IMG/VR virus record: IMGVR_UViG_3300045988_183942
Length of the DNA stretch: 53,299 nt
Direction: 5' to 3' (one strand)
Source: a virus
How positions within the stretch are numbered: position 1 is the stretch's first letter; each line of letters starts with the position of its first letter. Below the pieces are notes generated by a model, which had not been told where the DNA came from, did not search any database, and was given only the letters and a program-made list of their open reading frames with translations. The position numbers and the translations under genes were made by a program. Of the stretch, positions 1 through 53,299 are shown one piece after another.

Positions 1-11
1 CTTTTTTTTTT

Positions 12-43
12 GAGTCTGTAAAATTTCACAGACTCCTTTTTTC
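12..43. terminator. Hairpin gagtctgt-(8 nt)-acagactc flanked by T-runs on both sides (bidirectional terminator-like)
   Basis: 8-bp perfect stem at 12-19/28-35. T-run upstream (2-10) and downstream (37-42). Second copy at 53212-53243. Confidence 0.5.
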
Positions 44-68
44 TAATTGTCTACGGTGATTATTGAAG
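40..68 (+). repeat. 23-nt exact repeat tttctaattgtctacggtgatta followed after one mismatch by tgaag (copies at 40, 44519 and, within the terminal repeat, 53240)
   Basis: Direct reading. Both independent copies lie in intergenic DNA. Confidence 0.9.
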
Positions 69-266
69 AAGAAAAAAAACTTAAACATTAAATAATAAAA
101 AAAATAATTTTTTTTCAAAAATTGGAGCTGGTTCTTTTATTATTAATGATTTATTTTTTCTTCTAGTATTTTTTATACATATTAGTTATTATTTTTACAG
201 CTTATTTTAACATTAATTTATTTTTTTATAAAAAAAGAATAAAATTTTTAGGAGGATTGGAAAACA

Positions 267-1340
267 TTGCATAATCATAATCGTTTTCGAGTCTATGTCC
301 CACTCACCAAAAACAACCAACAAAATTACACGTTAAATGATGACGGAACATTAGACATCATAGGAACAGCAAGTACAACAAGCCAAGACTTGCAAAAAGA
401 CATTATGCTACCATCAGCCATAAACTCTATGAAAAAACAATTACTAACCAGTAATAAAAATCTTCATGGAGACCATGAATATGGTTTATTCACAGGTTTA
501 CTAGGTAGTATCAACAAAGTACTGGATTCTGATAATGATACTTTGAAAATAGGTGCCACAATACTTTCTAAATATGCACCAGATATTAAAGAAATGTTAG
601 ATATTGGAGTTAACCTGGGTTTAAGTATTGGTGGTGCACCAACTGAATATGATCGTAATCGTGATGGTGGTTGGAATGTTAAAAATGCAAGATTAGATGA
701 AATCAGTTTAACAAGCATGCCTGCAAACATAGATACTTTAGGTACAGTCACCACTGCTAAAGGAGTAGTTGAAGGAACATGTTTTGCAGGAGTATGTAAT
801 AAAATATTAAAAAACATGGAGACTAAAAACATGACAGATAATAATACTCAATCAGGTGCAGAACCTGAGGAACAATATGTTACTAAAAATGACTTAAAAA
901 TAGCTATGGATGAGTTATGGAGTGAAAAAGAACAAGGATTAGTAGAACAGTTATCTAAATCTATGGAAAGTACTGTTAAAAGTATGGTTCATGATGAAAT
1001 AACTCAAATCCAACAAAACAATAATGATGAGGGTACTGGTAACTCAGAAAACAATGATGGGGGAGATGGTGTAACTAAATCATTTTCTGCTGAAGAAATG
1101 GAAGAAAGAATCAATAAATCAGTTGATGATAGGTTACATGAATTTGAAGAAAGATTCTTCAAAAACTTAAATGAAACTCGTAAACCTACATCTCGTGTTG
1201 ATTTAAATAATATTCCTCCACACGGGGAAACTAATAATATTCAGAAAAATACTTTCAGTACTGAAGAAACTGCAGAAATATTGATGAAAAAACAAATGAT
1301 GAGAAATCCATTAATTGATGCTATTTCTCAAAATCTCTAA
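267..1340 (+). CDS. Prohead (HK97/S78-type) maturation protease with acidic scaffold-like C-terminal half
   Basis: TTG start about 11 nt after GGAGG. Motifs HGDHEY, GLSIGG and EISLTSMPAN fit the S78 prohead protease pattern. Sits directly upstream of the capsid gene. Confidence 0.7.
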   Translation: MHNHNRFRVYVPLTKNNQQNYTLNDDGTLDIIGTASTTSQDLQKDIMLPSAINSMKKQLLTSNKNLHGDHEYGLFTGLLGSINKVLDSDNDTLKIGATILSKYAPDIKEMLDIGVNLGLSIGGAPTEYDRNRDGGWNVKNARLDEISLTSMPANIDTLGTVTTAKGVVEGTCFAGVCNKILKNMETKNMTDNNTQSGAEPEEQYVTKNDLKIAMDELWSEKEQGLVEQLSKSMESTVKSMVHDEITQIQQNNNDEGTGNSENNDGGDGVTKSFSAEEMEERINKSVDDRLHEFEERFFKNLNETRKPTSRVDLNNIPPHGETNNIQKNTFSTEETAEILMKKQMMRNPLIDAISQNL

Positions 1341-1389
1341 AAAAAATAATAAAATTTTTATAAATTATAAAAAAAGAAGGTTTTTAAAT

Positions 1390-2352
1390 ATGAATCTCGA
1401 TGAAGTAATAAGCAAAGTAGCAACTCATTCTGCAGAAATAGATGAGTTAAAAAAAACATTTCAACAAGTAAGTGATTATCCTAACGCAATGCAACTTGAA
1501 TACAGTAATGTATTGCAAACTAAAACTTTTGAAAATGCACCATTACTCAGATATTTGGAAAGTAAAGGGCAAGTATTTGATAATAAAGCAGCTCTTGTAG
1601 GATATTTTGAAGAAAAAAGAGAAGCTGATGATGTTAAATGGATTGGTGAATTAGATGATATTCCAGATGCAGCTCCTGAACAAATTGATGATGTAACTGA
1701 CAAAATGAAAGCATTAGTTGCACCCATCGAAGTTTCCATGATGGCGCAAATGGGTAATAAATATATTGATCTTCTTGCTCGTAGACAAGAAAAGAAATTC
1801 ATTGATGTTAATAATAAAACAGATAAAGCAATCCTTGAAGGAACCGGTGATAGTACTAGTAAAGATTTCAAAGGTATTTCTTCAACTATTAAATCACATA
1901 GTGAAGATTTAAAAGGAGCTCCTATTACTGAATCTATTATTGATGATATGCTTGAAGATTTAAATAATGATAACAGTAATCCTGATGTTATTGTTTGTAG
2001 TTATGGTGTTGCTAAACAATTAAAAGCATTAGTTGCACCTTATAGAAGATTTAACGATAAAGTGGATATTGGGCTTGGACATAGAGTTACTACATATGAA
2101 TCTATGTTGGGTACTGAATTACCTATTCTTGTAGACCGTAATTGGGATACTAGTAAAGGAGATAAATTAGCAATTATTGATTCTACTACCGTAGAAGTTA
2201 GAAGGTTAATGCCTCCTACTTTGATTACTGATTTGCCAGTGAATAAGTTAGCTTATAAGAATGTTGTTGCAGCATTTCTTACTATGTTGACTAATGGTGA
2301 GTTTAAAGATGGTTTGATTACTGGAATTGGTGCTGCTTCAGATTCTCCCTAA
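1390..2352 (+). CDS. Major capsid protein (HK97-fold expected)
   Basis: ATG at 1390 preceded by AAGAAGG. 320 aa. Lies between the protease and the head-tail connector genes. The track start at 1315 has no RBS. Confidence 0.6.
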   Translation: MNLDEVISKVATHSAEIDELKKTFQQVSDYPNAMQLEYSNVLQTKTFENAPLLRYLESKGQVFDNKAALVGYFEEKREADDVKWIGELDDIPDAAPEQIDDVTDKMKALVAPIEVSMMAQMGNKYIDLLARRQEKKFIDVNNKTDKAILEGTGDSTSKDFKGISSTIKSHSEDLKGAPITESIIDDMLEDLNNDNSNPDVIVCSYGVAKQLKALVAPYRRFNDKVDIGLGHRVTTYESMLGTELPILVDRNWDTSKGDKLAIIDSTTVEVRRLMPPTLITDLPVNKLAYKNVVAAFLTMLTNGEFKDGLITGIGAASDSP

Positions 2353-2602
2353 TCCTGGAGGAGATCCTGAAACATTTGATTTAACATTTAATGTGACTGA
2401 TGCAGATGGGGCTGTTGAAGGAGCTAGTGTAACTGTAGATAATAAGACATGTACTACTGGTAGTGCTGGATGTTGTACTATTAAAGGTGTGGCTAAAGGT
2501 GAACAAACTGTAGTTGTATCTAAAACAGGTTATAATGATTATTCTTCCAGTATTACAGTTTCCGCGAATGATACAGTTAGTGTTGTTTTAACTAAAGGAT
2601 AA
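2327..2602 (+). CDS. Ig-like/CarboxypepD_reg-like beta-sandwich domain ORF, probably a +1 frameshift extension of the capsid protein
   Basis: Overlaps the capsid gene end in the +1 frame. No RBS or ATG of its own. Sequence DLTFNVTDADGAVEGASVTV...GYNDYSSSITV resembles small decoration domains. Confidence 0.45.
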   Translation: MVLLQILPNPGGDPETFDLTFNVTDADGAVEGASVTVDNKTCTTGSAGCCTIKGVAKGEQTVVVSKTGYNDYSSSITVSANDTVSVVLTKG

Positions 2603-2652
2603 AAATTTGTTTTTATTCTATTTTTTTTAATTTTTGATGTGAGTTTATTTTT

Positions 2653-3198
2653 ATGATTGATGAAACAGATATTCAACAAATATTAAAAACAGATGGTTTT
2701 GAATTGTCTGATGATGATTTCCAATTGCTTTTGGAGATTGTTAAAAGTCAGATTAATCAAGGTTTAGATGTTCCTATTGAACCTGTTAGTTTTACTCAAG
2801 TTGAAAATGGTTTCAATGATGATAAATTATTAGTAGACATGTTTCCAATTGATGAAATTCATTCTCTAAAAATAGGGGATTCTATTTTAATTGAAGATAA
2901 GGATTATAATATTGATTATGATGATGGTATATTATATTTTAATAGAACTTACAATGGTTTTTTAAGGTTAGAATATAGTGCAGGATTAACTACACAAGAA
3001 TACTCAACACACATAGTACCTTTAATCATCAACATGTTAGAATACAATTTAGACAATAGCTGGGATAAAAACGCATCAAGCATTAAAGAAGGAGACATAA
3101 CAATAAGTTATGATACCAGTATTGGCCAAGGAGCTTTAATACAAAAAACATTAAACGATTTAAACAATCGTTACTCAACATACATAAGGATGCTCTAA
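2653..3198 (+). CDS. Head-tail connector (gp6-like)
   Basis: Position after the capsid gene. N-terminus (TDIQQILKTDGFELSDDDFQLLLEIV) is typical of gp6-like connectors. Confidence 0.45.
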   Translation: MIDETDIQQILKTDGFELSDDDFQLLLEIVKSQINQGLDVPIEPVSFTQVENGFNDDKLLVDMFPIDEIHSLKIGDSILIEDKDYNIDYDDGILYFNRTYNGFLRLEYSAGLTTQEYSTHIVPLIINMLEYNLDNSWDKNASSIKEGDITISYDTSIGQGALIQKTLNDLNNRYSTYIRML

Positions 3199-3202
3199 GA
3201 CT

Positions 3203-3520
3203 ATGATTCCTTTTTTCAAAAATACAGATGTAGACATCTACACCTACAAAGGTTTAGATGAATATGGAGATAAAGAATATGTTTTCCGCAAAAGCATAGA
3301 AGCGGATATACAACCATTATCTAATGAATCAAGTATGCAGATATTCGGTAAAATACTGCAGGATACTTATAACTTGTATATTTCTATTCACTCACAATTA
3401 AATGATACCGACCATCTCTTAATACATAATGAATGTTACGAAGTAATAGGCAGTATTGAGGAATGGAATCACATTCTTAACTTTAAAAAAGTTGTGATAA
3501 GGAAATTAAGGAAAAAATGA
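3203..3520 (+). CDS. Head closure/head-tail adaptor protein
   Basis: Synteny and size (105 aa). Confidence 0.35.
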   Translation: MIPFFKNTDVDIYTYKGLDEYGDKEYVFRKSIEADIQPLSNESSMQIFGKILQDTYNLYISIHSQLNDTDHLLIHNECYEVIGSIEEWNHILNFKKVVIRKLRKK

Positions 3521-3924
3521 AGTGTGTAAATATGTTATTTGGAATGGATATTAGTTTTAATCCATCATACTATAAAAAATTAGGTTTGAAAGGTAAAGGT
3601 TTCCAACAACCTTTAGAAAATACTTTAGACCATGGTTTGCATGATGCAGAAACAATTATTAAACGAGAAGTTCCAAGACCTGGACATTCCAGGTCCACTA
3701 CTGGTTATAAACCAACTGGTAATCTTCAAAGAGGCATTAGTAAAAATAAACCTAACCCTTTAAAAGGGGAGTTGCATTCTAAAGCACCGTACTGGGTTTA
3801 TGTCCAGTGGGGTACTTGTAAAATGCCTGCAAATCCCTTTGTAACTCGTACAGCCAATCAAGTCGCACCATTATTTAAACAATATTTTCATGAAGAATTA
3901 AGTAAAGCTGGATTGTTAAAATGA
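3517..3924 (+). CDS. HK97 gp10-like tail-component/neck protein
   Basis: ATGA-type overlap with neighbouring genes. C-terminal PANPFVTRTAN motif resembles the HK97 gp10 family. Confidence 0.45.
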   Translation: MKCVNMLFGMDISFNPSYYKKLGLKGKGFQQPLENTLDHGLHDAETIIKREVPRPGHSRSTTGYKPTGNLQRGISKNKPNPLKGELHSKAPYWVYVQWGTCKMPANPFVTRTANQVAPLFKQYFHEELSKAGLLK

Positions 3925-4532
3925 CTTTAATGGAAAATGCTTTTTATAACTTATTAAACAAGCAAATACAATATGAGTCGATTGTACCTATAATAAAAGG
4001 TTATGCTGAAATAGATTCCACACCATGCATCACCATACAAACCGCTGATGAAACATTTGTTAAAAGAAGATATGTTGAAATAGACAACATTCAACATATC
4101 CAGAAACAATATCAAACCGATGTGTGGATTAATATTTGGTGTAACTCAAATAAACAAAGAATTAACATTATACAACAAGTACAAAACAGGATATTGCAAG
4201 CTGAAGCTAATCATTATTCAACTTGCAAAAATTATAATATGCAAGATAAATCTTGCGAAGTTTTAAATGATACTTGTAAAGCATTAACTAAAAATAAGCA
4301 TAGAGCACATAAAAACCAATGTCCTAATCTTGATATTTACAATTCTTTTTTTAAACATTATCATATTATTAAAAACACTTTTTCCATCAACAGTATAACG
4401 GATTTAGATGAATTAAACATTCATGAACCAGTATTACGTTCAATTTTAAAGTTAAAAATGAATTACTATTCTTATTATAAGATTGGTGGAGAAGTATATA
4501 CTCAATTAGAAATTGATGAGGAATTATTATGA
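3921..4532 (+). CDS. Tail completion/terminator-like protein (Cys-rich insertion)
   Basis: Synteny only: it follows the gp10-like neck gene and lies two genes upstream of the sheath gene. Confidence 0.3.
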   Translation: MTLMENAFYNLLNKQIQYESIVPIIKGYAEIDSTPCITIQTADETFVKRRYVEIDNIQHIQKQYQTDVWINIWCNSNKQRINIIQQVQNRILQAEANHYSTCKNYNMQDKSCEVLNDTCKALTKNKHRAHKNQCPNLDIYNSFFKHYHIIKNTFSINSITDLDELNIHEPVLRSILKLKMNYYSYYKIGGEVYTQLEIDEELL

Positions 4533-4774
4533 CAATTAAAAACGAATCAAAAAATAAAAATAATAAAACTAGTACTGCTACACCTAAAGAAATCTTGTAC
4601 GAAGCAGTACAAAAAAATCCAACCCGTAATTATATTATTATGGGTGCTTTAACTCAAGCAGGATTATACAATCAGTACAAACAAGAAGAAACTATCTATG
4701 GTGTTGAAAACATTAAACCATCAATCACCACTAATGAATTGAATAAAATAATTAAAAATTATATTGGAGAATAG
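4529..4774 (+). CDS. Hypothetical structural-module protein
   Basis: Translationally coupled ORF of 81 aa. Confidence 0.4.
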   Translation: MTIKNESKNKNNKTSTATPKEILYEAVQKNPTRNYIIMGALTQAGLYNQYKQEETIYGVENIKPSITTNELNKIIKNYIGE

Positions 4775-4779
4775 AAACT

Positions 4780-5925
4780 ATGAGCATAAATGAAACTCCA
4801 AAAGTAAGATACTTTGAATCTGTCAGTAACCCAATATTATCTGGAGTAGGTGCAGAAATACCATGTTTCATTGGAATAACTGGTAATGCCACACCTAAAA
4901 CTGGTATACAGAAATTTAAAAACTTCCAACAAGTCTACAAAACTGTAGAAAATGGAGGTATTGGTACTGACTTAGAAAACAATCAATTATTAATTACAGT
5001 CAATGACTTTTTTAAAGAAATAAAAAAATCCAATAGTGATGATATAACTGTACCATATATTTACATTATTGATTTAGGAGCTGCAGAAGTAAGCACACCA
5101 AAACCTTGGTTAGATGCAATGAATGAAGCTAAAAAGAAAAGAGAAATACAAGTAGAATCTTATGTTGGTTTCAAAAAAGAAGATACTGCAAAAGACATAA
5201 TCAGTATTATGAATTCTGCAATAGAACTCCTTAAACAAGATTCAGAACATGGAAACCCAAGAATGGCATATTTCACAGTTATTGGTGCAAATGATGAAGA
5301 ATTAAAAACATATACTGATGATAGTCAAGAAAACTACATTCAAAATACTAGAGCAGTATTAATGCCTGCTGAAGATTTTGGTAAAAATGTAGCTAAAGTT
5401 TGCATCACACCATATTATGAAGAACCAGGATATACTGATTTTAGAACTGTCACTCCTGGAAAATATAGTAATAGGACTCGTGAAGAATGTGATGAGTTAC
5501 AAGCCGCAGGAATCACTTTTATCAATGATGAATTAGCAGCATCTGAAATACACCCAAGAATTAACCTTGCAGTGTCCACAGCTTTTGCAACTACTCCAGA
5601 TAATCGTCCTAATGATTCATTGGTTCATGCACGTAGAAATGTTGATCAACTGGTAAGGGAAGTTTATGATGCATTATATGTGCAACTCAAAAGAAATGAA
5701 ACTGAAACTAATCTCAGCTATCTTCAATCAGATATTGATGTGATAGTTGATAGGAAGATAAGTGATGGATATATGATGAATGGTACGGAAATTAAAGTAG
5801 TTGAATCTGAAATCAACCCATATGACCTTAAATGTGAAGGTGTAGCAGTACCTGTAAACAGTACTTTACTTATTGGTTTTAGCATGTACATTGAAGCACC
5901 TAACGCAACCGTAGGAGGTAATTAA
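4780..5925 (+). CDS. Contractile tail sheath protein
   Basis: 381 aa and immediately upstream of the tube gene. N-terminus VRYFESVSNPILSGVGAEIPCFIG resembles the sheath N-terminal consensus. Confidence 0.55.
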   Translation: MSINETPKVRYFESVSNPILSGVGAEIPCFIGITGNATPKTGIQKFKNFQQVYKTVENGGIGTDLENNQLLITVNDFFKEIKKSNSDDITVPYIYIIDLGAAEVSTPKPWLDAMNEAKKKREIQVESYVGFKKEDTAKDIISIMNSAIELLKQDSEHGNPRMAYFTVIGANDEELKTYTDDSQENYIQNTRAVLMPAEDFGKNVAKVCITPYYEEPGYTDFRTVTPGKYSNRTREECDELQAAGITFINDELAASEIHPRINLAVSTAFATTPDNRPNDSLVHARRNVDQLVREVYDALYVQLKRNETETNLSYLQSDIDVIVDRKISDGYMMNGTEIKVVESEINPYDLKCEGVAVPVNSTLLIGFSMYIEAPNATVGGN

Positions 5926-5927
5926 GT

Positions 5928-6332
5928 ATGAGTATAACAATAAATCCTGATGATAACACATATGACCTTGGTGAATTAAGATTAGATAAAGAAATTATTG
6001 TTTGTGAAGATTTTAATGTGGAATTCAGTAGTGAATCTGAAACTCGTCCAGCCACTAACAGTCGTGACCCTGTAGGTTACAAAGGAGGTAAAAACGAGTA
6101 TAAATGGGAAGCTAATGGGGTTTCCCCTGAATTCTTCAGTATGTTGAGGGATTATCAAAGAAACAGGAGAAACTTCCCTATTGGAGTTTTTAATTTTAAT
6201 GATGATGGTGATTATAAAGAATTGTTCACCTTGTTACATTGTCGTATTGATTCCTGCACACCTACACAGGAAGATGAAGGAATGAGTATTGATGTATCTG
6301 GTACGGCATTAAGTGTTAAGGATAAGAAATAA
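5928..6332 (+). CDS. Tail tube protein (XkdM-like)
   Basis: 134 aa, GGAGG RBS. Fits the order sheath-tube-chaperone-tape measure. Confidence 0.55.
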   Translation: MSITINPDDNTYDLGELRLDKEIIVCEDFNVEFSSESETRPATNSRDPVGYKGGKNEYKWEANGVSPEFFSMLRDYQRNRRNFPIGVFNFNDDGDYKELFTLLHCRIDSCTPTQEDEGMSIDVSGTALSVKDKK

Positions 6333-6354
6333 TTCTTATCCATATTTTTTTTTA

Positions 6355-6402
6355 GTTATGGTACGGGTGTATTTAATATAGGTTCGATTCCTAAACATAA
6401 CA
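6355..6402 (+). other. tRNA-like mini-helix (acceptor-like stem plus T-arm GGTTCGATTCC), not a full tRNA
   Basis: gttatg(g) at 6355-6361 pairs with cataac at 6396-6401. T-arm is tagg-ttcgatt-ccta at 6379-6393. No D arm or anticodon arm is present. Confidence 0.3.
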
Positions 6403-6439
6403 ATTTCATAAAAAAATTGAGAAAAAAAGGAGATTTATT

Positions 6440-7174
6440 ATGGTCAGTGAACAAACAACCAAATTTTTATGGGATGTTAAATTCCCAAATGAATGCAAAG
6501 AATTACCTTATGATTATTTAACAGAATACGAGCAAATGTTAGTGGATAAATGTGTTAATCATGAAATATTCACCGAACAAGAACAAAAAGAATTAAAACA
6601 ATTACTACACGATTACAGACCATACTTCAAAAAATACAACACGGAAGTAGCAGAACAAAACATTGAAGCAACACAACAAATCGTGAAAACACAATCACAA
6701 CTACTTGAATTAATACATGACAAATCACAATATCGTATAGACATGAATTATTATATAAACGGTCAGAGATTCCTATTACAAATGAGGATAAAACCTTACA
6801 CTGACAAACAATACCTTGAAGGAATGGGTACACAAATGGGATTATTCCGTGATTTAACCCGTGATGAGAAAAAATTAATCGCAAAAGCAGAAACAAAACA
6901 ACCAATGAGTCCTGAAGAACATAAGATGTATCAGGCATTATCAGATAAAATCATGGAAAAAGCTTATGATTTAGATAACAATTTAAAAATCATCAATGAA
7001 TTTCTTGCAGACCGTATGGAATTCGTAGATGATCCTGAAAAAACTTTCGAAGAAAACCTCCAATTCTGGGAGCAAATAGATTTAGATACTAAAACAAGTT
7101 TATTCCATGAGGTCCGTGGCAGGTTAAAATTAAATGATACTTTCACGGAAGAATTATTTCCACCTGTTAGATAG
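6440..7174 (+). CDS. Tail assembly chaperone (gpG/XkdN-like position)
   Basis: Lies between the tube and tape measure genes. AAGGAG RBS. Confidence 0.5.
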   Translation: MVSEQTTKFLWDVKFPNECKELPYDYLTEYEQMLVDKCVNHEIFTEQEQKELKQLLHDYRPYFKKYNTEVAEQNIEATQQIVKTQSQLLELIHDKSQYRIDMNYYINGQRFLLQMRIKPYTDKQYLEGMGTQMGLFRDLTRDEKKLIAKAETKQPMSPEEHKMYQALSDKIMEKAYDLDNNLKIINEFLADRMEFVDDPEKTFEENLQFWEQIDLDTKTSLFHEVRGRLKLNDTFTEELFPPVR

Positions 7175-7358
7175 TTTTATCGGTGAAGTTTATTTCCGTG
7201 TTAGTAAACATTTAAGCATTCCTATCAGTGAAGTGATTTATAAAAGGAATGATTTAGATATTATGATGTTAATGCGGAAGTATGGTATGGAAATAAGACA
7301 CGAGCAAGAGCAAATCAGAGAATTAAACAAACAAAGAAGAAAAAATAATAGGTGGTAA
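7134..7358 (+). CDS. Second tail chaperone ORF (gpT-like), possibly a frameshift extension
   Basis: Overlaps the chaperone end by 41 nt in the +1 frame. Has no RBS. Ends at the tape measure RBS. Confidence 0.4.
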   Translation: MILSRKNYFHLLDSFIGEVYFRVSKHLSIPISEVIYKRNDLDIMMLMRKYGMEIRHEQEQIRELNKQRRKNNRW

Positions 7359-7363
7359 AAAGT

Positions 7364-10300
7364 ATGGCTACTGCTGAAGAAATAATGCTAACATTTTTCG
7401 GAAAAGATGAAGTAAGTAATGTTGCAAAAAACATAGATAAAAATGTTCAAAGCATGGGTAGTCGTGCTTTAACTGCCGGAAACGATATTAACTCTGGTTT
7501 ACTACAGGTAAGTTCTGGTTTAGACAGTATGGTGTCTAAAGTAAATGGTGGGAAAACCGCAATGGACAACATCTTCGGAACAAGTAGTAAAGCAGAAACA
7601 AATAGTGTACTATTGAAAATGATGAGTAGTACAAGTGAAGCTGCAAGTAAATTAAATCAGCATGTTGATGATGTTACTAACAGTAGTCTTGTTAGTATGC
7701 AAAGTTTAATTCCTGCAATGAATGCTTTCAAAACCGCGACAGGTGCAACAGACCAACAGATTTATGATGCTACAGAAGCAATGGCTGGTTTTGGTGCAAA
7801 AGTTTTAGCACAAACTGGAAGTACTGAGTTAGCAGAAACTGCAATGATGGATTTAAGTAAAGGTATTAAAGGAGCTTGTGCAAGTCTTGACCAATATGGA
7901 ATCACTGTTGATGCTTTAAAAAGTACTGGTTTATGGGATGGTGATGAAAATGATATTGAAGGTTATATGGCGGCAGTACAACAATTAACTGGTGATACTA
8001 AAGAGTTAATGGAAACTAATGAAGGTTTAGATAAGCAATTGGAGAAACAGTTCAGTAGTGCTGGTAAAAAATTAGGTAATGAATTCCTACCTGGAATTAA
8101 AGATGCTAAAAGAGCATTAATTGATTTGAACAAAGCAAGTGGAGGTACTCTATTCGCAGGAATACTCGGAATTACTGCTGTTGCGGATACGGCTAGTACA
8201 TGGGGTCAAACTATCACTAATGTAGCTAACGGTGTTAAAAATTTACAGGAAGGTGCGGGTAAATTAAAAGATATTTGGAATGGTGTGACATCTGCAGTTA
8301 AAGGTACTGCGGCTGCTGTTGAAGGTGTTGCTGATGCAACTAATACTGTTAGTAATGTGTCAGATATTGCTGCAGGAGGAGCACAAGTAGCTGGTGGAGT
8401 AACAGAAAGTAAAGCCAGTATTGGAGCCACAGGTGCGGAAGTAGGATTAAGTGCATTTGATGCATTGAAAAAGGATAATGATAAATATCGTAAAGAGGCA
8501 GGAACCTTATTAAAGGATTTGGAAAAAAATGGAGAATTAGGAAACAAAGTACAAAACACTTCCAACAAGGTATACTCAAAAGATTTGTTTAAAAGTCCTG
8601 AAGGGATAAAAGGTCAATTTAGTGATGGTTGGGATTCTAGCATTGTTAATAAGATAAAAAATTATTCTAAAAGTCAGGAAGAAATTTCAGATGCATTAGA
8701 TACTGCTATTGATGGTGTTGATATTGTAGCAGATAAAAGTAAAGATATGAAAAAATCTGGACAAGCAATGGAAGGTTTGGGTGAAGTTGCAGGTATGATA
8801 CCTGCAGGAGTTGGTGCAGAAGCTGCGGCAGGAGCAACTGAAGCAACAGCAGCAAGTGCAGGATTATCCGGATTGGGAGCAAGCATATCCTCGATGTTAG
8901 CACCATTATTAACTATTGCAGCAGTAGTGGCAATAATGATTCCTGTAGTTGTTGCATTAGCTGCAGAAGCATTAATCTTTATAAGAGCATTAGCAGAAGT
9001 ATTTAAAGCATTAAACTTCGATAAACTGGATTTAAGTGGAGATATTGATGGTTTGAAACAAATAGGTGCTGCAATATGGGAATTATGTAAAGCAATGGCG
9101 GCAGTAGTAGCAACTTCATGGTTAACAATGGTTTACCAAGGAATATCTGCAATAATGTTATTTAACGATCCAATTAAAGTTGCTGTTGATGAGTTGAAGA
9201 AAACTGCAACATTGGTTAAAGGATTCGCAGACATAACTATTCCTGAAAATGTTCCAAGTAATCTTCAAGCATTAAGCACAAGTCTTGGAGCAGTTGCTAA
9301 AGCAATGTGGAGTCTTGAAAGTGTTGGAGTATCAGTATTAGCAGGAAGTGTACTAACCTTAAATGGTTATTTAGGAACCTTATCACAGAACCTTGCAATA
9401 GCTAAAAAAGAATTAACAGAATCAGCTAAACAAATCAACAGTATGAGTGACTTGGACACTATTGATGATGGTGTAGCAAGCAAATTAGAAGCTGTAACAT
9501 CATCTTTAGCAAATGTAGGGAAAGCAATGGGAGCATTATCTGATGTTAATTGGGACATTAACATGGGAAACATTGTAAACCTTGGAGGAGCATTTGGAAC
9601 AATCACAAGCCACTTGGAAGATGCTAAAGATGAAATCATCAAAGCAGCACCTGTTATCAACCAATTCAGTAGCCTGCCGGATATTGATCAATCTGCAGGT
9701 GAGAAACTTAAAAAAGTTTCAGATGGAATTAAAAATGTTGCCGATTCATTGAAAAGTTTAAACAGTTTATCAAGCAGTATGGGTGGAGATAATGGTGCAT
9801 TAGGAACAATCCTTAAAAAATTACAACTTGGTGAAAGTATCCGTGCAGCTAAATCTGCTTTAACTGACGCTGCAAAACAATTACAAGGTTTAAATGATTT
9901 ACCTGACATTCCTGATGGTATTAAAACAAAATTGTCCAAAATAGGAAGTACAACTGCAACTGTAATCAATACATTAAAACCTTTAACAAATATTCAGAAT
10001 ATGAATGTGAATAGTGCAAGTATTGCAAGTAAAGTTGCACAAGCAAGATATGCGATAAGTAATAGTGCAATACATCTCGCAAGTTTATCTGGCATTAGCA
10101 CAATACCTGATGATATTCCTACAAAATTATCTAAAGTAGGCAGTACAGCCGCAACTTTGATTAACACTTTAAAACCATTAACAAGTATTGCAAATAGTGA
10201 AGTAAACGCAGGAGCAATTAATACTAAAGTTGCACAAGCAAGATATGCAATCAGTAATGCTGCAACACATATTGCAAGTTTATCAGGTATCAGTACAATA

Positions 10301-11269
10301 CCTGAAAATATTGGTGAAACCTTAAATCGTGTAAGTACAAGTGCAAGACAAGTAGCAACTGCAGCAACTAACCTAAATACCATACCAGTAGTAACTGCCA
10401 CTTCCGCGAATATCATGTTAGCCGTAACTGCGATTAAAACTGCGATAATGCAGTTAAACAGTCTTGCAGGAACAACATTAAATGGGGGTATTGGAGCATT
10501 GTTAACAAGTGTTACAAATGCTTTAAATCAATTAAAAACCACTTTATATGCAATGAGTGGAGGATTCTATAGTGCGGGAGCGAACATAGGATTATCAATT
10601 GTAAATGGCGTGAATACTGGATTAGCACCATTATCTAGCATCACTATCGCTCGTGTAGCCTCAGCAACAAACAGTGCCGTAGGAACTGGAAGAAGTGGAG
10701 GGGCAAAAGTAGGTCAAGCAGTAACACAAGGATTCAAACAAAACTTGAAAATGGCTCAAGCAATGAAACAAGAAATGAGTTATGTAACACAAGCAGTAAA
10801 CAATGGGATAAGTGCAGCTAAAACTGCAGCACGTAATGGGGCACAAGATGTTGTAGCTGAATTTAAAAGAGGTATTGAAACAGGTTCACCTGGGGCTATG
10901 GCATGGGCTACTTATGATGAAATGAATTATATTAATGATTTCATAGTATCAGAAGGTAAAAATGTTGTGGCAAGTGCTAAAAGATTAGGGCAAAATATTG
11001 TAACTGGTTTTGGCAATCCAAGTTTAAATGTTGGTTTAGGAAGTGTTCCTACTGATTATAATCTTGAACAATTACACGGAATGGGAACATTAACTTCAAC
11101 TGCACAATGGGGTAAAAGTACACAGAATGTTGAATTACATATTCATGAAGGTGCAGTACAATTAGATACAAGGAACTTAACTACACGTGAAAGTAAGCAA
11201 ATCATGATTAATGCACTTGAAGGATTAGATGCTGTAACAAATATTAACATAAAAGGAATAGGGGCATAA
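7364..11269 (+). CDS. Tail tape measure protein
   Basis: 1301 aa, Ala/Gly/Ser-rich with central hydrophobic segments and internal tandem repeats. ATG at 7364 is 8 nt after AGGTGG. Confidence 0.85.
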   Translation: MATAEEIMLTFFGKDEVSNVAKNIDKNVQSMGSRALTAGNDINSGLLQVSSGLDSMVSKVNGGKTAMDNIFGTSSKAETNSVLLKMMSSTSEAASKLNQHVDDVTNSSLVSMQSLIPAMNAFKTATGATDQQIYDATEAMAGFGAKVLAQTGSTELAETAMMDLSKGIKGACASLDQYGITVDALKSTGLWDGDENDIEGYMAAVQQLTGDTKELMETNEGLDKQLEKQFSSAGKKLGNEFLPGIKDAKRALIDLNKASGGTLFAGILGITAVADTASTWGQTITNVANGVKNLQEGAGKLKDIWNGVTSAVKGTAAAVEGVADATNTVSNVSDIAAGGAQVAGGVTESKASIGATGAEVGLSAFDALKKDNDKYRKEAGTLLKDLEKNGELGNKVQNTSNKVYSKDLFKSPEGIKGQFSDGWDSSIVNKIKNYSKSQEEISDALDTAIDGVDIVADKSKDMKKSGQAMEGLGEVAGMIPAGVGAEAAAGATEATAASAGLSGLGASISSMLAPLLTIAAVVAIMIPVVVALAAEALIFIRALAEVFKALNFDKLDLSGDIDGLKQIGAAIWELCKAMAAVVATSWLTMVYQGISAIMLFNDPIKVAVDELKKTATLVKGFADITIPENVPSNLQALSTSLGAVAKAMWSLESVGVSVLAGSVLTLNGYLGTLSQNLAIAKKELTESAKQINSMSDLDTIDDGVASKLEAVTSSLANVGKAMGALSDVNWDINMGNIVNLGGAFGTITSHLEDAKDEIIKAAPVINQFSSLPDIDQSAGEKLKKVSDGIKNVADSLKSLNSLSSSMGGDNGALGTILKKLQLGESIRAAKSALTDAAKQLQGLNDLPDIPDGIKTKLSKIGSTTATVINTLKPLTNIQNMNVNSASIASKVAQARYAISNSAIHLASLSGISTIPDDIPTKLSKVGSTAATLINTLKPLTSIANSEVNAGAINTKVAQARYAISNAATHIASLSGISTIPENIGETLNRVSTSARQVATAATNLNTIPVVTATSANIMLAVTAIKTAIMQLNSLAGTTLNGGIGALLTSVTNALNQLKTTLYAMSGGFYSAGANIGLSIVNGVNTGLAPLSSITIARVASATNSAVGTGRSGGAKVGQAVTQGFKQNLKMAQAMKQEMSYVTQAVNNGISAAKTAARNGAQDVVAEFKRGIETGSPGAMAWATYDEMNYINDFIVSEGKNVVASAKRLGQNIVTGFGNPSLNVGLGSVPTDYNLEQLHGMGTLTSTAQWGKSTQNVELHIHEGAVQLDTRNLTTRESKQIMINALEGLDAVTNINIKGIGA
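9911..10390 (+). repeat. 195-nt (65-aa) tandem repeat inside the tape measure gene, about 2.5 copies
   Basis: Unit starts cctga... at 9911, 10106 and 10301. Peptide KLSK[IV]GST.AT.INTLKPLT...KVAQARYAISN recurs. Confidence 0.85.
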
Positions 11270-11274
11270 ATAGT

Positions 11275-11757
11275 ATGGGGATGTATAGTGACCTTCGTGA
11301 AGGGGCAGAAGCAAGTATTGAAATAGATGGATACCCATTCTACCCTGAAGAAATAACTCCCCAAGAATCATATAATCGTAGAGAATTAAACAGACAATCC
11401 ATTCTTGGAGGAACTGAAAAAGTAACAAGAGGAAAATATGTTGTAAGAGAATTTAGTTTCACCACCACAATTTATATTCCTGACGGACACCCTGAAACCT
11501 ACGACACAATCTTCCAAAATATGGTAAGCAAACCATGTGAGATAATAAGCCCTTATATGGGAGGTAAATTTGATGCTGAAGTACATATACAGAAAACTGC
11601 AAGTGAAGCATCACCTAACCATCTTGAATTAGAAATCACAGTTAAAGAAATACCAACTGGTGAAAGTATGATACCTAATGATATTTTCATAATACCTGAA
11701 GATAAGTTGGAATCTGAAGCGGATCGTATTGCTCGTGAAGCCAAAAACAAAAAATAA
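11275..11757 (+). CDS. Distal tail/baseplate-associated protein
   Basis: Synteny (first gene after the tape measure). Confidence 0.35.
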   Translation: MGMYSDLREGAEASIEIDGYPFYPEEITPQESYNRRELNRQSILGGTEKVTRGKYVVREFSFTTTIYIPDGHPETYDTIFQNMVSKPCEIISPYMGGKFDAEVHIQKTASEASPNHLELEITVKEIPTGESMIPNDIFIIPEDKLESEADRIAREAKNKK

Positions 11758-11772
11758 TGGAGTGTATTTTTC

Positions 11773-12840
11773 TTGGTAATTAATCATTTCACAGAAGTAG
11801 AACAATACAGAATATATCGTGTATTGTTAGAATTGTATAAGACGGATGAAGAAAACTGGGAACAGTACATTCCTTTAAATGGTTCTGATGAGAAAACAGA
11901 TAATGAAACAAAAGAAACATTAGAAAATACTGCTAACGATGATGAAGATGATAATTTCACGAAAGGATTCACATTACATCAAGGTAAAATCATAGAAACA
12001 TATTATTATGGTGAATTCACCCATGTGGAATGGGAGTTGGATTATGAAGATATTAATGCTTCAGCAAGTATTAACATACCTGAAATTAAAGATTTAAATC
12101 GTTTTTATAAAGGTGTAAGATTAAGTTTGTATTCAGGTGCTGAAAGTTTAGGCAAACATCGTACTTTTAATAAACCTATACGACCTAATTTAACTGGTTT
12201 TATTACTGATGAGTCTTTTAATGAAAATGGAATGAGTTTGAAGATTTCTGGAATGAGTAAATTATTAGAACAGAAGTATGAATTTAATTTTACTCAAATG
12301 AAAATATCTGAAATCTTAAAAGAAATGATTAAAACAGCAGGTTTAGAACCTGCAGTTGATGCCACAGGTTTAGATGATCAAGTTATTGATTATAGTAATG
12401 TCTCATCAGATGGAGAAAGTAGTGGTGTTGATAACAGTAATTTACCTGCAGATGCTTGTAAGTTTGCTAAACAATTAACAAAAGGTAAAAAAGGACAAAG
12501 AGCAAAAGCAGAATCAATTTACAATTGGATTAACAGTAATTTTCCTTATAAAGGATATGAAAACAGTCATTACAACGAACAAAATATTTACAGTACTGCT
12601 AAAGCAAATATGGGAACACGAATTTTTAATTGTTGCGACCATGCACATTTATCAGTTGTTCTTTTAAGATGTGCTGGTTTAAAAGCAAATTATATTCATG
12701 TAACAGGGCATGTTTATACAGTAGTATATATTGACGGACAAAGAGTAATGTTTGACCCTCTCGGATATGGTAGAGGTATGGGTACTGTTGCAAGTGGATT
12801 TGCAAAAGATGGGGCGGAATCAGAGAGTATTAACTTCTAA
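11773..12840 (+). CDS. Tail-associated protein with C-terminal transglutaminase-like cysteine peptidase core
   Basis: NCCDHAHLSVVLLRCAGLKANYIHVTGHVYTVVYIDGQRVMFDP fits the transglutaminase-like Cys-His-Asp core pattern. TTG start. Confidence 0.55.
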   Translation: MVINHFTEVEQYRIYRVLLELYKTDEENWEQYIPLNGSDEKTDNETKETLENTANDDEDDNFTKGFTLHQGKIIETYYYGEFTHVEWELDYEDINASASINIPEIKDLNRFYKGVRLSLYSGAESLGKHRTFNKPIRPNLTGFITDESFNENGMSLKISGMSKLLEQKYEFNFTQMKISEILKEMIKTAGLEPAVDATGLDDQVIDYSNVSSDGESSGVDNSNLPADACKFAKQLTKGKKGQRAKAESIYNWINSNFPYKGYENSHYNEQNIYSTAKANMGTRIFNCCDHAHLSVVLLRCAGLKANYIHVTGHVYTVVYIDGQRVMFDPLGYGRGMGTVASGFAKDGAESESINF

Positions 12841-12859
12841 AAGAAAGGTGTGTAAGAAT

Positions 12860-14167
12860 ATGACTTATTATGTTTGTAGTGATAAGATAGATAAAAAAGA
12901 ACAATCTTACATCAATGCAGTAATCTCTGCTCTTAAATCTAAAGGAAAAAATGCTGTAGATGGTGGAATAGGTCCTAACAAGGAAGCATTAAGAAACAGT
13001 AAAGGTAGTGGAGACACTATTGTTTTTATTGTAGGTGGTGGAGCTGCAGGTTGTACATTAGCATCATTTGTAAAAAGTGTTGAAGGAAAAACAGATTATG
13101 CACATGCCATATTTGGTTATGCTGGATGGACAAGTAATCCTCATGTGAAAGAACAAGCAGCTCGTACAGAAAAACTTGTTCGTGAACATGATTGCAATTT
13201 CTTCCGTAGTTGGATGCCATCATATTACGAGGGGCATACAATTTATACATTCTGTGAAAAATACTCACAATATGTGAGTGTTTGTTGTAGTGATAAGTCT
13301 GCAGAAGATTTAGGGCAAAAGATAGCTAATGGTACTTGTGGTAAAAGTGGAGATGACTCAAATGAGGGTGGTTCTGCTTCAACTATTAAAGATGCTATTA
13401 AAGAAGTGCTCGCTTATTGGGATGCTGAAGCAGAATGTTATATTAGAGATAACAAAATGTTTATTCATAAAATCAAACCTCCTGCAAAAGGAGCATTGCA
13501 AGGATTTACAGATACAGATGGAGTAACAACTTATTTTGAAGTTGCATTACGGTCTGGTGTGAATATACAACAAGATAGTGTTCAGATTAAGGATTATAAT
13601 CCTGACACGGTTAATATGTTAACTGTACATTCTACGGTTATGGAGGATATTGTTTATCGTAATGAAAAACTTATTGAGCGTTTTGGTGAAAAACCTCAAG
13701 AGTTAGATGCTGTTAAGAAAGTACAAGTTGTTGAAACAGTTGAAACTCCTGCAACAGACACAACAACTACTGATACTGGGAGTGTTGATGATGCAACAGT
13801 AACTGAACCTGAAACCACTACTACATCCACCACAAAAACGGAGGAAGTTCCTTGTGAAACTCCTGAAGAAGTAAGAAGTTTCGCAGACCGTGAATGGGCA
13901 AAAATAAAAAGAGAAAACGGACACAGTATAGAATTAACCACGGTAGGGTTAACTACATGGAGTGAAGGTTGGTGGGTTAAAGTATATATTCCAGAATTCG
14001 ATGTTGATGATTATATGTATATTACAAAGGTTTCACAATCTTATGATGGTGAATTAAAAACTAATATAACTCTTGTTGATTATCCTCCAGGTTTTGGTGA
14101 GTTGAAAGAACAAGAAACCTCCAATGATGAGGGAACAGTAGAAACAAGTACGGAGGCAACAACATGA
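12860..14167 (+). CDS. Baseplate hub protein, XkdQ/gpD-like C-terminus, unknown Cys-rich N-domain and Thr-rich linker
   Basis: ATG at 12860 after AAGGTG. C-terminal HSIELTTVGLTTWSEGWWVKVYIPEFDVDDYMYITKVSQSY resembles the XkdQ/late-control-D family. Confidence 0.4.
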   Translation: MTYYVCSDKIDKKEQSYINAVISALKSKGKNAVDGGIGPNKEALRNSKGSGDTIVFIVGGGAAGCTLASFVKSVEGKTDYAHAIFGYAGWTSNPHVKEQAARTEKLVREHDCNFFRSWMPSYYEGHTIYTFCEKYSQYVSVCCSDKSAEDLGQKIANGTCGKSGDDSNEGGSASTIKDAIKEVLAYWDAEAECYIRDNKMFIHKIKPPAKGALQGFTDTDGVTTYFEVALRSGVNIQQDSVQIKDYNPDTVNMLTVHSTVMEDIVYRNEKLIERFGEKPQELDAVKKVQVVETVETPATDTTTTDTGSVDDATVTEPETTTTSTTKTEEVPCETPEEVRSFADREWAKIKRENGHSIELTTVGLTTWSEGWWVKVYIPEFDVDDYMYITKVSQSYDGELKTNITLVDYPPGFGELKEQETSNDEGTVETSTEATT

Positions 14168-14826
14168 AGTCAAGCAACATAACCGTAACTGATGGTAGAT
14201 TAATGAGAGCATTAAACAATGCTACACAGGCAATAGCAAACAATACAAGTTTATCTGGAAATAACACTCAAAAAGATAATGAATTACATGTGGGGAAGTT
14301 AACAAGGTTTTTTTATGAAACACAAGAAGCAGAAGTTAAATTAACTGAAAAAACAGTTACTTGTAAGTTAACAAGACCTACTGAAGGTTCTGTTAATATT
14401 TTCTTCACTCCTTTCGCAGAGTTGGAATGGGATGAAACTTTAAGAAAAACTTATTTCAAACCTTATGAAGACATAAGGTGTGTTGTTGCAAAAATTAACA
14501 ACAAATATTATGTTATTAGTTATTTCCAAAATGATAAAATCACTCCGCCATCTATCGCTACAGGAGGTTCATTATACCTGCAAGGTTACACAACAAGTCT
14601 CCAAATAAATGGGGATAATGGAGGTATTTATTTTAACACTCCAAAAATTGTTTATAAAGATTGGATGACTCCTGAACAACGAAATACCGTGCAAACAAGT
14701 GATTTAACCGAAGAGAATTTAACAAACAAAGATTATTATACAAAGGATGAAATTTATACTAAATCTGAAGTAGATGAGTTAATAAAAGAGTTAAAAGAAG
14801 AATTAGGTTTAAAAGAGGGAGGATAA
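14164..14826 (+). CDS. Baseplate protein (possible central spike/gpV-like)
   Basis: Synteny only. ATGA overlap with the upstream gene. Confidence 0.3.
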   Translation: MKSSNITVTDGRLMRALNNATQAIANNTSLSGNNTQKDNELHVGKLTRFFYETQEAEVKLTEKTVTCKLTRPTEGSVNIFFTPFAELEWDETLRKTYFKPYEDIRCVVAKINNKYYVISYFQNDKITPPSIATGGSLYLQGYTTSLQINGDNGGIYFNTPKIVYKDWMTPEQRNTVQTSDLTEENLTNKDYYTKDEIYTKSEVDELIKELKEELGLKEGG

Positions 14827-14829
14827 TGT

Positions 14830-15267
14830 ATGTTGCCTTGCGATTTTGATGATGATGACCATCGTTTTTACCAAACATTAAATGAAGACATCCTATTAAA
14901 ACCTAATAAATGGAATGAATGGGACATGCAATTCCACGAGGGAGATGTTGTAAATGTTACGGGACATGATAGTCTACATAATGCTATTTGCATAGCAATA
15001 ATGACAAGATATCAAGAACTTAAACATAATCCATTATATTCGGATTTTGGTTGCCGTATACATGAATTAATCAAAGCTAACAAATCAGAAATGGTGAAAT
15101 ATAAAATAGAATTGTTTGTTCAAGATGTACTCAGGAATATGCGTCGTGTACGTAAAATTAATTGGATTGAAATAACTGAAAAATACTCCGAACCGTACAA
15201 TTATAAGGTAACTTGGAGTGTTAATAGTATTAGTGATGAAACTATTGAAGGAGAAGTAAGCATATGA
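14830..15267 (+). CDS. Baseplate wedge protein, gp25/GPW/XkdS-like
   Basis: GHDSLHNAICIAIMTRYQELKHNPLYSDFGCRIHELI fits the gp25/DUF2634 pattern. Precedes the J-like gene. Confidence 0.5.
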   Translation: MLPCDFDDDDHRFYQTLNEDILLKPNKWNEWDMQFHEGDVVNVTGHDSLHNAICIAIMTRYQELKHNPLYSDFGCRIHELIKANKSEMVKYKIELFVQDVLRNMRRVRKINWIEITEKYSEPYNYKVTWSVNSISDETIEGEVSI

Positions 15268-16382
15268 CATACCAACAAAGATATTACAAAGAAATATTCT
15301 TTGAAGCATTACAAAATGCATTAAATGAAGGTTTAATCAGCCATTCTGCCCAATTTATTAAATATATTGAAAATAAACAAGATATAAGTAATTTCTATGC
15401 AATGATATTGAGTATTCATTCAGAAGTTTTTGAAAAAGTATATTCTGACATGACTGAAGTATATAACTCTTTTAAAATCAATAGTGCAACAGGAATTGAT
15501 TTAGATGATATTGGGGACATATTAGGTTGTCCTAGACCACAAGCAACATATGCTGGTGCGGAAATAACATTTAAATTACCTAAAGTATATCCCAATCTTA
15601 CTATTGAAGGTGCAGGAATAGAAGTAACTAGCCCTAACGGAATTACATATAAGACTGTTGAAGATTTGAAGTTTCCAGCAGGTGAAACTGTTTGCACAGT
15701 CTTTGCATATGCAACAAAAGCAGGTCCTCAATATGGTGTTGATGAAAACCAATTAACAAAAATCATATCCAGTTTGAAAAATATTGACTCAATAAGTTGC
15801 ACTAACATTAACCCTAGTACTGGGGGCACAAATGTTTATAATGACAACCAATATCGTGAATTATTACAACATTGGTTTGAAATTAATCAAAAAGGGAATT
15901 ACTGGGCATATGTGAATTATTTCAGCCGTACTGATGCTGTGGAAGGATATAAATTAATCCCAAACTGGGACGGCACAGGAACTTTAAAAATTATAATTGA
16001 CCCTGGAGATAGTTTTTTATTAAATCAGATTTATGACGAGTTAACCAAAGAGATTACTCAAGTTACAGAAGATATTGTGTTGATGGGTCCTGTTTTAAAA
16101 CCTATTGATATTTATATTAATGCTAATGTTGATATAGACCGTGTTAACCCTTTTAGCCTTGATGAAAAAGCAGAAATACAAGGAAAAATCAAACAAGCGG
16201 TAATTGATTATATGGATCTATTAAAAATTGGTGAAGATTTCATACCTCATAAATGTAGTGTTTATATTGATAGGGATGTTCCAGAATTACAAGATATTAA
16301 TTTCCAATATCCTACAGGACCTGTTGTTATTTCTGATGAAGAACAATGCAGTCCTGGAGATATTCAAATAATAATGGAGTAA
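15264..16382 (+). CDS. Baseplate J-like protein (XkdT/gp47-like)
   Basis: 372 aa and positioned after the gp25-like gene. Confidence 0.5.
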   Translation: MTYQQRYYKEIFFEALQNALNEGLISHSAQFIKYIENKQDISNFYAMILSIHSEVFEKVYSDMTEVYNSFKINSATGIDLDDIGDILGCPRPQATYAGAEITFKLPKVYPNLTIEGAGIEVTSPNGITYKTVEDLKFPAGETVCTVFAYATKAGPQYGVDENQLTKIISSLKNIDSISCTNINPSTGGTNVYNDNQYRELLQHWFEINQKGNYWAYVNYFSRTDAVEGYKLIPNWDGTGTLKIIIDPGDSFLLNQIYDELTKEITQVTEDIVLMGPVLKPIDIYINANVDIDRVNPFSLDEKAEIQGKIKQAVIDYMDLLKIGEDFIPHKCSVYIDRDVPELQDINFQYPTGPVVISDEEQCSPGDIQIIME

Positions 16383-16396
16383 AAAAAGGGATATTT

Positions 16397-18997
16397 ATGC
16401 CTTATAAGAGTTTTGAATCATTATTAAGTAAATTCCCTTATTTTTTGAATAAGAATTGGGATAGTAATTTCAGTAAATCTGAACGTGTTTTTAATAGTGA
16501 GTTCAAAAAAGTATACAATAATTTATATGATGTTTATCTTGCAGCTAAATTAAAAAAACATGTTCTTATTTGGAAGGAACAAAATTCGGGTTATAATTAT
16601 GATATGTATTTTGCTGTTAGTTTCCCTAATTTGAAAAGTGTTTGTATTACTGAACATTATATAGGATTAGTTAGTCAGGAAGTTGTTTTAGATGATGGTT
16701 CTATTAAAATTAATGAAAGTATGCAAGAAATCAGCAAAGACATATATACTGAAACATTTAATTATGATGATTTTGTTAATCATTTTGAATATTTACACTC
16801 CAACACATCACAAACAATAATCCCAACAGAAAAATACACGATAACAATTGAAACATGGGATGAATACACTACAACAAAAGGATTTCCAGAAAACCCTATT
16901 ATTGTTGGTGATGAATATGACCATGATTACTCTCTAGATGCATTTGGTGAATATTTCAGATGTCCTCGTAGAACATACAATGAAGTAAAAACATCACAAT
17001 ACTCAGACACAATACCTGCTTATGACAATCAGGTTACAGAAGATGACTATCATTACATGCAAAGATTACTGTATTATGCAACACATTTGAATGACACTCC
17101 ATTGCCTATCCTTGAGATCTTCAAATTATTCAGTATAACAGATGCACAATTATTAAACCGCGAACGATTATTATGTCGCATGATTGACATAACAAGACAT
17201 TCTAAAGACGGAGTATATAATAGAACTTGGAAACCTCAACGATGGGAGCATAAAGATAAATGGTGTAATGGATTACAAGAAAACCTATTTTTATTTGCAA
17301 ATGCTAATAACAACAATCCTATTCAAGGACAAAAGTTCGTATTTGATTTTAAAGTTTTAAACAGTTTGGGTGAAGAAGTTTACAATACTAATAGTTATAA
17401 TCTTATTGAAGAAACTGTTATAGATGAAACAGAAAAATCTTGGATTATTATACCTTATATTAATAATGAAGTTGTAGCTGATTTAATTTTAGATTCACAG
17501 AAAAAATGGAGTTTAACAACAAAAGACATAAACGAAGAAGACACACTGTTTATTTTCAAATGCTTTTCCACAATTGAAGAAGCACAACAAGACATATTGG
17601 AAAATAACGGAAAATTTAAAGCTAATCCTGATGATTTGATATCTGAAGAAATACTTATACATGTAATGGGTTGTAATCATGCAGATTACTATGTATCGGA
17701 AGATGGAAATGATGATAATGATGGTGTAACTAAAGAAACTGCATTTAAAACTGTGAATAAAGCTTTAAATATGGTTGAAGGAGAAAAAAATATTATTTCT
17801 TTACTTGATGGCGAACATCATTTAAACACGGCTTTAATCACTCAAAACACTACAATATTAGCATGCCCACAATTTACACCAACACTTCTTTGCGATAACT
17901 TTACTTTTTTCCGCATAAGTCAAGATACACAATTAACATTACAAAACATTGACTTAAAATCAAAGTGTTGTAAAATGCATGCTGATTATACTGTATTTAA
18001 AAACAATAATAATCTTAATTATCCTTTAAATGTTCGTGTGGCTGGTAAATTCTGTTTAATTAGTACAAGTATTGTTTTAGATAGTACAGTTGTTGATGAG
18101 TGGATTGTGTTACATGATTATATGATAAAGGGGCATTTGGTGAAAAGTGATGGGGAATCTCCTGATGAATACACTACACAATATAATGATAGTAGTTGTG
18201 TTGAAGAGGATACTTTGAACAGTAATAAGAGTAAAAATAGTTTAACTGGTGAGAAAGTACAATTACTTAAAAATAGAACGGTTGTTAGTGAAACAACTGT
18301 TGATAAAGAAGGATTGTTTACTTTCACACTTAATAGTGGAGGGGTTATTGGTTCTGATAATTATCAGGTAGTGCATGATGAAACAGAATTGTTTTGTAAT
18401 TCCACATCAGAAAATATAACCCGAAATGTTGTGAAAACCACTCCTAAACTGATTTTAGAAACTGATTTATTCTATACAGGTGTTAATAAAGATTTACAAA
18501 TTCCTTTTAAAGTTAAAATGGATACGGATACTGAAATAACTGGCGAACAATTAAGAGTAACATTAAACAATGATGATAGTGAGATTGATGAAGCATTTAT
18601 TGCCTTTGATGCAGATAATACTGCCGATGGCGTGTTAAGTTTCACATCAGCAACAACAGGAACAAATACTCTTGAAATTAATGTTGAAGGTAATACTTAT
18701 ATTAATACTATAAGTAGAAATATTCAAGTAATTGTTGAAAATATTACTCGTGAACTTGTAGATGGTGCAACCACATTAAATGATGGTTTCTATTTTGTGG
18801 AAACATTACCTGAAGACCTTACAGAATATAATACTGACGATGTACTTGTAACACTTGATAATACTGGTGAACACATGTTATATATTACAGATGCTGAAAA
18901 TGATGATGCCACACCAACTAGTGATGATGATGAAGTGTGGATTAACACAACGGATAGTATTAATCAGTTAATTCGTGATAAACGAACAGAGGAATAA
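16397..18997 (+). CDS. Large baseplate/fibre protein: gpI/XkdU-like N-terminus fused to a right-handed beta-helix (pectate-lyase-like) domain
   Basis: ATG at 16397. YYVSEDGNDDNDGVTKETAFKTVNKALNMVEGEKNIISLLDGEH matches the N-cap signature of pectin-lyase-fold/DUF1565 domains. Confidence 0.45.
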   Translation: MPYKSFESLLSKFPYFLNKNWDSNFSKSERVFNSEFKKVYNNLYDVYLAAKLKKHVLIWKEQNSGYNYDMYFAVSFPNLKSVCITEHYIGLVSQEVVLDDGSIKINESMQEISKDIYTETFNYDDFVNHFEYLHSNTSQTIIPTEKYTITIETWDEYTTTKGFPENPIIVGDEYDHDYSLDAFGEYFRCPRRTYNEVKTSQYSDTIPAYDNQVTEDDYHYMQRLLYYATHLNDTPLPILEIFKLFSITDAQLLNRERLLCRMIDITRHSKDGVYNRTWKPQRWEHKDKWCNGLQENLFLFANANNNNPIQGQKFVFDFKVLNSLGEEVYNTNSYNLIEETVIDETEKSWIIIPYINNEVVADLILDSQKKWSLTTKDINEEDTLFIFKCFSTIEEAQQDILENNGKFKANPDDLISEEILIHVMGCNHADYYVSEDGNDDNDGVTKETAFKTVNKALNMVEGEKNIISLLDGEHHLNTALITQNTTILACPQFTPTLLCDNFTFFRISQDTQLTLQNIDLKSKCCKMHADYTVFKNNNNLNYPLNVRVAGKFCLISTSIVLDSTVVDEWIVLHDYMIKGHLVKSDGESPDEYTTQYNDSSCVEEDTLNSNKSKNSLTGEKVQLLKNRTVVSETTVDKEGLFTFTLNSGGVIGSDNYQVVHDETELFCNSTSENITRNVVKTTPKLILETDLFYTGVNKDLQIPFKVKMDTDTEITGEQLRVTLNNDDSEIDEAFIAFDADNTADGVLSFTSATTGTNTLEINVEGNTYINTISRNIQVIVENITRELVDGATTLNDGFYFVETLPEDLTEYNTDDVLVTLDNTGEHMLYITDAENDDATPTSDDDEVWINTTDSINQLIRDKRTEE

Positions 18998-19002
18998 AAA
19001 GT

Positions 19003-19275
19003 ATGATTAATAATAATTGTAAATATGCAAGAAGCAAATACAACTACACACCCTCAGACTATGACTTGATTTTTGATTATACAAGCATACCTGCAAATAT
19101 CCGTATGGAAGATGCAAGTAACTTAAGTAAACGATTACAACAATGCATGCCTTTATCAAAAATAATCCATTTAAATTTAGAAACAGATTTAAAAAAATGT
19201 TCTCATCAAGTTATAATGCATACAAGTATGCAATTAACAGTTGATGATAAGTTAATTGAAGTTGTGATAAAATGA
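19003..19275 (+). CDS. Hypothetical tail-module protein
   Basis: Operonic ORF of 90 aa. Confidence 0.4.
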   Translation: MINNNCKYARSKYNYTPSDYDLIFDYTSIPANIRMEDASNLSKRLQQCMPLSKIIHLNLETDLKKCSHQVIMHTSMQLTVDDKLIEVVIK

Positions 19276-19940
19276 TAAGTATACAAGGCAAATATTGCTT
19301 CACACAAAAAAATAAAGTAATTTTAGAAGGGAATAACCTAATAACTTTATTAGGTGAATCCTTTTTCATGAACAGGTGGATTAACAACGAGTTTGAACCA
19401 GTAACATCTATTGTATTAGGAAAAGGAACTGGAAGGCCGAGGAAAACAGATACTAAATTAGGTAAATTAAGTGTAACTAAAGAATGCACTACTGCAGTAG
19501 ATTTAGTAAATAAAAGATTAAGGTTAACTGCAAATTTCAATGCTTCAGAAGTATTAAACACTTCAGAAATTGGTGTAAGCAATGGTAATATATTAATAAG
19601 CCATGATATCTATGAAAAAATTTCAGAATCAGTATTGCAGAATGATACTATAAGTAATATTCATTTAACATATGATTTTAACTTAGTAACTGGAGGAATA
19701 AGAGGAAATTGGATGCCTACAAAAGCAAACTCTCAAATATTCTATATTTACGAACCTACTGCTGTAGTCGGAGTAGTTGAAGCAAATTCTGGAAATGGAT
19801 ATGCTAAAAAGGATAGTGTCGAAGAATTAACCGGAAATCCAGGAACCTATTATTATAGTGCAAATAGTAAAAACTTGTACATACATCCTACAAATAATGA
19901 AACACCTGGAGATAATGAAATAATTGTTCAAACAAAATAA
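19272..19940 (+). CDS. Hypothetical tail-module protein
   Basis: Coupled start (ATGA). 222 aa. Confidence 0.45.
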   Translation: MISIQGKYCFTQKNKVILEGNNLITLLGESFFMNRWINNEFEPVTSIVLGKGTGRPRKTDTKLGKLSVTKECTTAVDLVNKRLRLTANFNASEVLNTSEIGVSNGNILISHDIYEKISESVLQNDTISNIHLTYDFNLVTGGIRGNWMPTKANSQIFYIYEPTAVVGVVEANSGNGYAKKDSVEELTGNPGTYYYSANSKNLYIHPTNNETPGDNEIIVQTK

Positions 19941-19955
19941 AAGAGTTGATAATAT

Positions 19956-22280
19956 ATGAAAGAATGCCCACCAGTTTATAAAAATCTTGGTTTAATGAGT
20001 TTTGATGAACAAAGAGAAGTAACTGTGCAAATGTTGCGTCAAATATGTAAAAATGATGAATGGTTAAAACAAAACCTTGAAAAAATTGAATATCTCACTC
20101 CAGCAGCTATTAGAAAAAGATTCACACCAATCCCTGTTGATAAAAGTAATAGTTATGGTTATAAAATCACATCTGATAATAATGTGATTTTTGATACTGC
20201 TACTGATAAAGAAGTGCAAGTAAACTTTGAAGATGACAGCCTTATTGATTTAAGTAAAACAACTTGTTTAATTGAAGCTATAGAACAAGATGGTAAAATT
20301 ATACATCAAGCAAAAGTTCCACAACTAGTTAATTCCACTATTGATAAATCCACGAGAAATTACAGCCCCTGGGCTGTTAAAGATTCCTCAGGGAATATTA
20401 TTGGTGGGGATATGACTGCAAATGAACATTGGTATATTGGTTTTGACCGAAATAGACATTATGAAACAAGACCTAACTGGTTAGAAAACCAATTAAACAA
20501 TGAAATACCAAGTATTGGAAGAGCACAAACATTTAAAGCAAAGAAAACTGGTTTACTTGAATCCATCGTACTGAATATAAAAGCAAGCGCTGGTGAAGAT
20601 AAATATAATACTGCATCACCTTTAATCGTACAAATAAGAAAAACAATAAATAAAGATGGAGTATTATATCCTGAAGAATTGGCTTGCGGGTATGATGGAA
20701 AATATACTGTACTCGCTCAACAGGAAGTAAGATTCCAAAACAGTAGCCCTGACATTGCAAGTATATTATTTGACCACCCATGCACTGTTAAAAAAGGTGA
20801 AACATACGCAATAGTCTTACTATCGCCATTATCCCACTATAGTCACTGCTATTGGTTAGGAGGCTGGAACAAACACTGCCATGCAGATGTATACACAGAT
20901 GGAAATGCATTTTACACATTCAACAATGGTATGACCTGGATACGGTATGGGAAAGATGATGATGTTGAATATCATCAGGGAAAATATGCTCCACAAGATT
21001 TTGCATTCCAAGCTCATATTCGTGAGTTTAAAACTGGTTATGATAAAAATAAAGATTATTGGTTGTATTTATCACCTATTTTTAGCAATCCTATTAAATC
21101 AATATTCATTTCTGCTGATGACACGGGTGATGTAAATGATCAAAAACTTCAATGTGAATATCAGGTCAGTAATAATGGTAGAGATTGGATTACTGTAGGA
21201 GATAGCCACAAAGTTGATTTTGATAGTAACAATCTTCGTAATGTTGTTTTTGTCCGTGCAAGATTGAAAACAACCGTGGATAATGCTTCACCATTAATTG
21301 AAAATATTACTATTTATTTAAGTACTGATATTCCAGATGAAATGTATGTCCGTACACATTATTATCACCCAAAAACTGCAGCTATGCTTGGAGCTAATGT
21401 TTGGGGTCGTGTAAATGCACCATTTAATGTTGAACCAACAGTTACATGCACTGCAGAGATAATAAGGGATAAAGAAGTAACCGAACATTTCATTATCATT
21501 GAACCAAAAGATGTTGAAAATTTCACTTGGATTGAGGGCATATCTGAAGATAAATTTAAAAACATTTCAAATAATAAAGCTCATGCTTATCTTAAAGAGA
21601 ATCAATCTATTATTGAATTATTAAAGCAACAACAAGTATATGTTACAGGATTCACTGATAATGCTGGAGTTTATCAAGAAGGTTTCTTTGACAGATTATA
21701 TTTTGTTTCCAGTCCCGCTTATCCTATGTTAAATTGTAGCTTACAACCAAATACTGGAGAAACAGTAGTTTACGGTGAATGGTATGATTATCATGTTGAT
21801 TATGATAATGATGAATTAATATTTTATGATGATGTTTTAAAAAACATGCCTACAGGTACATTTAATATTGTTTATAATCCATTGTTTATTGACCGTTTAA
21901 ATGATAGTGAAATGCCATTAATATTAGATTATTTCAAAGAAACAATTGAAGTAACTGAAACACATTTAGAATCAAGAAGAATACCTTTAAGAACTGCACC
22001 AGTAGACCCAATCCGTAAAGTAGTTTTAAATCCATCATCAGATAACACTGAACTAATAGAAGATGTTGATTTCACAATCGATTATAATACTCATGAATTA
22101 GTCTTTGACATAATAAACAATAATGATAAATCAACATTACTTAAATTGAATGATATTATTACAATTGTTTACACACCAAACCTTGATGATTCAGGGATAA
22201 GTGTAGGATATTACGCTAAAAGAGAAAATATTCGTAAGCAATGTTATATTAAACCGAATTATATTGAGTACAAAACATAA
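19956..22280 (+). CDS. Large tail/receptor-binding protein with discoidin (F5/8 type C)-like segment
   Basis: 774 aa. YQVSNNGRDWITVGDSHKVDFDSNNLRNVVFVRARLK resembles the terminal strands of discoidin-type carbohydrate-binding domains. Confidence 0.4.
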   Translation: MKECPPVYKNLGLMSFDEQREVTVQMLRQICKNDEWLKQNLEKIEYLTPAAIRKRFTPIPVDKSNSYGYKITSDNNVIFDTATDKEVQVNFEDDSLIDLSKTTCLIEAIEQDGKIIHQAKVPQLVNSTIDKSTRNYSPWAVKDSSGNIIGGDMTANEHWYIGFDRNRHYETRPNWLENQLNNEIPSIGRAQTFKAKKTGLLESIVLNIKASAGEDKYNTASPLIVQIRKTINKDGVLYPEELACGYDGKYTVLAQQEVRFQNSSPDIASILFDHPCTVKKGETYAIVLLSPLSHYSHCYWLGGWNKHCHADVYTDGNAFYTFNNGMTWIRYGKDDDVEYHQGKYAPQDFAFQAHIREFKTGYDKNKDYWLYLSPIFSNPIKSIFISADDTGDVNDQKLQCEYQVSNNGRDWITVGDSHKVDFDSNNLRNVVFVRARLKTTVDNASPLIENITIYLSTDIPDEMYVRTHYYHPKTAAMLGANVWGRVNAPFNVEPTVTCTAEIIRDKEVTEHFIIIEPKDVENFTWIEGISEDKFKNISNNKAHAYLKENQSIIELLKQQQVYVTGFTDNAGVYQEGFFDRLYFVSSPAYPMLNCSLQPNTGETVVYGEWYDYHVDYDNDELIFYDDVLKNMPTGTFNIVYNPLFIDRLNDSEMPLILDYFKETIEVTETHLESRRIPLRTAPVDPIRKVVLNPSSDNTELIEDVDFTIDYNTHELVFDIINNNDKSTLLKLNDIITIVYTPNLDDSGISVGYYAKRENIRKQCYIKPNYIEYKT

Positions 22281-22295
22281 AAAGGTGAAATTAAA

Positions 22296-23105
22296 ATGGA
22301 TATTGAATCAGAAGTATACTACAAAGACAATAATGGTGAAGTAATTGGGGCAAATGTCTTAATCTACAATGACACTGAAGATATTGTAGAAAAAATCGTG
22401 ATAGTTGAAGACAAATGTTTTCAAAACTTAAAAGACAAAATAGACAATTTAAACTCAGTTTACTTGTCAAAAGAAGATTTAATTGAAATATTGGCAAATA
22501 CAAAAGAAGATGTTGCTATTAATGCAACAACATTAAGCAATCTTAAAAGCAGTGATGTAGCATTAAGAGAACATACTCATACAGAATATGCTCCAAAATA
22601 TCATGTAGGAACTACAGAAAAATATGGTTTAGGCAGTACAAATGAATATGGGCACTGTAAAACTAGAGATAACTTAACAGCTCAAGCATATGTTAAAGGA
22701 GAAGCTTTATCAGCATATCAAGGACAATTACTTAATAATAGACTCTCAACTATTGAATCATCAAGTTCACAATTACAAGAAGCATATACAAAAAATAGTA
22801 TGAGAATTAAAATTGGAAGATGGAGTGACAATGCTGGTGAAAATGGAACAAAAATAGAAGTAAATTATAAATCCGATGGAATTTATGCAAAGTTATATTG
22901 TGATAAATCTGATTTTAACTATACCGATAAAGAAGTAGTTCTAGTAATCAATGGTATTCCGTACATTCGTAAAATTAATGAAACAGGAAAATCTGAAAGA
23001 TTAGGAATTCTGTTAGAGCGAGGAACTTATGTTCTCACAGCATTTATTAGTGGTTATGAAGGATTAAATCCTGCAACAGACATGAAAATCATAAAAGTAA
23101 TTTAA
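22296..23105 (+). CDS. Tail fibre-like protein
   Basis: GGTGA RBS. HTHTEY motif. Lies in the fibre cluster. Confidence 0.4.
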   Translation: MDIESEVYYKDNNGEVIGANVLIYNDTEDIVEKIVIVEDKCFQNLKDKIDNLNSVYLSKEDLIEILANTKEDVAINATTLSNLKSSDVALREHTHTEYAPKYHVGTTEKYGLGSTNEYGHCKTRDNLTAQAYVKGEALSAYQGQLLNNRLSTIESSSSQLQEAYTKNSMRIKIGRWSDNAGENGTKIEVNYKSDGIYAKLYCDKSDFNYTDKEVVLVINGIPYIRKINETGKSERLGILLERGTYVLTAFISGYEGLNPATDMKIIKVI

Positions 23106-23134
23106 ACACTATTATTAAGTTAAAATAGGAAAAT

Positions 23135-23887
23135 ATGATGGGGGGGATGATTAATGTGATCACATTACAATTTGAAATACAACAACAATCTTTAAAAAGA
23201 ACAGACCATGAATTCCTTGTTAACAAATCTAAAAATATAATACGAGCATATTTTAAATTTTCAGGAGAATTATGGGAAGAGAATAGTGAAAAATATGTTA
23301 TTTTTAAAGATAGTTGGAATAACAAAACTCGTATACATTTAGATGAAAATTCCTGCAAAATACCAGATAATGTTCTGGAAGGCGATTTTTTTAAACTTGC
23401 AATATATGCAGGAGATCGTATCACCACCAATTATATAATCGTACCATTATCAAACACTATTTCACCTCAAAAAAGCAATACTCCAATTTCTGAAAATATT
23501 AATATTTTTAATAGTATTTTTGAAAGCTTAAGAAAAAAATATGATGATCTTGTTCTTGAAGATAACAAATTATATTGTTATAGTCAAGGAGAAATCTTGA
23601 AAATCTTATCTTTTGAGGATTTAATTTTGAATAATTATTATACTAAAAATTATATTGATAATGAACTGTCTAAGAAATATGATGATTTTAATTACGATAA
23701 TGGGAGCATTATATGTTTTAGTAATGGTGAAGTGAAAAAACGAGTACCTATTCTATCTGTTGAGAATTATTATTCGAAAGCAGAAATTGATGAAAAAATC
23801 AATGAAATCAACAATAAATTAAAAGATTGTATTGTTGATGGAGAAATAACCTCGGATAATGAGGGAATCTATCTTATATTTAATTAA
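23135..23887 (+). CDS. Hypothetical tail fibre-module protein
   Basis: 250-aa operonic ORF. Internal repeat YDD...Y(C/N)YS(Q/N)GE(I/V).K. Confidence 0.4.
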   Translation: MMGGMINVITLQFEIQQQSLKRTDHEFLVNKSKNIIRAYFKFSGELWEENSEKYVIFKDSWNNKTRIHLDENSCKIPDNVLEGDFFKLAIYAGDRITTNYIIVPLSNTISPQKSNTPISENINIFNSIFESLRKKYDDLVLEDNKLYCYSQGEILKILSFEDLILNNYYTKNYIDNELSKKYDDFNYDNGSIICFSNGEVKKRVPILSVENYYSKAEIDEKINEINNKLKDCIVDGEITSDNEGIYLIFN

Positions 23888-23911
23888 AAAAAAATAAAAG
23901 AGGTTTATATT

Positions 23912-24748
23912 ATGACTATATCTGTAAATATTTTACCTAAATTAAAAGAATGGTTTATTGAAAAAGGAAACTTAATAACTACATGGTCTAGTACTGCATC
24001 AGATACTAAAGTAGCATCTGAAAAACTTGTAAAAAACAGTCTTGATGGGAAAATTGATAAAACAAGCATTAAAACAGCAGTCAATAGTGATTTAACTAAT
24101 GATGATGTTGTTGGTGGTAAAGCCGTCTACGATGAAATAAAAAAAGTAGAAGCAGGTATTCCTACAGGAATGAAGCATTCCGACATTACTGACTGGGATA
24201 CTGCAACTGGGGGATTCGAGAAATCTGCAAACAAAGCAACAAGTTTATCATCCCCAAGTGATAATAAATACCCAACCACCAAAGCAGTAAGTGATGGATT
24301 AGCAACTGCAAAAACCAATGCAGATAGTACTTATGCGACAAAAACAGAATTAACCGATGGATTAAACACTAAATTGAATAATAGTGTAAAAACTACAGAA
24401 TTAAGTAACACATCATCTGATACTCAAATACCTTCTGCCAAAGCAGTATACGACCTATACTCAACTATTCCAAAATGGAATGTTCAGGTAGTCGCATCAG
24501 TCGCAGAATTGCCAACAACTGGAACAATTGGAACTATATATCTCATTAAAGGTGATGGTAAAGATAAAAACAATTATGACGAATATTTCTGGAATGATGC
24601 ATCTGATGCTCCAGGTTATGAAAAATTTGGAGGAATTGACATTGACTTAACTGGTTTTGTAAAAATGCCAGAAATAGTGGAATACATTAAAAACAACGGT
24701 AGTCTTGATTTAGCGAATGATGGAACTCTTAGTTTAACTATAAACTAA
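23912..24748 (+). CDS. Tail fibre protein
   Basis: Recurrent motifs KVASEKLVKNSL, YPTTKAVSDGL and IPSAKAVYDLY are typical of phage fibre repeats. Confidence 0.5.
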   Translation: MTISVNILPKLKEWFIEKGNLITTWSSTASDTKVASEKLVKNSLDGKIDKTSIKTAVNSDLTNDDVVGGKAVYDEIKKVEAGIPTGMKHSDITDWDTATGGFEKSANKATSLSSPSDNKYPTTKAVSDGLATAKTNADSTYATKTELTDGLNTKLNNSVKTTELSNTSSDTQIPSAKAVYDLYSTIPKWNVQVVASVAELPTTGTIGTIYLIKGDGKDKNNYDEYFWNDASDAPGYEKFGGIDIDLTGFVKMPEIVEYIKNNGSLDLANDGTLSLTIN

Positions 24749-24818
24749 TTATCTCATCATATAAAACTTTTCCCCTATTTTTTTTCAAAGATCCCCTTTT
24801 TTTGGAGGTAATGATATA

Positions 24819-25559
24819 ATGGTTGCATCTTTTAAAACAAATTTATTAGATTGGTTAAAAACAAAAGTATATGTTAAAAATGAAATAGATACAAAATTGC
24901 AAAATAAATCAGATTCTAATCATACTCATACTACTGCAACAGTAAGTGCTAATGGTTTTTTGTCTAAAGAGGATAAATCTAAACTTGATGGTATTGCTAC
25001 AGAAGCTAATAAAACAGTTGTTGATAGTTCATTGAGTAGTTCATCAACTAATCCTGTGCAGAATAAGGTTGTAAATAGTGCTTTGAGTGGTAAAGCTAAC
25101 AGTAGTCACAGTCACAGTATCAGCAATATTACTAATCTTCAATCAGCATTGGATAGTAAATCAAAAACAGGACATACTCATGATGACCGTTATTATACTG
25201 AAACCGAAATGAATACTAAGTTGAATGGTAAAGCTAACAGTAGTCACACACATACTGCATCTCAAATATCTGACTTAACAGTATCAACACATACACTTGC
25301 AAACGGAGCAAAACTATACAAATACGGAAAAATCGTGATGTGTGTTTTATTCAATGTTGCTTTTTCAGGAAAAAAGGCTTATACTTGGAATGGCCTATTT
25401 ACAAATATTCCTTCTACATATCAACCAATTGGTGGTACAAATCCAATTTATGCTCATTCATCTGATATAATGTTATCTGTACAGGGACCAAATATTCAAA
25501 TATATCCTCATAAAACATCAGGTAGTGTATTTAATACTTTAGTTTGGATTACTGCTTAA
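24819..25559 (+). CDS. Tail fibre protein with HxH repeats (receptor-binding tip candidate)
   Basis: HTHT, SHSHS, GHTHD and SHTHT motifs. SANGFLSKEDKSKLDGI motif. 22-nt intragenic repeat at 25089 and 25226. Confidence 0.55.
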   Translation: MVASFKTNLLDWLKTKVYVKNEIDTKLQNKSDSNHTHTTATVSANGFLSKEDKSKLDGIATEANKTVVDSSLSSSSTNPVQNKVVNSALSGKANSSHSHSISNITNLQSALDSKSKTGHTHDDRYYTETEMNTKLNGKANSSHTHTASQISDLTVSTHTLANGAKLYKYGKIVMCVLFNVAFSGKKAYTWNGLFTNIPSTYQPIGGTNPIYAHSSDIMLSVQGPNIQIYPHKTSGSVFNTLVWITA

Positions 25560-26823
25560 ATATTTGTATAAGAAAATAGTATGTTAATATGAGCAATATC
25601 CCATAAAGGAAAATAAACATCCTATGCATTGAAGGTAGCATTGTTGGTGTAAAACCAATAATAATACTCACAATAAATCCTATAATCAATAATAGTAATG
25701 TTGAAAATCCATTTTTTTTATTTTTAAATTTTATTATATTATAAACTCCATACAAAATACAAAATGTGATAATAATATAAAATAATGTAAATAATAAACT
25801 TGTGGAATTACTTACAAGACTATAAGAGTCTGTACTTAAAAAGAAATAATTCCATTCAGGAATAATATTAAAAATTAATAATAAGTTAATTATTAGACAA
25901 ATTATAAATGGGAATAAAGTAATCAAAGCATTCCATTTATTATTGCTTATTTTATAAACATATAATCCAAAAGATAATAAGAATAATAAACAAATTAAAA
26001 TTGATTCACTTATAAAAAGTCTGTAAAAAGAACTCACTCCCATATTTATTTTGTTAAAAATGTTTAACTCTCCAAATGATGGCCACCAAGTATTTGTTTC
26101 AGCAATTAATCTTAATTGGTTGCCAGGGCATAAAAAAATAATTAATCCACAACAAATAATTAAAAATAATAAAATCAGTAATGTGTTATTAATTTTTTTG
26201 TAAGAATAATAACAATAACCAATAAGTAGTACATATATTATGAAACAGGTAATTAATCCCTGTTCATGATTACAAGCAAAAAATAAACTAAAAACTAAAA
26301 TAGCATACAACAATATATTCTTTGATTTATTATAATCATTATTTTGGAGTATGTAATATTTAACTAAATAAAAATGAACCAATATGAAAAATAAAGGCCA
26401 GAGATAATTAAGACTAATTGCAATAGCCCCATCACCCATGGCTTCAAATACAGGGATATAAAATATTGAAACAAGAATTACAGAAATTATATTATTTTTT
26501 AGATTTGAATCTTTTGTGAAAAATCTTGGAATAATCCAAGCCATCATAACAAGAACTAAACTGTTTAAAAATACCCATATGATTATAGGAAGATAAGATA
26601 GAAACAATAAAACAAATTCTATTAAAAATCTAGAACTCCATGAATAATATCTGTGGTGAACAAGATTTAAAATTTGATTTAAACCATTTTCTGTGATTAA
26701 TGCTCTAAAATAAAGATCATCATTAACATATCCTAATCTAAAATGAATTATAAATAAAGTTACAAATAAGACTATAAAAGGAATTAAAGGAATGATTTTT
26801 TTTAATTTTAGAGTTTTATTCAT
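25549..26823 (-). CDS. Polytopic membrane protein, GT-C-like glycosyltransferase/surface-modification candidate
   Basis: 424 aa and almost entirely hydrophobic helices. YVNDDLYF lies in the first loop. Transcribed against the surrounding late-gene (tail and lysis) genes, all of which are on the + strand. Confidence 0.4.
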   Translation of the reverse strand: MNKTLKLKKIIPLIPFIVLFVTLFIIHFRLGYVNDDLYFRALITENGLNQILNLVHHRYYSWSSRFLIEFVLLFLSYLPIIIWVFLNSLVLVMMAWIIPRFFTKDSNLKNNIISVILVSIFYIPVFEAMGDGAIAISLNYLWPLFFILVHFYLVKYYILQNNDYNKSKNILLYAILVFSLFFACNHEQGLITCFIIYVLLIGYCYYSYKKINNTLLILLFLIICCGLIIFLCPGNQLRLIAETNTWWPSFGELNIFNKINMGVSSFYRLFISESILICLLFLLSFGLYVYKISNNKWNALITLFPFIICLIINLLLIFNIIPEWNYFFLSTDSYSLVSNSTSLLFTLFYIIITFCILYGVYNIIKFKNKKNGFSTLLLLIIGFIVSIIIGFTPTMLPSMHRMFIFLYGILLILTYYFLIQIFKQ

Positions 26824-27170
26824 AAAAATTAATATGTGGAATATGATAGTTATTCTTTTCTATTTACTATTGAATTTATTTTATAAGTGAAACAGCTTGG
26901 TTAATGATTTTGTATTTTTTAAGTTTACATTTTTTTTTAAAACAAAGATAATTCTTCAATGAGGATATCTTTTTTTTATCATATTTAATTTATTTTTTTT
27001 AAGTTATCATCATTTTTATTTTAAACTACTTTAAAAAAAATGATTTGGAAGGGGGGGAAGAAAGTGTAATAACAGTACCTTTTGTTTGAATGATGAATGG
27101 ATTATTTTTAAATATTTTTTTTTAAAATGCAACAGAATAAATACTATTTTTTTTTAAAGGAGCGTAAAAC

Positions 27171-28097
27171 ATGATTAGAGAGTATACTAATTATACAAAT
27201 TATAGTAATATTTGCAATAGAATTGCTTATTGGCTTGTTAATAATAATAAGAAATTTAATGTTAGGCAAGTATATGGTTATATGAATCGTACGGCAGATT
27301 ATGGAACGATTATTAAAGTAATTAAGGAAAGAGGTACAAATTACCAATCTGACAGTCTTATAACTGAATTTGTGGAATGTGCCATACATGATAATAAAGA
27401 TTTAAGCTTTTTACCAAATTATGTGATTGATAAAAATGGTAAGAAGTATATGAAAGATACTTATGTTGATATGTGTCGCAGAGTATCAGCATATGAAGTA
27501 TTAAATGGTGTGAGTCCTGCAATAGTATATTTAACTGGCAATACATCAGTACAAAATACTACAAACAATAATAAATTATATAATTATTTAACAACTTCAG
27601 GCTGTGCAGGTATGGGACAATGCACACCATATTATTGTGCTTGTAATAGTCTACAACAAGCATTTTACCGTTTAACTGGCATTCATATATCAGAATCTAC
27701 AATAGCAAGTGTAGCTGGAACAACTACAGCTGGAACTGGACATCAAGGTATTAATACAACTGTTGCATGGTTTAATCGCAAATATGGAAAAAATATTAAA
27801 ATTACTTGGAAAAACTTCAATGATTTAGGAAGTTCTAATTCAGCAAGATGGAATAAATTAAACGAATATGCAACAAAAGGAGCAGTATTTTGTCACATAT
27901 TGTACCGTAATAAATATGGGCATTATGAAGTACTTAAATCAGTAAATGGTAATAATGTAACTGTTTTAAACAGTTTAGGAAACAGATGCAGTAAACCAGC
28001 ATATTGTGGATATATAGAAACTCGTAGTAAGTCAAATCAATTATCTTATATGAGAGGAATTAGCCAACCGAGTGTTGCAATCTTAACAAAAGGGTGA
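27171..28097 (+). CDS. Pseudomurein endoisopeptidase (PeiW/PeiP-like, peptidase C71) with N-terminal pseudomurein-binding repeats
   Basis: 308 aa. PMBR-like YMKDTYVDMCRRVSAYEVLNGVSPAIVY. C-terminal Cys/His-containing domain (GMGQCTPYYCACNS ... GHYEV). AAGGAG RBS. Confidence 0.65.
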   Translation: MIREYTNYTNYSNICNRIAYWLVNNNKKFNVRQVYGYMNRTADYGTIIKVIKERGTNYQSDSLITEFVECAIHDNKDLSFLPNYVIDKNGKKYMKDTYVDMCRRVSAYEVLNGVSPAIVYLTGNTSVQNTTNNNKLYNYLTTSGCAGMGQCTPYYCACNSLQQAFYRLTGIHISESTIASVAGTTTAGTGHQGINTTVAWFNRKYGKNIKITWKNFNDLGSSNSARWNKLNEYATKGAVFCHILYRNKYGHYEVLKSVNGNNVTVLNSLGNRCSKPAYCGYIETRSKSNQLSYMRGISQPSVAILTKG

Positions 28098-28102
28098 GAA
28101 TT

Positions 28103-28288
28103 ATGACAGAAATGAAAGAAGGTTTAAAAGAAACATTAGATAATTTACAACAAGAATGTAATAAATTGTATGAAGAATATGGTTTGATAGATGAAGTTAT
28201 GGATTTGCAATTATTAATTAATTCATTGAGAAACAAGTTTGATTTAGTTGATGAATCAGAACAGGTATACAATGAATTTGTACAATAA
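28103..28288 (+). CDS. Hypothetical small coiled-coil protein in the lysis cassette
   Basis: ATG at 28103 after GGGTGAG. Followed by a strong hairpin. Confidence 0.45.
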   Translation: MTEMKEGLKETLDNLQQECNKLYEEYGLIDEVMDLQLLINSLRNKFDLVDESEQVYNEFVQ

Positions 28289-28310
28289 TAACATAATTGG
28301 GAACTGTTGG

Positions 28311-28349
28311 AAGTTTATCAACTAATGGTTGATAAACTTATTTTTTTTA
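28311..28349 (+). terminator. Hairpin terminator
   Basis: 12-bp perfect stem aagtttatcaac/gttgataaactt with a 5-nt loop, followed by a T8 run. Confidence 0.65.
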
Positions 28350-28377
28350 TAAAAATAAGTAGTAATAAATAGAAACC

Positions 28378-28385
28378 TTTATATA
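28378..28385 (+). promoter_or_regulatory. Archaeal TATA-box-like element TTTATATA
   Basis: Consensus-like TATA about 37 nt upstream of the small ORF at 28422. Confidence 0.3.
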
Positions 28386-28421
28386 CTATGGTAACCAATA
28401 TAATAATAGAACTACGAGGAG

Positions 28422-28511
28422 GTGGAAAACATTGATAGAAAAGAGTTAGTTGCATGGCTTGGACTAATTGTCCAAGTTGCAACATTAATATACACAATAT
28501 TGATGGGATAA
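28422..28511 (+). CDS. 29-aa single-TM peptide (below the ORF-track cutoff)
   Basis: GTG start overlapping GAGGAGG. Peptide MENIDRKELVAWLGLIVQVATLIYTILMG. Followed by hairpin gatggga-(8 nt)-tcccatc. Start codon assignment is weak. Confidence 0.25.
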   Translation: MENIDRKELVAWLGLIVQVATLIYTILMG

Positions 28512-28587
28512 AAAAATCCCATCATCAAATTTAAAATTTAAAATTTTTATTATTTAAATTTTTTCCCAAAAAAGAGGTGGATGAAAA

Positions 28588-28734
28588 ATGTTAACAATAG
28601 CAAACATCGTAAATATAATAATAACCATATTATTCATAATATTAGTAATATCTGAAAGAAACAATCCTAAAAAACTACCAATAATATTATGTGGAATATC
28701 AATTGTATTAACAATTTTAAGCTTTGTCCTTTAA
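28588..28734 (+). CDS. 48-aa two-TM protein, holin-like candidate (below the ORF-track cutoff)
   Basis: ATG is 7 nt after AGAGGTGG. Peptide MLTIANIVNIIITILFIILVISERNNPKKLPIILCGISIVLTILSFVL. A terminator hairpin overlaps the stop. Confidence 0.5.
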   Translation: MLTIANIVNIIITILFIILVISERNNPKKLPIILCGISIVLTILSFVL

Positions 28735-28755
28735 AAAGACAAAGCTATTTTTTTT
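28721..28755 (+). terminator. Hairpin terminator gctttgtc-(9 nt)-gacaaagc plus T-run
   Basis: 8-bp perfect stem followed by tattttttttt. Confidence 0.55.
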
Positions 28756-28773
28756 TAAAAGGAGAATGAAATT

Positions 28774-29115
28774 ATGGAAAGAAGCACAATAAAATTAGAA
28801 GTAAGTTTAATTAATAAAATAAAAGAAATACAAGCATTAAACGGTTACAAATCAGTAAATGAAACAGTAAAACATATCCTGCCACAAGGAACAGTAACAC
28901 CTGAAACAGTAACTTATGAACAACCAGCATTCACATTAAACGATAAAGAAACTTATAAAAATGTTTCATGGGATGAATTAAAAAAAGCAGAAATTGGTAA
29001 AACATGGATTAATAATGAAGAGGCAACTGTAATATACAAAGATGAAATCGGAGCATTAATAAGATTTGTTGATGCATTTGGGGAGGTTTATTTAAATTAC
29101 TTCCACTTTTTATGA
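28774..29115 (+). CDS. Hypothetical protein, possible N-terminal ribbon-helix-helix
   Basis: AAGGAG RBS. STIKLEVSLINKIKEIQALNGYKSVNETVKHIL has an RHH-like pattern. Confidence 0.35.
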   Translation: MERSTIKLEVSLINKIKEIQALNGYKSVNETVKHILPQGTVTPETVTYEQPAFTLNDKETYKNVSWDELKKAEIGKTWINNEEATVIYKDEIGALIRFVDAFGEVYLNYFHFL

Positions 29116-29460
29116 AAAAGGAAATTTTTTCATTTTTAAAGAATTACCTTTTTATATATTTAATACTACTATAATTTCAATTTTTTTTACCAATATGAGA
29201 TTATCAAATAATTTAATTTAGAATAAATAGGTATTTAATTATTAAAATCTATACTTTCACAAAACAGAAGGTTATATTATTATTGATAATTTAATTAAAT
29301 ATAGTTTGAATATGAATTCAAAAACAGGATTTTTAAGTATTTAATTTTGTTTTGAATGAATAATTGGAGGAATATTTAAAACTATAATTACAAAATATTT
29401 ATAATAATTAAAATATATAGTATATCAAAGGAGATTTTATTTTTAGTGTAGGTTTTAAAA

Positions 29461-30216
29461 ATGTCAGATTTAGAATTCAAGAAACATTATTTGCAAGAGA
29501 TTATTTTTAAAGTAGATTTTAGAAATATTGGTGAGTTATTGGGAATGGAATCTAATCCTGATAAGTTTGTAAATATTATAAAAAAGGAATTTCCTAAGGT
29601 AAAGGGTATTGCTCAGCAAAATAAAGTTGAAATTTCAGCAGAAAACCCAGAAATAGAAAATATTGAGCAAAATAATATATGGGCTTATACAACTGCTGAT
29701 GATTCAAAATTTATTGAGTTATCTATGAATCATATTGCTATTTCATATGATGGCACTAAATACAAATCTCATTATGAATTAATTGAAGATATTAAATTAA
29801 TTATTAATGCATTAAAATGTTATGATGTGCATACGGTCAATAAAATTGGATTAAGATATATTAATGAAGTTTCGCCAGAAGTAGAAATTATTAATTGGGA
29901 TGATTGGATTAATCCTAAATTACATAATTTTAATTCTATAAATAATGAGTTAAAATTAATGAGAGTTTTAACTCAATCTGAATATCAAATAAGAGGATAC
30001 AACTTGGATTTCACATATGGACAATTTAATTTGAATTATCCAAATATTGAAATTAAAAATGATTTTGTTTTAGATTATGATTGTTATACTTCTTCTTTAA
30101 CTGATAGTGGTGATTTAATTAAAATTTTTGAAGAAATGCATGATATTATTAAATTATTGTTTAATGAGAGTATTGGAAAGGAATTATTTAAAGATTTAAA
30201 AGGTGAGTTAGAATGA
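29461..30216 (+). CDS. TIGR04255-like uncharacterised protein (cassette gene A)
   Basis: 251 aa. N-terminal KKHYLQEIIFKVDF and internal IGLRYINEV resemble the TIGR04255 family signature as I recall it. Confidence 0.4.
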   Translation: MSDLEFKKHYLQEIIFKVDFRNIGELLGMESNPDKFVNIIKKEFPKVKGIAQQNKVEISAENPEIENIEQNNIWAYTTADDSKFIELSMNHIAISYDGTKYKSHYELIEDIKLIINALKCYDVHTVNKIGLRYINEVSPEVEIINWDDWINPKLHNFNSINNELKLMRVLTQSEYQIRGYNLDFTYGQFNLNYPNIEIKNDFVLDYDCYTSSLTDSGDLIKIFEEMHDIIKLLFNESIGKELFKDLKGELE

Positions 30217-30695
30217 ATGGGACTGTTACACACTCTATTGCTGAAAATTCTTTTAAAATTCCTAGAATATCTAATAGATTAAAATTTGCAGATAAATTCA
30301 AAAGAAATAATGAGAATACTGTATTATCTACAAAATATGCAAAAGTAAATTATGGTGATTTTCTTCAAAAAAGTATTAAATTAGAATTGTTTTTAAATTC
30401 AACATTTAATATAGAATCTAAACGTGAAGATTTGATTTCATTTATTATTAATAATAATTTATTAGATATAATAAAAGAGTTACCAAATAATCTTGAAGAA
30501 TATTTTGATACTTTAGATTTGGAAATTCATTTAGAAAATAAATGGAATAATAAAAAATGGATTGTTGTTAAAGTTTTTACTAAACTTGATGGAGAATCTG
30601 CAAGTAATAAATTAGATTTAATTGAAGATAAATTATTTGAAAAGTATCAAGATGATTTTTTAGATAATATATTATTATCTGTGGAGTTTGAATGA
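30213..30695 (+). CDS. Unknown protein (cassette gene B)
   Basis: ATGA overlap with both neighbours. 160 aa. No recognisable nucleotidyltransferase motif. Confidence 0.5.
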   Translation: MNGTVTHSIAENSFKIPRISNRLKFADKFKRNNENTVLSTKYAKVNYGDFLQKSIKLELFLNSTFNIESKREDLISFIINNNLLDIIKELPNNLEEYFDTLDLEIHLENKWNNKKWIVVKVFTKLDGESASNKLDLIEDKLFEKYQDDFLDNILLSVEFE

Positions 30696-31105
30696 GTTCT
30701 GAAGAAAAATTTGACTGGTGTGAATATTATAATTTCGCTGATTCTTTTTCAAGTTCAGATAATCCTGCTGAATTAAGAAGTGGTATTAGTAGATTTTATT
30801 ATTCTGCTTTTTGTACTTGTAGAGATTATATTATTGAACATAGGTTATGGGGTGATGATGAAGAACTTGAAAAGATTATGACCTCCAAATCTTCAAAGGT
30901 TCATGAAAAAACATATGAAATTTTTCATGACAATCATTTTTTAAATAGACAAAAACACGGTATGAAAATTGCGAGACTTCTATTGGAACTTCGTGATAAA
31001 AGAAATGATGCGGATTATAAGTCGGAAAAGTATAATGTAAAATATAATCATGCTTTTGTCAAAGCCAGGACAAAAAAACTTTTCGATGAGTTTAAAAAAT
31101 TATAA
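30692..31105 (+). CDS. HEPN-domain protein, UPF0332-like (cassette gene C)
   Basis: GISRFYYSAFCTCRDYII ... KVHEKT ... LRDKRNDADY matches the UPF0332/HEPN helix pattern (sRaYYa.F ... H ... R..aDY). Confidence 0.5.
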   Translation: MSSEEKFDWCEYYNFADSFSSSDNPAELRSGISRFYYSAFCTCRDYIIEHRLWGDDEELEKIMTSKSSKVHEKTYEIFHDNHFLNRQKHGMKIARLLLELRDKRNDADYKSEKYNVKYNHAFVKARTKKLFDEFKKL

Positions 31106-31107
31106 AT

Positions 31108-31355
31108 TTGTTTGAATTTGATAACATCGATTTGGAATTAATTGAAGATATGAAAAAATTATTTGATGGTTTGAATAATGAAGAAGTTTGTGCATTAACT
31201 TATTTTACTTTCTCGGAAACCACTACTGAATCTTTAATTAGAATTAGAATTATTGAAAATAGAGAAAAAATAGCAGTAAATTTATTTAAAAGAATAAAAT
31301 TAGTGTAGGGAAAGCATCTGAAATTGCAGGTTTACATTTAAAAGAGTTTTACTGA
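31108..31355 (+). pseudogene. UPF0175-like (VapB-type antitoxin-like) gene, disrupted by a -1 frame change and truncated
   Basis: The frame ending at TAG 31306-31308 reads ...EKIAVNLFKRIKLV*. The -1 frame from 31290 reads KNKISVGKASEIAGLHLKEFY*, which matches the gk.SlgkAAeiaGl core. The junction lies in an A-run. Confidence 0.35.
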
Positions 31356-31410
31356 TTTATTATTGAATAAAAATAAAAAAAAGTAATGATATTAATCAAT
31401 ATAATAATTT

Positions 31411-32553
31411 TTATCTTTTTTTGAATTTATCTAAAACATTACATAACCCATCATCAAACAACATTTCCTCAATAGCAGACAACCTATTATTCATAGTCTT
31501 CACTTCAACCTCTTTTTCCTGATATTTACCTTCTAACTCCAGATATTCTGGAGATTTGTAAGTAATATTATTCCAATTAATCATTAAACAATCAAGATGA
31601 TTAATATATTCTTCACGGAGTTTTTCAGGATCTTCCATAAAATAACTACTGTGCGTTGCATCTTTTCCTCTGCCTTGTAGAGCATCTACAAATTCGATAC
31701 TGCAATTATCGTTGAATAATTGGCTTGCATGGAATTTACGAAGCATATGGGGTCTAAATCGGATGTATGTTCCTTTTTTGCCTAATCCTAATTTATTGTT
31801 TAATTGTTCAAAAGATATGCTTGTGTAGTTTTCAGTTAAATTAAATAGTTTATCAGTGTTTTTTAAATCACGATTTGATGAAATAAGATAATTAATTATT
31901 TCTGATGTAGATTCTGGTGATGAAAAGGTTGTGTAAAATTTATTGGTTTTAGGACGTCGAAGTTCCCAAGTAGGAACTACATCTTTTTTGTCTTTAAGTA
32001 CATTTAATACATCGTAAATATTATTTTCTTGATGATATTGTTTAGTAGCATCTATAAAATTTTGTATTGTGAAATTTAATGTTTCTATTCTACTACAACC
32101 GCTGCTGCTGATAAAGAGGATTATTGCTCTCATTCGAGTGTTACTGATGTCTAATGCTTTTTTAATGATTTCATGGTCTGGTAAATCTTTAAATGTGATG
32201 GGTTTGTTTTGGTTAACATTTTTCATAGAATAGATTGGGAGTTGGTGGATTTCAATATCGTAATGTTTGTAGATGGTTAATATTTTTGAGAACATTATTC
32301 TTGCAGATCCAACAAGGTAATTTTCATAAATATATGATCTATAGTTCATTAATCTTTTTTTTAATGTACGATTTTTCCAACGAATGCCTTGTTCTTCTTC
32401 TTTTTCTGCTTCTTGTATGAGGTCTACTAATGATTTTTGTTGATATTGTGTGTATGTTTTAATATAACTTTTGTATACATTTATTGTTGTTTGTTTGAGG
32501 TTTCGGGATTTTGCAAAATCAGTTAGCAATTCTTTATCATTTTTCATATACAT
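31411..32553 (-). CDS. int: Tyrosine recombinase/integrase
   Basis: 380 aa. SSGCSRIETL (Arg box), HMLRKFHAS (HxxR-type box) and a C-terminal ...ATHSSYF Tyr region. Confidence 0.7.
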   Translation of the reverse strand: MYMKNDKELLTDFAKSRNLKQTTINVYKSYIKTYTQYQQKSLVDLIQEAEKEEEQGIRWKNRTLKKRLMNYRSYIYENYLVGSARIMFSKILTIYKHYDIEIHQLPIYSMKNVNQNKPITFKDLPDHEIIKKALDISNTRMRAIILFISSSGCSRIETLNFTIQNFIDATKQYHQENNIYDVLNVLKDKKDVVPTWELRRPKTNKFYTTFSSPESTSEIINYLISSNRDLKNTDKLFNLTENYTSISFEQLNNKLGLGKKGTYIRFRPHMLRKFHASQLFNDNCSIEFVDALQGRGKDATHSSYFMEDPEKLREEYINHLDCLMINWNNITYKSPEYLELEGKYQEKEVEVKTMNNRLSAIEEMLFDDGLCNVLDKFKKR

Positions 32554-32967
32554 ATCATTTCATCCTTAGTTGTTATTTGCTCTTTTTGTATGTGAGCATT
32601 TGAAAAGTATATGGAAAAAGAATATTTTTATTCTATTATAATTATCTTTTTTCATATACTTTGTATTATGATATGTTTTTAAGTAGTATATGATATTATC
32701 TATTATTTTTTGTTATTGGAGATTTTAATTTTTTGTATGTTGTTACAATATTTTCATGTTTTTGTTTGAAAGTGACCCATATATTTTTCCAAAAAATACT
32801 ATACAAAATAATATGCATATTATAATTTTGTTGAACAAAATGTAATTTAATTATTATAGTAAGGTTTAAATATTCAAAACAATAATAAATATAATTAGAC
32901 AAAAATAGAAAGGAGTTAATATTATACTTCGGAGGTATTAATTATTAAAATAGGAGGTTAAAAAAAT

Positions 32968-33480
32968 ATGAATAATGAAATTGAATATCATCCTGAAAAA
33001 TTAAAATCAGTAATACATTACATCATAAGTAAATGTGGTTTAAATCATAATGTTGGTAGAACAGTAATGTACAAATTATTGTATTTTTCTGACTTCAATT
33101 TTTATGAAATATATGAAACTCCAATTACTGGAGAAACATATATTAAAAAACCAAACGGCCCAATATCTTCACATTTTCTTGATTTAAAAGATGAATTAAT
33201 AAGTGAAGGAAAAATAAAAGAAGACGTGGAAAGAGTAATTGACTATCCCAAATATAAATATACTTCTCTTATAGGGCCTGATGTTACTAATTTAAGTAAA
33301 CAGGAATTAGAAGTTATAGATGATACTATTAACAAATTATCTGATATGAGTGCAAAGGAAATTAGTAATTATTCTCATGGAGATTTACCATGGCGAATTG
33401 CAGAAACTAATGCTGAATTAGATTATGAGTATGTTTTTTATCGTGATCCAGAATATATTGTGAGGGAATATGATGAGTAA
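32968..33480 (+). CDS. Panacea/DUF4065 (SocA/PanA-like) antitoxin-domain protein
   Basis: RTVMYKLLYFSDFNFYEIYETPITGETYIKKPNGPISSHF fits the DUF4065 core (KLqKLLYf.d ... GP). GGAGG RBS. Confidence 0.55.
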   Translation: MNNEIEYHPEKLKSVIHYIISKCGLNHNVGRTVMYKLLYFSDFNFYEIYETPITGETYIKKPNGPISSHFLDLKDELISEGKIKEDVERVIDYPKYKYTSLIGPDVTNLSKQELEVIDDTINKLSDMSAKEISNYSHGDLPWRIAETNAELDYEYVFYRDPEYIVREYDE

Positions 33481-33853
33481 ACTGGATAATTATCAGTTTG
33501 ATACTCACCCTCTTTTTGATGATGAATTTAATAAAATTATTAATAGGCATAAATGCCCTACTTTAAAAGAGGATTTTGAAAGGTTAAAATTTGCATTGGT
33601 GCAATATTTGGAGGATTTAAATAGGTTTCCAGTTAATATATGTAATAGGATTGCAGGGTTAGATAGTAAAGTAAAATTTCCAGCTTTTATTGTTAAGAAT
33701 TTCCGTTGTAAAGGAATTAATAAAGGGTCTCGTTCTGGTTTTAGAATTACTTTTTTATTTTCCCGTGAAGATAATCTTTTTTATTTTGTTGAAATTTATA
33801 ATAAAAATAAGAAACCTGTTGAGGATAAAGAAAGAATTAATGAGTTATTTTAG
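33470..33853 (+). CDS. RelE/ParE-superfamily-like toxin
   Basis: Overlaps the upstream gene by 11 nt. KGINKGSRSGFRITFLFSREDNLFYFVEIYNKNKKPVEDKERI fits the G.sgGyRviy...l.iy.K pattern. Confidence 0.5.
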   Translation: MMSKLDNYQFDTHPLFDDEFNKIINRHKCPTLKEDFERLKFALVQYLEDLNRFPVNICNRIAGLDSKVKFPAFIVKNFRCKGINKGSRSGFRITFLFSREDNLFYFVEIYNKNKKPVEDKERINELF

Positions 33854-33940
33854 AATTCTAAAAAAAAATTTTTTAATGGTTAACAATCTTAACATTTTAT
33901 TAATTAGTAAAAACAAAAAATAGAATTGTAAAAAGTGGAG

Positions 33941-33962
33941 TTGGGGTGCTGCAACACCCCAA
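33941..33962 (-). terminator. GC-rich hairpin ttggggtg-ctgcaa-caccccaa, terminator for the leftward AbrB-like transcript
   Basis: 8-bp stem. On the minus strand it is followed by T-rich sequence. Confidence 0.45.
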
Positions 33963-34147
33963 TCCTAGCTACTAAAAAAACAAGACACCTGAGATGATGT
34001 AATGAAATTCGTAGCCAATTATAATATATGGTTAAAATGCTATATAATCTTTTGTTATATAGTCGCTGATGGAAAGCGAAGGTTACAATATTTAGCGAGA
34101 GCTATCAATAATTTAAACTTATTTTTAGAAAAAAATATAGTTGCTAC

Positions 34148-34324
34148 TTACTCTTTTTTAATTTCTACAATTATTTCTCCATCATCTGTATTTACTACCC
34201 ATACCATTTTATCATCTTTATGTAGTTCAAGTATCCCTACAATTTCTGCAGGAATAGTTGTTCTTAATGATTTTGAGTTTGGATTTTGCAAGATAATATT
34301 TGATTTAACTTCAAACAATTTCAT
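34148..34324 (-). CDS. AbrB/SpoVT-type (looped-hinge helix) transcription regulator, 58 aa (below the ORF-track cutoff)
   Basis: Minus-strand ATG at 34324 preceded by AGGAG. Peptide MKLFEVKSNIILQNPNSKSLRTTIPAEIVGILELHKDDKMVWVVNTDDGEIIVEIKKE has the S.r.tIPaeI..l.l..gD signature. Confidence 0.6.
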   Translation of the reverse strand: MKLFEVKSNIILQNPNSKSLRTTIPAEIVGILELHKDDKMVWVVNTDDGEIIVEIKKE

Positions 34325-34507
34325 ACACTCCTTTTTGTCTTTTTTTATTAATATATTTGATAATGAATAATATATATTTTATCTATACTTAATTGAATTA
34401 TAGATAAAAAATAGATAAAGTTTATATAGTAGTTAAGACAACTATAAAATAAGGAAGTTTGATAGAAGCTGCAACTTCTACAACAGATTTCCATAAAAAA
34501 TCCTGAG

Positions 34508-34708
34508 ATGATGAAAATGTTAGATATATTAGATATATTTGAATTAAATGGAGAACAATACAAAGTTCTCGAAAACAACGACCACTATGTCGTTGTAAAC
34601 AGTAAAAACATAGCATTAGTAGGGGTCAGTGACCCTGCTGATGCTAAAGAAAGATTAAAATTACATCTTGAAAGATGTGATCACTATCTTAATGAGGTGT
34701 TAGTATGA
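34508..34708 (+). CDS. Early-operon hypothetical protein
   Basis: First gene of the rightward early operon. Confidence 0.5.
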   Translation: MMKMLDILDIFELNGEQYKVLENNDHYVVVNSKNIALVGVSDPADAKERLKLHLERCDHYLNEVLV

Positions 34709-34872
34709 CTCCCTCAAATCTTCAGGAAATCATGGATAAATATCCAAATTTCGAAGACATATCACCGGAATTAAGCCAAGCAACATTATTAGCTTTTGCT
34801 AAAAAAGGTTATGCGACTCAAATCCTTCTTAAAGAAGGTATGCTTAAGGATGGGGATTTAAAATGCATATAG
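34705..34872 (+). CDS. Early-operon hypothetical protein, 55 aa (below the ORF-track cutoff)
   Basis: ATGA overlap upstream and an overlapping start downstream. Fills an otherwise uncoded gap. Confidence 0.45.
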   Translation: MTPSNLQEIMDKYPNFEDISPELSQATLLAFAKKGYATQILLKEGMLKDGDLKCI

Positions 34873-35072
34873 ATACTATTTTTTGCCTACAAGTCAGCAT
34901 AGGAGATAATCATCATCTCCTTGTTAAGATGGATGGTGATTTAGAAATTAAAATCACCACCATGGATCATCTGAGAAATCTTAATGGTGATTTGGAGGTT
35001 GTTAAGCCTGATGGTGGGTGCTATGCTATTGATTGCAACCGTATTTTAGCAGTATTTAAAAAGGAGAATTAG
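34863..35072 (+). CDS. Hypothetical protein
   Basis: Operonic ORF. Confidence 0.45.
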   Translation: MHIDTIFCLQVSIGDNHHLLVKMDGDLEIKITTMDHLRNLNGDLEVVKPDGGCYAIDCNRILAVFKKEN

Positions 35073-35073
35073 A

Positions 35074-35325
35074 ATGTGTCCTGAAAAAATACAAGCTGAA
35101 ATTAAATCTCTCACACAAGTGATTAATGAACATGAACAGGAACATGGGCAAGACATAATCTATTATAGGTTATGTATTAAGAAGTGGAAGCTTTGCATTG
35201 AACATGCAAGGCTCACCGAAGACCCATGGAGGTTCAAAAGATATTTTGAACCTGATTACCTGAGAAAAATAACTCGTGCAGAAATAAGCATAGACTACAT
35301 CAATAGATGGAGTGATATAATATGA
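35074..35325 (+). CDS. Hypothetical protein
   Basis: GGAG RBS. Operonic. Confidence 0.5.
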   Translation: MCPEKIQAEIKSLTQVINEHEQEHGQDIIYYRLCIKKWKLCIEHARLTEDPWRFKRYFEPDYLRKITRAEISIDYINRWSDII

Positions 35326-35561
35326 GATTTTTCAACAACACTCCTAAACCTAAAACTCTTTACAAGAAAGAACCCTTTCATGTAAAGGTGAACAGGTGGT
35401 GTATGAGGAATTTTGGTTACATCCTATTATTCCTCACAATTTTATGCTTAATCACTTTTCTTATAATCTCTTTTAAGATTGTGGGTGGTTCTTGTTTAGA
35501 AAGTGGAAATTATTACAATCATATTCAGGAGTGTGTATTCATATGTTTAAGGTTAAATTAG
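35322..35561 (+). CDS. Small membrane protein (one TM)
   Basis: Hydrophobic segment YILLFLTILCLITFLIISFKIV. Confidence 0.45.
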   Translation: MRFFNNTPKPKTLYKKEPFHVKVNRWCMRNFGYILLFLTILCLITFLIISFKIVGGSCLESGNYYNHIQECVFICLRLN

Positions 35562-35809
35562 CTTTGAATATTGATGCTGAATTGAAGATGATTGTGAAAC
35601 AGCATTGCTGCCTTCATAACATTAACATGAGTGATTATATGTCCGAACTTATAGCAGAGCATTTTAATTTAAGGTTGAATCCGGATTATAGTTTGAATAT
35701 GGATTCTGCTAAAGAGTTGAGGATGAAGCAGATTGATGAAAGTATTAATCGATTGGAGGCTGAGAAAGCTCAGCTTCACAAAGAATTGTATGGAGATATA
35801 AAGATATGA
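35543..35809 (+). CDS. Ribbon-helix-helix (CopG/Arc-like) DNA-binding protein
   Basis: ATG at 35543. FKVKLALNIDAELKMIVKQHCCLHNINMSDYMSELIAEHF has the RHH pattern. Confidence 0.45.
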   Translation: MFKVKLALNIDAELKMIVKQHCCLHNINMSDYMSELIAEHFNLRLNPDYSLNMDSAKELRMKQIDESINRLEAEKAQLHKELYGDIKI

Positions 35810-36126
35810 AGTATTTTGGTAATGGATTTAGTGCGAGTATGCTTACAAATCCTAATATTAATATAAAAATGACAGCTTTAAGCAAAGAAGAATTGAAAAA
35901 TGAAATTAAAGGTGCGAAATCCTGTATAGGTCACCAAGACCTTGCAGAAGTATTGAGTAATGAGTTAGATTGTACTGTAGCTTATAATCGTACATCAATA
36001 GCATTAGGTGTTGATGATGTGTATTATTGGGCTTATTTAAATGGTGGTAGATTGCCTATAGGTGCAACAAGATTACCACAGAATGTTGATTTAAAATATG
36101 TTAAATTAGAATTCAAGGAGGCATAA
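35806..36126 (+). CDS. DUF1874/STIV B116-like protein
   Basis: NGFSASML ... SCIGHQDLAEVLS ... YNRTSIAL ... GGRLPIGAT fits the B116-family pattern (S.IGH..tA, nR..i.l, RLpeG). Confidence 0.55.
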   Translation: MKYFGNGFSASMLTNPNINIKMTALSKEELKNEIKGAKSCIGHQDLAEVLSNELDCTVAYNRTSIALGVDDVYYWAYLNGGRLPIGATRLPQNVDLKYVKLEFKEA

Positions 36127-36131
36127 TATTT

Positions 36132-36473
36132 ATGGCATTTGAAGAAGTAGAATTAGGACCTGCAGAAGTAGGGGAGTACTGGAATCCTGAAGAAGTAGGG
36201 GATTCAGTAGAAGGAAACATCTATGAATTCACTAATGACAATTATGGTAATAAAAGAATTGTCTTATACCTTGGTGAAGATGAAGATGGTGAACTTATAA
36301 CAACTACTTTACCGGCACATGTGCACCTTAAAAGGTTCTATGTGAATCTTAATGAAGGTGATTATATTAAAGTGGAGTTAACTAAATTGATTCCACCTAA
36401 AGACGGAGATAAATATCCTAAAAGGATTTATAAAGTCCTTAAAGATGTTGAACGTGGAGTTGAATGGGAATGA
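36132..36473 (+). CDS. Possible OB-fold ssDNA-binding protein
   Basis: GGAGG RBS. Beta-rich pattern with an acidic N-terminus. Weak call. Confidence 0.25.
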   Translation: MAFEEVELGPAEVGEYWNPEEVGDSVEGNIYEFTNDNYGNKRIVLYLGEDEDGELITTTLPAHVHLKRFYVNLNEGDYIKVELTKLIPPKDGDKYPKRIYKVLKDVERGVEWE

Positions 36474-37285
36474 ACAATGAAGAATTAGCAGTGGTGGAAT
36501 CCACTACTGCTCCATTACTTCAACAAGCAGATGTTGAAGGGACAGTAGCATTCTTTGATAATTATCAGGATTTAACAACTGCTTTACTTAGTGAAGATGA
36601 TTATCAAAATGCAGGTAATAAGAAATTTAAGAAAAAATCAGCTTGGCGGAAATATGGGACTGCATTTAATCTTAGTGATCATGTAGTTGAAAAAGAAATT
36701 ATTCGTGATGATAATGAAAGGATAATTTCTGCAAGATATGAAGTGGAAGCTGTAGCTCCTAATGGTCGTCGTGCTGTAGGTGTAGGTGCTTGCAGTATTT
36801 TTGATAAACTTAAAAGGGATGATACTGTGGAACCATCACCTTTTGAGCTTCGTAAAAGGTTCAGTAATGCGGAACATGATGTTATTAGTACTGCTCATAC
36901 TAGGGCTAAGAATCGTGCTATTGCTGATATTATTGGTACTGGTGAAGTTACTGCTGATGAAGTTGATGCTCAAAGCGAGAATGGTAAGAAGCATCGTAGA
37001 ACTCCTAAAAAACCATCAAGTAAACCTAAACCTAAAACTCCTAAAAATGAAGATGTTAGTGGTGATGTGATTGAAACAACAATTGTAACTGGAGACAAAC
37101 CTGCAAAGAAAAGTCTTCAAGAAATCAGCAAAGAAAATAATATTGTAGCTAAAGCAATCAAAGAATTGCAAGCTACTGAATCTCCAATAACATTTGATAA
37201 TGTGAAAAATAAATTAGTTGATTTATATGAACTTGAAAAAATCACTATTGGAGAATATCGAACTGCAAAAGAATTACTAGAATAA
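36464..37285 (+). CDS. Possible Rad52/Sak-like single-strand annealing protein with Lys/Pro-rich linker
   Basis: NGRRAVGVGACS ... STAHTRAKNRAIADIIGTGEV resembles annealase core motifs. Weak call. Confidence 0.25.
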   Translation: MGMNNEELAVVESTTAPLLQQADVEGTVAFFDNYQDLTTALLSEDDYQNAGNKKFKKKSAWRKYGTAFNLSDHVVEKEIIRDDNERIISARYEVEAVAPNGRRAVGVGACSIFDKLKRDDTVEPSPFELRKRFSNAEHDVISTAHTRAKNRAIADIIGTGEVTADEVDAQSENGKKHRRTPKKPSSKPKPKTPKNEDVSGDVIETTIVTGDKPAKKSLQEISKENNIVAKAIKELQATESPITFDNVKNKLVDLYELEKITIGEYRTAKELLE

Positions 37286-37302
37286 AGGATTTATGGGAAA
37301 AT

Positions 37303-39309
37303 ATGACTCAAGTAGAAGAAGGTTACAGGAATCTCACAGAAGATTCCTGTACAAGGATAATTAACAAATTAAAAACTCTTAAAAAAGAGTATCAGCCAAG
37401 AGAGCTTGATGAAGTAATATTACCTAATGTAGCTCAATGGTTATATGATGTTTATGTTGATAAAGAATCTACTTGTTTCATAATCAGCAGTACTACAAAT
37501 ATTAACAGATTACAAAAGACCATAGACGGCGTTTATGATGGAACTATTCCTCCATTACCTGCTAAATCAAAATTAATGGAATTCTTAAGTAACAAGGAAT
37601 TTGATGATTTAGTGTTTGCAATTGAACCTAAAAAACGTGAAGGTATAGTTAAAGGTGAAATAGATGATATTACTTCTGTTCTCATTAACTTTAAAACCAA
37701 ACAGGTTTATCAAAGTAAAGATAGTGGAAAGAAGGATATTCCTCCTCGTTTAACTCCTGTAATTGAAGCTGTTCCTAAACAATTAACAGTTTATGATGCA
37801 TTGCTGTTGGATCAACAAAGAACATTTAAGATTTTGTGGGAAAGTAATGTGACAAATCGTGTTTTTGCTACAAGTGGTGAATCTACAGGAGCAACTATTC
37901 AGGAGATAGAGCAGTACTTGGCGAATGCTGGTTTCAGCCATTCACCAAGATTACTTGGTGGTGCCTTATCATGTATGGTGAATACTATGATTAAAGAAGG
38001 TCTTGCAGAAATAAAACAGGATATTGATAATCCTGGTTTTTATTATGATGTTAACAAGGATAAAATTACAACAGTTAAAAAAGAAGTGAGTGAACCTACA
38101 TATGGGGAAATGGTTAAAGCAAAGGATACTTTAGAAGATTTAACTTATTTTTTTAAAGATAACTGTGAAACTTTAGCTACGGTTTTTAAATGGGGTTTAA
38201 TGAGTGAGTTTAGCTATTGTATGAAACAGGCTGGTAAATGGATGCCTTGGATGTATCTTAAAGGTGCTGCAGGGTCTGGTAAAACGACTCTTGCAAAAGT
38301 AGTTTCGTATATTTGGGGTGTTCCTACTCCGGAAAATAATTTTGGGGGTTCCAGTTTTGATACTGTAGCACGTTTAGGTGCTAAAATATCTCAATCCTGT
38401 GATCCTATCATAGTAAATGAACCTGCAGCAGTATTTAACAGGCATTCCACAAATGAGATGATTAAAGTTTGTGTAGAGTCAACTACTGCAAGAAGCAAAT
38501 ATAAAGGAAGTTATTTTGGTGGGATACCTGCATTTAGTGCAGTGTTATTCACAGCAAACCAATATTTGCCTGAGGATGATGCGTTAATCAGGAGATTGTA
38601 TGTGTTGAGTTTTAGTTATAGTCAAAGAAAGTCTGAGCATGAAAAAAAGATGTTTGAAGAAGCATTTCATATTAACACTCCAACGATAAGTCAATTGGTT
38701 AATTTGAATGTTTTTGGTAGGTTTGTTGCAAGGGAAATTATAAGTAATCCTGGTTTATTACTTGATGACTGGCAGGATACGGCTGACTTAATTGTAGGTA
38801 GATTTTATGATTCTATTGGTTGTGAAGTACCGTCTTGGTTAAAGAGTTGGGCTGAATCTGAAAATCTTGAGGATTTTGATGATACTCAAAGAGAAGATAT
38901 TCGTAATTTTTTTACTGATGTTTTTAATCAGGCTCGTAAAAAAGTACGGGTTTATGATGATTATGGTAATAATGGTGAATTAACTTTGGATATTGATGGA
39001 GCTAGTAGTAGTGATGATTTCAGTAGTGTTAATTGGGGTATTATTAATAATCGTATGGTTGATTGGGCTATTCCTCATATTAGTCGTAGAGGGTCTAAGT
39101 ATGTTTGTTTAACTCAAGGTTTAAGGAAAGCTATTAGTGAAAGGATTGACTTTTGTAGTGATTTGAAAAGTATTGGGGAGTTATTGGGTTGGGATTATAA
39201 GAATGTTAAGTTAAATGGTACTGGTAAGCAGATGAAGGTTGTTCAAGTTCGTTTTGATGATTTTATGGAGTTTTTATATCCTAATATTGAATTAGGGAGT
39301 GGGGAGTGA
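37303..39309 (+). CDS. Replication protein with C-terminal SF3 (D5/P4-type) helicase
   Basis: Walker A GAAGSGKTT, Walker B-like PIIVNEPA and motif C VLFTANQ. Iteron array lies immediately downstream. Confidence 0.6.
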   Translation: MTQVEEGYRNLTEDSCTRIINKLKTLKKEYQPRELDEVILPNVAQWLYDVYVDKESTCFIISSTTNINRLQKTIDGVYDGTIPPLPAKSKLMEFLSNKEFDDLVFAIEPKKREGIVKGEIDDITSVLINFKTKQVYQSKDSGKKDIPPRLTPVIEAVPKQLTVYDALLLDQQRTFKILWESNVTNRVFATSGESTGATIQEIEQYLANAGFSHSPRLLGGALSCMVNTMIKEGLAEIKQDIDNPGFYYDVNKDKITTVKKEVSEPTYGEMVKAKDTLEDLTYFFKDNCETLATVFKWGLMSEFSYCMKQAGKWMPWMYLKGAAGSGKTTLAKVVSYIWGVPTPENNFGGSSFDTVARLGAKISQSCDPIIVNEPAAVFNRHSTNEMIKVCVESTTARSKYKGSYFGGIPAFSAVLFTANQYLPEDDALIRRLYVLSFSYSQRKSEHEKKMFEEAFHINTPTISQLVNLNVFGRFVAREIISNPGLLLDDWQDTADLIVGRFYDSIGCEVPSWLKSWAESENLEDFDDTQREDIRNFFTDVFNQARKKVRVYDDYGNNGELTLDIDGASSSDDFSSVNWGIINNRMVDWAIPHISRRGSKYVCLTQGLRKAISERIDFCSDLKSIGELLGWDYKNVKLNGTGKQMKVVQVRFDDFMEFLYPNIELGSGE

Positions 39310-39319
39310 GGATTGTGTT

Positions 39320-39560
39320 TAAGGTTACTTCAAAGTTACTTTGGTTACTTTTAGGTGAAAGTAACTTCAAAAATTGTTTAAATGTCTTTGATTTTGATTT
39401 AAAGCATTATTTCGTGGTTATTTTATGGGGATTTCTAGAGTTACTTTCCTGGGGAGAGGGAGGCCCCTTCTTGAAATTTTTGAGTCAACCCCCATAGGTA
39501 ACCAAGTAACCAAGTAACTTTTGAAAAAATTGTAAAAGTAACTAAGTAACTGGGTAACTT
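39320..39560. repeat. Iteron array (GTTAC/GTAAC core) - candidate replication origin
   Basis: GTTAC at 39324, 39335, 39344 and 39440. Inverse GTAAC at 39361, 39498, 39506, 39514, 39538, 39546 and 39554 (8-nt phasing). G/C-rich ggggagagggaggcccc at 39451-39467. Confidence 0.6.
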
Positions 39561-39652
39561 AAGAGTATAATCAAAAACAAAGAACTGTAAGTCCTTGAAA
39601 ATATAAGTAAATATAATATAATTTATTATTATTAAAAAATAAGAAGGGAAAT

Positions 39653-39967
39653 ATGATGAATATAAATTATAATAAATGTTACTATTCTGCTGGAGCAAAT
39701 AAACCACATGCAACATGTACGCATAAAAATTACTGCATATTCAACAAAAACAGGATCACACTAGAAACACGAATACATCAACTAAAAAAACAACTAACTA
39801 ACACAGTAAATGACTATAATTTCATCAGAAATGAAGGAACAATCAATTCAAAAGATTATGAAACAATCACTAAAAAATTAGAAATATTACATAAAGATTA
39901 TGAGAAATTAAAGAAATTTGAAGAAAAAATAAAAGAAAATGGGGGAAATAATTATGGATACAAATAA
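39653..39967 (+). CDS. Hypothetical coiled-coil protein
   Basis: Operonic ORF of 104 aa. Confidence 0.45.
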   Translation: MMNINYNKCYYSAGANKPHATCTHKNYCIFNKNRITLETRIHQLKKQLTNTVNDYNFIRNEGTINSKDYETITKKLEILHKDYEKLKKFEEKIKENGGNNYGYK

Positions 39968-41585
39968 TAATGATATTCAGAAATATTGGTCCTTAAAAGA
40001 ATATGAACCAAGAACTGAACAAATACGAATCATAGAAGAAATAATTACTGCTATGGATTTAGGATTTAAAAATATTATCCTCGAAGCTGGAACAGGTATA
40101 GGAAAATCAGCAATAGCTACAACAATAGCTAACCTATGTGATAACTCCTATATTTTAACAATGACAAACCAATTACAAAAACAATACCTTGACGATTTTA
40201 ATTATATGCTTACAGAAATTAAAGGAAGAAGAAACTACACATGTAATCATGGAGGAACTTGTGAAGAATGCTACATGGAACAACTAAAAGAAAAAAAATG
40301 TAATGATTGCGAATACATATTAGCATTACGTGAAGCATTAACTAGTAAAAACATAATCACAAATTATGATTACATCTGGTTTGCAGGAAATTACACAGAA
40401 TTATTCTCAAAACGAGATTTACTAATCATGGATGAAGCACATAACCTCGAAAGCAAAATCATGGGATTAATAAGCAGAACATTAAACAGAAAATCAATAA
40501 TTAAAAATTATGGTTTTGATATATTTGACAAAATCATGAATAAAGAATTAAACTTAAAAGATCTCAAAGAAGAAAATTACTGGATAAATATTCTTGAAAA
40601 ATTAATAACTATTGAAAAAACATTCAAAAATAACACAACTGATGATCAAGAAATTAAAAAAATCGATAATAAAATACAAAATTATCAAACATTAATAAAC
40701 AGTCTTTCTTCAGAAGATGAAAGATGGATTATCGAATTACCATCTAAAAAACAAATCATCAGTGATAAAGATTTTAAAGCAGGATTAAAAGTAGAATTCA
40801 AACCTTTAACTGTTAATCAATATGCTGAAAACATATTCAGATTTGGTGAAACAAGATTATTCCTCACAGGAACATTAGGAAATAAAGATAAATTTTGTGA
40901 ATGGTTAGGTTTAGATGCAGATGATACTTTTTATATTTACCAAAAATCACCATTTTCAGTATCCAATCGCCCAATAATAAGAGATTATATTGGCAGTATG
41001 AGTGGAAGAGATAAAAATCATAAACCTAACTGGCGTAATCCTAAAGCAATCATGAAAATAAAAGAGATTGTAAGTAAACATGCTGGTCAAAAAGGTGTTA
41101 TTCATACATCAAGTAATGAACAAGCATGGTACCTTAAAAAAAATTTAGACAGTAAAAATGTTTGGGTAGTCGGAGGATCTACTCGTGAAGAAACATTAGC
41201 TGCTTTTGAAAAATCATATAAACCTATCACTCTTATTGGTGCAGGGATTAAAGATGGAGTGGATTTCAAAGGAGATAAATGCAGGTATCAAATTATTTTT
41301 AAAATGCCTTATCCAAGATTAGAAGGGCAAATTTTCACAAGAAATTATTGCGACCCTACATGGTATAAATATCAAACTATTATGCCATTAATGCAAGCAT
41401 ATGGTAGAGGTATAAGGGATTTGGAGGATTATTGTACTACTTATGTTATTGACTCTGATTTTGATCAACTCTTAAATAATTATAAATATCTCTTTAATGA
41501 GTATTTCCTTGAAGCAATTCATCCACCACTCGAAGATAAGGTTAAACGTAAACGAATCAAAAGAAATGAGGAAATAAAAATCTAA
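39954..41585 (+). CDS. XPD/Rad3/DinG-family SF2 helicase with Fe-S cluster cysteines
   Basis: EAGTGIGKS (motif I), MDEAHNL (motif II), and four Cys between them (CNHGGTCEEC...CNDC). Confidence 0.65.
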   Translation: MDTNNNDIQKYWSLKEYEPRTEQIRIIEEIITAMDLGFKNIILEAGTGIGKSAIATTIANLCDNSYILTMTNQLQKQYLDDFNYMLTEIKGRRNYTCNHGGTCEECYMEQLKEKKCNDCEYILALREALTSKNIITNYDYIWFAGNYTELFSKRDLLIMDEAHNLESKIMGLISRTLNRKSIIKNYGFDIFDKIMNKELNLKDLKEENYWINILEKLITIEKTFKNNTTDDQEIKKIDNKIQNYQTLINSLSSEDERWIIELPSKKQIISDKDFKAGLKVEFKPLTVNQYAENIFRFGETRLFLTGTLGNKDKFCEWLGLDADDTFYIYQKSPFSVSNRPIIRDYIGSMSGRDKNHKPNWRNPKAIMKIKEIVSKHAGQKGVIHTSSNEQAWYLKKNLDSKNVWVVGGSTREETLAAFEKSYKPITLIGAGIKDGVDFKGDKCRYQIIFKMPYPRLEGQIFTRNYCDPTWYKYQTIMPLMQAYGRGIRDLEDYCTTYVIDSDFDQLLNNYKYLFNEYFLEAIHPPLEDKVKRKRIKRNEEIKI

Positions 41586-41590
41586 AAAAC

Positions 41591-41782
41591 ATGGTGAATG
41601 ATGATGGGGGTAATTGTTATATGTGTTATGAAGATATGAGTGTTAATGAATTAAAAAGAAGAATAAAATTTATTAATACTCTTTTAAGACAACCAGGAAT
41701 GTATAGTCCAATTCATCGTGTTTGTGTAGCGGAACGTAAACAGTGTGAATATGAATTACAAAAAAGAGAAGATGATGGATGA
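41591..41782 (+). CDS. Small Cys-containing protein
   Basis: CYMC ... CVAERKQC. 63 aa. Confidence 0.4.
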   Translation: MVNDDGGNCYMCYEDMSVNELKRRIKFINTLLRQPGMYSPIHRVCVAERKQCEYELQKREDDG

Positions 41783-41788
41783 TTTAAG

Positions 41789-42031
41789 ATGAAGCCTAAT
41801 TTTCATATTGTTGAAGAAAATTATAATAGTGCTAAATCAAGGGCATTGTTTAATCAATTTAAGCAGGATTATTTAAATTGTTTAGATGTGTCTGTTAAAG
41901 AGCTTAAAAAAAAGTATGGTTTGAATAATTATCAAATAGGTCGATTTGTAAAGAGGATAATTGAAGAGGAAGGTGTTAAACGTCGTGGTGGTGGAGGGCA
42001 AAAATCAAGATTAGAACAGGTGAAACTATGA
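41789..42031 (+). CDS. Hypothetical protein (possible HTH)
   Basis: Operonic ORF. Confidence 0.4.
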   Translation: MKPNFHIVEENYNSAKSRALFNQFKQDYLNCLDVSVKELKKKYGLNNYQIGRFVKRIIEEEGVKRRGGGGQKSRLEQVKL

Positions 42032-42372
42032 GTATAAGTGAAGATTTGAGAAATAATCATGATTTAAGTATTGATGAAATCCTAAAACAACATAACACTA
42101 ACCTGAAACAAGTAATGAATGCACCAATAATAGGTCGTCCACGAAAGGAGGGTAAAGATAAGAAATTACTGCATATTTACAAACACTCGAGTGGTTCCTA
42201 TGAGATTTCTAAATATAGGAAGGGGAAGCATTATTATTTTGGAGTATATAAGTGTTTGGAGGATGCTATCATTGTTCGTGATGCTTTAAAAAGTGTTGAT
42301 TGGAATGTGGATTGTTTAGATGATTTTTTAAAAGTGTTGGGTGTTGAAAGAATCGTAAAAATGGTGGGATAA
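42028..42372 (+). CDS. Possible AP2-like DNA-binding protein
   Basis: YEISKYRKGKHYYFGVYKCLEDAIIVRDAL resembles an AP2/integrase-type DNA-binding domain. Confidence 0.3.
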   Translation: MSISEDLRNNHDLSIDEILKQHNTNLKQVMNAPIIGRPRKEGKDKKLLHIYKHSSGSYEISKYRKGKHYYFGVYKCLEDAIIVRDALKSVDWNVDCLDDFLKVLGVERIVKMVG

Positions 42373-42554
42373 TGAAAGAAGTATGGCATAAGGTATTGCG
42401 AGATAAGCATGAGAGTTTTAAATGGAGTTTACTTATAGATGCTGCAATTGAAACAGTGAGAAAGCATAAGCAAGATTATTTGTTAAGTAAGTGTGGGGTA
42501 GCGGAACCATCTCAAAGACAACCCACACGGAATAAAAAGGAGATCCAAAAATGA
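42372..42554 (+). CDS. Hypothetical protein
   Basis: Coupled ORF. Confidence 0.4.
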   Translation: MKEVWHKVLRDKHESFKWSLLIDAAIETVRKHKQDYLLSKCGVAEPSQRQPTRNKKEIQK

Positions 42555-42727
42555 GTTGTAATGATATACTTGAAAAATTAGAAAAAGAAGGAATAATATC
42601 TGCTGAAGGAGTAATTGATTCTTATCTGTTATGTAAACATGCTGAAGAATTATTTGGAAAATCATACCTAAAAGAACATAATATAGTGTTGGATGATGAT
42701 AAAAAAGAAGTGAGGATGATAAAATGA
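42551..42727 (+). CDS. Hypothetical protein, 58 aa (below the ORF-track cutoff)
   Basis: ATGA overlaps at both ends. Fills a gap in the operon. Confidence 0.45.
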   Translation: MSCNDILEKLEKEGIISAEGVIDSYLLCKHAEELFGKSYLKEHNIVLDDDKKEVRMIK

Positions 42728-43083
42728 ATGGTGAGGAATTAAAAAAAGCTTTAAAGAATGTTCCTGATGATTTCATTATTATAGGTACGGAAAATATATA
42801 CTATGAATTAAGATTAACTGAACTTGAAAATGCAATAGTAAAACTGGAAGCAGAACTAAGAAAATTGCAAAAATCCAGGACTGCTAATGAAAGGGAGTAT
42901 ACTCCGGAAATACGAGAAATACTAACATTTTTAGGAATAACACAAGCATCTTTAGAACTTACTTTAAGGGAACAAAAAAAGAATGGTATTAACTCTAAAT
43001 CGGTTAATAGAACAGAAGCTAAAATAGAAATAATAAACGAGATCATTGAAAAAATAAACCAAATTCAAAAAAGAAAGAGATAA
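42724..43083 (+). CDS. Hypothetical coiled-coil protein
   Basis: Operonic ORF. Confidence 0.45.
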   Translation: MNGEELKKALKNVPDDFIIIGTENIYYELRLTELENAIVKLEAELRKLQKSRTANEREYTPEIREILTFLGITQASLELTLREQKKNGINSKSVNRTEAKIEIINEIIEKINQIQKRKR

Positions 43084-43116
43084 ATTAGAAGATTATGATA
43101 ATGGGATGATTGAAAA

Positions 43117-43263
43117 ATGCCTGAAATTATATTAGAATTTGGGAAACTAATGTCTGTAACTGATACGGAAAACTGGGAAAAGATTCATCACATCGGTGAC
43201 AAAATTGCAGAAGAATTAAATTTGGAATATTTTGGATATTATAATGCAAAAGAGGAGTTATAA
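43117..43263 (+). CDS. Hypothetical 48-aa protein (below the ORF-track cutoff)
   Basis: ATG at 43117. Stop lies 1 nt before the next start. Confidence 0.3.
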   Translation: MPEIILEFGKLMSVTDTENWEKIHHIGDKIAEELNLEYFGYYNAKEEL

Positions 43264-43264
43264 T

Positions 43265-43513
43265 ATGAAAACTGTGCATTTAAACATACATGATGACCTG
43301 CATCAGTACCTCTTAAAAGTTAAGGAGGAAGCAGGTAAAACAGATTACAATATCACCATATCTGATATTATTCGTGCAAGTATAGTATACTTCCTCACAG
43401 ACATGAACGTGTATGGATATAATGAGAAACATGCATTACAGTTAATCAAAGCACAAAACAATTTATACAATGAACACATGTATAACGAGTTAGATGATTT
43501 ACCATTCAAATAA
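43265..43513 (+). CDS. Ribbon-helix-helix DNA-binding protein
   Basis: ATG at 43265 after AGAGGAG. MKTVHLNIHDDLHQYLLKVKEEAGKTDYNITISDIIRASIVYFL. Confidence 0.45.
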   Translation: MKTVHLNIHDDLHQYLLKVKEEAGKTDYNITISDIIRASIVYFLTDMNVYGYNEKHALQLIKAQNNLYNEHMYNELDDLPFK

Positions 43514-43533
43514 AAAAAGGAAGGATGATTTAT

Positions 43534-44190
43534 ATGGATGTGGTGATAGACTCAAGAGAACAAAAAAGAATAAAACTAGCAAAAGAATATTACACCAAAC
43601 AAGGACATGAAGTACAAGTAAAAGAACTCAAAACAGGCGACTACTTATTTGAAAACAAAGTAGTATTCGAATTCAAAACCATGCAGGACTTCATATCATC
43701 AATATTAAATGGAAGAGTATTTAATGAAGCTATAGAACAATGTTACAATTATAAATATCAATTCATAATAATACAGGGAAGCAACAGAGACAGACAACAA
43801 GCAATAAAAGAAACAAACAAACATCAAAAATTCCTAATAAACCAATACTATGGAGCAATAGCAAGATTAAACACATACAGTACAGTAATACAATCAACAG
43901 GAACTTTAAATGATGCATTCTTAATGATGGAAAAACAAACAGAAAAAATCTTAGATGATAAACCAATAACCAAAAAATTCGACACAAAATCACCTAACCC
44001 TGCATATAATGCATTATGTTACTGTCTCGATGATGTGCATGAAAAAAGAGCAAAAAACATAGTAAACACATTAAACCTCCAAACATGGAGTGATGTATAC
44101 CATTTAACATACACTGATTTGGTAAATGTACCTGGAATTGGTGAAATTCTAGCGAAACAAATTATAGGCCAAATAAACCAAATGGGATAA
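43534..44190 (+). CDS. ERCC4-type (XPF/Hef/Mus81-like) nuclease with C-terminal helix-hairpin-helix
   Basis: VVIDSREQ ... TGDYLF ... EFKTMQDFISSILNGRVFNE fits GDY..ERK..D, with Phe in place of Arg. C-terminal VPGIGEILAKQI. Confidence 0.65.
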   Translation: MDVVIDSREQKRIKLAKEYYTKQGHEVQVKELKTGDYLFENKVVFEFKTMQDFISSILNGRVFNEAIEQCYNYKYQFIIIQGSNRDRQQAIKETNKHQKFLINQYYGAIARLNTYSTVIQSTGTLNDAFLMMEKQTEKILDDKPITKKFDTKSPNPAYNALCYCLDDVHEKRAKNIVNTLNLQTWSDVYHLTYTDLVNVPGIGEILAKQIIGQINQMG

Positions 44191-44211
44191 AATAAATAAT
44201 TTAATATTTTT

Positions 44212-44514
44212 ATGAGAACCAAAACCATACTACTCAGAAAACACCCTGGAGGGCAATCAACATTTATCACAAGACGCTGCAAATGGTGTGGTAAAAAATT
44301 CTTCAAAAAACACAATCGCGAAACATACTGTAGCCCAAAATGCAAAAAATATGCTCACCAAGAACAAAAAGCAATATTCGCTAACAAATACCGGAGACAA
44401 TATCCTAAAAAAGAATGTTTAGGCACATCTGGATTAAGCAAACACCGAAGACAAGATTATCATCAAGAATATCAAGCAATCCAAAATGAGAAAAAAAGAC
44501 TCAAAATATCCTAA
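44212..44514 (+). CDS. Basic zinc-ribbon protein
   Basis: CKWCGKKF ... CSPKCKKY. Very Lys/Arg-rich. Confidence 0.45.
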   Translation: MRTKTILLRKHPGGQSTFITRRCKWCGKKFFKKHNRETYCSPKCKKYAHQEQKAIFANKYRRQYPKKECLGTSGLSKHRRQDYHQEYQAIQNEKKRLKIS

Positions 44515-44518
44515 AATA

Positions 44519-44547
44519 TTTCTAATTGTCTACGGTGATTAATGAAG
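44519..44547 (+). repeat. Second copy of the 23-nt repeat tttctaattgtctacggtgatta (+tgaag)
   Basis: Exact match to 40-62, then 64-68 after one mismatch. Confidence 0.9.
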
Positions 44548-44555
44548 GGGACTTT

Positions 44556-44753
44556 ATGAATGAATTTAAAAATTTTAATCATGATGAAATACAATTACTA
44601 TGCAAAAACTGCAAAGATAATTCAGAATTACTCTACGATTCACATCATGATCAAATCTTTTGCAAGACCTGTGGAACATTAATATATGAAGCAGGGCATT
44701 TATATTCACAATTTATCCTTGAAAAAATTACACTTACATGTTCGGGAAAATAA
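44556..44753 (+). CDS. Stand-alone TFIIB/TFB-type zinc-ribbon-like protein
   Basis: ATG at 44556 after GAAGGGG. LLCKNCKDNSELLYDSHHDQIFCKTCGTLIYE fits the C..C...D...C..CG.vi pattern. Confidence 0.4.
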   Translation: MNEFKNFNHDEIQLLCKNCKDNSELLYDSHHDQIFCKTCGTLIYEAGHLYSQFILEKITLTCSGK

Positions 44754-45223
44754 ACATATCTAACAAATTCAGCATATTTCATCTATTTTATATTTTCGTC
44801 CATAAAAGAAGAAAAACACGATTTAACTTTTTTATCATATAAAAAAAATCCCCTTCAACTTAATTAAAAAAACATGACCTTTTAGTGTAATTCTATTGTA
44901 AAAAAAAATTAATAATATGGGGTAAAAAGATAAGACCAAATTTTAATTATAAAAAACATTTAATATAAAAAGAATTATCTAATTTTTGTTCATGGTCCCA
45001 TTATAATTCTTATAAAAAAAATGTGATTGTTTTATATATAGTAAAAAAAATTATAATTAATATTTTTTTTATCCCTTTTTATTAACCCCCCTAATTTCAT
45101 TATTTATCTTCTGGATGTACAGAGAAATGCAGATACTCTTAAAAAAAAAGAGAAATAAACATTAAAATTTTTAACATTGCTCTCAAAAAACATTAAGATA
45201 CTCTATTATCTTTTTTTTTTATC

Positions 45224-45248
45224 GTAGGTTCGAATCCTACTGCATCCA
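45224..45248 (+). other. tRNA 3'-end fragment (T-arm plus 3' acceptor strand plus discriminator) - att-site-like relic
   Basis: gtagg-ttcgaat-cctac followed by tgcatcc-a. No matching 5' half at tRNA distance. Confidence 0.6.
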
Positions 45249-45322
45249 TTCACTCCTAAAACATAAAATATTATTGTTAATTTTTTTTTATTTAATCTAA
45301 AAAAGATGGAGGATTTTAAAAA

Positions 45323-45556
45323 ATGACACAAAAAAATGAATTATTCGGAAACCTAACAACAATAATCAAATTCGTAGTAATGACTATAGCACCATATTTG
45401 GCCTTAACTGCAGATATGCAGAATCAGTTAATCGCAATACTCGTAGCCGTAATTGGATTCATATTAGCCTACTTTGATGCGAAACACCCAAACACCATAT
45501 TAGACAACACTACCAATAATGATAGTGCGGAGTATGATAATGATGACACAGCATAA
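45323..45556 (+). CDS. Two-TM holin-like protein
   Basis: GGAGG RBS. TM segments LTTIIKFVVMTIAPYLAL and LIAILVAVIGFILAYF. Acidic C-terminal tail. Confidence 0.45.
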   Translation: MTQKNELFGNLTTIIKFVVMTIAPYLALTADMQNQLIAILVAVIGFILAYFDAKHPNTILDNTTNNDSAEYDNDDTA

Positions 45557-45803
45557 CACATTAACCTGTGTAAACGAAGACAGAATAGTAACATTAGAAA
45601 CCAAAGCAAATCATAGGCAACATGAAATCAATGAATTCAAAAAAAGAATAGACAAACTAGATAGCAACCTAGACAAACTATGCATTAATGTAGCTGAAGT
45701 AAACAGCATATTATCCACTCTTAAATGGATACTTGGATTAAGCATAGCATTATTCGGAGGAATATTCTGTTTTCTGGTAACAGAATTGATTAAATTATTA
45801 TAA
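45540..45803 (+). CDS. XhlA-like protein (N-terminal coiled coil, C-terminal TM anchor)
   Basis: LETKANHRQHEINEFKKRIDKLDSNLDKL followed by WILGLSIALFGGIFCFLVTELI. Start codon uncertain (45519 or 45540). Confidence 0.4.
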   Translation: MMTQHNTLTCVNEDRIVTLETKANHRQHEINEFKKRIDKLDSNLDKLCINVAEVNSILSTLKWILGLSIALFGGIFCFLVTELIKLL

Positions 45804-45810
45804 TACATCC

Positions 45811-45841
45811 TGTATCGATACAATATTAATGTATCGATACA
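45811..45841. promoter_or_regulatory. Two copies of the perfect 12-bp palindrome TGTATCGATACA separated by 7 nt
   Basis: Copies at 45811-45822 and 45830-45841, about 40 nt upstream of terS. Confidence 0.6.
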
Positions 45842-45881
45842 CAATAAATACAAAAAAATACATTAATGGAGGTAGATGAAG

Positions 45882-46448
45882 ATGCCACCAAAGCCTAAAG
45901 TAGAAGTGTCACCTCATTATGATGAAATTATTGATTTATTATTGGATGGTAAAAGTTCAAGGGAGGTTTCTGCTTATTTGAAGAAGGAATATGGTGAGGT
46001 TATTGGGCATAATGCTATTAGTAATTATAAACGTAATCATATGAAATTAGAGGAGAAAGTGGAGGCTGAAGCTAATAGGTTGTTAGCTAAGAAAACTGCT
46101 GAAGTGGTTGATGATAGTGTTAAGAAGAAAGCTGAAACTATTGTTGATGTTGAATTGGAAACTCAAACTGTAGCTAGTCAAAGTGCAGAATTATTAATCG
46201 GTTTGCATAAAGTAGCTTCAGATTTCCCAGAGGATTATAGGCGGATGAAAGAAGCTGCTGAATATGATGATTCAAGAGTAACTTGGAAAGATGTTGCTAA
46301 TATGAGTTTGCAAGCAAACAAAATTTCTAATGATTTCTTGAAAAATACTGATGTTAATGTTAATGTTGAGAATAATAATTTAACAACTTATTTTGATGAA
46401 GAAAAAATAAGGAATATTTTATATGCTAAGCGAGAAAGAAATAAGTGA
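45882..46448 (+). CDS. terS: Terminase small subunit
   Basis: HTH-like SSREVSAYLKKEYGEVIGHNAISNY. Directly upstream of and overlapping terL. ATG at 45882 is 9 nt after GGAGG. Confidence 0.55.
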   Translation: MPPKPKVEVSPHYDEIIDLLLDGKSSREVSAYLKKEYGEVIGHNAISNYKRNHMKLEEKVEAEANRLLAKKTAEVVDDSVKKKAETIVDVELETQTVASQSAELLIGLHKVASDFPEDYRRMKEAAEYDDSRVTWKDVANMSLQANKISNDFLKNTDVNVNVENNNLTTYFDEEKIRNILYAKRERNK

Positions 46449-47799
46449 AATCTTAAATGATTTATATCTTTTTTATCGTGTTTTCATCACATCAAAATAT
46501 GAAACAGATGTTGAAGCTCCACACATTGATAAATTATCAGAGGAGTTAACTGCTTTAACTTTAGGTGAGTATGAACGTTTGTGTGTTGCAATGCCTCCAA
46601 GGCATTCCAAATCATCTATGGTTACTTTAGCTTATCCTTTATGGTTAATATTCCAAAACCCACATCTTAATATTCTTATAGTTTCTAATGAAGCAAGCTT
46701 AGCAGAAACATTTGGTATTAAACTAAGAGAATACATTAAAAAATATGGAGCATACTTCGGAGTACACCTATCAGAATCAAAACACAGCAGTACTCATTTA
46801 ATGTTCGAAGACAAAAAGGGTTTAGCAGGAAGTATTAAACTAGTAGGAGCTAATGGTTCTATTACGGGTAGAGATGCAGACTACATTATCATAGATGACC
46901 CGTATAAAGGATTTGAGGATATCACACCAACATTACTGCAAAAAAGGATTGATTGGTTTGACATTATTATTGAACAAAGAATAGAATCCCATACCAAACT
47001 AGCTATACTGCACACTCGTTGGCATAGTAATGATTTGCAAGGTTATTTTAAAAAGAACCGTAGTGAAGATTATCATTTCATAAGCTTCCCAGCAATCAAG
47101 GAAAATGGTGAACAATTATGGCCTGAAAAATATACGATTGAAAAATTGGAAAAGAAAAGGGAATCTATTGGTGAGCGATTATTCCAATCTATTTTTCAAC
47201 AAAAACCAATAGATGATACCAGTGATTTCTTCGATTTAAACAAATTTCATTGGCAGGCCCCTCCAAAAGAATTAACAACCATTCAAATGTGTCGTGGATG
47301 GGATGTAGCTTCAAGTGACCCTGGTAAAAATGATTTCACAGCAGGAGTACCTATGTACCTGTTAAACGATAATAAATCTATACTTATAACTGATTTTGTT
47401 CATGGGCAATTTGGTAAAGACACAAGTCAAAAAATAAAAAATCAGATAATACTTGATGGACATGATAATATTTCAATAATTGAAACTGGAGTAGCTGCTG
47501 CAGGGGCACTACTCTATGATAACTGGGAGCAACAATTACCAGGATACTTCCTGGAAAGAGCCATACCCGTACCAAATAATAGTAAAGCAGACCGAGCAAC
47601 ACCACTGAAAGATTATATTTACGATGGACATGTATATGTTGATATTAAGGATAATAATCTCCGTAAAATATTCCAAGATGAATTTCGTGCATTTCCTAAT
47701 GGAGAACATGACGATATTGTTGATGCAACTGCACATGTATTCAATTATATTAACCAAGAATTTATTGGGAATGATATCTTTGAAATTGTGGAAATATAA
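46423..47799 (+). CDS. terL: Terminase large subunit
   Basis: AMPPRHSKSS (Walker A variant P.RhGKS), YIIIDDP (Walker B) and a C-terminal nuclease-like region. Confidence 0.75.
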   Translation: MLSEKEISEILNDLYLFYRVFITSKYETDVEAPHIDKLSEELTALTLGEYERLCVAMPPRHSKSSMVTLAYPLWLIFQNPHLNILIVSNEASLAETFGIKLREYIKKYGAYFGVHLSESKHSSTHLMFEDKKGLAGSIKLVGANGSITGRDADYIIIDDPYKGFEDITPTLLQKRIDWFDIIIEQRIESHTKLAILHTRWHSNDLQGYFKKNRSEDYHFISFPAIKENGEQLWPEKYTIEKLEKKRESIGERLFQSIFQQKPIDDTSDFFDLNKFHWQAPPKELTTIQMCRGWDVASSDPGKNDFTAGVPMYLLNDNKSILITDFVHGQFGKDTSQKIKNQIILDGHDNISIIETGVAAAGALLYDNWEQQLPGYFLERAIPVPNNSKADRATPLKDYIYDGHVYVDIKDNNLRKIFQDEFRAFPNGEHDDIVDATAHVFNYINQEFIGNDIFEIVEI

Positions 47800-47832
47800 T
47801 AAAAAAAATATGGAAAAGGAGAATTATATAAT

Positions 47833-49113
47833 ATGGGATTTTTTAACAACATCAAAAAAAGCATAATGAAACTACCCGGACTACGAAACCCTGAAGACGA
47901 TTCATTACTCTATGAATTCATGAACAATTACCATTGGGCATTCACACAAGCCAACAAAGACACAGGCGACCTACAAACATATTATGACTCATATAATAAT
48001 GTTTTTGTTAAATCATGCATTAAAGCATACATCAGATACAGCCTAATAAACGGATTCACCATTACCAACAATTATGGTGAAGAAGTAAATCCCATAACAG
48101 CTAATTACTTAAATAACTTATTCAATGATCCTCAGGGAAAATTAAGAGCAGATACATTTGCAACACTCAATGATTTAATATGGAAATCATGGAAATTAAC
48201 AGGAGACTGTTTTATAGAAGTTAACCATAAAGAAAATTATGGCAACATACCTATTGGTTTTAAACATATACCTACAGAGTTAATCTGTTATCATAATGAT
48301 ACTAGCCAATGGGGTCTTCGTAATACAGATTACAGGTTTGAAGATGATGAAATAATACATATATATGAACCTAGACCCGAAGCTAAAAACTATCTATGGG
48401 GTATTAGTGAAATAGACAGTATTGGATTATCTATTGCATTAGAATTCAGTGGTTTAAAACATAACAAAGAAATGTTTGATAACAGCGGAATGGATCCACG
48501 AGGAATATTATCATTTGATAAAGAAACAAGTAATGTAAGTATTCAATCTTTTATTAACAGAATGAAGCAAGATAAAAATAAAAAAGGTTTGCTTACAGTT
48601 AAAGGAGCTACTTATCAAAGCACAGGTAATAATAACCGTGATTTGGATTTCCTTAACTTATTAAATTATAGTCGTGATCGTATATTAATTGGTTTTCAAG
48701 TGCCTCCTGCTGTGATAGGCATTGTTGAAACAGCACATTTAGGTAGTGGTACAGGGGATAGTCAAGAAAAATCTTTTAATAATACTTTGTCTGGGGATTG
48801 TAAGATTATTGAAAATGCTTTTAATAAAGTATTAGGCAGGTCTGGGTTTAAAGAGGTTTTTGAGTATAACCATATGGATTTGGAGAATAAGTTGACTCGT
48901 GCTCAGATAGAGGATATTCAGTTGAAGAACGGTGTTAAGTCTATTAACGAGGTTCGTTTGGATTATGGTTTGAATCCTGTGGATTGGGGTGATTTACCTT
49001 TAAATCAAGAGTTAACAATGTCACCTAACATGGGCAATGGTAATTATAGTACTGAGGTTAAGAGTTTAGAAAAAGCTTTAACCATGGAAAGATTACGCAA
49101 GGAGTACCAGTAA
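47833..49113 (+). CDS. Portal protein
   Basis: 426 aa, lying between terL and the MuF-like gene. AAGGAG RBS. Confidence 0.65.
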   Translation: MGFFNNIKKSIMKLPGLRNPEDDSLLYEFMNNYHWAFTQANKDTGDLQTYYDSYNNVFVKSCIKAYIRYSLINGFTITNNYGEEVNPITANYLNNLFNDPQGKLRADTFATLNDLIWKSWKLTGDCFIEVNHKENYGNIPIGFKHIPTELICYHNDTSQWGLRNTDYRFEDDEIIHIYEPRPEAKNYLWGISEIDSIGLSIALEFSGLKHNKEMFDNSGMDPRGILSFDKETSNVSIQSFINRMKQDKNKKGLLTVKGATYQSTGNNNRDLDFLNLLNYSRDRILIGFQVPPAVIGIVETAHLGSGTGDSQEKSFNNTLSGDCKIIENAFNKVLGRSGFKEVFEYNHMDLENKLTRAQIEDIQLKNGVKSINEVRLDYGLNPVDWGDLPLNQELTMSPNMGNGNYSTEVKSLEKALTMERLRKEYQ

Positions 49114-49114
49114 T

Positions 49115-50611
49115 ATGGTGTCAGTTGAAAGAATTAAAACTAATCATATGCTCCTTGATGATTTAGGTTTATGGGATGAGTTTAGAATAAATAAAACACG
49201 CGATTCTTCAGTAGTTCAAAGATATTATAATCTTTTAAAAGAGCTTATTGATAATCAATTATCTTCAACTAAAAGTTGGTTAAATACGACTGAAGCAAGA
49301 AATTATTTCTTTAATGGGGCGAAATATCAAAGAGAAGTATTTTCTGCACTTGAAGAGGATTTAGATGAACTACTTGAAAAAAATTATTTTAGTATTGATT
49401 CATTACTTGAAGATATATATCAAAGAGGAAAACAAAAAGGTTACTTGGATATAAAATCTAAACAACGTTTCACACAAGCAGATAAATTAGCATTGCAATT
49501 TGCTAAAGATTATAATCATGGACTTGTGAGGAATCTTTCACGTGATTTAAGACATACAGTTAAAAATGAAATATTTAAAGGAGTTATAGCTGGGGAAAAT
49601 CCTCATGAAATTGCAAGAAGATTGTTAAAAGTTGGGGTGCAACCTTTAAAAAACACCACATTCACACCATTGCAAAGAGCAACATTAATAGCTAAAACAG
49701 AAGTAAGTAGAGTACAAAATACAGGAATACTCCAATCATATGCAAATGAAGGCTACACAGAAGTTAAAATTTTAACTGCAGAAGATAATAATGTTTGTAC
49801 TACATGTTTAAAGTATGCATATGAATTTAACAAAAATGAGAATGTAATCTTTGATAATCATGGGGAAGAAAAAACTCATAAAATAGAAGATATTCTTGGA
49901 TTAATACCATTTCATCCAAATTGTAGATGTACAGTCACAGCAGTATGGGAAACCAAAGGGGAACCTCCTGAAAACCCGATTGTAACAAATTTAACTGAGG
50001 ATAATAATTTCAACAGATATATTATAGATAATGGGAAGTTATATCCTATTGTTGGAAATACTCATAAAGGAAGATTAGATTTTGAAATGGATTGTGGTGT
50101 TTTTGCAGATAATTTAACAGAAGAAGAATTAGAATTCATAAGATTATACACTAAAAAGGGAGACTCAATTCTAAACTTTTATTTAAGAGGACTACAATCT
50201 CCAGATAGAAACCCAAAACAAGAATGGAAAAATTTGGTTAAAGAAAGAGAGGTTGATATTTCTTTTGAGAGGGCTTTAGAATTAGTTAGAATGGTATTTA
50301 ATAAAGGTATAGTACTTAATGAACCATTAGTGTTAATTAGAAGAGAAAATAATAGGTACATGAAAGTAGAAGGTAATAAAAAAGTTTATTCTGATAAAGG
50401 TATTCTTTCAACATCTATAGGTGAAAATGTTAAATCTGATGTTTATGGTGATGAACTTAATTATATTTTAGTTCCTGCAGGAACAAAAGTGCTATATGTT
50501 GAAGGAATTACAGCAACTCAAGGTGATTTTGAGGTGATGTTGCCTCCAGGTTCTAATTTAGAATATATTAAAGATATTGGAGCTCATGCTAAAGTATGGA
50601 AACTTCAATAA
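49115..50611 (+). CDS. Head morphogenesis protein (SPP1 gp7/Mu F family) fused to a C-terminal ADP-ribosyltransferase-like toxin domain
   Basis: IAKTEVSRVQNTG ... VCTTCLKY ... FHPNCRCTV (MuF). C-terminal YTKKGDSILNFYLRG, LIRRE, GILSTSIG and GDFEVMLPPGSNLEYI (R-STS-[D/E]xE pattern). Confidence 0.65.
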   Translation: MVSVERIKTNHMLLDDLGLWDEFRINKTRDSSVVQRYYNLLKELIDNQLSSTKSWLNTTEARNYFFNGAKYQREVFSALEEDLDELLEKNYFSIDSLLEDIYQRGKQKGYLDIKSKQRFTQADKLALQFAKDYNHGLVRNLSRDLRHTVKNEIFKGVIAGENPHEIARRLLKVGVQPLKNTTFTPLQRATLIAKTEVSRVQNTGILQSYANEGYTEVKILTAEDNNVCTTCLKYAYEFNKNENVIFDNHGEEKTHKIEDILGLIPFHPNCRCTVTAVWETKGEPPENPIVTNLTEDNNFNRYIIDNGKLYPIVGNTHKGRLDFEMDCGVFADNLTEEELEFIRLYTKKGDSILNFYLRGLQSPDRNPKQEWKNLVKEREVDISFERALELVRMVFNKGIVLNEPLVLIRRENNRYMKVEGNKKVYSDKGILSTSIGENVKSDVYGDELNYILVPAGTKVLYVEGITATQGDFEVMLPPGSNLEYIKDIGAHAKVWKLQ

Positions 50612-50695
50612 ATATAAATATTTATATGATGCTGTTAACATATTAATATTAAAAATTAAATTTAGTTAATTGTGTTTTGATGGAGGTTATTGTTT

Positions 50696-51082
50696 ATGGT
50701 TGTTATTAAGTATGTTCGTTGTGATAAGGAATTTATTAAGAATATGCCTGCTAAAATTTTAGCTGAATTAATAATTCTTGAAGAGCCAATCCCGGGGGAT
50801 CTTGAATCAGCACTTCTTGGGAATAATAATACATTCAACAAAGAACGAAGAGATTTTGTGGGTAGGCGTGATGATCTTCTTAAACAAATTTGGGAAATTA
50901 ATTATAAAAAAGAGCAAATGAACATTGATGATTATTTAAAATTTGAAGTAGAGGAAGATATCCAATTTGTTAAGAAATATCCTCAATTCAAACCATTAAT
51001 AAATCATATTGAATATTGGGATAATGAAGCTGAAGTAATTATTAAAGAAGTTCCATTAGATGAATATTTATTAGAAAACTAA
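50696..51082 (+). CDS. Hypothetical protein (candidate immunity partner of the ART domain)
   Basis: ATG at 50696 is 9 nt after GGAGG. Immediately downstream of the toxin fusion. Confidence 0.35.
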   Translation: MVVIKYVRCDKEFIKNMPAKILAELIILEEPIPGDLESALLGNNNTFNKERRDFVGRRDDLLKQIWEINYKKEQMNIDDYLKFEVEEDIQFVKKYPQFKPLINHIEYWDNEAEVIIKEVPLDEYLLEN

Positions 51083-51152
51083 CCTCTCAGTACTACTTTT
51101 TTTTTTACTTTAAATGTATTACTATTAAAATAATAGTATATTGGTGATTTGT

Positions 51153-51815
51153 ATGGATATGTTTTTCGGAATATTAAATTTATTTTGGCAGATTATTTCA
51201 TCATTAAGTGTTATAGTCACATTATTTTGTTTTGTTTATCCTGAAGGAGCTTATCCCATAATTTCCTTTGTTTTTAATAAGATTAAAGAAAGAAGACTTA
51301 AAAAAACAATGTTAAATATTACTTTGATTTTTGATTATGATTGTAATATTCTTAATGATACACCCAACTTTAAAGAAGATATAGATGAATTATTCAAACA
51401 TTATGGTTTGATTTCTGACATGGAAGGTAATATAATTAAAGGAAATTTGAAAAGAAGAAATTTTCCAATATATTCTAAATTTAGAATTCCATTAGATGCT
51501 GAAACAAATTTGCATTTTACTCAAGCAGTAGATATTTCTTTTGAGAAATTTAATGATTGTATGTTATCTTTATTTGATAATATTCGTGAATTATTTAAAT
51601 TAAATTATATTTCAAACATTGATGGGAAAGTGAATATTCGCGTTAAAACATCATTTAATAAAAATAAATTGGTAAATCTTTTGGGAGATAATATATTAGG
51701 TAATTTTTCAATAATCACTGAAAATGGTGAAGTGACATTGATATATAATGGGGAATTAGTCGTCGAATCCATAGATTTTATTAAGGAAATTATTCTTGCT
51801 CTTGAGGATATTTAA
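51153..51815 (+). CDS. N-terminally membrane-anchored hypothetical protein
   Basis: TM FFGILNLFWQIISSLSVIVTLFCFV. No recognisable domain. Confidence 0.45.
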   Translation: MDMFFGILNLFWQIISSLSVIVTLFCFVYPEGAYPIISFVFNKIKERRLKKTMLNITLIFDYDCNILNDTPNFKEDIDELFKHYGLISDMEGNIIKGNLKRRNFPIYSKFRIPLDAETNLHFTQAVDISFEKFNDCMLSLFDNIRELFKLNYISNIDGKVNIRVKTSFNKNKLVNLLGDNILGNFSIITENGEVTLIYNGELVVESIDFIKEIILALEDI

Positions 51816-52518
51816 ATAATGGATAAATAATTTTGTCGAAATATTCTATTAATGTTATGCTATTCACTTCTTTATGTGGGGAATATAATTTATTTTGACT
51901 TATTGTAATTGTATTTACTAATTTCTTTGACATTATTCTGACACTTGTTTTTGTTTTTGCAGTTTCATTAATTAAACTGTATAATTCACTTTCAATACCT
52001 TCATCATCTCTTAAAATCCCATGTAAATTTACAGAATGATCATTTGCATTTAATCCTTTCCACCATCCACTTAATACTTCGGATGCATCTTTTTTTATTA
52101 TATCTGCGAAATATTCTTTTAAATCAAGTTCATTTGTTTTTAATTCTACCATTTGCTCTAAAGGTATGTTAATTTGAATTATTCTTTTCAGTTCACTTAG
52201 GATAAAATCTAAGTTTGATGAAGATTTAATAAAAATGAAAGTTTGAGGATGTTTAAAAGAAATCCATATTTCTGCAGAATCAACATGGAAATTAGGGAAA
52301 TTTCTTTCATCAATTTGAATTTTAGTTACTGATTCGTGTGTAAATTTAAAATCAATTAAATATTTTTCTCTAATGTTGTATTCGGAGATGTATTGTTTTA
52401 GTTCGACATCAAATTCTTCTTCTTTTTCATTTACTGAAGTATAATGTTTAATATAATCTAAATGTTGTTCTTTTAATCCATTGATTTTAAAAATATGTAA
52501 GGAAATCATTTTTAACAC
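51790..52518 (-). CDS. Hypothetical protein, antisense to the structural operon
   Basis: 242-aa ORF. 3' end converges on and overlaps the previous gene by 26 nt. Confidence 0.5.
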   Translation of the reverse strand: MLKMISLHIFKINGLKEQHLDYIKHYTSVNEKEEEFDVELKQYISEYNIREKYLIDFKFTHESVTKIQIDERNFPNFHVDSAEIWISFKHPQTFIFIKSSSNLDFILSELKRIIQINIPLEQMVELKTNELDLKEYFADIIKKDASEVLSGWWKGLNANDHSVNLHGILRDDEGIESELYSLINETAKTKTSVRIMSKKLVNTITISQNKLYSPHKEVNSITLIEYFDKIIYPLFKYPQEQE

Positions 52519-52634
52519 CTTAAGTAATTGTTTGTTATATTGTGTATAAATGTTTTATATCTATTTTTTTCTAAATCGTTACACTGTATATATGAAGAAA
52601 AGACTAAACATACTTTTCTTAATTATCAGCTCTT

Positions 52635-53012
52635 TTGGTTCGTACTCGTTTTTCAGGTTTTTTCTTCAACATATATCAGATAGCTTCGTTACAAAAAAAG
52701 AGAGAATATTTAAATGAAATTATCGAATGCTGGGATAATGAAGGGTTGCTTTTAGATAAAATGAAAACTATGGGTAATCAACCAATATTTAAATATAAAA
52801 AACTTTTAAAAGTTTTAAAAGATAATAAATTAAATTTAGGTATGTATGATTCTGTGGCTCCTAACGGGTTTAAACCACAACAATTAACTAGTGAGTTTGC
52901 AGAAAAAGTTTATAAAGTAATTGACGATACAAAAAATGAAAAATCAGATTCTATCGAGATTATTGGGGAATTATATACAATTAATACTCATAAAAATGAA
53001 TGTTCTTTATAA
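52635..53012 (+). CDS. Hypothetical protein, possibly a decaying gene
   Basis: Only a TTG start is available. The frame stays open for 37 more codons after the TAA. Confidence 0.3.
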   Translation: MVRTRFSGFFFNIYQIASLQKKREYLNEIIECWDNEGLLLDKMKTMGNQPIFKYKKLLKVLKDNKLNLGMYDSVAPNGFKPQQLTSEFAEKVYKVIDDTKNEKSDSIEIIGELYTINTHKNECSL

Positions 53013-53200
53013 ATTGCTTCTGAAGATGAAAAAAATGGAATAAATATCCGATTTAGTTTTGATAAAGAATTTAAAGAGGATCTTAAAAATAATATTGAAA
53101 AAATAATTCATATATACTTTGAATAGAGTTATCGAATATAATCCTATTGAGGATAATGAAAAAGTTACATATAAATTGAAACAAATTCTTTAATTTTTTT

Positions 53201-53299
53201 CTTTTTTTTTTGAGTCTGTAAAATTTCACAGACTCCTTTTTTCTAATTGTCTACGGTGATTATTGAAGAAGAAAAAAAACTTAAACATTAAATAATAAA
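53201..53299. repeat. Direct terminal repeat, right copy
   Basis: Identical to 1..99. Confidence 0.95.

Follow-up and report, generated by a model that had tools for sequence, protein, structure and literature searches.

The major capsid protein (MCP) gene of the archaeal virus Somnumvirus timidum probably ends in a programmed +1 ribosomal frameshift site, a CCC_UAA "shifty stop" at which a fraction of the capsid protein would receive an additional C-terminal domain. A slip of tRNA-Pro from CCC to CCU beside the stop codon, fusing a beta-sandwich to the MCP, had been put forward in an earlier note on this DNA, and the proposal is supported by an invariant TCT CCC TRA cassette, by the association of the CCC with the domain among relatives, by in-frame fusions of the same domain, and by the absence of a free domain gene. 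The stretch of DNA analysed (the window, 53,299 nt) corresponds to Somnumvirus timidum (vir080), a Methanobrevibacter virus of the Pigerviridae, order Methanobavirales, with a genome of 53.3 kb and a GC content of 30%; vir080 was reportedly first described by Medvedeva et al. 2023. The MCP matched the annotated "major head protein" of Somnumvirus timidum/vir080 at 100% identity, and this assignment was corroborated by a Pfam SU10_MCP match (E 1.6e-21), the PHROG assignment major head protein, and the SU10 capsid protein 7z48_D as the best Foldseek match. In the public annotation, the capsid gene encodes a 320-aa protein, and the extension is listed as a separate 90-aa "hypothetical protein". 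Searches of a phage collection that included MSTV1, using the DNA of the whole stretch and the MCP protein (tblastn), returned zero matches. The features at the end of the capsid gene are the following:

1390..2352, + strand: MCP ORF in the 0 frame, starting at ATG 1390; 320 codons plus TAA, 35.5 kDa, HK97/SU10-type fold
2318..2350, + strand: overlap zone with the 0 and +1 frames both open, from the limits of the +1 frame
2344..2352, + strand: shift cassette TCT CCC TAA, with E-site Ser, P-site rare Pro, and A-site stop
2351..2602, + strand: extension ORF in the +1 frame; 83 codons plus TAA, 8.3 kDa
2351..2371, + strand: flexible linker NPGGDPE after the last MCP residues DSP; AlphaFold2 pLDDT <50 at fusion residues 318-324
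2357-2367, + strand: purine-rich, SD-like GGAGGAGATCC, from the alignment of five lineages
2365-2373, + strand: invariant TCCTGAAAC, from the same alignment of five lineages
2372..2599, + strand: transthyretin-like/carboxypeptidase-regulatory-like beta-sandwich, from Pfam, AlphaFold2, and Foldseek
2603..2652, + strand: T-rich spacer from the end of the extension to the head-tail adaptor gene, with T5, T8, and T5 runs
2653-3198: head-tail adaptor gene, starting at ATG 2653, from PHROG

The end of the MCP ORF, GAT TCT CCC TAA at 2341-2352, was checked in the frame of ATG 1390 and reads as previously described. Past this site, the +1 frame is indeed open, from 2318 to 2599 with a stop at 2600-2602, although its continuation comprises 83 sense codons, the previous figure of 84 having counted the stop. 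Since 2318..2350 is the sole stretch open in both frames, the frame change must fall within it; in other lineages, the overlap zone measures 23-59 nt and always ends at the CCC or just past it. The proposed slip leads from CCC 2347-2349 to CCU 2348-2350, with AAU 2351-2353 as the next +1 codon, and the +1 codon overlapping the CCC also specifies Pro, as CCU in all CCC_stop lineages and as CCA in CCC_AGY lineages. The predicted junction joins ...AASDSP to NPGGDPETFDL..., and the predicted junction peptide FKDGLITGIGAASDSPNPGGDPE would exist only if the slip occurs at CCC_U. Regarding codon usage in this genome, CCC represents 20 of 469 Pro codons (4.3%; 1.25 per 1000 codons), one of 69 ORFs ends in CCC_stop, and AAU, the new A-site codon after the slip, is the third most used codon. 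No tRNA genes, including any tRNA-Pro, were found in the virus genome. Stop-codon readthrough was rejected because the 0 frame meets a TGA five codons past the MCP TAA, and a -1 shift at the MCP end was likewise rejected, the +2 frame being open for only 10 codons.

In the proposed mechanism, the peptidyl-tRNA-Pro would sit on the rare CCC with UAA in the A site, where termination would take longer than reading a sense codon. A minority of ribosomes would let this tRNA-Pro un-pair and then re-pair one base further on at CCU, so placing AAU in the A site, where this frequently used codon would be decoded fast, and translation would run on in the +1 frame to the end of the extension. One gene would in this way give rise to two capsid proteins, the MCP (320 aa, 35.5 kDa) and a longer form, MCP-L (403 aa, 43.8 kDa), carrying the transthyretin-like beta-sandwich on an N-P-G-G-D-P-E linker. 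Both forms would co-assemble, and the domain would therefore decorate the capsid exterior below full occupancy. Stimulation of the slip would come from the stop codon, from the rare CCC, from the proline at the C-terminus, and possibly from the conserved 5' TCT, while a 3' RNA structure does not seem to take part. The CCC_AGY lineages have a sense codon in the A site; no reason for it to be slow is evident, and AGT is common in this genome. The occurrence of the +1 slip on the archaeal ribosome and its efficiency are what we infer from the sequence.

When related viruses were compared, the cassette TCT CCC TAA/TGA was identical in five MCP lineages (the window with group A, group B, L020/L081, L082, and L084), whose MCPs are separated by dS values from 0.47 to above 2 and whose extensions are just 29-60% identical at the amino-acid level. 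Across these five lineages, the codon was kept in 9 of 66 conserved four-fold columns, and the terminal Pro was the sole column with an invariant CCC. The earlier suggestion to examine whether the CCC_UAA site and the +1 ORF are conserved in relatives is thereby answered in the affirmative, both being kept in five lineages (with TAA or TGA as the stop) and the site being conserved beyond neutral expectation. Two more lineages (L023 and L037 types) carry the CCC within the overlap, two or three codons ahead of the stop, in the CCC_AGY junctions ACY CCC AGC AAC GGA TGA and GAT CCC AGT CCT TGA. Of the seven MCP genes compared, six contain no CCC besides the one at the junction, while that of Somnumvirus timidum has another at codon 112. 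Among 44 distinct junction sequences, the CCC was present in 17/17 with the domain ORF and in 0/27 without the domain (Fisher 1.5e-12, a value that ignores phylogeny and is inflated by shared ancestry, with about seven independent lineages having the domain and about ten lacking it). For example, the close domain-less relative L080 keeps the Ser-Pro pair, but encodes it as TCC CCA TAG.

The domain was also found fused in frame to the MCP in four lineages (P0012, P0021, P0178, and P0246). In one of them, L078 (P0021), the junction ACC CCC ATA ACT GAG GGG AAT CCT GAA is that of group B with one nucleotide removed, so that a real protein is colinear with the product predicted from frameshifting; in this closest in-frame comparison, L078 against group B, the two parts join exactly at the CCC. 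Overall, the domain is in frame in four lineages, out of frame in seven, and absent in at least ten. It did not occur as a free-standing gene among the relatives; the sole candidate for a free gene (P0130) was discarded, as it corresponds to the Usuviridae -1 extension called from an internal start. Homologues with an independent domain gene, or without an open +1 frame, had been named earlier as observations that would speak against frameshifting, and what the relatives show is an open frame and no free gene.

A separate translation of the 90-aa ORF, which would yield a free decoration protein bound non-covalently to the capsid, appears unlikely to us. Initiation would take place at TTG 2327, at GTG 2330, at an ATG in some relatives, or through coupled re-initiation, and start-like codons of this kind (TTG/GTG, in some lineages ATG) do lie in the +1 frame of every lineage, 11-23 nt upstream of the stop. 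However, these codons arise as a side effect of the conserved MCP motif G-I/V-G-(D), encoded as ATT GGT G.. and GGT GAT GA, and are equally present in domain-less relatives. Their SD energies, -4.3 to -7.5 kcal/mol across lineages and -4.8 and -4.5 kcal/mol for TTG 2327 and GTG 2330, overlap those of real genes (median -5.6). The previous statement that the downstream ORF has neither an ATG nor an RBS holds for the ATG in Somnumvirus timidum but is weaker than it appeared as regards the RBS, since the +1-frame TTG 2327 and GTG 2330 have SD scores within the range of real genes; the strength of the SD was consequently dropped as an argument against separate initiation, the rival starts being indistinguishable from real ones. 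Separate initiation is further favored by L082, in which GGAG is found 6 nt ahead of a +1-frame ATG, and by the gene callers, which report the extension ORFs as proteins of 87-102 aa. What it leaves unexplained is the invariance of TCT CCC stop within a varying MCP tail, the CCC that tracks the domain, and the position of the stop adjoining the CCC. Moreover, the separate product would begin with a predicted hydrophobic leader (LVLLQILP...) that has no counterpart in the four in-frame fusions, and according to the structural model it would be a bare beta-sandwich without a capsid-binding part.

The extension itself is a genuine, folded, and conserved domain. It matched the Pfam families CarboxypepD_reg (E 1.7e-10) and PEGA (E 3.8e-9), was predicted by AlphaFold2 as all-beta with a pLDDT of 92-95, and aligned in Foldseek with the transthyretin-like domains of carboxypeptidase N/D (2nsm, 5aq0, 1qmu) at an rmsd of 2.4-2.9 A over approximately 80 residues, with further matches to CnaB2 and the SusC NTE. 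The description of the extension as Ig-like is thus correct in that it is a small beta-sandwich, but the fold according to Pfam and Foldseek is transthyretin/prealbumin-like and not classical Ig. Linkers of the x-E-G-N-P-E-T type recur in relatives, both frameshifted and in-frame. The chance of an open run of 83 codons in the +1 frame at 30% GC is about 5e-4, and the +1 ORF is open in every relative that has it, at 40-70% amino-acid divergence. The domain is presumed to be exposed on the capsid surface and, going by the Ig-like decorations known from gut phages, probably serves in adhesion or glycan binding. The same domain is also tandemly repeated in very large proteins, of which the named ones are bacterial (Mesotoga). 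Host adhesin-like proteins were considered as a candidate source of the domain, but the named repeat proteins, being from those bacteria, do not point to them.

These properties also bear on whether the extension could be a decaying remnant, left behind when a 1-nt insertion disrupted an ancestral in-frame fusion and production of the domain ceased, an explanation to which we assign a very low probability. It would account for the related in-frame fusions that are one nucleotide away from the frameshifted junction, and the domain-less relatives show that the capsid can dispense with the domain. Decay is opposed, however, by an ORF that stays open over 83-106 codons in at least seven lineages whose synonymous divergence is saturating, by dN/dS values below 1 in 21 of 21 lineage pairs (0.33-0.99; <0.7 in 17 of 21), by a conserved core (TGTTGxAGGC), and by a coding-type GC3 (0.08, close to the 0.15 of the MCP). 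Read in its own frame, the extension region is free of stops, whereas its 0 frame contains 18 and its +2 frame 6, and the lineages truly without the domain have deleted all of it together with the CCC.

Runs that support polymerase slippage are far longer than three C's. A frame change at the nucleic-acid level, whether by transcriptional slippage (handled separately from frameshifting in a review, PMC5009743) or by a sequencing or assembly error in the C-run, is barely credible: the site does contain the short homopolymer CCC, but the out-of-frame layout occurs with two different stops in 17 distinct junction sequences, and the extension ORF forms a cluster of 158 members (the MCP cluster has 491), single ones recurring on as many as 363 contigs that come from independent samples and assemblers, which excludes an assembly error.

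Regarding nucleotide features that could assist the proposed +1 slip, no downstream RNA structure was detected. Single-sequence folds of seven lineages gave z-scores of -1.7 to +0.5, no better than shuffled controls, the RNAalifold consensus 3' of the site was essentially empty, and an Rfam scan of the whole 53,299-nt stretch at the gathering threshold produced 0 matches. A downstream RNA stimulator was rejected on the basis of the folds and the RNAalifold consensus. An upstream SD stimulator of the prfB type is not general, as the GGTGAT that precedes the CCC by 6 nt in three lineages is missing in groups A and B. The block formed by GGAGGAGATCC and TCCTGAAAC (2357..2373) is present in the in-frame fusion L078 as well, and the mosaic proteins P0122 and P0127 change parentage at this block. 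Additionally, the T-rich spacer at 2603..2652 is a possible archaeal oligo-T terminator, a candidate on sequence grounds for closing the MCP-plus-extension transcript; a T-run of comparable kind is absent between the MCP stop and the extension.

When considering known systems, CCC_UGA and CCC_UAA are proven +1 shifty stops in the tail genes of Listeria phages, in Bacillus phage SPP1, and in Lactococcus phage Q54 (PMC3082878, PMC5009743), and the CCC_UGA of E. coli pheL gives 15% shifting (PMC3082878). The closest parallels are the SPP1 tail tube proteins gp17.1/gp17.1*, Q54, and the tsh gene of PSA, A118, and A500, where, as here, a rare P-site CCC is followed by UAA or UGA and the +1 codon is CCU (PMC3082878, PMC5009743). 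Further likenesses are the low-GC genomes with CCC at approximately 4-5% of Pro codons (5% in Listeria, PMC5009743, compared with 4.3% in Somnumvirus timidum), a minor longer virion protein with an extra C-terminal beta-sandwich, and stop-type sites that need no 3' structure. These bacterial cases were proven by protein analysis, whereas the present one concerns an archaeal virus and is deduced from sequence comparison, and the cited stop-type sites sit in tail genes while ours lies in a capsid gene. The domain appended in SPP1 is of the FN3/Ig type, and such domains in SPP1-type cases contrast with the transthyretin-like domain (CarboxypepD_reg) found here. The release factor also differs, being aRF1 here and RF1/RF2 at the bacterial shifty stops; archaea terminate translation with a eukaryote-like release factor.

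The precedent of Listeria phage PSA, invoked earlier for both capsid and tail shifts, is accurate for the tail gene, which has a CCC_UGA shifty stop, but its capsid site is CCC_UCC with a pseudoknot and not a CCC_stop (PMC5009743). The PSA cps gene nevertheless involves a +1 slip on CCC (ACA_CCC_UCC) in a major capsid gene and gives a C-terminally extended protein (PMC5009743). With its sense A-site codon, it is resembled more by the CCC_AGC and CCC_AGT relatives (L023 and L037 types); cps combines this codon with a 3' pseudoknot, whereas Somnumvirus timidum has a stop, and no conserved 3' structure was detected in any lineage. The 10A/10B proteins of T7/T3 and Lactobacillus phage A2 likewise derive two capsid proteins from one gene, with a minority longer form bearing a surface domain, but these bacterial systems use -1 shifts on heptanucleotide sites instead of a +1 shift. 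Among phage Ig-like domains, frameshifted, in-frame, and absent versions interchange among relatives, which has been read as domain mobility (PMC5009743); the mosaics P0122 and P0127 and the MCP tree show the same lability of the domain in these archaeal viruses.

Among archaeal viruses, MSTV1-like Methanobrevibacter viruses (Usuviridae) have been proposed by Baquero et al. 2024 (PMC11375127) to use a programmed -1 frameshift in their capsid gene. MSTV1 shares with Somnumvirus timidum the host genus, the order Methanobavirales, and the affected gene, both cases being in silico only, and it too would produce a minor MCP form bearing a C-terminal "Ig-like" domain, which is fused in frame in the relative vir272 (PMC11375127). 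The -1 frame domain of MSTV1 and our extension both match Pfam CarboxypepD_reg and are 40% identical (E 2e-7), the L084 extension reaching 48% identity (E 3e-12), and by sequence the appended domains of the two viruses are homologous. The shifts themselves differ, as MSTV1 would use -1 on A AAG GAA two codons ahead of the stop and Somnumvirus timidum +1 on CCC_UAA; an A AAG GAA/G near the MCP stop together with a -1 frame domain is present in MSTV1 and L087 and absent at the MCP end of Somnumvirus timidum. The two MCPs have no detectable sequence similarity (BLASTP E 0.91), and MSTV1 is a member of the Usuviridae with a 38.8 kb genome and a siphovirus by electron microscopy, compared with the 53.3 kb genome of the Pigerviridae member. 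In haloarchaeal tailed viruses, the tail assembly chaperone G/GT is reported or predicted to arise by frameshifting, -1 in general and probably +1 in HSTV-2 (PMC5009743, PMC7911831). The tail chaperone pair of Somnumvirus timidum, at 6440-7358, likewise stands in a +1 relation. By this likeness, programmed shifts on viral mRNA, one of them a probable +1, are to be expected of archaeal ribosomes, but the haloarchaeal cases concern a tail chaperone at other sites and in other hosts, none being a CCC_stop and none lying in a capsid gene.

To our knowledge, experiments have yet to demonstrate a programmed +1 shift in archaea. The literature searched, which did not extend to Medvedeva et al. 2023, contained no description of +1 recoding in the capsid gene of an archaeal virus and no mention of Pigerviridae or Somnumvirus. 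The claim of novelty made in the earlier note for such recoding is thus uncontradicted in that literature, but it is narrower than implied because a -1 capsid frameshift with a homologous domain was proposed in 2024 for MSTV1 (PMC11375127). A broader proposition, which we advance tentatively and consider somewhat doubtful as a whole, is that Methanobrevibacter ribosomes shift +1 efficiently on CCC, next to either a stop (CCC_UAA, CCC_UGA) or a sense codon (CCC_AGY), and that viruses of at least two families repeatedly use recoding (+1 in Pigerviridae and relatives, -1 in Usuviridae) to display the same mobile transthyretin-like adhesion domain sub-stoichiometrically.

If the proposed +1 shift is real, it would give archaeal ribosomes their first documented case of programmed +1 frameshifting in a capsid gene, and the natural series of CCC_stop, CCC_AGY, in-frame, and lost versions would constitute a ready mutant set for studying aRF1 termination against P-site slippage. 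Its confirmation would extend the CCC_stop shifty stop of bacterial phages to the archaeal translation apparatus, and a joined CDS would correct the annotation of hundreds of related gut and rumen virus contigs. The practical value would lie mainly in better annotation and a tractable model site, with no new principle involved. The host genus, Methanobrevibacter, is the dominant methanogen genus of the human gut, and the extension would offer a concrete protein for glycan or mucus binding tests. Likewise, if confirmed, the grafting of the same domain on the unrelated capsids of two Methanobrevibacter viruses by opposite shifts would indicate that a partly decorated capsid is strongly selected for in the gut, the benefit probably being adhesion.

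The major capsid protein (MCP) of the window has the same sequence (100% identity) as the 'major head protein' of a virus of the family Pigerviridae, order Methanobavirales, namely Somnumvirus timidum (YP_013605374.1; Caudoviricetes sp. vir080), and there are close relatives annotated in Methanobrevibacter MAGs. The genome looks like that of a complete, circularly permuted, temperate tailed virus, with the following features:

46423-47799, terminase large subunit
47833-49113, portal
49115-50611, minor head protein
31411-32553, minus strand, integrase
267-1340, prohead protease/scaffold gene, upstream of the MCP gene
1390-2352, MCP gene, from ATG at 1390 to the end ...GCT TCA GAT TCT CCC TAA (2335-2352)
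2351-2599, +1-frame ORF past the MCP stop (the extension)
2653-3198, head-tail adaptor gene, downstream of the MCP gene

The MCP is of the HK97/SU10 type (Pfam SU10_MCP, E 1.6e-21; PHROG major head protein; top Foldseek match the SU10 capsid protein 7z48_D). The earlier note had described a capsid ORF ending in CCC TAA with an open +1 frame that encodes a domain, and this was borne out by the sequence, the limits of the +1 ORF and the domain match. The +1 frame is open at 2318-2599, with its stop at 2600-2602, giving 83 sense codons beyond the capsid stop; the chance of such a run in this 30% GC genome is about 5e-4. The remaining two frames of the region contain 18 and 6 stops, and GC3 in the extension (0.08) is similar to that of the MCP (0.15). 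Readthrough of the MCP stop leads to another stop after five codons, and a -1 shift enters a +2 frame open for just ten. Public records list the MCP with 320 aa and the +1 ORF as a separate 90-aa 'hypothetical protein'. Of the 469 proline codons in the window, 20 are CCC, and only one of 69 ORFs ends in CCC followed by a stop codon (CCC_stop). If the hexamer CCCTRA shows any bias, it is towards too few copies (17, with 27.6 expected; at least 17 in 97 of 100 shuffles), the capsid copy being the only one in frame at a gene end.

The extension matches CarboxypepD_reg (E 1.7e-10) and PEGA (E 3.8e-9) in Pfam. AlphaFold2 predicted an all-beta domain (pLDDT 92-95), preceded by a low-confidence linker at fusion residues 318-324. 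Foldseek superimposed the model on transthyretin-like domains from carboxypeptidases N and D, with an rmsd of 2.4-2.9 A across about 80 residues, and CnaB2 and the SusC N-terminal extension matched as well. At about 2450 and 2474, the encoded residue is Cys in the window and Gly in all relatives (TCTTGSAGCC versus TGTTGSAGGC), which places three cysteines in a conserved loop of the domain. Very large proteins (matches P0166-P0310; 500-4800 aa) also contain the domain, repeated in tandem in 2-23 copies; those with names are bacterial (Mesotoga InlB-B-repeat/Ig-like proteins).

The junction was compared across 87 loci drawn from collections of viral, metagenomic and genomic sequences and from contigs encoding the protein matches. 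The nine nucleotides TCT CCC TAA or TCT CCC TGA were kept in five MCP lineages, followed in each by an open +1 ORF of the same domain family (83 or 106 codons), so that the site proposed in the earlier note is conserved.

MCP lineages with TCT CCC stop, and MCP identity to the window
Group A, which includes the window: 92-100%
Group B: 90%
Loci L020 and L081: 83%
Locus L082: 81%
Locus L084: 78%

The codons immediately 5' of this segment are variable (GAT, AAT, ACT, GCT, GAA, TCA). Among the five lineages, MCP synonymous divergence ranges from 0.47 to >2, extension residue identity is only 29-60%, and the same codon is kept in just 9 of 66 conserved four-fold-degenerate columns. CCC is used throughout in one of 11 conserved proline columns, the terminal one; of the seven MCP genes compared, six have no CCC other than the one in the terminal region, and the window gene has a second at codon 112. 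Two further, more distant lineages carry the domain in the +1 frame with CCC ahead of the stop, inside the overlap zone. In the L023 type (L023, L030, L052, L054, L057; 72% MCP identity), the junction is ACY CCC AGC AAC GGA TGA, with CCC three codons before the stop, and in L037/L038 (45%) it is GAT CCC AGT CCT TGA, with CCC two codons before it. Since the next codon in these is AGC or AGT, their sequences suggest +1 slipping on CCC_AGY that does not depend on a stop; neither type showed a 3' structure. Over 44 distinct junction sequences, CCC lay within the last five codons in all 17 with a domain ORF versus none of 27 without (Fisher 1.5e-12), a test that ignores phylogeny and rests on roughly 7 lineages versus 10. 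Locus L080 (86% MCP identity) serves as a natural control: the domain is lost and the gene ends ...TCC CCA TAG, Ser-Pro being retained and the shifty codons gone. Domain-less loci such as L024-L031 (MCP about 70% identical) end ...G-D-G-E TAA; no more than a few bases beyond lie AATTCTCC and a T-run, resembling a terminator directly behind the capsid gene. Comparable T-runs in the window are located only 3' of the extension (2603-2640).

In four lineages, the MCP and the domain form one ordinary protein:

P0012, 404 aa, single contig
P0021, 419 aa, four independent runs
P0178, 413 aa
P0246/P0313, 417 aa, from a Methanobrevibacter sp. genome

The P0021 junction, ACC CCC ATA ACT GAG GGG AAT CCT GAA, equals the group-B junction, TCT CCC TGA TAC TGA GGG GAA TCC TGA A, less one nucleotide; the predicted slip product ...SP-DTEGNPET... 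is thus colinear with a real protein, ...TP-ITEGNPET.... An independent domain gene in homologues, named in the earlier note as evidence against frameshifting, was looked for, and none was found among the relatives examined; P0130, the one candidate, is a Usuviridae-type -1 extension for which the gene caller had started at an internal codon. In a neighbour-joining MCP tree, the CCC_stop lineages share one clade with two of the in-frame fusions and two lineages that lack the domain, which indicates that domain loss and frame conversion are recurrent. Junctions and domains also recombine between lineages, as in the mosaic proteins P0122 and P0127.

Given the anatomy and conservation of the site, the fold of the extension and a predicted slip product colinear with in-frame fusions, a shifty-stop +1 frameshift at CCC_UAA, as the earlier note had interpreted it, is the best reading and, in our judgement, a probable one. 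The peptidyl-tRNA-Pro would occupy the rare CCC with the stop codon in the A site and re-pair on the overlapping CCU, after which the next +1 codon (AAU in the window, GAU in group B, AAA in L082) would be read; by frequency of use in the window, these codons rank third, fourth and first, so decoding is expected to be fast. That archaeal ribosomes actually slip at this site, and with what efficiency, we infer. The only serious rival, independent or coupled initiation of the 90-aa ORF, appears unlikely. The +1 frame contains TTG or GTG codons (also ATG in L081 and L082) at 11-23 nt upstream of the stop. Their Shine-Dalgarno energies lie between -4.3 and -7.5 kcal/mol, against a median of -5.6 for real genes and -4.3 for the MCP itself, and the earlier argument that the ORF has no ribosome-binding site therefore fails. 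However, these start-like codons arise as by-products of a conserved MCP motif, G-I/V-G-(D), and domain-less relatives have them too; nor does initiation explain the invariant TCT CCC stop, the association of CCC with the domain or the in-frame junctions. Persisting open frames with dN/dS <1 contradict a decaying remnant; an assembly error is contradicted by an extension-ORF cluster of 158 members, single ones seen on up to 363 contigs, and transcriptional slippage by a run of three bases only.

No 3' RNA stimulator was detected for the frameshift, fold z-scores being -1.7 to +0.5 in seven lineages without a consensus structure. The nine-nucleotide block TCCTGAAAC (2365-2373), 13 nt past the stop, is identical in all CCC_stop lineages, and the same block is present in L004, L081, L082, L084, L078 and L037/38; it persists in an in-frame fusion and coincides with the parentage switch points of P0122 and P0127. 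It may reflect the encoded motif P-E-T, a joint at which domains are swapped by recombination, or a signal for the frameshift. The purine-rich GGAGGAGATCC (2357-2367), 7 nt past the stop, agrees at 10 of 11 positions with the complement of an assumed 3' end of archaeal 16S rRNA, with weaker tracts (GAGGGG, GGGA, GAGG) at this position in other lineages; a prfB-type stimulator would be expected on the other side of the shift site, and the 25 nt that follow contain no in-frame start codon. Elsewhere in the genome, ORFs 6440-7174 and 7134-7358 occupy the tail assembly chaperone G/GT position directly 5' of the tape measure gene (7352-11269), in a +1 relation instead of the classic -1. The downstream ORF (74 aa) has its own ATG at 7134 with AGGT about 10 nt upstream, and within the 41-nt overlap, UUU_C at 7157-7160 is the one evident candidate for a +1 slip.

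Sites of this type, their purpose and even the domain were known before, and earlier work had proposed recoding in the capsid genes of Methanobrevibacter viruses. CCC_UGA is a proven +1 site in Listeria phage tail genes and in E. coli pheL (15% shifting), as is CCC_UAA in phages SPP1 and Q54 (PMC3082878; PMC5009743). The candidate site in the window is of exactly this type in its defining sequence features; two protein products and dependence of the +1 ORF on upstream initiation are predicted. Like the window, Listeria has a low-GC genome with about 5% CCC among proline codons (PMC5009743). Baquero et al. (2024) proposed, likewise in silico, that in MSTV1-like Methanobrevibacter viruses (Usuviridae) the MCP gene undergoes a programmed -1 frameshift at A AAG GAA, which would add an 'Ig-like' domain that is fused in frame in one relative (PMC11375127). 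The window differs from that type in direction, motif and MCP homology, no MCP similarity to MSTV1 (PP537965) being detectable (E 0.91). No description of a +1 capsid frameshift in an archaeal virus was found in the literature, the original vir080 report not being covered. What appears to be new is the proposed +1 CCC_stop mechanism in an archaeal host, the conservation of the site across a whole clade, with natural variants, and the link between the extension and the MSTV1 domain. The latter (L086, PP537965, 20420-20713) is homologous to the extension (40% identity, E 2e-7) and to that of L084 (48%, E 3e-12), and both it and the extension match CarboxypepD_reg. Homologous domains on dissimilar MCPs thus suggest that the same mobile domain, which would be displayed on the capsid surface and may function in adhesion, was added to two capsid lineages through frameshifts in opposite directions.

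Follow-up and report, generated by a model that had tools for sequence, protein, structure and literature searches.

What is the function of three small, tightly coupled genes that lie next to the integrase of a temperate virus of a gut methanogen? The window analysed here is a stretch of 53,299 nucleotides (IMG/VR record IMGVR_UViG_3300045988_183942), and the virus that carries the cassette is the Methanobrevibacter smithii virus vir080, "Somnumvirus timidum". The original prediction for this locus, made from the letters alone, was that the genes, here called A, B and C, form a virus-borne defence or toxin system. The features of the locus are collected in Table 1.

Table 1. Features of the cassette and its surroundings, in coordinates of the window.
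Feature	Position	Strand	Properties	Locus tag	Family or role
Pseudomurein endoisopeptidase gene	27171-28097				lysis
RHH-like gene, just upstream of spacer	28774-29115				regulator
Hairpin I5 of the RHH-like gene	29115-29153		16-nt arms, 88% complementary		terminator-like
Intergenic region 5' of A	29116-29460		345 bp, AT-rich, no ORF		presumed operon promoter region
Gene A	29461-30216	+	251 aa, pI 4.8	vir080_00069	TIGR04255
Gene B	30213-30695	+	160 aa	vir080_00070	B-domain family (unnamed)
Gene C	30692-31105	+	137 aa	vir080_00071	HEPN-T (PF05168/UPF0332, AF0298-like)
ORF D	31108-31308	+	66 aa, TTG start
Integrase gene	31411-32553	minus

The layout of the locus was exactly as predicted. The three open reading frames occupy 29461-31105, with ATGA couplings at 30213-30216 and 30692-30695, and they are preceded by a non-coding AT-rich spacer and placed between the lysis gene and the integrase. 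The peptide motifs that had been quoted for A and C were all found in the translations. At both the A/B and the B/C junction the stop codon of one gene and the start codon of the next lie within a shared 4 nt, and dN/dS was below 1 for each gene. A, B and C are real, coupled genes under purifying selection. The kilobase that contains the spacer has a GC content of ~0.22. There were no Rfam matches and no tandem arrays in the spacer, and because these searches were empty, an RNA antitoxin or other structured RNA in this region was dropped as a candidate.

ORF D, which follows C, has no obvious ribosome-binding site. Gene calls include it in several proviral contigs and omit it in others, it is missing 3' of C in loci L070 and L076, and its only match in PADLOC was a weak one to PDC-M19A (6.6e-4). 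ORF D is possibly a fourth gene, outside the conserved trio. In proviruses, the cassette is located at the edge of the element, within a region that is absent from the M. smithii virus MSTV1; nucleotide similarity to MSTV1 stops at ~29116. A Panacea-type toxin-antitoxin (TA) pair is found across the integrase from the cassette.

The cassette is not confined to this virus. Proteins identical to A, B and C were present on 322, 290 and 184 contigs, respectively, with the same overlaps. The trio was also found in diverged Methanobacteriaceae chromosomes, at ~50% identity, and in 17 metagenome loci with GC contents of 25-63%; the chromosomal copies in related hosts are non-proviral. A TIGR04255 gene 5' of a B-HEPN pair was found on an IMG/VR contig as well. 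An apparent fusion of A and B in one locus (L144) was an artefact of an over-extended ORF. The trio arrangement is far beyond chance. Outcomes had been named that would speak against a defence or toxin cassette, among them a failure of the genes to co-occur elsewhere, a gene C without a HEPN fold and a consistent location inside virion or replication modules; we found instead that A-B-C co-occur in other genomes, that C has a HEPN fold (below) and that the cassette occupies variable or accessory contexts.

Gene C had been assigned to the UPF0332/HEPN proteins, and both its fold and its PF05168-matching relatives bear this out. C itself was below the threshold for Pfam PF05168, and direct searches against NCBIfam and PDB sequences gave nothing significant. 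In contrast, PF05168 was matched by 57 of 100 relatives that were retrieved with a C profile (all E<1e-10), the best of them at 2.4e-9. A threshold of E<=1e-3 yielded 2,203 family representatives, and a broadened profile matched the HEPN structure 9xbd (7.8e-9) and AF0298 (0.035) in the PDB. The AF2 model of C (pLDDT 91.1) has six helices. Its top eight Foldseek matches in the PDB were all HEPN proteins (2q00, 1wwp, the HepT structures 7bxo, 6m6w and 6m6u, 2hsb and 5yep), with probabilities of 0.84-1.0, TM scores of 0.45-0.65 and modest E values (0.06-0.7). C is thus placed in the HEPN superfamily by its relatives, through transitivity, and by its modelled fold. The gene is intact, with dN/dS of 0.19-0.38, and the computed pI of the protein indicates a near-neutral charge.

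The Rx4-6H motif is absent in C, which has R104-N-D-A-D108-Y109 instead; the motif Arg is kept and the His is replaced by D108-Y109. Seven residues were invariant across the 100 diverged relatives (R29, R34, Y36, H71, R104, D108 and Y109). In the model, the motif R104-Y109 is carried by helix 89-109, and H71 is in a short-helix segment between that helix and the long helix 25-49. A similar departure is described for the AF0298-like HEPN-T proteins, in which the motif Arg is kept, the motif His is absent and a second conserved His lies between helices 2 and 3, N-terminal to the motif; the alternative-His site is a prediction (PMC3710099). The residue pattern of C matches this predicted alternative active site, with R104 and H71 as its candidate residues. 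In TA systems that include an MNT, the HEPN-T protein has been proposed to be the toxin (PMC3710099).

The missing histidine could also be read as a sign that C is an inactive HEPN protein that binds RNA or nucleotides and that, with B and A, modulates host or viral gene expression, such as RNA turnover or the balance between lysogeny and lysis, with no killing. HEPN domains without the motif may act non-catalytically (PMC3710099), and the RHH-like gene just upstream of the spacer would suit a regulatory locus. A 45%-identical homolog of C is a solo gene beside housekeeping genes, without A or B, and the partner gene was absent in 12 HEPN-anchored metagenome loci, which indicates that some members of the C family are tolerated without a neutraliser. 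Nevertheless, we consider a non-toxic regulatory role unlikely. That R104, H71, the D108-Y109 pair and the three other polar or aromatic positions are invariant argues for an active site, and further points against this role come from the partner genes described below.

Residues 1-44 of B form an N-terminal tail that is disordered and basic (pI 10.4), and residues 45-160 fold into an acidic domain (pI 4.5) with ...LSVEFE at its end. The AF2 model had a pLDDT of 83-91 over residues 45-160, and its fold matches were generic ferredoxin-like domains only, with no MNT protein among them. B as an MNT nucleotidyltransferase is ruled out, since there is neither a GS...DxD motif nor a Pol-beta fold, and the original call that B is not an MNT protein thus stands on fold and motif. 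Searches with B against Pfam, NCBIfam, PADLOC and PDB sequences gave nothing significant, the B-domain family had no match in Pfam or the PDB, and a BFVD fold search was uninformative. B contained no detectable HTH, RHH or AbrB domain, and it has no recognisable DNA-binding domain for autoregulation.

We examined 74 metagenome loci that were anchored on the C-like HEPN gene alone. A B-domain gene is directly 5' of the HEPN gene in 59 of these, typically with a 4-nt overlap that recurs across loci, and an MNT gene is a neighbor in only one. Profile comparison (hhalign) of B with the environmental middle genes gave a probability of 95.3% and an E value of 2.1e-8. The middle gene of locus L066 was missed by the narrow B profile and was matched by the broadened B-domain profile (6e-12). 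The B-C pair has the layout of a type II TA system, being small, adjacent, co-directional, conserved as a pair, mobile and sporadic. Such close pairing of a HEPN gene with a partner 5' of it, together with a distribution that is mobile and sporadic, is a hallmark of TA-like modules and argues against a purely regulatory, non-toxic C.

Several other candidates related to B were rejected. A resemblance ('LSTKY.K') had hinted at homology between B and the small middle ORF of the canonical TIGR04255 operon (below), which hhalign did not support (0.2%); nor was B supported as a homolog of the middle gene in L017 or in MSTV1. Truncated forms of B were considered as counter-evidence to an antitoxin role. 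One such variant came from an error-rich assembly, and the remaining ones, which lie in another context, are true genes that encode the B-domain alone.

B-domain-only genes stand alone on other virus-like contigs, among small early-type genes. They would fit a counter-defence role, in which viral B, perhaps with A, neutralises host HEPN toxins of the C family and so shields the virus from abortive infection. The non-proviral copies of the trio on the chromosomes of related hosts are compatible with such a role, and the authors of the MSTV1 study proposed that viruses use orphan antitoxins against the TA systems of their hosts (PMC11375127). We regard counter-defence as quite improbable for this cassette. 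An anti-toxin strategy would not require C, yet the trio is complete, and its C is intact, conserved and subject to purifying selection. In addition, the viral and chromosomal copies are only ~50% identical, which makes cross-neutralisation uncertain.

The assignment of A to TIGR04255 was borne out by the NCBIfam model (E 6.7e-27; 94.9 bits, with a cutoff of 30), and the alignment is full length, with A residues 6-246 on model positions 2-251 of 252. An identical protein is labelled 'TIGR04255 family protein' in RefSeq. The dN/dS of A was 0.30-0.37. Invariant positions in the A family are Y101, N135, G187, P194, D205, Y206 and D207, and R132, Y133, N190 and C208 are near-invariant. A had no match in Pfam, PADLOC or PDB sequences, and the A family had no sequence relatives in Pfam or the PDB even with 25- and 45-member profiles at lenient thresholds. 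In the sources that we searched, there was no function assignment for TIGR04255 and no literature on Somnumvirus, vir080, or UPF0332 together with HEPN.

TIGR04255 genes are distributed sporadically across bacterial and archaeal genomes, and they head more than one type of operon. In 46 of 53 genome loci, the TIGR04255 gene is followed by a small ORF and a gene for a protein of ~200 aa, here called P200, with the invariant motifs QGD, Q-x-C-D and D-F-K and an R/E-rich C-terminus. In another layout, it is followed by a 79-aa antitoxin-sized ORF and then a ParE-like toxin. In the TIGR04255 tree, members with different partner types are intermingled. P200 matched no known family, the partners in the canonical (P200) operon had no match in PADLOC, and the P200 profile found nothing in the window or in M. 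smithii virus loci. The flanks of the canonical operon had no recurrent gene families, as expected for a mobile selfish module, and a defence-island context for it was rejected on this ground. By these sequence comparisons, the cassette is a variant within a far larger set of bacterial and archaeal operons that begin with a TIGR04255 gene. In the operons with the ParE-like toxin, that toxin fills the position of C, which again argues against a non-toxic regulatory module.

Because A is constant while the downstream pairs (B-C, small ORF-P200 and antitoxin-ParE) vary, the effector role could instead belong to A, as an enzyme or toxin whose polar pocket is conserved, and the pairs could be swappable addiction or regulatory modules that stabilise or control it. 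The conservation of Y101, N135, D205, Y206 and D207, along with R132, Y133, N190 and C208, would suggest a catalytic or ligand site. Forty-four loci could be assessed for an upstream TIGR04255 gene. It was present 5' of the B-HEPN pair in 17 of them, and in most, 25-27, the pair occurred without it. The B-HEPN pair is therefore autonomous and A facultative, and we found no similarity of A to any enzyme or toxin family. An effector role for A seems to us very improbable.

Our preferred reading, in which we have about even confidence, is that A-B-C is a tripartite TA-like conflict module with C as the toxin, B as its neutraliser and A as an accessory, acting in provirus addiction and/or exclusion. 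The module would be self-contained, horizontally mobile accessory cargo that a temperate virus carries at the edge nearest its integrase. C would be the effector, a predicted metal-independent RNase that uses R104 and H71, as suggested by the description of its family; a HEPN RNase would be expected to leave 2',3'-cyclic phosphate ends. B would be the cognate partner of C, most likely neutralising it by direct binding through the acidic folded domain; the 4-nt overlap, with B directly upstream, means that the two would be made together. Because B is not a nucleotidyltransferase, neutralisation by AMPylation is not expected. A would be an interchangeable third component. Since TIGR04255 genes head operons in which the last two genes are quite different, the role of A is probably independent of the chemistry of the toxin; speculatively, A may be a sensor or regulator that times the release of the pair, or a chaperone-like stabiliser. 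In a lysogen, the module might keep the provirus in place through post-segregational killing, act against superinfecting viruses by abortive infection or exclusion, or do both. Several observations weigh against this reading: the missing Rx4-6H His of C, the solo C homolog and the 12 loci with no partner, the B-domain-only genes on virus-like contigs, the lack of a DNA-binding domain in B, the absence of PADLOC matches for all three proteins and the modest Foldseek E values for C. The functions originally suggested (abortive infection, superinfection exclusion or a tripartite TA system) are consistent with this comparative evidence.

A broader proposal, which we offer as a doubtful but possible extension, is that TIGR04255 marks a new class of modular tripartite conflict systems in bacteria, archaea and viruses. 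The ~250-aa TIGR04255 protein would be a sensor, regulator or chaperone combined with swappable toxin pairs (B-domain and HEPN, antitoxin and ParE, small ORF and P200), the B-domain would be a new proteinaceous HEPN antitoxin family that replaces MNT, and the cassette would be the first virus-borne example, serving addiction or exclusion. If true, this would give a working hypothesis for three families at once (TIGR04255, the B-domain and P200) and a new, non-enzymatic mode of control for HEPN-T toxins. It would also be a candidate explanation for stable maintenance or competitor exclusion by widespread M. smithii proviruses, given that the cassette is on ~300 contigs. Effector swapping behind a constant first gene has time and again pointed to real defence systems, which makes the TIGR04255 operons reasonable candidates for an experimental screen.

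We compared the cassette with described systems. Among the known anti-phage systems in PADLOC-DB v2.0.0, A and B had no match and C had no significant match; the C hit was to HEPN_IX (0.0078 over 22 residues). The TIGR04255-small ORF-P200 operon, for which we found no published name, is like the cassette in its first gene family, its tightly coupled three-gene layout and its sporadic occurrence. Its other two genes, however, bear no relation to B and C, and homology of P200 to either was rejected (hhalign probabilities < 1%). The HEPN-MNT systems (HepT-MntA, with a PF05168 or DUF86 HEPN) share a small HEPN presumed RNase toxin beside a small partner gene and are likewise mobile and sporadic, and several of the top fold matches of C are HepT structures. 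A classical MNT-HEPN pair directly adjoins the chromosomal trio in locus L070. The cassette differs in that the partner gene, B, does not encode a nucleotidyltransferase, the Rx4-6H His is missing from C, and a third gene, TIGR04255, is added.

Tripartite TA systems, such as omega-epsilon-zeta, PaaR-PaaA-ParE and the toxin-antitoxin-SecB-like chaperone systems, consist of three co-transcribed small genes, a toxin/antitoxin pair and a third gene that modulates it, and they are found on mobile elements and prophages. Their regulators and chaperones have no similarity to TIGR04255, and in the cassette it is the third component that is the conserved element, common to unrelated toxin pairs. The AF0298-like HEPN-T/AbiV proteins resemble C in keeping the motif Arg, losing the His and having a second His, and AbiV is an abortive-infection protein; a B-domain partner and an association with TIGR04255 are absent from their description (Anantharaman et al. 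2013, PMC3710099).

A close parallel in setting is in the related virus MSTV1, like vir080 a temperate tailed virus of M. smithii. Its ORF2-4 are a three-gene HEPN operon beside the integrase, proposed to be a TA addiction module (Baquero et al. 2024, PMC11375127). These genes are expressed in lysogens, and the provirus was retained in 73/73 colonies; Methanobrevibacter lacks a genetic system (PMC11375127). The original statement that there was no such system from a methanogen virus was thus too strong, and the novelty of the cassette is lowered by this 2024 proposal. The MSTV1 genes form a co-directional operon in a hypervariable region, with a proposed role in provirus maintenance, and they are on the opposite side of the integrase from the vir080 cassette. 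ORF4 and C belong to the same HEPN superfamily and share R-x-x-A-D-Y (hhalign probability 95%), although they cannot be aligned by BLAST. ORF2 (91 aa) is not a TIGR04255 protein (0.3% against A by hhalign), and ORF3 (119 aa) has no detectable similarity to B (0.3%) or to the B-domain profile. The logic of the vir080 cassette parallels that of the proposed MSTV1 module, but it is built from different parts.

The cassette beside the integrase comprises three co-directional ORFs (genes A, B and C), and their predicted coordinates and ATGA coupling were reproduced exactly in the window. At both junctions, ATGA provides a 4-nt overlap of a start codon with the stop codon of the preceding gene. Selection on all three genes is purifying (dN/dS about 0.19-0.37 at close range), with B the most relaxed of the three at long range (dN/dS 0.6-0.7). 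The AT-rich gap upstream gave no match in an Rfam search and no array in a tandem-array search. A terminator-like hairpin at the start of the gap belongs to the preceding gene, which encodes a ribbon-helix-helix-like (RHH-like) segment. The product of that gene had weak matches to the N-terminus of NikR (E 0.008), and the gene is conserved with MSTV1, a related M. smithii virus, where it is annotated 'putative DNA-binding protein'. Located 345 bp upstream of the cassette, it could encode a regulator. ORF D, which follows gene C, is present in some cassette copies only and is not kept with the trio elsewhere; it had a weak PADLOC match to the candidate-system protein PDC-M19A (E 6.6e-4).

Features of the cassette, its surroundings and a related operon. 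Coordinates refer to the window except for L008, a variant of the same virus.
Feature	Coordinates	Strand	Description
RHH-like gene	28774-29115	+	113 aa, N-terminal ribbon-helix-helix-like segment
Upstream gap	29116-29460		345 bp, AT-rich
Gene A	29461-30216	+	251-aa ORF
Gene B	30213-30695	+	160-aa ORF
Gene C	30692-31105	+	137-aa ORF
ORF D	31108-31308	+	66 aa, TTG start, directly after C
Integrase	31411-32553	-	
Panacea-domain antitoxin gene	32968-33853 including partner	+	SocA/Panacea, 170 aa, PF13274 E 5.8e-20
Partner of Panacea-domain gene	33470-33853		127-aa ORF
Second TIGR04255 operon	L008 13066-14368		directly after the integrase on a 53-kb contig; TIGR04255 (260 aa), 79-aa ORF, 95-aa ParE-like; DUF2283 next

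The product of gene A matched the TIGR04255 model over its full length and well above the cutoff (E 6.7e-27; 94.9 bits, cutoff 30), in agreement with its predicted assignment. There was no Pfam or PADLOC model for this family, and even profiles of 25 and 45 members revealed no structural relative, whether solved or detectable from sequence. Its invariant residues are grouped in the motifs GLRYIN, YGxFNxxYP and LDYDC.

We place C in the HEPN superfamily on the basis of its fold, the PF05168 (Pfam HEPN) matches of its relatives and the matches of a broadened profile. A direct Pfam search with C gave no match. The eight best PDB fold matches of its AlphaFold2 model (pLDDT 91.1) were all HEPN proteins (SsR10/2q00, 1wwp, HepT 7bxo/6m6w/6m6u, AF0298/2hsb and SO_3166/5yep), with probabilities of 0.84-1.0, yet E-values of only 0.06-0.7. 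An exhaustive HMMER search with a C-family profile recovered 2,203 representative clusters, and PF05168 was matched by 57 of 100 full-length relatives (best 2.4e-9). Among solved structures, the broadened profile matched a "HEPN domain-containing protein" (9xbd, 7.8e-9), a retron HEPN (1.4e-5) and AF0298 (0.035). The canonical Rx4-6H motif was not found in C, which has R104-N-D-A-D108-Y109 instead; R29, R34, Y36, H71, R104, D108 and Y109 were invariant in 100 relatives. Members of the AF0298-like HEPN-T family, like AbiV, have lost the motif His but retain the Arg; their RNase site is proposed to be rebuilt with another conserved His, located between helices 2 and 3 (Anantharaman et al., PMC3710099). 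The residues of C follow this pattern, for which catalysis is itself a prediction, and the original call of a UPF0332-type HEPN was therefore right. A homolog of C that is 45% identical (P0017, in loci L073-L075) retains the full R-x-x-R-N-x-A-D-Y motif. It is encoded alone beside ornithine carbamoyltransferase, among housekeeping genes, without A or B upstream.

Residues 1-44 of B are basic and disordered (pI 10.4), and residues 45-160 form an acidic domain (pI 4.5, pLDDT 83-91) with three helices followed by beta-beta-alpha-beta. Fold searches returned only generic ferredoxin-like domains (CDF-transporter C-terminal domains). We rejected B as a minimal nucleotidyltransferase (MNT), the partner of HEPN in classical MNT-HEPN pairs, because there was no nucleotidyltransferase among the fold matches; this bears out the prediction made from its missing motif. 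Homology between B and the B-domain family spans the entire folded domain and reaches the C-terminal ...EFE (hhalign probability 95.3%, E 2.1e-8); the family had no match to Pfam or PDB sequences. Two 98-aa proteins (L079 3001-3297 and L080 1009-1305) consist of this folded domain alone, without A or C. Their genes, possibly orphan antitoxin-like genes, belong to a series of small genes with the same orientation near a CoiA_N-domain gene, on contigs resembling those of viruses or plasmids.

We found the A-B-C composition in other genomes. In Methanobacteriaceae, the trio was kept as a unit at ~50% identity in non-proviral chromosomal settings (236/196/137 aa in L070-L072; 239/156/139 aa in L076-L077). 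About 500 bp from the trio in L070-L072 there is a classical MNT-HEPN pair (PF01909 + PF05168; 3079-3748, minus strand), together with DUF2971 and an N6/N4 methyltransferase, and these surroundings look like a small defence/TA island. We also scanned metagenomes with a C-superfamily alignment; the resulting 80 loci, with three IMG/VR loci, included 74 in which the HEPN ORF was callable. A B-domain match was directly upstream of HEPN in 59 of these 74, typically with a 4-nt overlap, and an MNT neighbor in only one, indicating that B-C is a conserved two-gene core. There were 12 metagenomic HEPN loci without a detectable partner. Upstream sequence was sufficient in 44 loci, and in 17 of these a TIGR04255 gene directly preceded B (19 including two divergent relatives), with tight gaps and a locus GC of 29-63%. 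L066, the only contig from IMG/VR on which a TIGR04255 homolog was found, also carried the trio. The A-B-C composition is thus real and widespread, and extends beyond methanogens.

TIGR04255 genes also head operons of other kinds. Outside the M. smithii virus, 46 of 53 genome loci had an operon, here termed canonical, of TIGR04255, a 39-89-aa ORF and a ~200-aa protein that we call P200. These operons (L010-L064, e.g. L022 4986-6518) occur in very diverse bacteria and archaea and are apparently unnamed. The small ORF is poorly conserved, its sole invariant residue being a C-terminal Tyr in a loose T-D/E-x-Y-x-K stretch. P200 has invariant QGD, Q-x-C-D, P, R, D-F-K, E, F, Y and R, and had no match in Pfam, NCBIfam, PADLOC or PDB. 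The 150 proteins flanking canonical operons belonged to 147 different Pfam families, none seen more than twice, which fits a self-contained, sporadically inserted module with no recurrent flanking genes. In three Methanobrevibacter loci (L008, L018, L019), TIGR04255 precedes a 79-aa ORF and a ParE-like toxin of 95 aa, whose matches (PF15781, 3.4e-5; PF05016, 1.9e-4) were below the gathering threshold and mutually consistent. Another locus (L017) combines TIGR04255 with an ORF of 129 aa and a HEPN resembling C (hhalign 95%). In a neighbor-joining tree of TIGR04255, HEPN- and ParE-type operons were nested among P200-type operons, with the ParE-type sister to a HEPN-type. Because partner types are interleaved on the tree, we conclude that the downstream pair has been exchanged and TIGR04255 retained.

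The element itself is a described temperate tailed virus or provirus of M. smithii, as judged from identity to proteins of virus vir080 and occurrence on host chromosomes. B matches "hypothetical protein vir080_00070 [Somnumvirus timidum]" at 100% identity; A and C correspond to vir080_00069 and vir080_00071. The exact proteins were present on 322 (A), 290 (B) and 184 (C) contigs, including Methanobrevibacter smithii chromosomes of ~1.85 Mb. The predicted location in an accessory island adjoining the integrase is correct, since similarity to MSTV1 (72.5% identity over 27156-29116, covering the pseudomurein endoisopeptidase and the RHH-like gene) ends at the cassette start, the cassette is the final block ahead of host PdxS and PfkB in integrated copies, and beyond the integrase lies the Panacea-domain gene with its overlapping ORF, probably a PanA-type toxin-antitoxin pair. 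Identity of integrated copies to the window breaks ~540 nt past C, within the 3' part of the integrase ORF. In L002 and L004-L007, the break is near 31645, ~235 nt inside the 3' end, and a 75-aa C-terminal integrase fragment abuts PdxS and PfkB. Judging from the one provirus end examined, either the attachment site is inside the integrase gene, so that integration splits this gene as happens with SSV-type integrases, or the proviruses are truncated. Elsewhere in the virus, a 424-aa glycosyltransferase gene (25549-26823, minus strand; PF19528, GT_STM0557_N) alternates with Acyl_transf_3 acyltransferase and PTR-domain genes among variants L001-L008. Lying between tail and lysis genes, this is a second region of variability and is suggestive of surface-modification (lysogenic-conversion) cargo.

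The three genes form a coupled, conserved operon: the third gene encodes a HEPN-T protein whose putative active site is conserved, its partner gene is dedicated and not an MNT, and the first gene, which is facultative, also occurs in operons that end in other toxin-like proteins. We infer that C is an RNase toxin; a non-toxic regulatory HEPN was also considered. B would neutralize C by binding, since this acidic partner is encoded first and made together with C; here the alternative considered was viral counter-defence through B. A would act as a sensor, regulator or chaperone, adding a layer of control independent of toxin chemistry; its role is the weakest link, and A might instead be the true effector. 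With C as toxin, B as neutralizer and A as control layer, the module in a provirus would provide post-segregational stabilization and/or abortive-infection-type exclusion, an overall reading to which we give an even chance. The solo C homolog, the partner-less HEPN loci, the B-domain-only genes and the absence of the canonical His cut against a simple, obligate toxin-antitoxin model. The original prediction proposed abortive infection, superinfection exclusion or a tripartite toxin-antitoxin system, and comparative genomics has strengthened this hypothesis.

B and C are called "hypothetical" in public records, and PADLOC models gave no match to a system for A, B, C or the canonical partners. 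A literature search for TIGR04255 found no mention, the annotations of the compendium naming vir080 being outside its scope. Beside its integrase, MSTV1 has a putative TA system, ORF2-4, whose genes are co-transcribed and include one for a HEPN toxin; expression of ORF2 and ORF4 in lysogens is high, and the genes were proposed to be an addiction module, with the provirus retained in 73 of 73 colonies (Baquero et al., PMC11375127). Given this precedent, a three-gene HEPN TA system in an M. smithii virus is not new as an idea, and the original statement that none was known in such a virus was too strong. Of the MSTV1 proteins, ORF4 falls in the same superfamily as C (hhalign 95%); ORF2, of 91 aa, does not belong to TIGR04255, and no B-domain was detected in ORF3. 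Three features appear to be undescribed: TIGR04255 as a component, the regular pairing of HEPN-T with a B-domain partner, and the modular family of TIGR04255 operons. From these comparisons, we rate the cassette as a putative HEPN-centered, toxin-antitoxin-like module in which the partner is not an MNT and the TIGR04255 component is exchangeable. It is one member of a broad family of three-gene systems headed by TIGR04255, apparently undescribed, that our analysis reveals.

Follow-up and report, generated by a model that had tools for sequence, protein, structure and literature searches.

A putative MuF–ADP-ribosyltransferase toxin and its candidate immunity gene in a temperate virus of Methanobrevibacter smithii

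A MuF-ART fusion gene within the head module

The DNA analyzed here (IMG/VR record IMGVR_UViG_3300045988_183942, hereafter the window) is 53,299 nt long and carries at its ends a terminal direct repeat of 99 nt with 100% identity. It is a complete, circularly closed viral genome of 53,200 bp. Because of this closure, the head module runs on from 53 kb into positions 267–2352. The features that frame the locus are as follows.

1–99, no strand: terminal direct repeat, identical to 53201–53299
267–2352: scaffold-like ORF and major capsid protein, the latter at 1315–2352 by a SU10_MCP match
31411–32553: integrase-like ORF, with a Pfam score under the cut-off
45876–49113, plus strand: packaging module upstream of the MuF-ART gene, by profile matches
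45876–46448, plus strand: candidate small terminase subunit, by position only
46423–47799, plus strand: large terminase (Terminase_6C/6N; phrog_38, E 2e-76)
47833–49113, plus strand: portal (Phage_portal, E 7.8e-26)
49115–50611, plus strand: MuF-ART fusion gene, 498 aa, ATG start (ORF list, Pfam, PHROGs)
49556–49936, plus strand: Mu F/SPP1 gp7 head-morphogenesis domain, residues 148–274 (PF04233)
49913–49930, plus strand: HPNCRC motif in the MuF domain

The order is thus terminase, portal, and MuF-ART, with the portal gene ending at 49113 and the fusion ORF starting at 49115. A baseplate J match was found among the virus genes by profile search, which suggests a tail with a baseplate, possibly a contractile one. 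Rfam gave no match anywhere in the window.

The virus is temperate, and its host is Methanobrevibacter smithii. Its temperate lifestyle follows from a provirus of the window type within a 1.85-Mb M. smithii chromosome contig (L082), together with the integrase-like gene. The same integrase is also present on a 53,255-bp contig, and a 99%-identical copy of the MuF-ART gene and its downstream gene is carried by a 142-kb contig. The original prediction had guessed at a virus of a methanogen, and the provirus bears this out, as do the MuF-ART homologs, which carry Methanobrevibacter names, and the downstream ORF, which is 98% identical to M. smithii proteins.

The two ORFs proposed at this locus, of 498 aa (49115–50611) and 128 aa (50696–51082), exist as described, and all seven motifs quoted for the larger one are present in it: TEVSRVQNTG (residue 195), VCTTCLKY (227), HPNCRC (267), YTKKGDSILNFYLRG (345), LIRRE (407), GILSTSIG (429), and GDFEVMLPPGSNLEYI (470). 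Conserved alignment columns define an N-terminal carrier region of about residues 1–290. In Pfam, the ORF matches PF04233 (Phage_Mu_F) over residues 148–274, with 43.9 bits against a cut-off of 29.6 (E 4.6e-11), and PF03496 (ADPrib_exo_Tox) over residues 331–484, with 43.2 bits against a cut-off of 23.4 (E 3.6e-11). As profile scores, both matches are far beyond chance. Several PHROGs families annotated as "minor head protein" or "head morphogenesis" also match, and the phrog_595 match spans residues 68–486 and hence both domains, indicating that the same fusion exists in phages. The proposed fusion of a MuF domain to an ADP-ribosyltransferase (ART) domain is therefore a point on which Pfam, PHROGs, a profile match to C3larvin, and a Foldseek search with the AlphaFold model all agree. 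The N-terminal part resembles SPP1 gp7 and Mu F in its PF04233 domain, in its conserved motifs, and in the position of its gene right after the portal gene; gp7, however, has no effector domain.

The C-terminal features are listed below. The domain was placed by PF03496, the C3larvin alignment, and its fold, and the three residue groups by the C3larvin alignment and conservation among homologs.

50105–50566, plus strand: ART domain, residues 331–484
50342–50344, plus strand: R410
50408–50416, plus strand: S432-T433-S434
50525–50533, plus strand: D471-F472-E473

A profile built from 42 homologs matched C3larvin with an E value of 7.6e-8, with the YT..N.YLR, R, STS, and QxE elements aligned. R410 and S432 are found in 42/42 homologs, E473 in 41/42, T433 in 37/42, and S434 in 35/42; indeed, R410 and S432 stay invariant while ART-domain identity drops to ~30%. 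Position 471 is acidic in all of them (D in 33/42, E in 9/42). The catalytic set of the original prediction (Arg, STS, acidic-x-Glu) is thus conserved across the family, with one amendment: the acidic-x-Glu motif is present but reads D-F-E here, not the canonical E-x-E. As the first acidic residue of this ARTT motif is mostly Asp rather than Glu or Gln, acceptor specificity cannot be read from the motif.

The AlphaFold model of residues 331–498 has block-mean pLDDT values mostly of 80–92 (range 70–92). Its best PDB matches in Foldseek were a Listeria ART toxin, C3bot1, Certhrax, C3larvin, and Vip2, with E values of 3e-8 to 1e-6. The Foldseek probability was 1.00 to C3bot1, Certhrax, C3larvin, Vip2, CDTa, and the Listeria ART toxin, and the TM-scores, normalized to single-domain targets of ~180–210 residues, were 0.51–0.60. 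The predicted fold and the aligned residues together confirm that the C-terminal domain belongs to the C3/Vip2-type, R-S-E class of ARTs. One could argue from the Asp at the first ARTT position, where Glu or Gln is usual, that the domain is catalytically dead and serves a purely structural role in the head. We regard this as highly improbable, since R410, S432, and E473 persist in 41–42 of 42 homologs despite deep divergence, residue 471 is always acidic, and the NAD-binding fold is well predicted.

The downstream gene and exchange of C-terminal types

The following features lie 3' of the fusion gene.

50621–50629, plus strand: TATA-like TTTATATGA, a candidate read from the sequence, with a putative promoter role
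50682–50687, plus strand: candidate Shine-Dalgarno sequence GGAGGT, ending 8 nt ahead of the D1 ATG
50696–51082, plus strand: candidate immunity gene of the "D1" family, 128 aa, ATG start, by co-variation with the ART domain
51097–51106, plus strand: run of 10 T just 3' of the D1 gene, a likely archaeal terminator
51115–52562, no strand: variable cargo slot 3' of the candidate toxin-immunity pair, occupied by other DNA in otherwise 99%-identical viruses
51141–51815, plus strand: cargo ORF, 224 aa, no family match
51790–52518, minus strand: cargo ORF, 242 aa, no family match

The D1 gene begins 84 nt 3' of the MuF-ART gene, and an alternative TTG start at 50690 would give a product of 130 aa. 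Just past the T run (51112–51126), the match to other viruses and to host arrays breaks off. A match to the D1 profile was found in the next ORF at 11/11 independent ART loci and at 0/30 loci with other C-termini, so that the downstream ORF does co-vary with the ART domain. The 11 ART loci include MSTV1, whose carrier domain has diverged beyond recognition by Pfam, and locus L077, in which the gene order is different. This linkage persists across ART domains that are only ~30% identical.

At least seven C-terminal types, the ART domain among them, are found on closely related MuF domains, and every type other than ART is paired with a small-ORF family of its own. On a neighbor-joining tree of 114 N-domains, the distribution of ART versus non-ART requires at least 14 changes, and that of the seven C-terminal types requires 40, where 6 would be the minimum. 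Relative to the window, N-domains are 50–58% identical in non-ART proteins and 41–99% identical in ART proteins (many at 52–54%), and the two ranges overlap. In a mosaic virus, positions 49877–51114 are shared at 99.2%, while identity over the terminase and portal is only 76.5%. The non-ART C-termini gave no Pfam match; HExxH and HNHP..S..D (JAB/RadC-like) motifs were noted in them by eye and regular expression only. These comparisons show that, at the level of sequence, the C-terminal domain and the small gene behave as one exchangeable module.

It should be noted that physical adjacency by itself would be enough for the ART domain and D1 to be inherited together, which counts against reading D1 as an immunity gene. 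D1 could be unrelated cargo, a "moron" such as an anti-defense or exclusion factor, that travels with the ART gene by linkage. A hot spot for cargo lies 3' of the MuF gene: 51115–52562 is replaced in 99%-identical viruses, other viruses have a ThsB_TIR protein or an AAA_15 protein with a weak DUF4276 match there, and D1 has no recognizable function. PADLOC returned nothing meaningful for the MuF-ART gene, D1, or the adjacent cargo ORFs. We nevertheless consider cargo status rather unlikely for D1, given that its linkage to the ART domain holds through ~30% ART identity, the divergent MSTV1 carrier, and the altered L077 gene order, that the other C-terminal types each have their own small-ORF family, and that 3' remnants of C-termini persist with their cognate small ORF in the host arrays described below.

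Further evidence on D1 comes from MSTV1 and from host chromosomes. MSTV1 is the only isolated virus of M. smithii. Its ORF35 is a D1 homolog (the ORF numbering was checked), and in MSTV1 lysogens this gene is transcribed by itself and is among the most highly expressed genes, at 10.5 RPKM versus <0.5 RPKM for structural genes (PMC11375127). The authors of that study proposed a role in silencing host defense or in superinfection exclusion (PMC11375127). In addition, M. smithii chromosomes hold D1 copies without the toxin, at 98–100% identity. Based on the strict co-variation with the ART domain, the expression of ORF35 in lysogens, and these toxin-less host copies, the 128-aa ORF very probably encodes an immunity protein. 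The original prediction had spoken of a possible immunity gene, and this candidate role now has the support of three independent lines, comparative or published.

The AlphaFold model of D1 (pLDDT 94.8, pTM 0.85) shows a small alpha/beta fold. Foldseek searches of PDB and BFVD with this model gave no match below E 0.5, Pfam gave no match, and no similarity to described immunity proteins was detectable in the libraries searched. D1 therefore defines a new candidate immunity-protein family, with a new fold that is confidently predicted. No ADP-ribosylhydrolase or macrodomain fold, as in BAH or Tri1, was found in the model; hence, if D1 is an immunity protein, it would be of the binding rather than the enzymatic kind.

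Captured D1 genes in host arrays next to cas2-cas1

The host copies of D1 lie in an array that adjoins cas2-cas1 in M. smithii and thus outside the window. Cas1 was identified with TIGR00287 (242.5 bits, cut-off 71.7) and Cas2 with TIGR01573 (26.7 bits, cut-off 24.5). The array is built on a 37-nt direct repeat in one orientation with sharp borders, a length within the 23–47 nt of CRISPR repeats, and its first copy lies ~110 bp past cas1, behind an AT-rich leader. The 51 distinct inserts measure 173–3229 bp, none being shorter, and carry whole viral genes, as opposed to CRISPR spacers of ~26–72 nt. Strain-specific units are found at the cas end and shared units behind them, and repeat mismatches climb from 0 to 5–9 toward the distal end. 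The part of the window that is found in these arrays is the following.

50051–51302, plus strand: region captured in host arrays, at 98.7–99.4% identity

Six different captured fragments were mapped (50662–51112, 50662–51126, 50675–51126, 50676–51126, 50621–51249, and 50051–51302), and all six contain the whole D1 gene and its Shine-Dalgarno sequence. There were thus at least six independent captures, with differing end points and the entire D1 gene kept in each. Host copies are not always toxin-free, as an entire ART domain, containing an internal Met, remains in some units (L020, 6211–6735, and a unit of L060). No flanking motif equivalent to a PAM was evident by eye at the end points of 15 mapped junction pairs. 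ORFs within the array units, called mechanically, are on the plus strand in 48 cases and on the minus strand in 30; this mild bias does not lead us to propose leader-driven expression of the units.

The arrays resemble CRISPR loci, including virus-borne mini-CRISPRs, in their adjacent cas1-cas2 genes, AT-rich leader, 37-nt direct repeats, new units at the leader end, and distal decay; a related virus also has a one-unit version. They differ from CRISPR loci in their whole-gene inserts of 173–3229 bp, versus spacers of ~30–40 nt, and in the absence of nearby effector cas genes (none within ~5 kb upstream, where metabolic genes lie) and of any match to Rfam CRISPR-repeat families. A short-spacer version was not found in viral contigs. 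The arrays also recall the orphan and poly-immunity loci of CDI/Rhs systems, with 3' toxin remnants that precede intact cognate small ORFs and with immunity-like genes that lack a toxin. The host modules here, however, lie between 37-nt repeats beside cas2-cas1 rather than 3' of a full toxin gene, and their end points vary by capture.

Three other explanations were considered and rejected. An integron is contradicted by the six end points for one viral region, by the lack of the repeat in the virus (no copy in the window even with 3 mismatches), and by the lack of an adjacent integrase, the only tyrosine recombinase being ~6 kb past the distal end. Serial provirus integration at an att site followed by decay does not fit a window without the repeat, captured segments that are internal, and ends that are variable. 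The toxin fragment and immunity gene of the viral contig L020 were also considered as a displaced orphan of the CDI/Rhs kind, arising through homologous recombination within the conserved HPNCRC region; two identical 37-nt repeats bound this unit, however, and on the left it stops at a capture end point.

A literature search with the repeat sequence and with long spacers returned no description of such an array, an absence that does not prove novelty. D1 may be one "protospacer" of an undescribed M. smithii system, in which a stand-alone cas2-cas1 pair with its array gains virus-derived inserts of 0.2–3.2 kb at the leader end, serving as a heritable library of stolen antidote or exclusion genes rather than of guide RNAs. 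This proposal is tentative, and we hold it to be somewhat more doubtful than probable. Under it, the fragments that persist would be whole genes expressed in lysogeny, namely MuF-toxin immunity genes and homologs of MSTV1 ORF26, ORF27, and ORF35. As a caution against taking the captures as evidence of immunity, hosts may in part have taken up MuF-region DNA for mechanical reasons, such as DNA ends near the packaging site, and not through selection.

A candidate toxin-immunity pair with predicted delivery by the virion

We consider it likely that, within the head module of this temperate M. smithii virus, the MuF-ART and D1 genes form a toxin-immunity pair. The MuF/gp7 domain would act as a portal-associated minor head protein that loads the fused C-terminus into the capsid in a few copies. 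The C-terminus would be a mono-ADP-ribosyltransferase of the C3/Vip2 kind, and the acidic-x-Glu motif suggests that it modifies arginine residues of proteins. By analogy with T4 Alt and the MuF-toxin model, the fusion protein would enter the next cell along with the DNA and modify host proteins there, resulting in cell takeover or in harm to unprotected cells. The 128-aa product is predicted, with strong comparative support, to bind and block the ART domain, and it may shield the producing cell, lysogens that meet related virions, and hosts that acquire the gene alone.

MuF polymorphic toxins have been described in temperate phages (Jamet et al. 2017, PMC5576092; Zhang et al. 2012, PMC3482391) and include the E. 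faecalis EFV toxin and the Apk2 (p)ppApp synthetases. ART domains are a common C-terminus, present in 14% of MuF toxins (PMC5576092). The word "archaea" never occurs in the main text of Jamet et al. (PMC5576092), and Euryarchaeota appear only in the phyletic table of Zhang et al. (PMC3482391). The locus shares with this class a conserved MuF N-terminal carrier, swapped C-termini, a co-varying ORF of <150 aa, and a temperate carrier element. Judged on these sequence features, MuF-ART/D1 is an archaeal-virus member of the known class that holds Bxa/Bsi and Apk2, while the D1 immunity family and the host capture arrays lie outside the class as described.

A close parallel is Bxa, encoded by a Bacteroides stercoris prophage with the immunity proteins Bsi and BAH (PMC11699363). 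Both are MuF-ART fusions followed by small neutralizing ORFs (putatively so here), in a family with interchangeable C-terminal toxins. The present pair differs in having an archaeal host, with pseudomurein walls and presumed archaeal targets, and a single small partner in which no similarity to described immunity proteins was detected, with no ADP-ribosylhydrolase partner. Bxa, a MuF-ART of a gut prophage, acts on epithelial cells, is toxic in bacteria too, and is neutralized by neighboring genes, and M. smithii shares the gut habitat. The ART could therefore be released by lysis and act outside the archaeon, on animal gut cells or neighboring bacteria, with D1 protecting only the producer. 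This seems improbable to us, as protection of the producer only would leave unexplained the toxin-less D1 copies that a rival virus and non-lysogenic hosts carry, and as the protein has no secretion or uptake domain.

A further alternative is an injected takeover or counter-defense enzyme of the T4 Alt kind, acting on an archaeal transcription or defense protein, with D1 as a regulator or superinfection-exclusion factor that limits ART activity. T4 Alt, an ART from the same Alt/VIP2 branch of the superfamily, is packaged in the head and injected from the capsid along with the DNA (PMC9503650), and MuF-ART fusions have been interpreted in this way (PMC9503650). Jamet et al. suggested that MuF effectors of low toxicity may steer the lysis-lysogeny decision (PMC5576092), and the baseplate J match would be compatible with a contractile tail, contractile-tailed phages being the class enriched in ARTs (PMC9503650). 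Alt itself is a separate internal head protein, with neither a MuF fusion nor an immunity gene. A pure takeover enzyme needs no dedicated, strictly co-varying partner gene, and it would give hosts and rival viruses no cause to acquire the partner by itself. Exchange between the ART domain and unrelated C-termini that have small ORFs of their own is also the pattern of toxin-immunity systems. We thus find a takeover enzyme unlikely, albeit the least unlikely of the alternatives to a toxin-immunity pair. The two readings overlap, and they differ chiefly in what the modification would be for.

Little is known of the viruses of M. smithii, the dominant human-gut methanogen. The toxin-immunity reading would provide candidate functions for two unannotated MSTV1 genes, ORF34 (toxin) and ORF35 (immunity). 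It also indicates that the MuF polymorphic toxin architecture, so far studied only in bacteriophages, has full modular turnover in archaeal viruses, and it raises the question of which proteins of an archaeal cell an arginine-type ART would modify. If confirmed, the host arrays would represent a new route by which cells gain immunity against virion-delivered effectors, as well as a new activity of Cas1-Cas2 modules with a bearing on the evolution of CRISPR adaptation. Should Cas1-Cas2 prove to make the insertions, the system would stand, in function, between the casposon-type integration of long DNA and CRISPR adaptation.

The MuF–ART fusion and its viral setting

The original prediction that the 498-aa ORF joins a MuF head protein to an ADP-ribosyltransferase (ART) domain was borne out. 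All motifs quoted for this ORF were found in place, and Pfam recognized Phage_Mu_F at residues 148–274 and ADPrib_exo_Tox at residues 331–484, both above curated cut-offs. In PHROGs, the phrog_595 alignment spans residues 68–486; such a two-domain protein is therefore already present among sequenced phages. A profile of 42 full-length homologues matched C3larvin, a solved ART toxin, at E 7.6e-8, with the YT..N.YLR helix, the catalytic Arg, the STS motif, and the QxE motif in register. The C-terminal domain was confident in an AlphaFold model built on the 42-homologue alignment, and its best structural matches were a Listeria ART toxin, C3bot1, Certhrax, C3larvin, Plx2A, Vip2, and CDTa (probability 1.00 each). 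The predicted catalytic residues aligned as well: R410 and S432 are invariant across the 42 homologues, E473 is kept in 41 of them, and position 471 is acidic throughout (Asp 33, Glu 9). As these positions are kept while identity among the ART domains falls to ~30%, the alignment indicates that the domain is probably an active enzyme under selection. It should be noted that an Asp at the first position of the acidic-x-Glu motif is unusual, so that acceptor specificity would not be fixed by the motif.

A 99-nt direct terminal repeat (1–99 = 53201–53299) identifies the window as a closed 53.2-kb viral genome opened at an arbitrary point. The features are as follows:

45876–46448: candidate small terminase subunit, packaging module
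46423–47799: large terminase, packaging module
47833–49113: portal, packaging module
49115–50611, plus strand: MuF–ART fusion ORF (498 aa), packaging/head module
50696–51082, plus strand: candidate immunity gene, D1 family (128 aa)
51115–52562: cargo slot 3' of the toxin–immunity pair, two ORFs without family hits
267–2352: scaffold-like ORF and major capsid protein, past three cargo ORFs and the circular junction
31411–32553, minus strand: integrase-like gene, within a low-GC region

The slot after the pair is a cargo hot spot, as viruses 99% identical elsewhere carry different DNA there. In relatives (L075 5083–6329; L076 5163–6942), it holds ThsB_TIR and 8xMP proteins, or an AAA_15/AAA_21 ATPase with a weak DUF4276 hit, which look like defence genes. 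A conserved motif of ~29–42 nt, TTTCTAATTGTCTACGGTGATTATTGAAG, lies at module boundaries (window 40–68, 44519–44547, and 53240–53268; 5860–5901 in the viral contig L020), preceding the head genes and the packaging genes. Conservation reaches 93% in a virus with no more than 76% identity in the structural genes; in the window, the motif comes after a hairpin flanked by T runs, and it may act as a late promoter or a regulatory site. Elsewhere, a tandem 195-nt duplication (75% identity, 9908–10297) lies inside a 1305-aa ORF (7352–11269), probably the tape measure protein.

The guess that this is a methanogen virus proved correct. Homologues bearing names are from Methanobrevibacter, as are 16 of the 18 loci from species-representative genomes, and M. 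smithii proteins match the downstream ORF at 98% identity. The virus is temperate: a window-type provirus lies within a 1.85-Mb chromosome contig (L082), adjoining housekeeping genes, and related proviruses in chromosome contigs terminate with a pseudomurein endoisopeptidase gene. The low-GC region (26000–34000; 24–25% vs ~30% elsewhere), where small ORFs surround the integrase-like gene, is reminiscent of the hypervariable region reported from MSTV1-like viruses; among the neighbours in an identical contig are a SocA_Panacea-domain protein and a weak MazE antitoxin hit. This region also holds a 48-aa ORF (28588–28734, within 28551–28755) for which the index lists 2679 collection blocks. Other proviruses carry this ORF directly 3' of the pseudomurein endoisopeptidase gene, at the provirus end.

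Polymorphic C-termini and their paired small ORFs

For every locus found via the MuF domain, C-terminal domains and first downstream ORFs were clustered separately. A small ORF co-varying with the ART domain had been anticipated, and a single family, D1, followed it at all ART loci of the first set (the window, L002, L003, L004, L017, L020, and the isolated M. smithii virus MSTV1). D1 proteins are 128–151 aa long, 108 aa in MSTV1, and share the motif F-[VI]-K-K-Y-P-Q-F-K. In four further ART proteins from divergent subgroups, checked blind, the adjoining 126–134-aa ORF matched the D1 profile (4/4), whereas none of 30 downstream ORFs of non-ART loci did, even at E 10. The linkage is kept in MSTV1, where the carrier domain is too divergent for Pfam yet is "head morphogenesis" by PHROGs, and at the L077 locus despite a different gene order. 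Following the GenBank numbering (ORF N = protein XCD08651+N), which was checked against ORF4 (HEPN), ORF8 (MazE), and ORF26 (zinc finger) of the paper describing this virus, the MSTV1 ART protein is ORF34 and its D1 homologue is ORF35.

The carrier is shared by other C-termini. N-domains of proteins with other C-termini are 50–58% identical to that of the window protein, and many ART-bearing proteins fall in the same band (52–54%). On a neighbour-joining tree of 114 N-domains, ART and non-ART states require at least 14 changes, and the seven C-terminal types require 40 changes against a minimum of 6. One virus has 49877–51114 in common with the window at 99.2%, but its terminase and portal genes are only 76.5% identical. 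Pfam did not recognize the non-ART C-termini; read by eye, they carry an HExxH motif (L006, L012, L013, L030, and L031), which would be zinc-metallopeptidase-like, or a JAB/RadC-like HNHP..S..D motif (L007, L024, L029, and L039), and L040 represents another type. A separate family of small ORFs follows each non-ART type.

The D1 family is small: 1.84 billion representatives yielded ~60 clusters at 50% identity, and all members with a source name come from Methanobrevibacter. In the window, the D1 gene is preceded by a TATA-like box of its own and a strong Shine-Dalgarno sequence, and 10 consecutive T follow its stop codon. Confidence in the predicted D1 fold is very high (pLDDT 94.8). No PDB or BFVD structural match and no Pfam domain was found, which rules out an ADP-ribosylhydrolase or macrodomain; if D1 is an immunity protein, it must therefore act by binding, like Bsi of the Bxa system. 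Two larger proteins of the representative library, P0275 (517 aa) and P0267 (669 aa), have a D1-like domain at or near the C-terminus, one of them with TPR and HIRAN domains.

The system has the anatomy of the MuF polymorphic toxins of temperate bacteriophages (PMC5576092), of which the ART fusion Bxa, with immunity proteins Bsi and BAH (PMC11699363), and Apk2 alarmone synthetases have been studied experimentally. The class was already known to touch archaea, since Euryarchaeota are within its phyletic range (Zhang et al. 2012, PMC3482391); we found no published analysis of it in archaeal viruses.

Toxin-less host copies and a cas2–cas1-associated array

An M. smithii copy of D1, 98% identical, has no adjoining MuF or ART gene; the sole part common to this locus and the window is 50662–51112 (98.7–98.9% nucleotide identity). 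Around this copy, small ORFs in series form an island; almost all are homologues of those behind other MuF C-termini in Methanobrevibacter viruses, and some have 3' remnants of the matching C-terminal domain just before them; no MuF N-domain was found in it. The island looks like the poly-immunity loci of polymorphic toxin systems, which supports the immunity reading for the whole set of small ORFs.

Unexpectedly, a 37-nt direct repeat with sharp limits, GTATGTTTGCTTCAAAAAGATGCAATTAAACTTTGAC, bounds every island unit, in one orientation throughout, the first copy lying ~110 bp past a cas2–cas1 pair. Cas1 scored 242.5 bits on the general model, with no subtype model fitting, and Cas2 scored just above the cut-off. 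No effector cas genes were found upstream of cas2 in contigs of 1.2–1.95 Mb, where the genes are metabolic. One such array is:

1506–11535 of L050, an M. smithii chromosome contig: 37-nt-repeat array

Arrays are also found in M. smithii chromosome contigs L048, L049, L055–L057, L059–L061, L063–L065, L078, L079, L086, and L087. Compared as strings of unit types, they have strain-specific units at the cas end and shared units behind, and units have been lost internally and in one case duplicated in tandem; repeats show no mismatch at the cas end, then 2, 3, 5, and finally 9 towards the far end. Growth at the cas end and distal repeat decay are also the dynamics of CRISPR arrays, which differ in their short spacers: the 51 distinct inserts here measure 173–3229 bp, and none is short. 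Inserts this large would go unnoticed by standard CRISPR finders.

Many inserts are Methanobrevibacter virus fragments with whole small genes. The window immunity region is represented by six (50662–51112, 50662–51126, 50675–51126, 50676–51126, 50621–51249, and 50051–51302), at 98.7–99.4% identity, each with the complete D1 gene and its ribosome-binding site. Six different end-point pairs, together with the absence of the repeat from the window virus, mean that the fragments were cut from viral DNA independently, and rule out fixed cassettes moved by a site-specific recombinase. A rival virus has captured the gene as well: L020 (IMGVR_UViG_3300029790_000345, 5965–7345) carries a one-unit version in which a diverged 37-nt repeat, GTATGTTTCTTAATGAAAGATACAATTAAAATTTAAC, stands in identical copies on either side of residues 255–498 of the window ART protein plus D1 (99% identity), directly after a different MuF toxin and small ORF that belong to L020 itself. 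In this unit, a 174-aa ORF from an internal ATG (6211) retains the whole ART domain.

Of the 53 ORFs of MSTV1, none but ORF26, ORF27, part of ORF28, the ART part of ORF34, and ORF35 is represented by a homologue in the arrays; both isolated loci expressed in lysogeny, ORF26 and ORF35, are among them. The MSTV1 ORF35 allele (L078 13851–14173, and L087; 93–95% identity, minus orientation) appears interrupted near codon 46, with two adjoining tblastn segments and only a 47-aa ORF called; every copy of the window allele is intact and runs in the direction of the repeats. The 48-aa viral ORF was also captured, once tandemly duplicated (L050 8453–8910).

Six further 20-kb pieces of M. smithii chromosome and provirus lack the repeat, and a literature search of limited reach found no paper with its sequence or a description of such arrays. 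We tentatively propose that the immunity gene and other viral genes may be stored in a cas1–cas2-associated array with gene-sized inserts, on the strength of a structure consistent across many independent assemblies.

Lysogen expression and proposed mode of action

In MSTV1 lysogens, structural genes are near-silent (below 0.5 RPKM), and ORF26 and ORF35 are the two isolated loci transcribed, ORF35 at 10.5 RPKM, one of the highest values (PMC11375127). The authors suggested host-defence silencing or superinfection exclusion, and their main text mentions neither ADP-ribosylation nor MuF (PMC11375127). Lone transcription inside a silent head module is the expected look of an immunity gene against an incoming virion-borne toxin, and ORF35 fits it. 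The original interpretation is supported, the immunity role by the strict D1 pairing, the toxin-less host copies, and this expression; judged from sequence, the window pair appears to be a MuF–ART polymorphic toxin with its immunity gene, a known class.

We propose that the MuF part would place a few copies of the fusion in the capsid, that the fusion would leave with the DNA on ejection, and that the ART domain would modify archaeal proteins using NAD. This modification may serve takeover, as for T4 Alt, or the killing of unprotected cells; that a dedicated antidote exists and has been stolen widely speaks for an activity that harms the recipient. D1 would bind and block the ART domain. Its protection would extend to the producing cell, to lysogens that encounter related virions, and to hosts or competing viruses that have picked up D1 by itself. 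Three points are new: the domain of life of the host, the immunity family, and the direct bearing on hitherto unexplained data from the sole cultured M. smithii virus.
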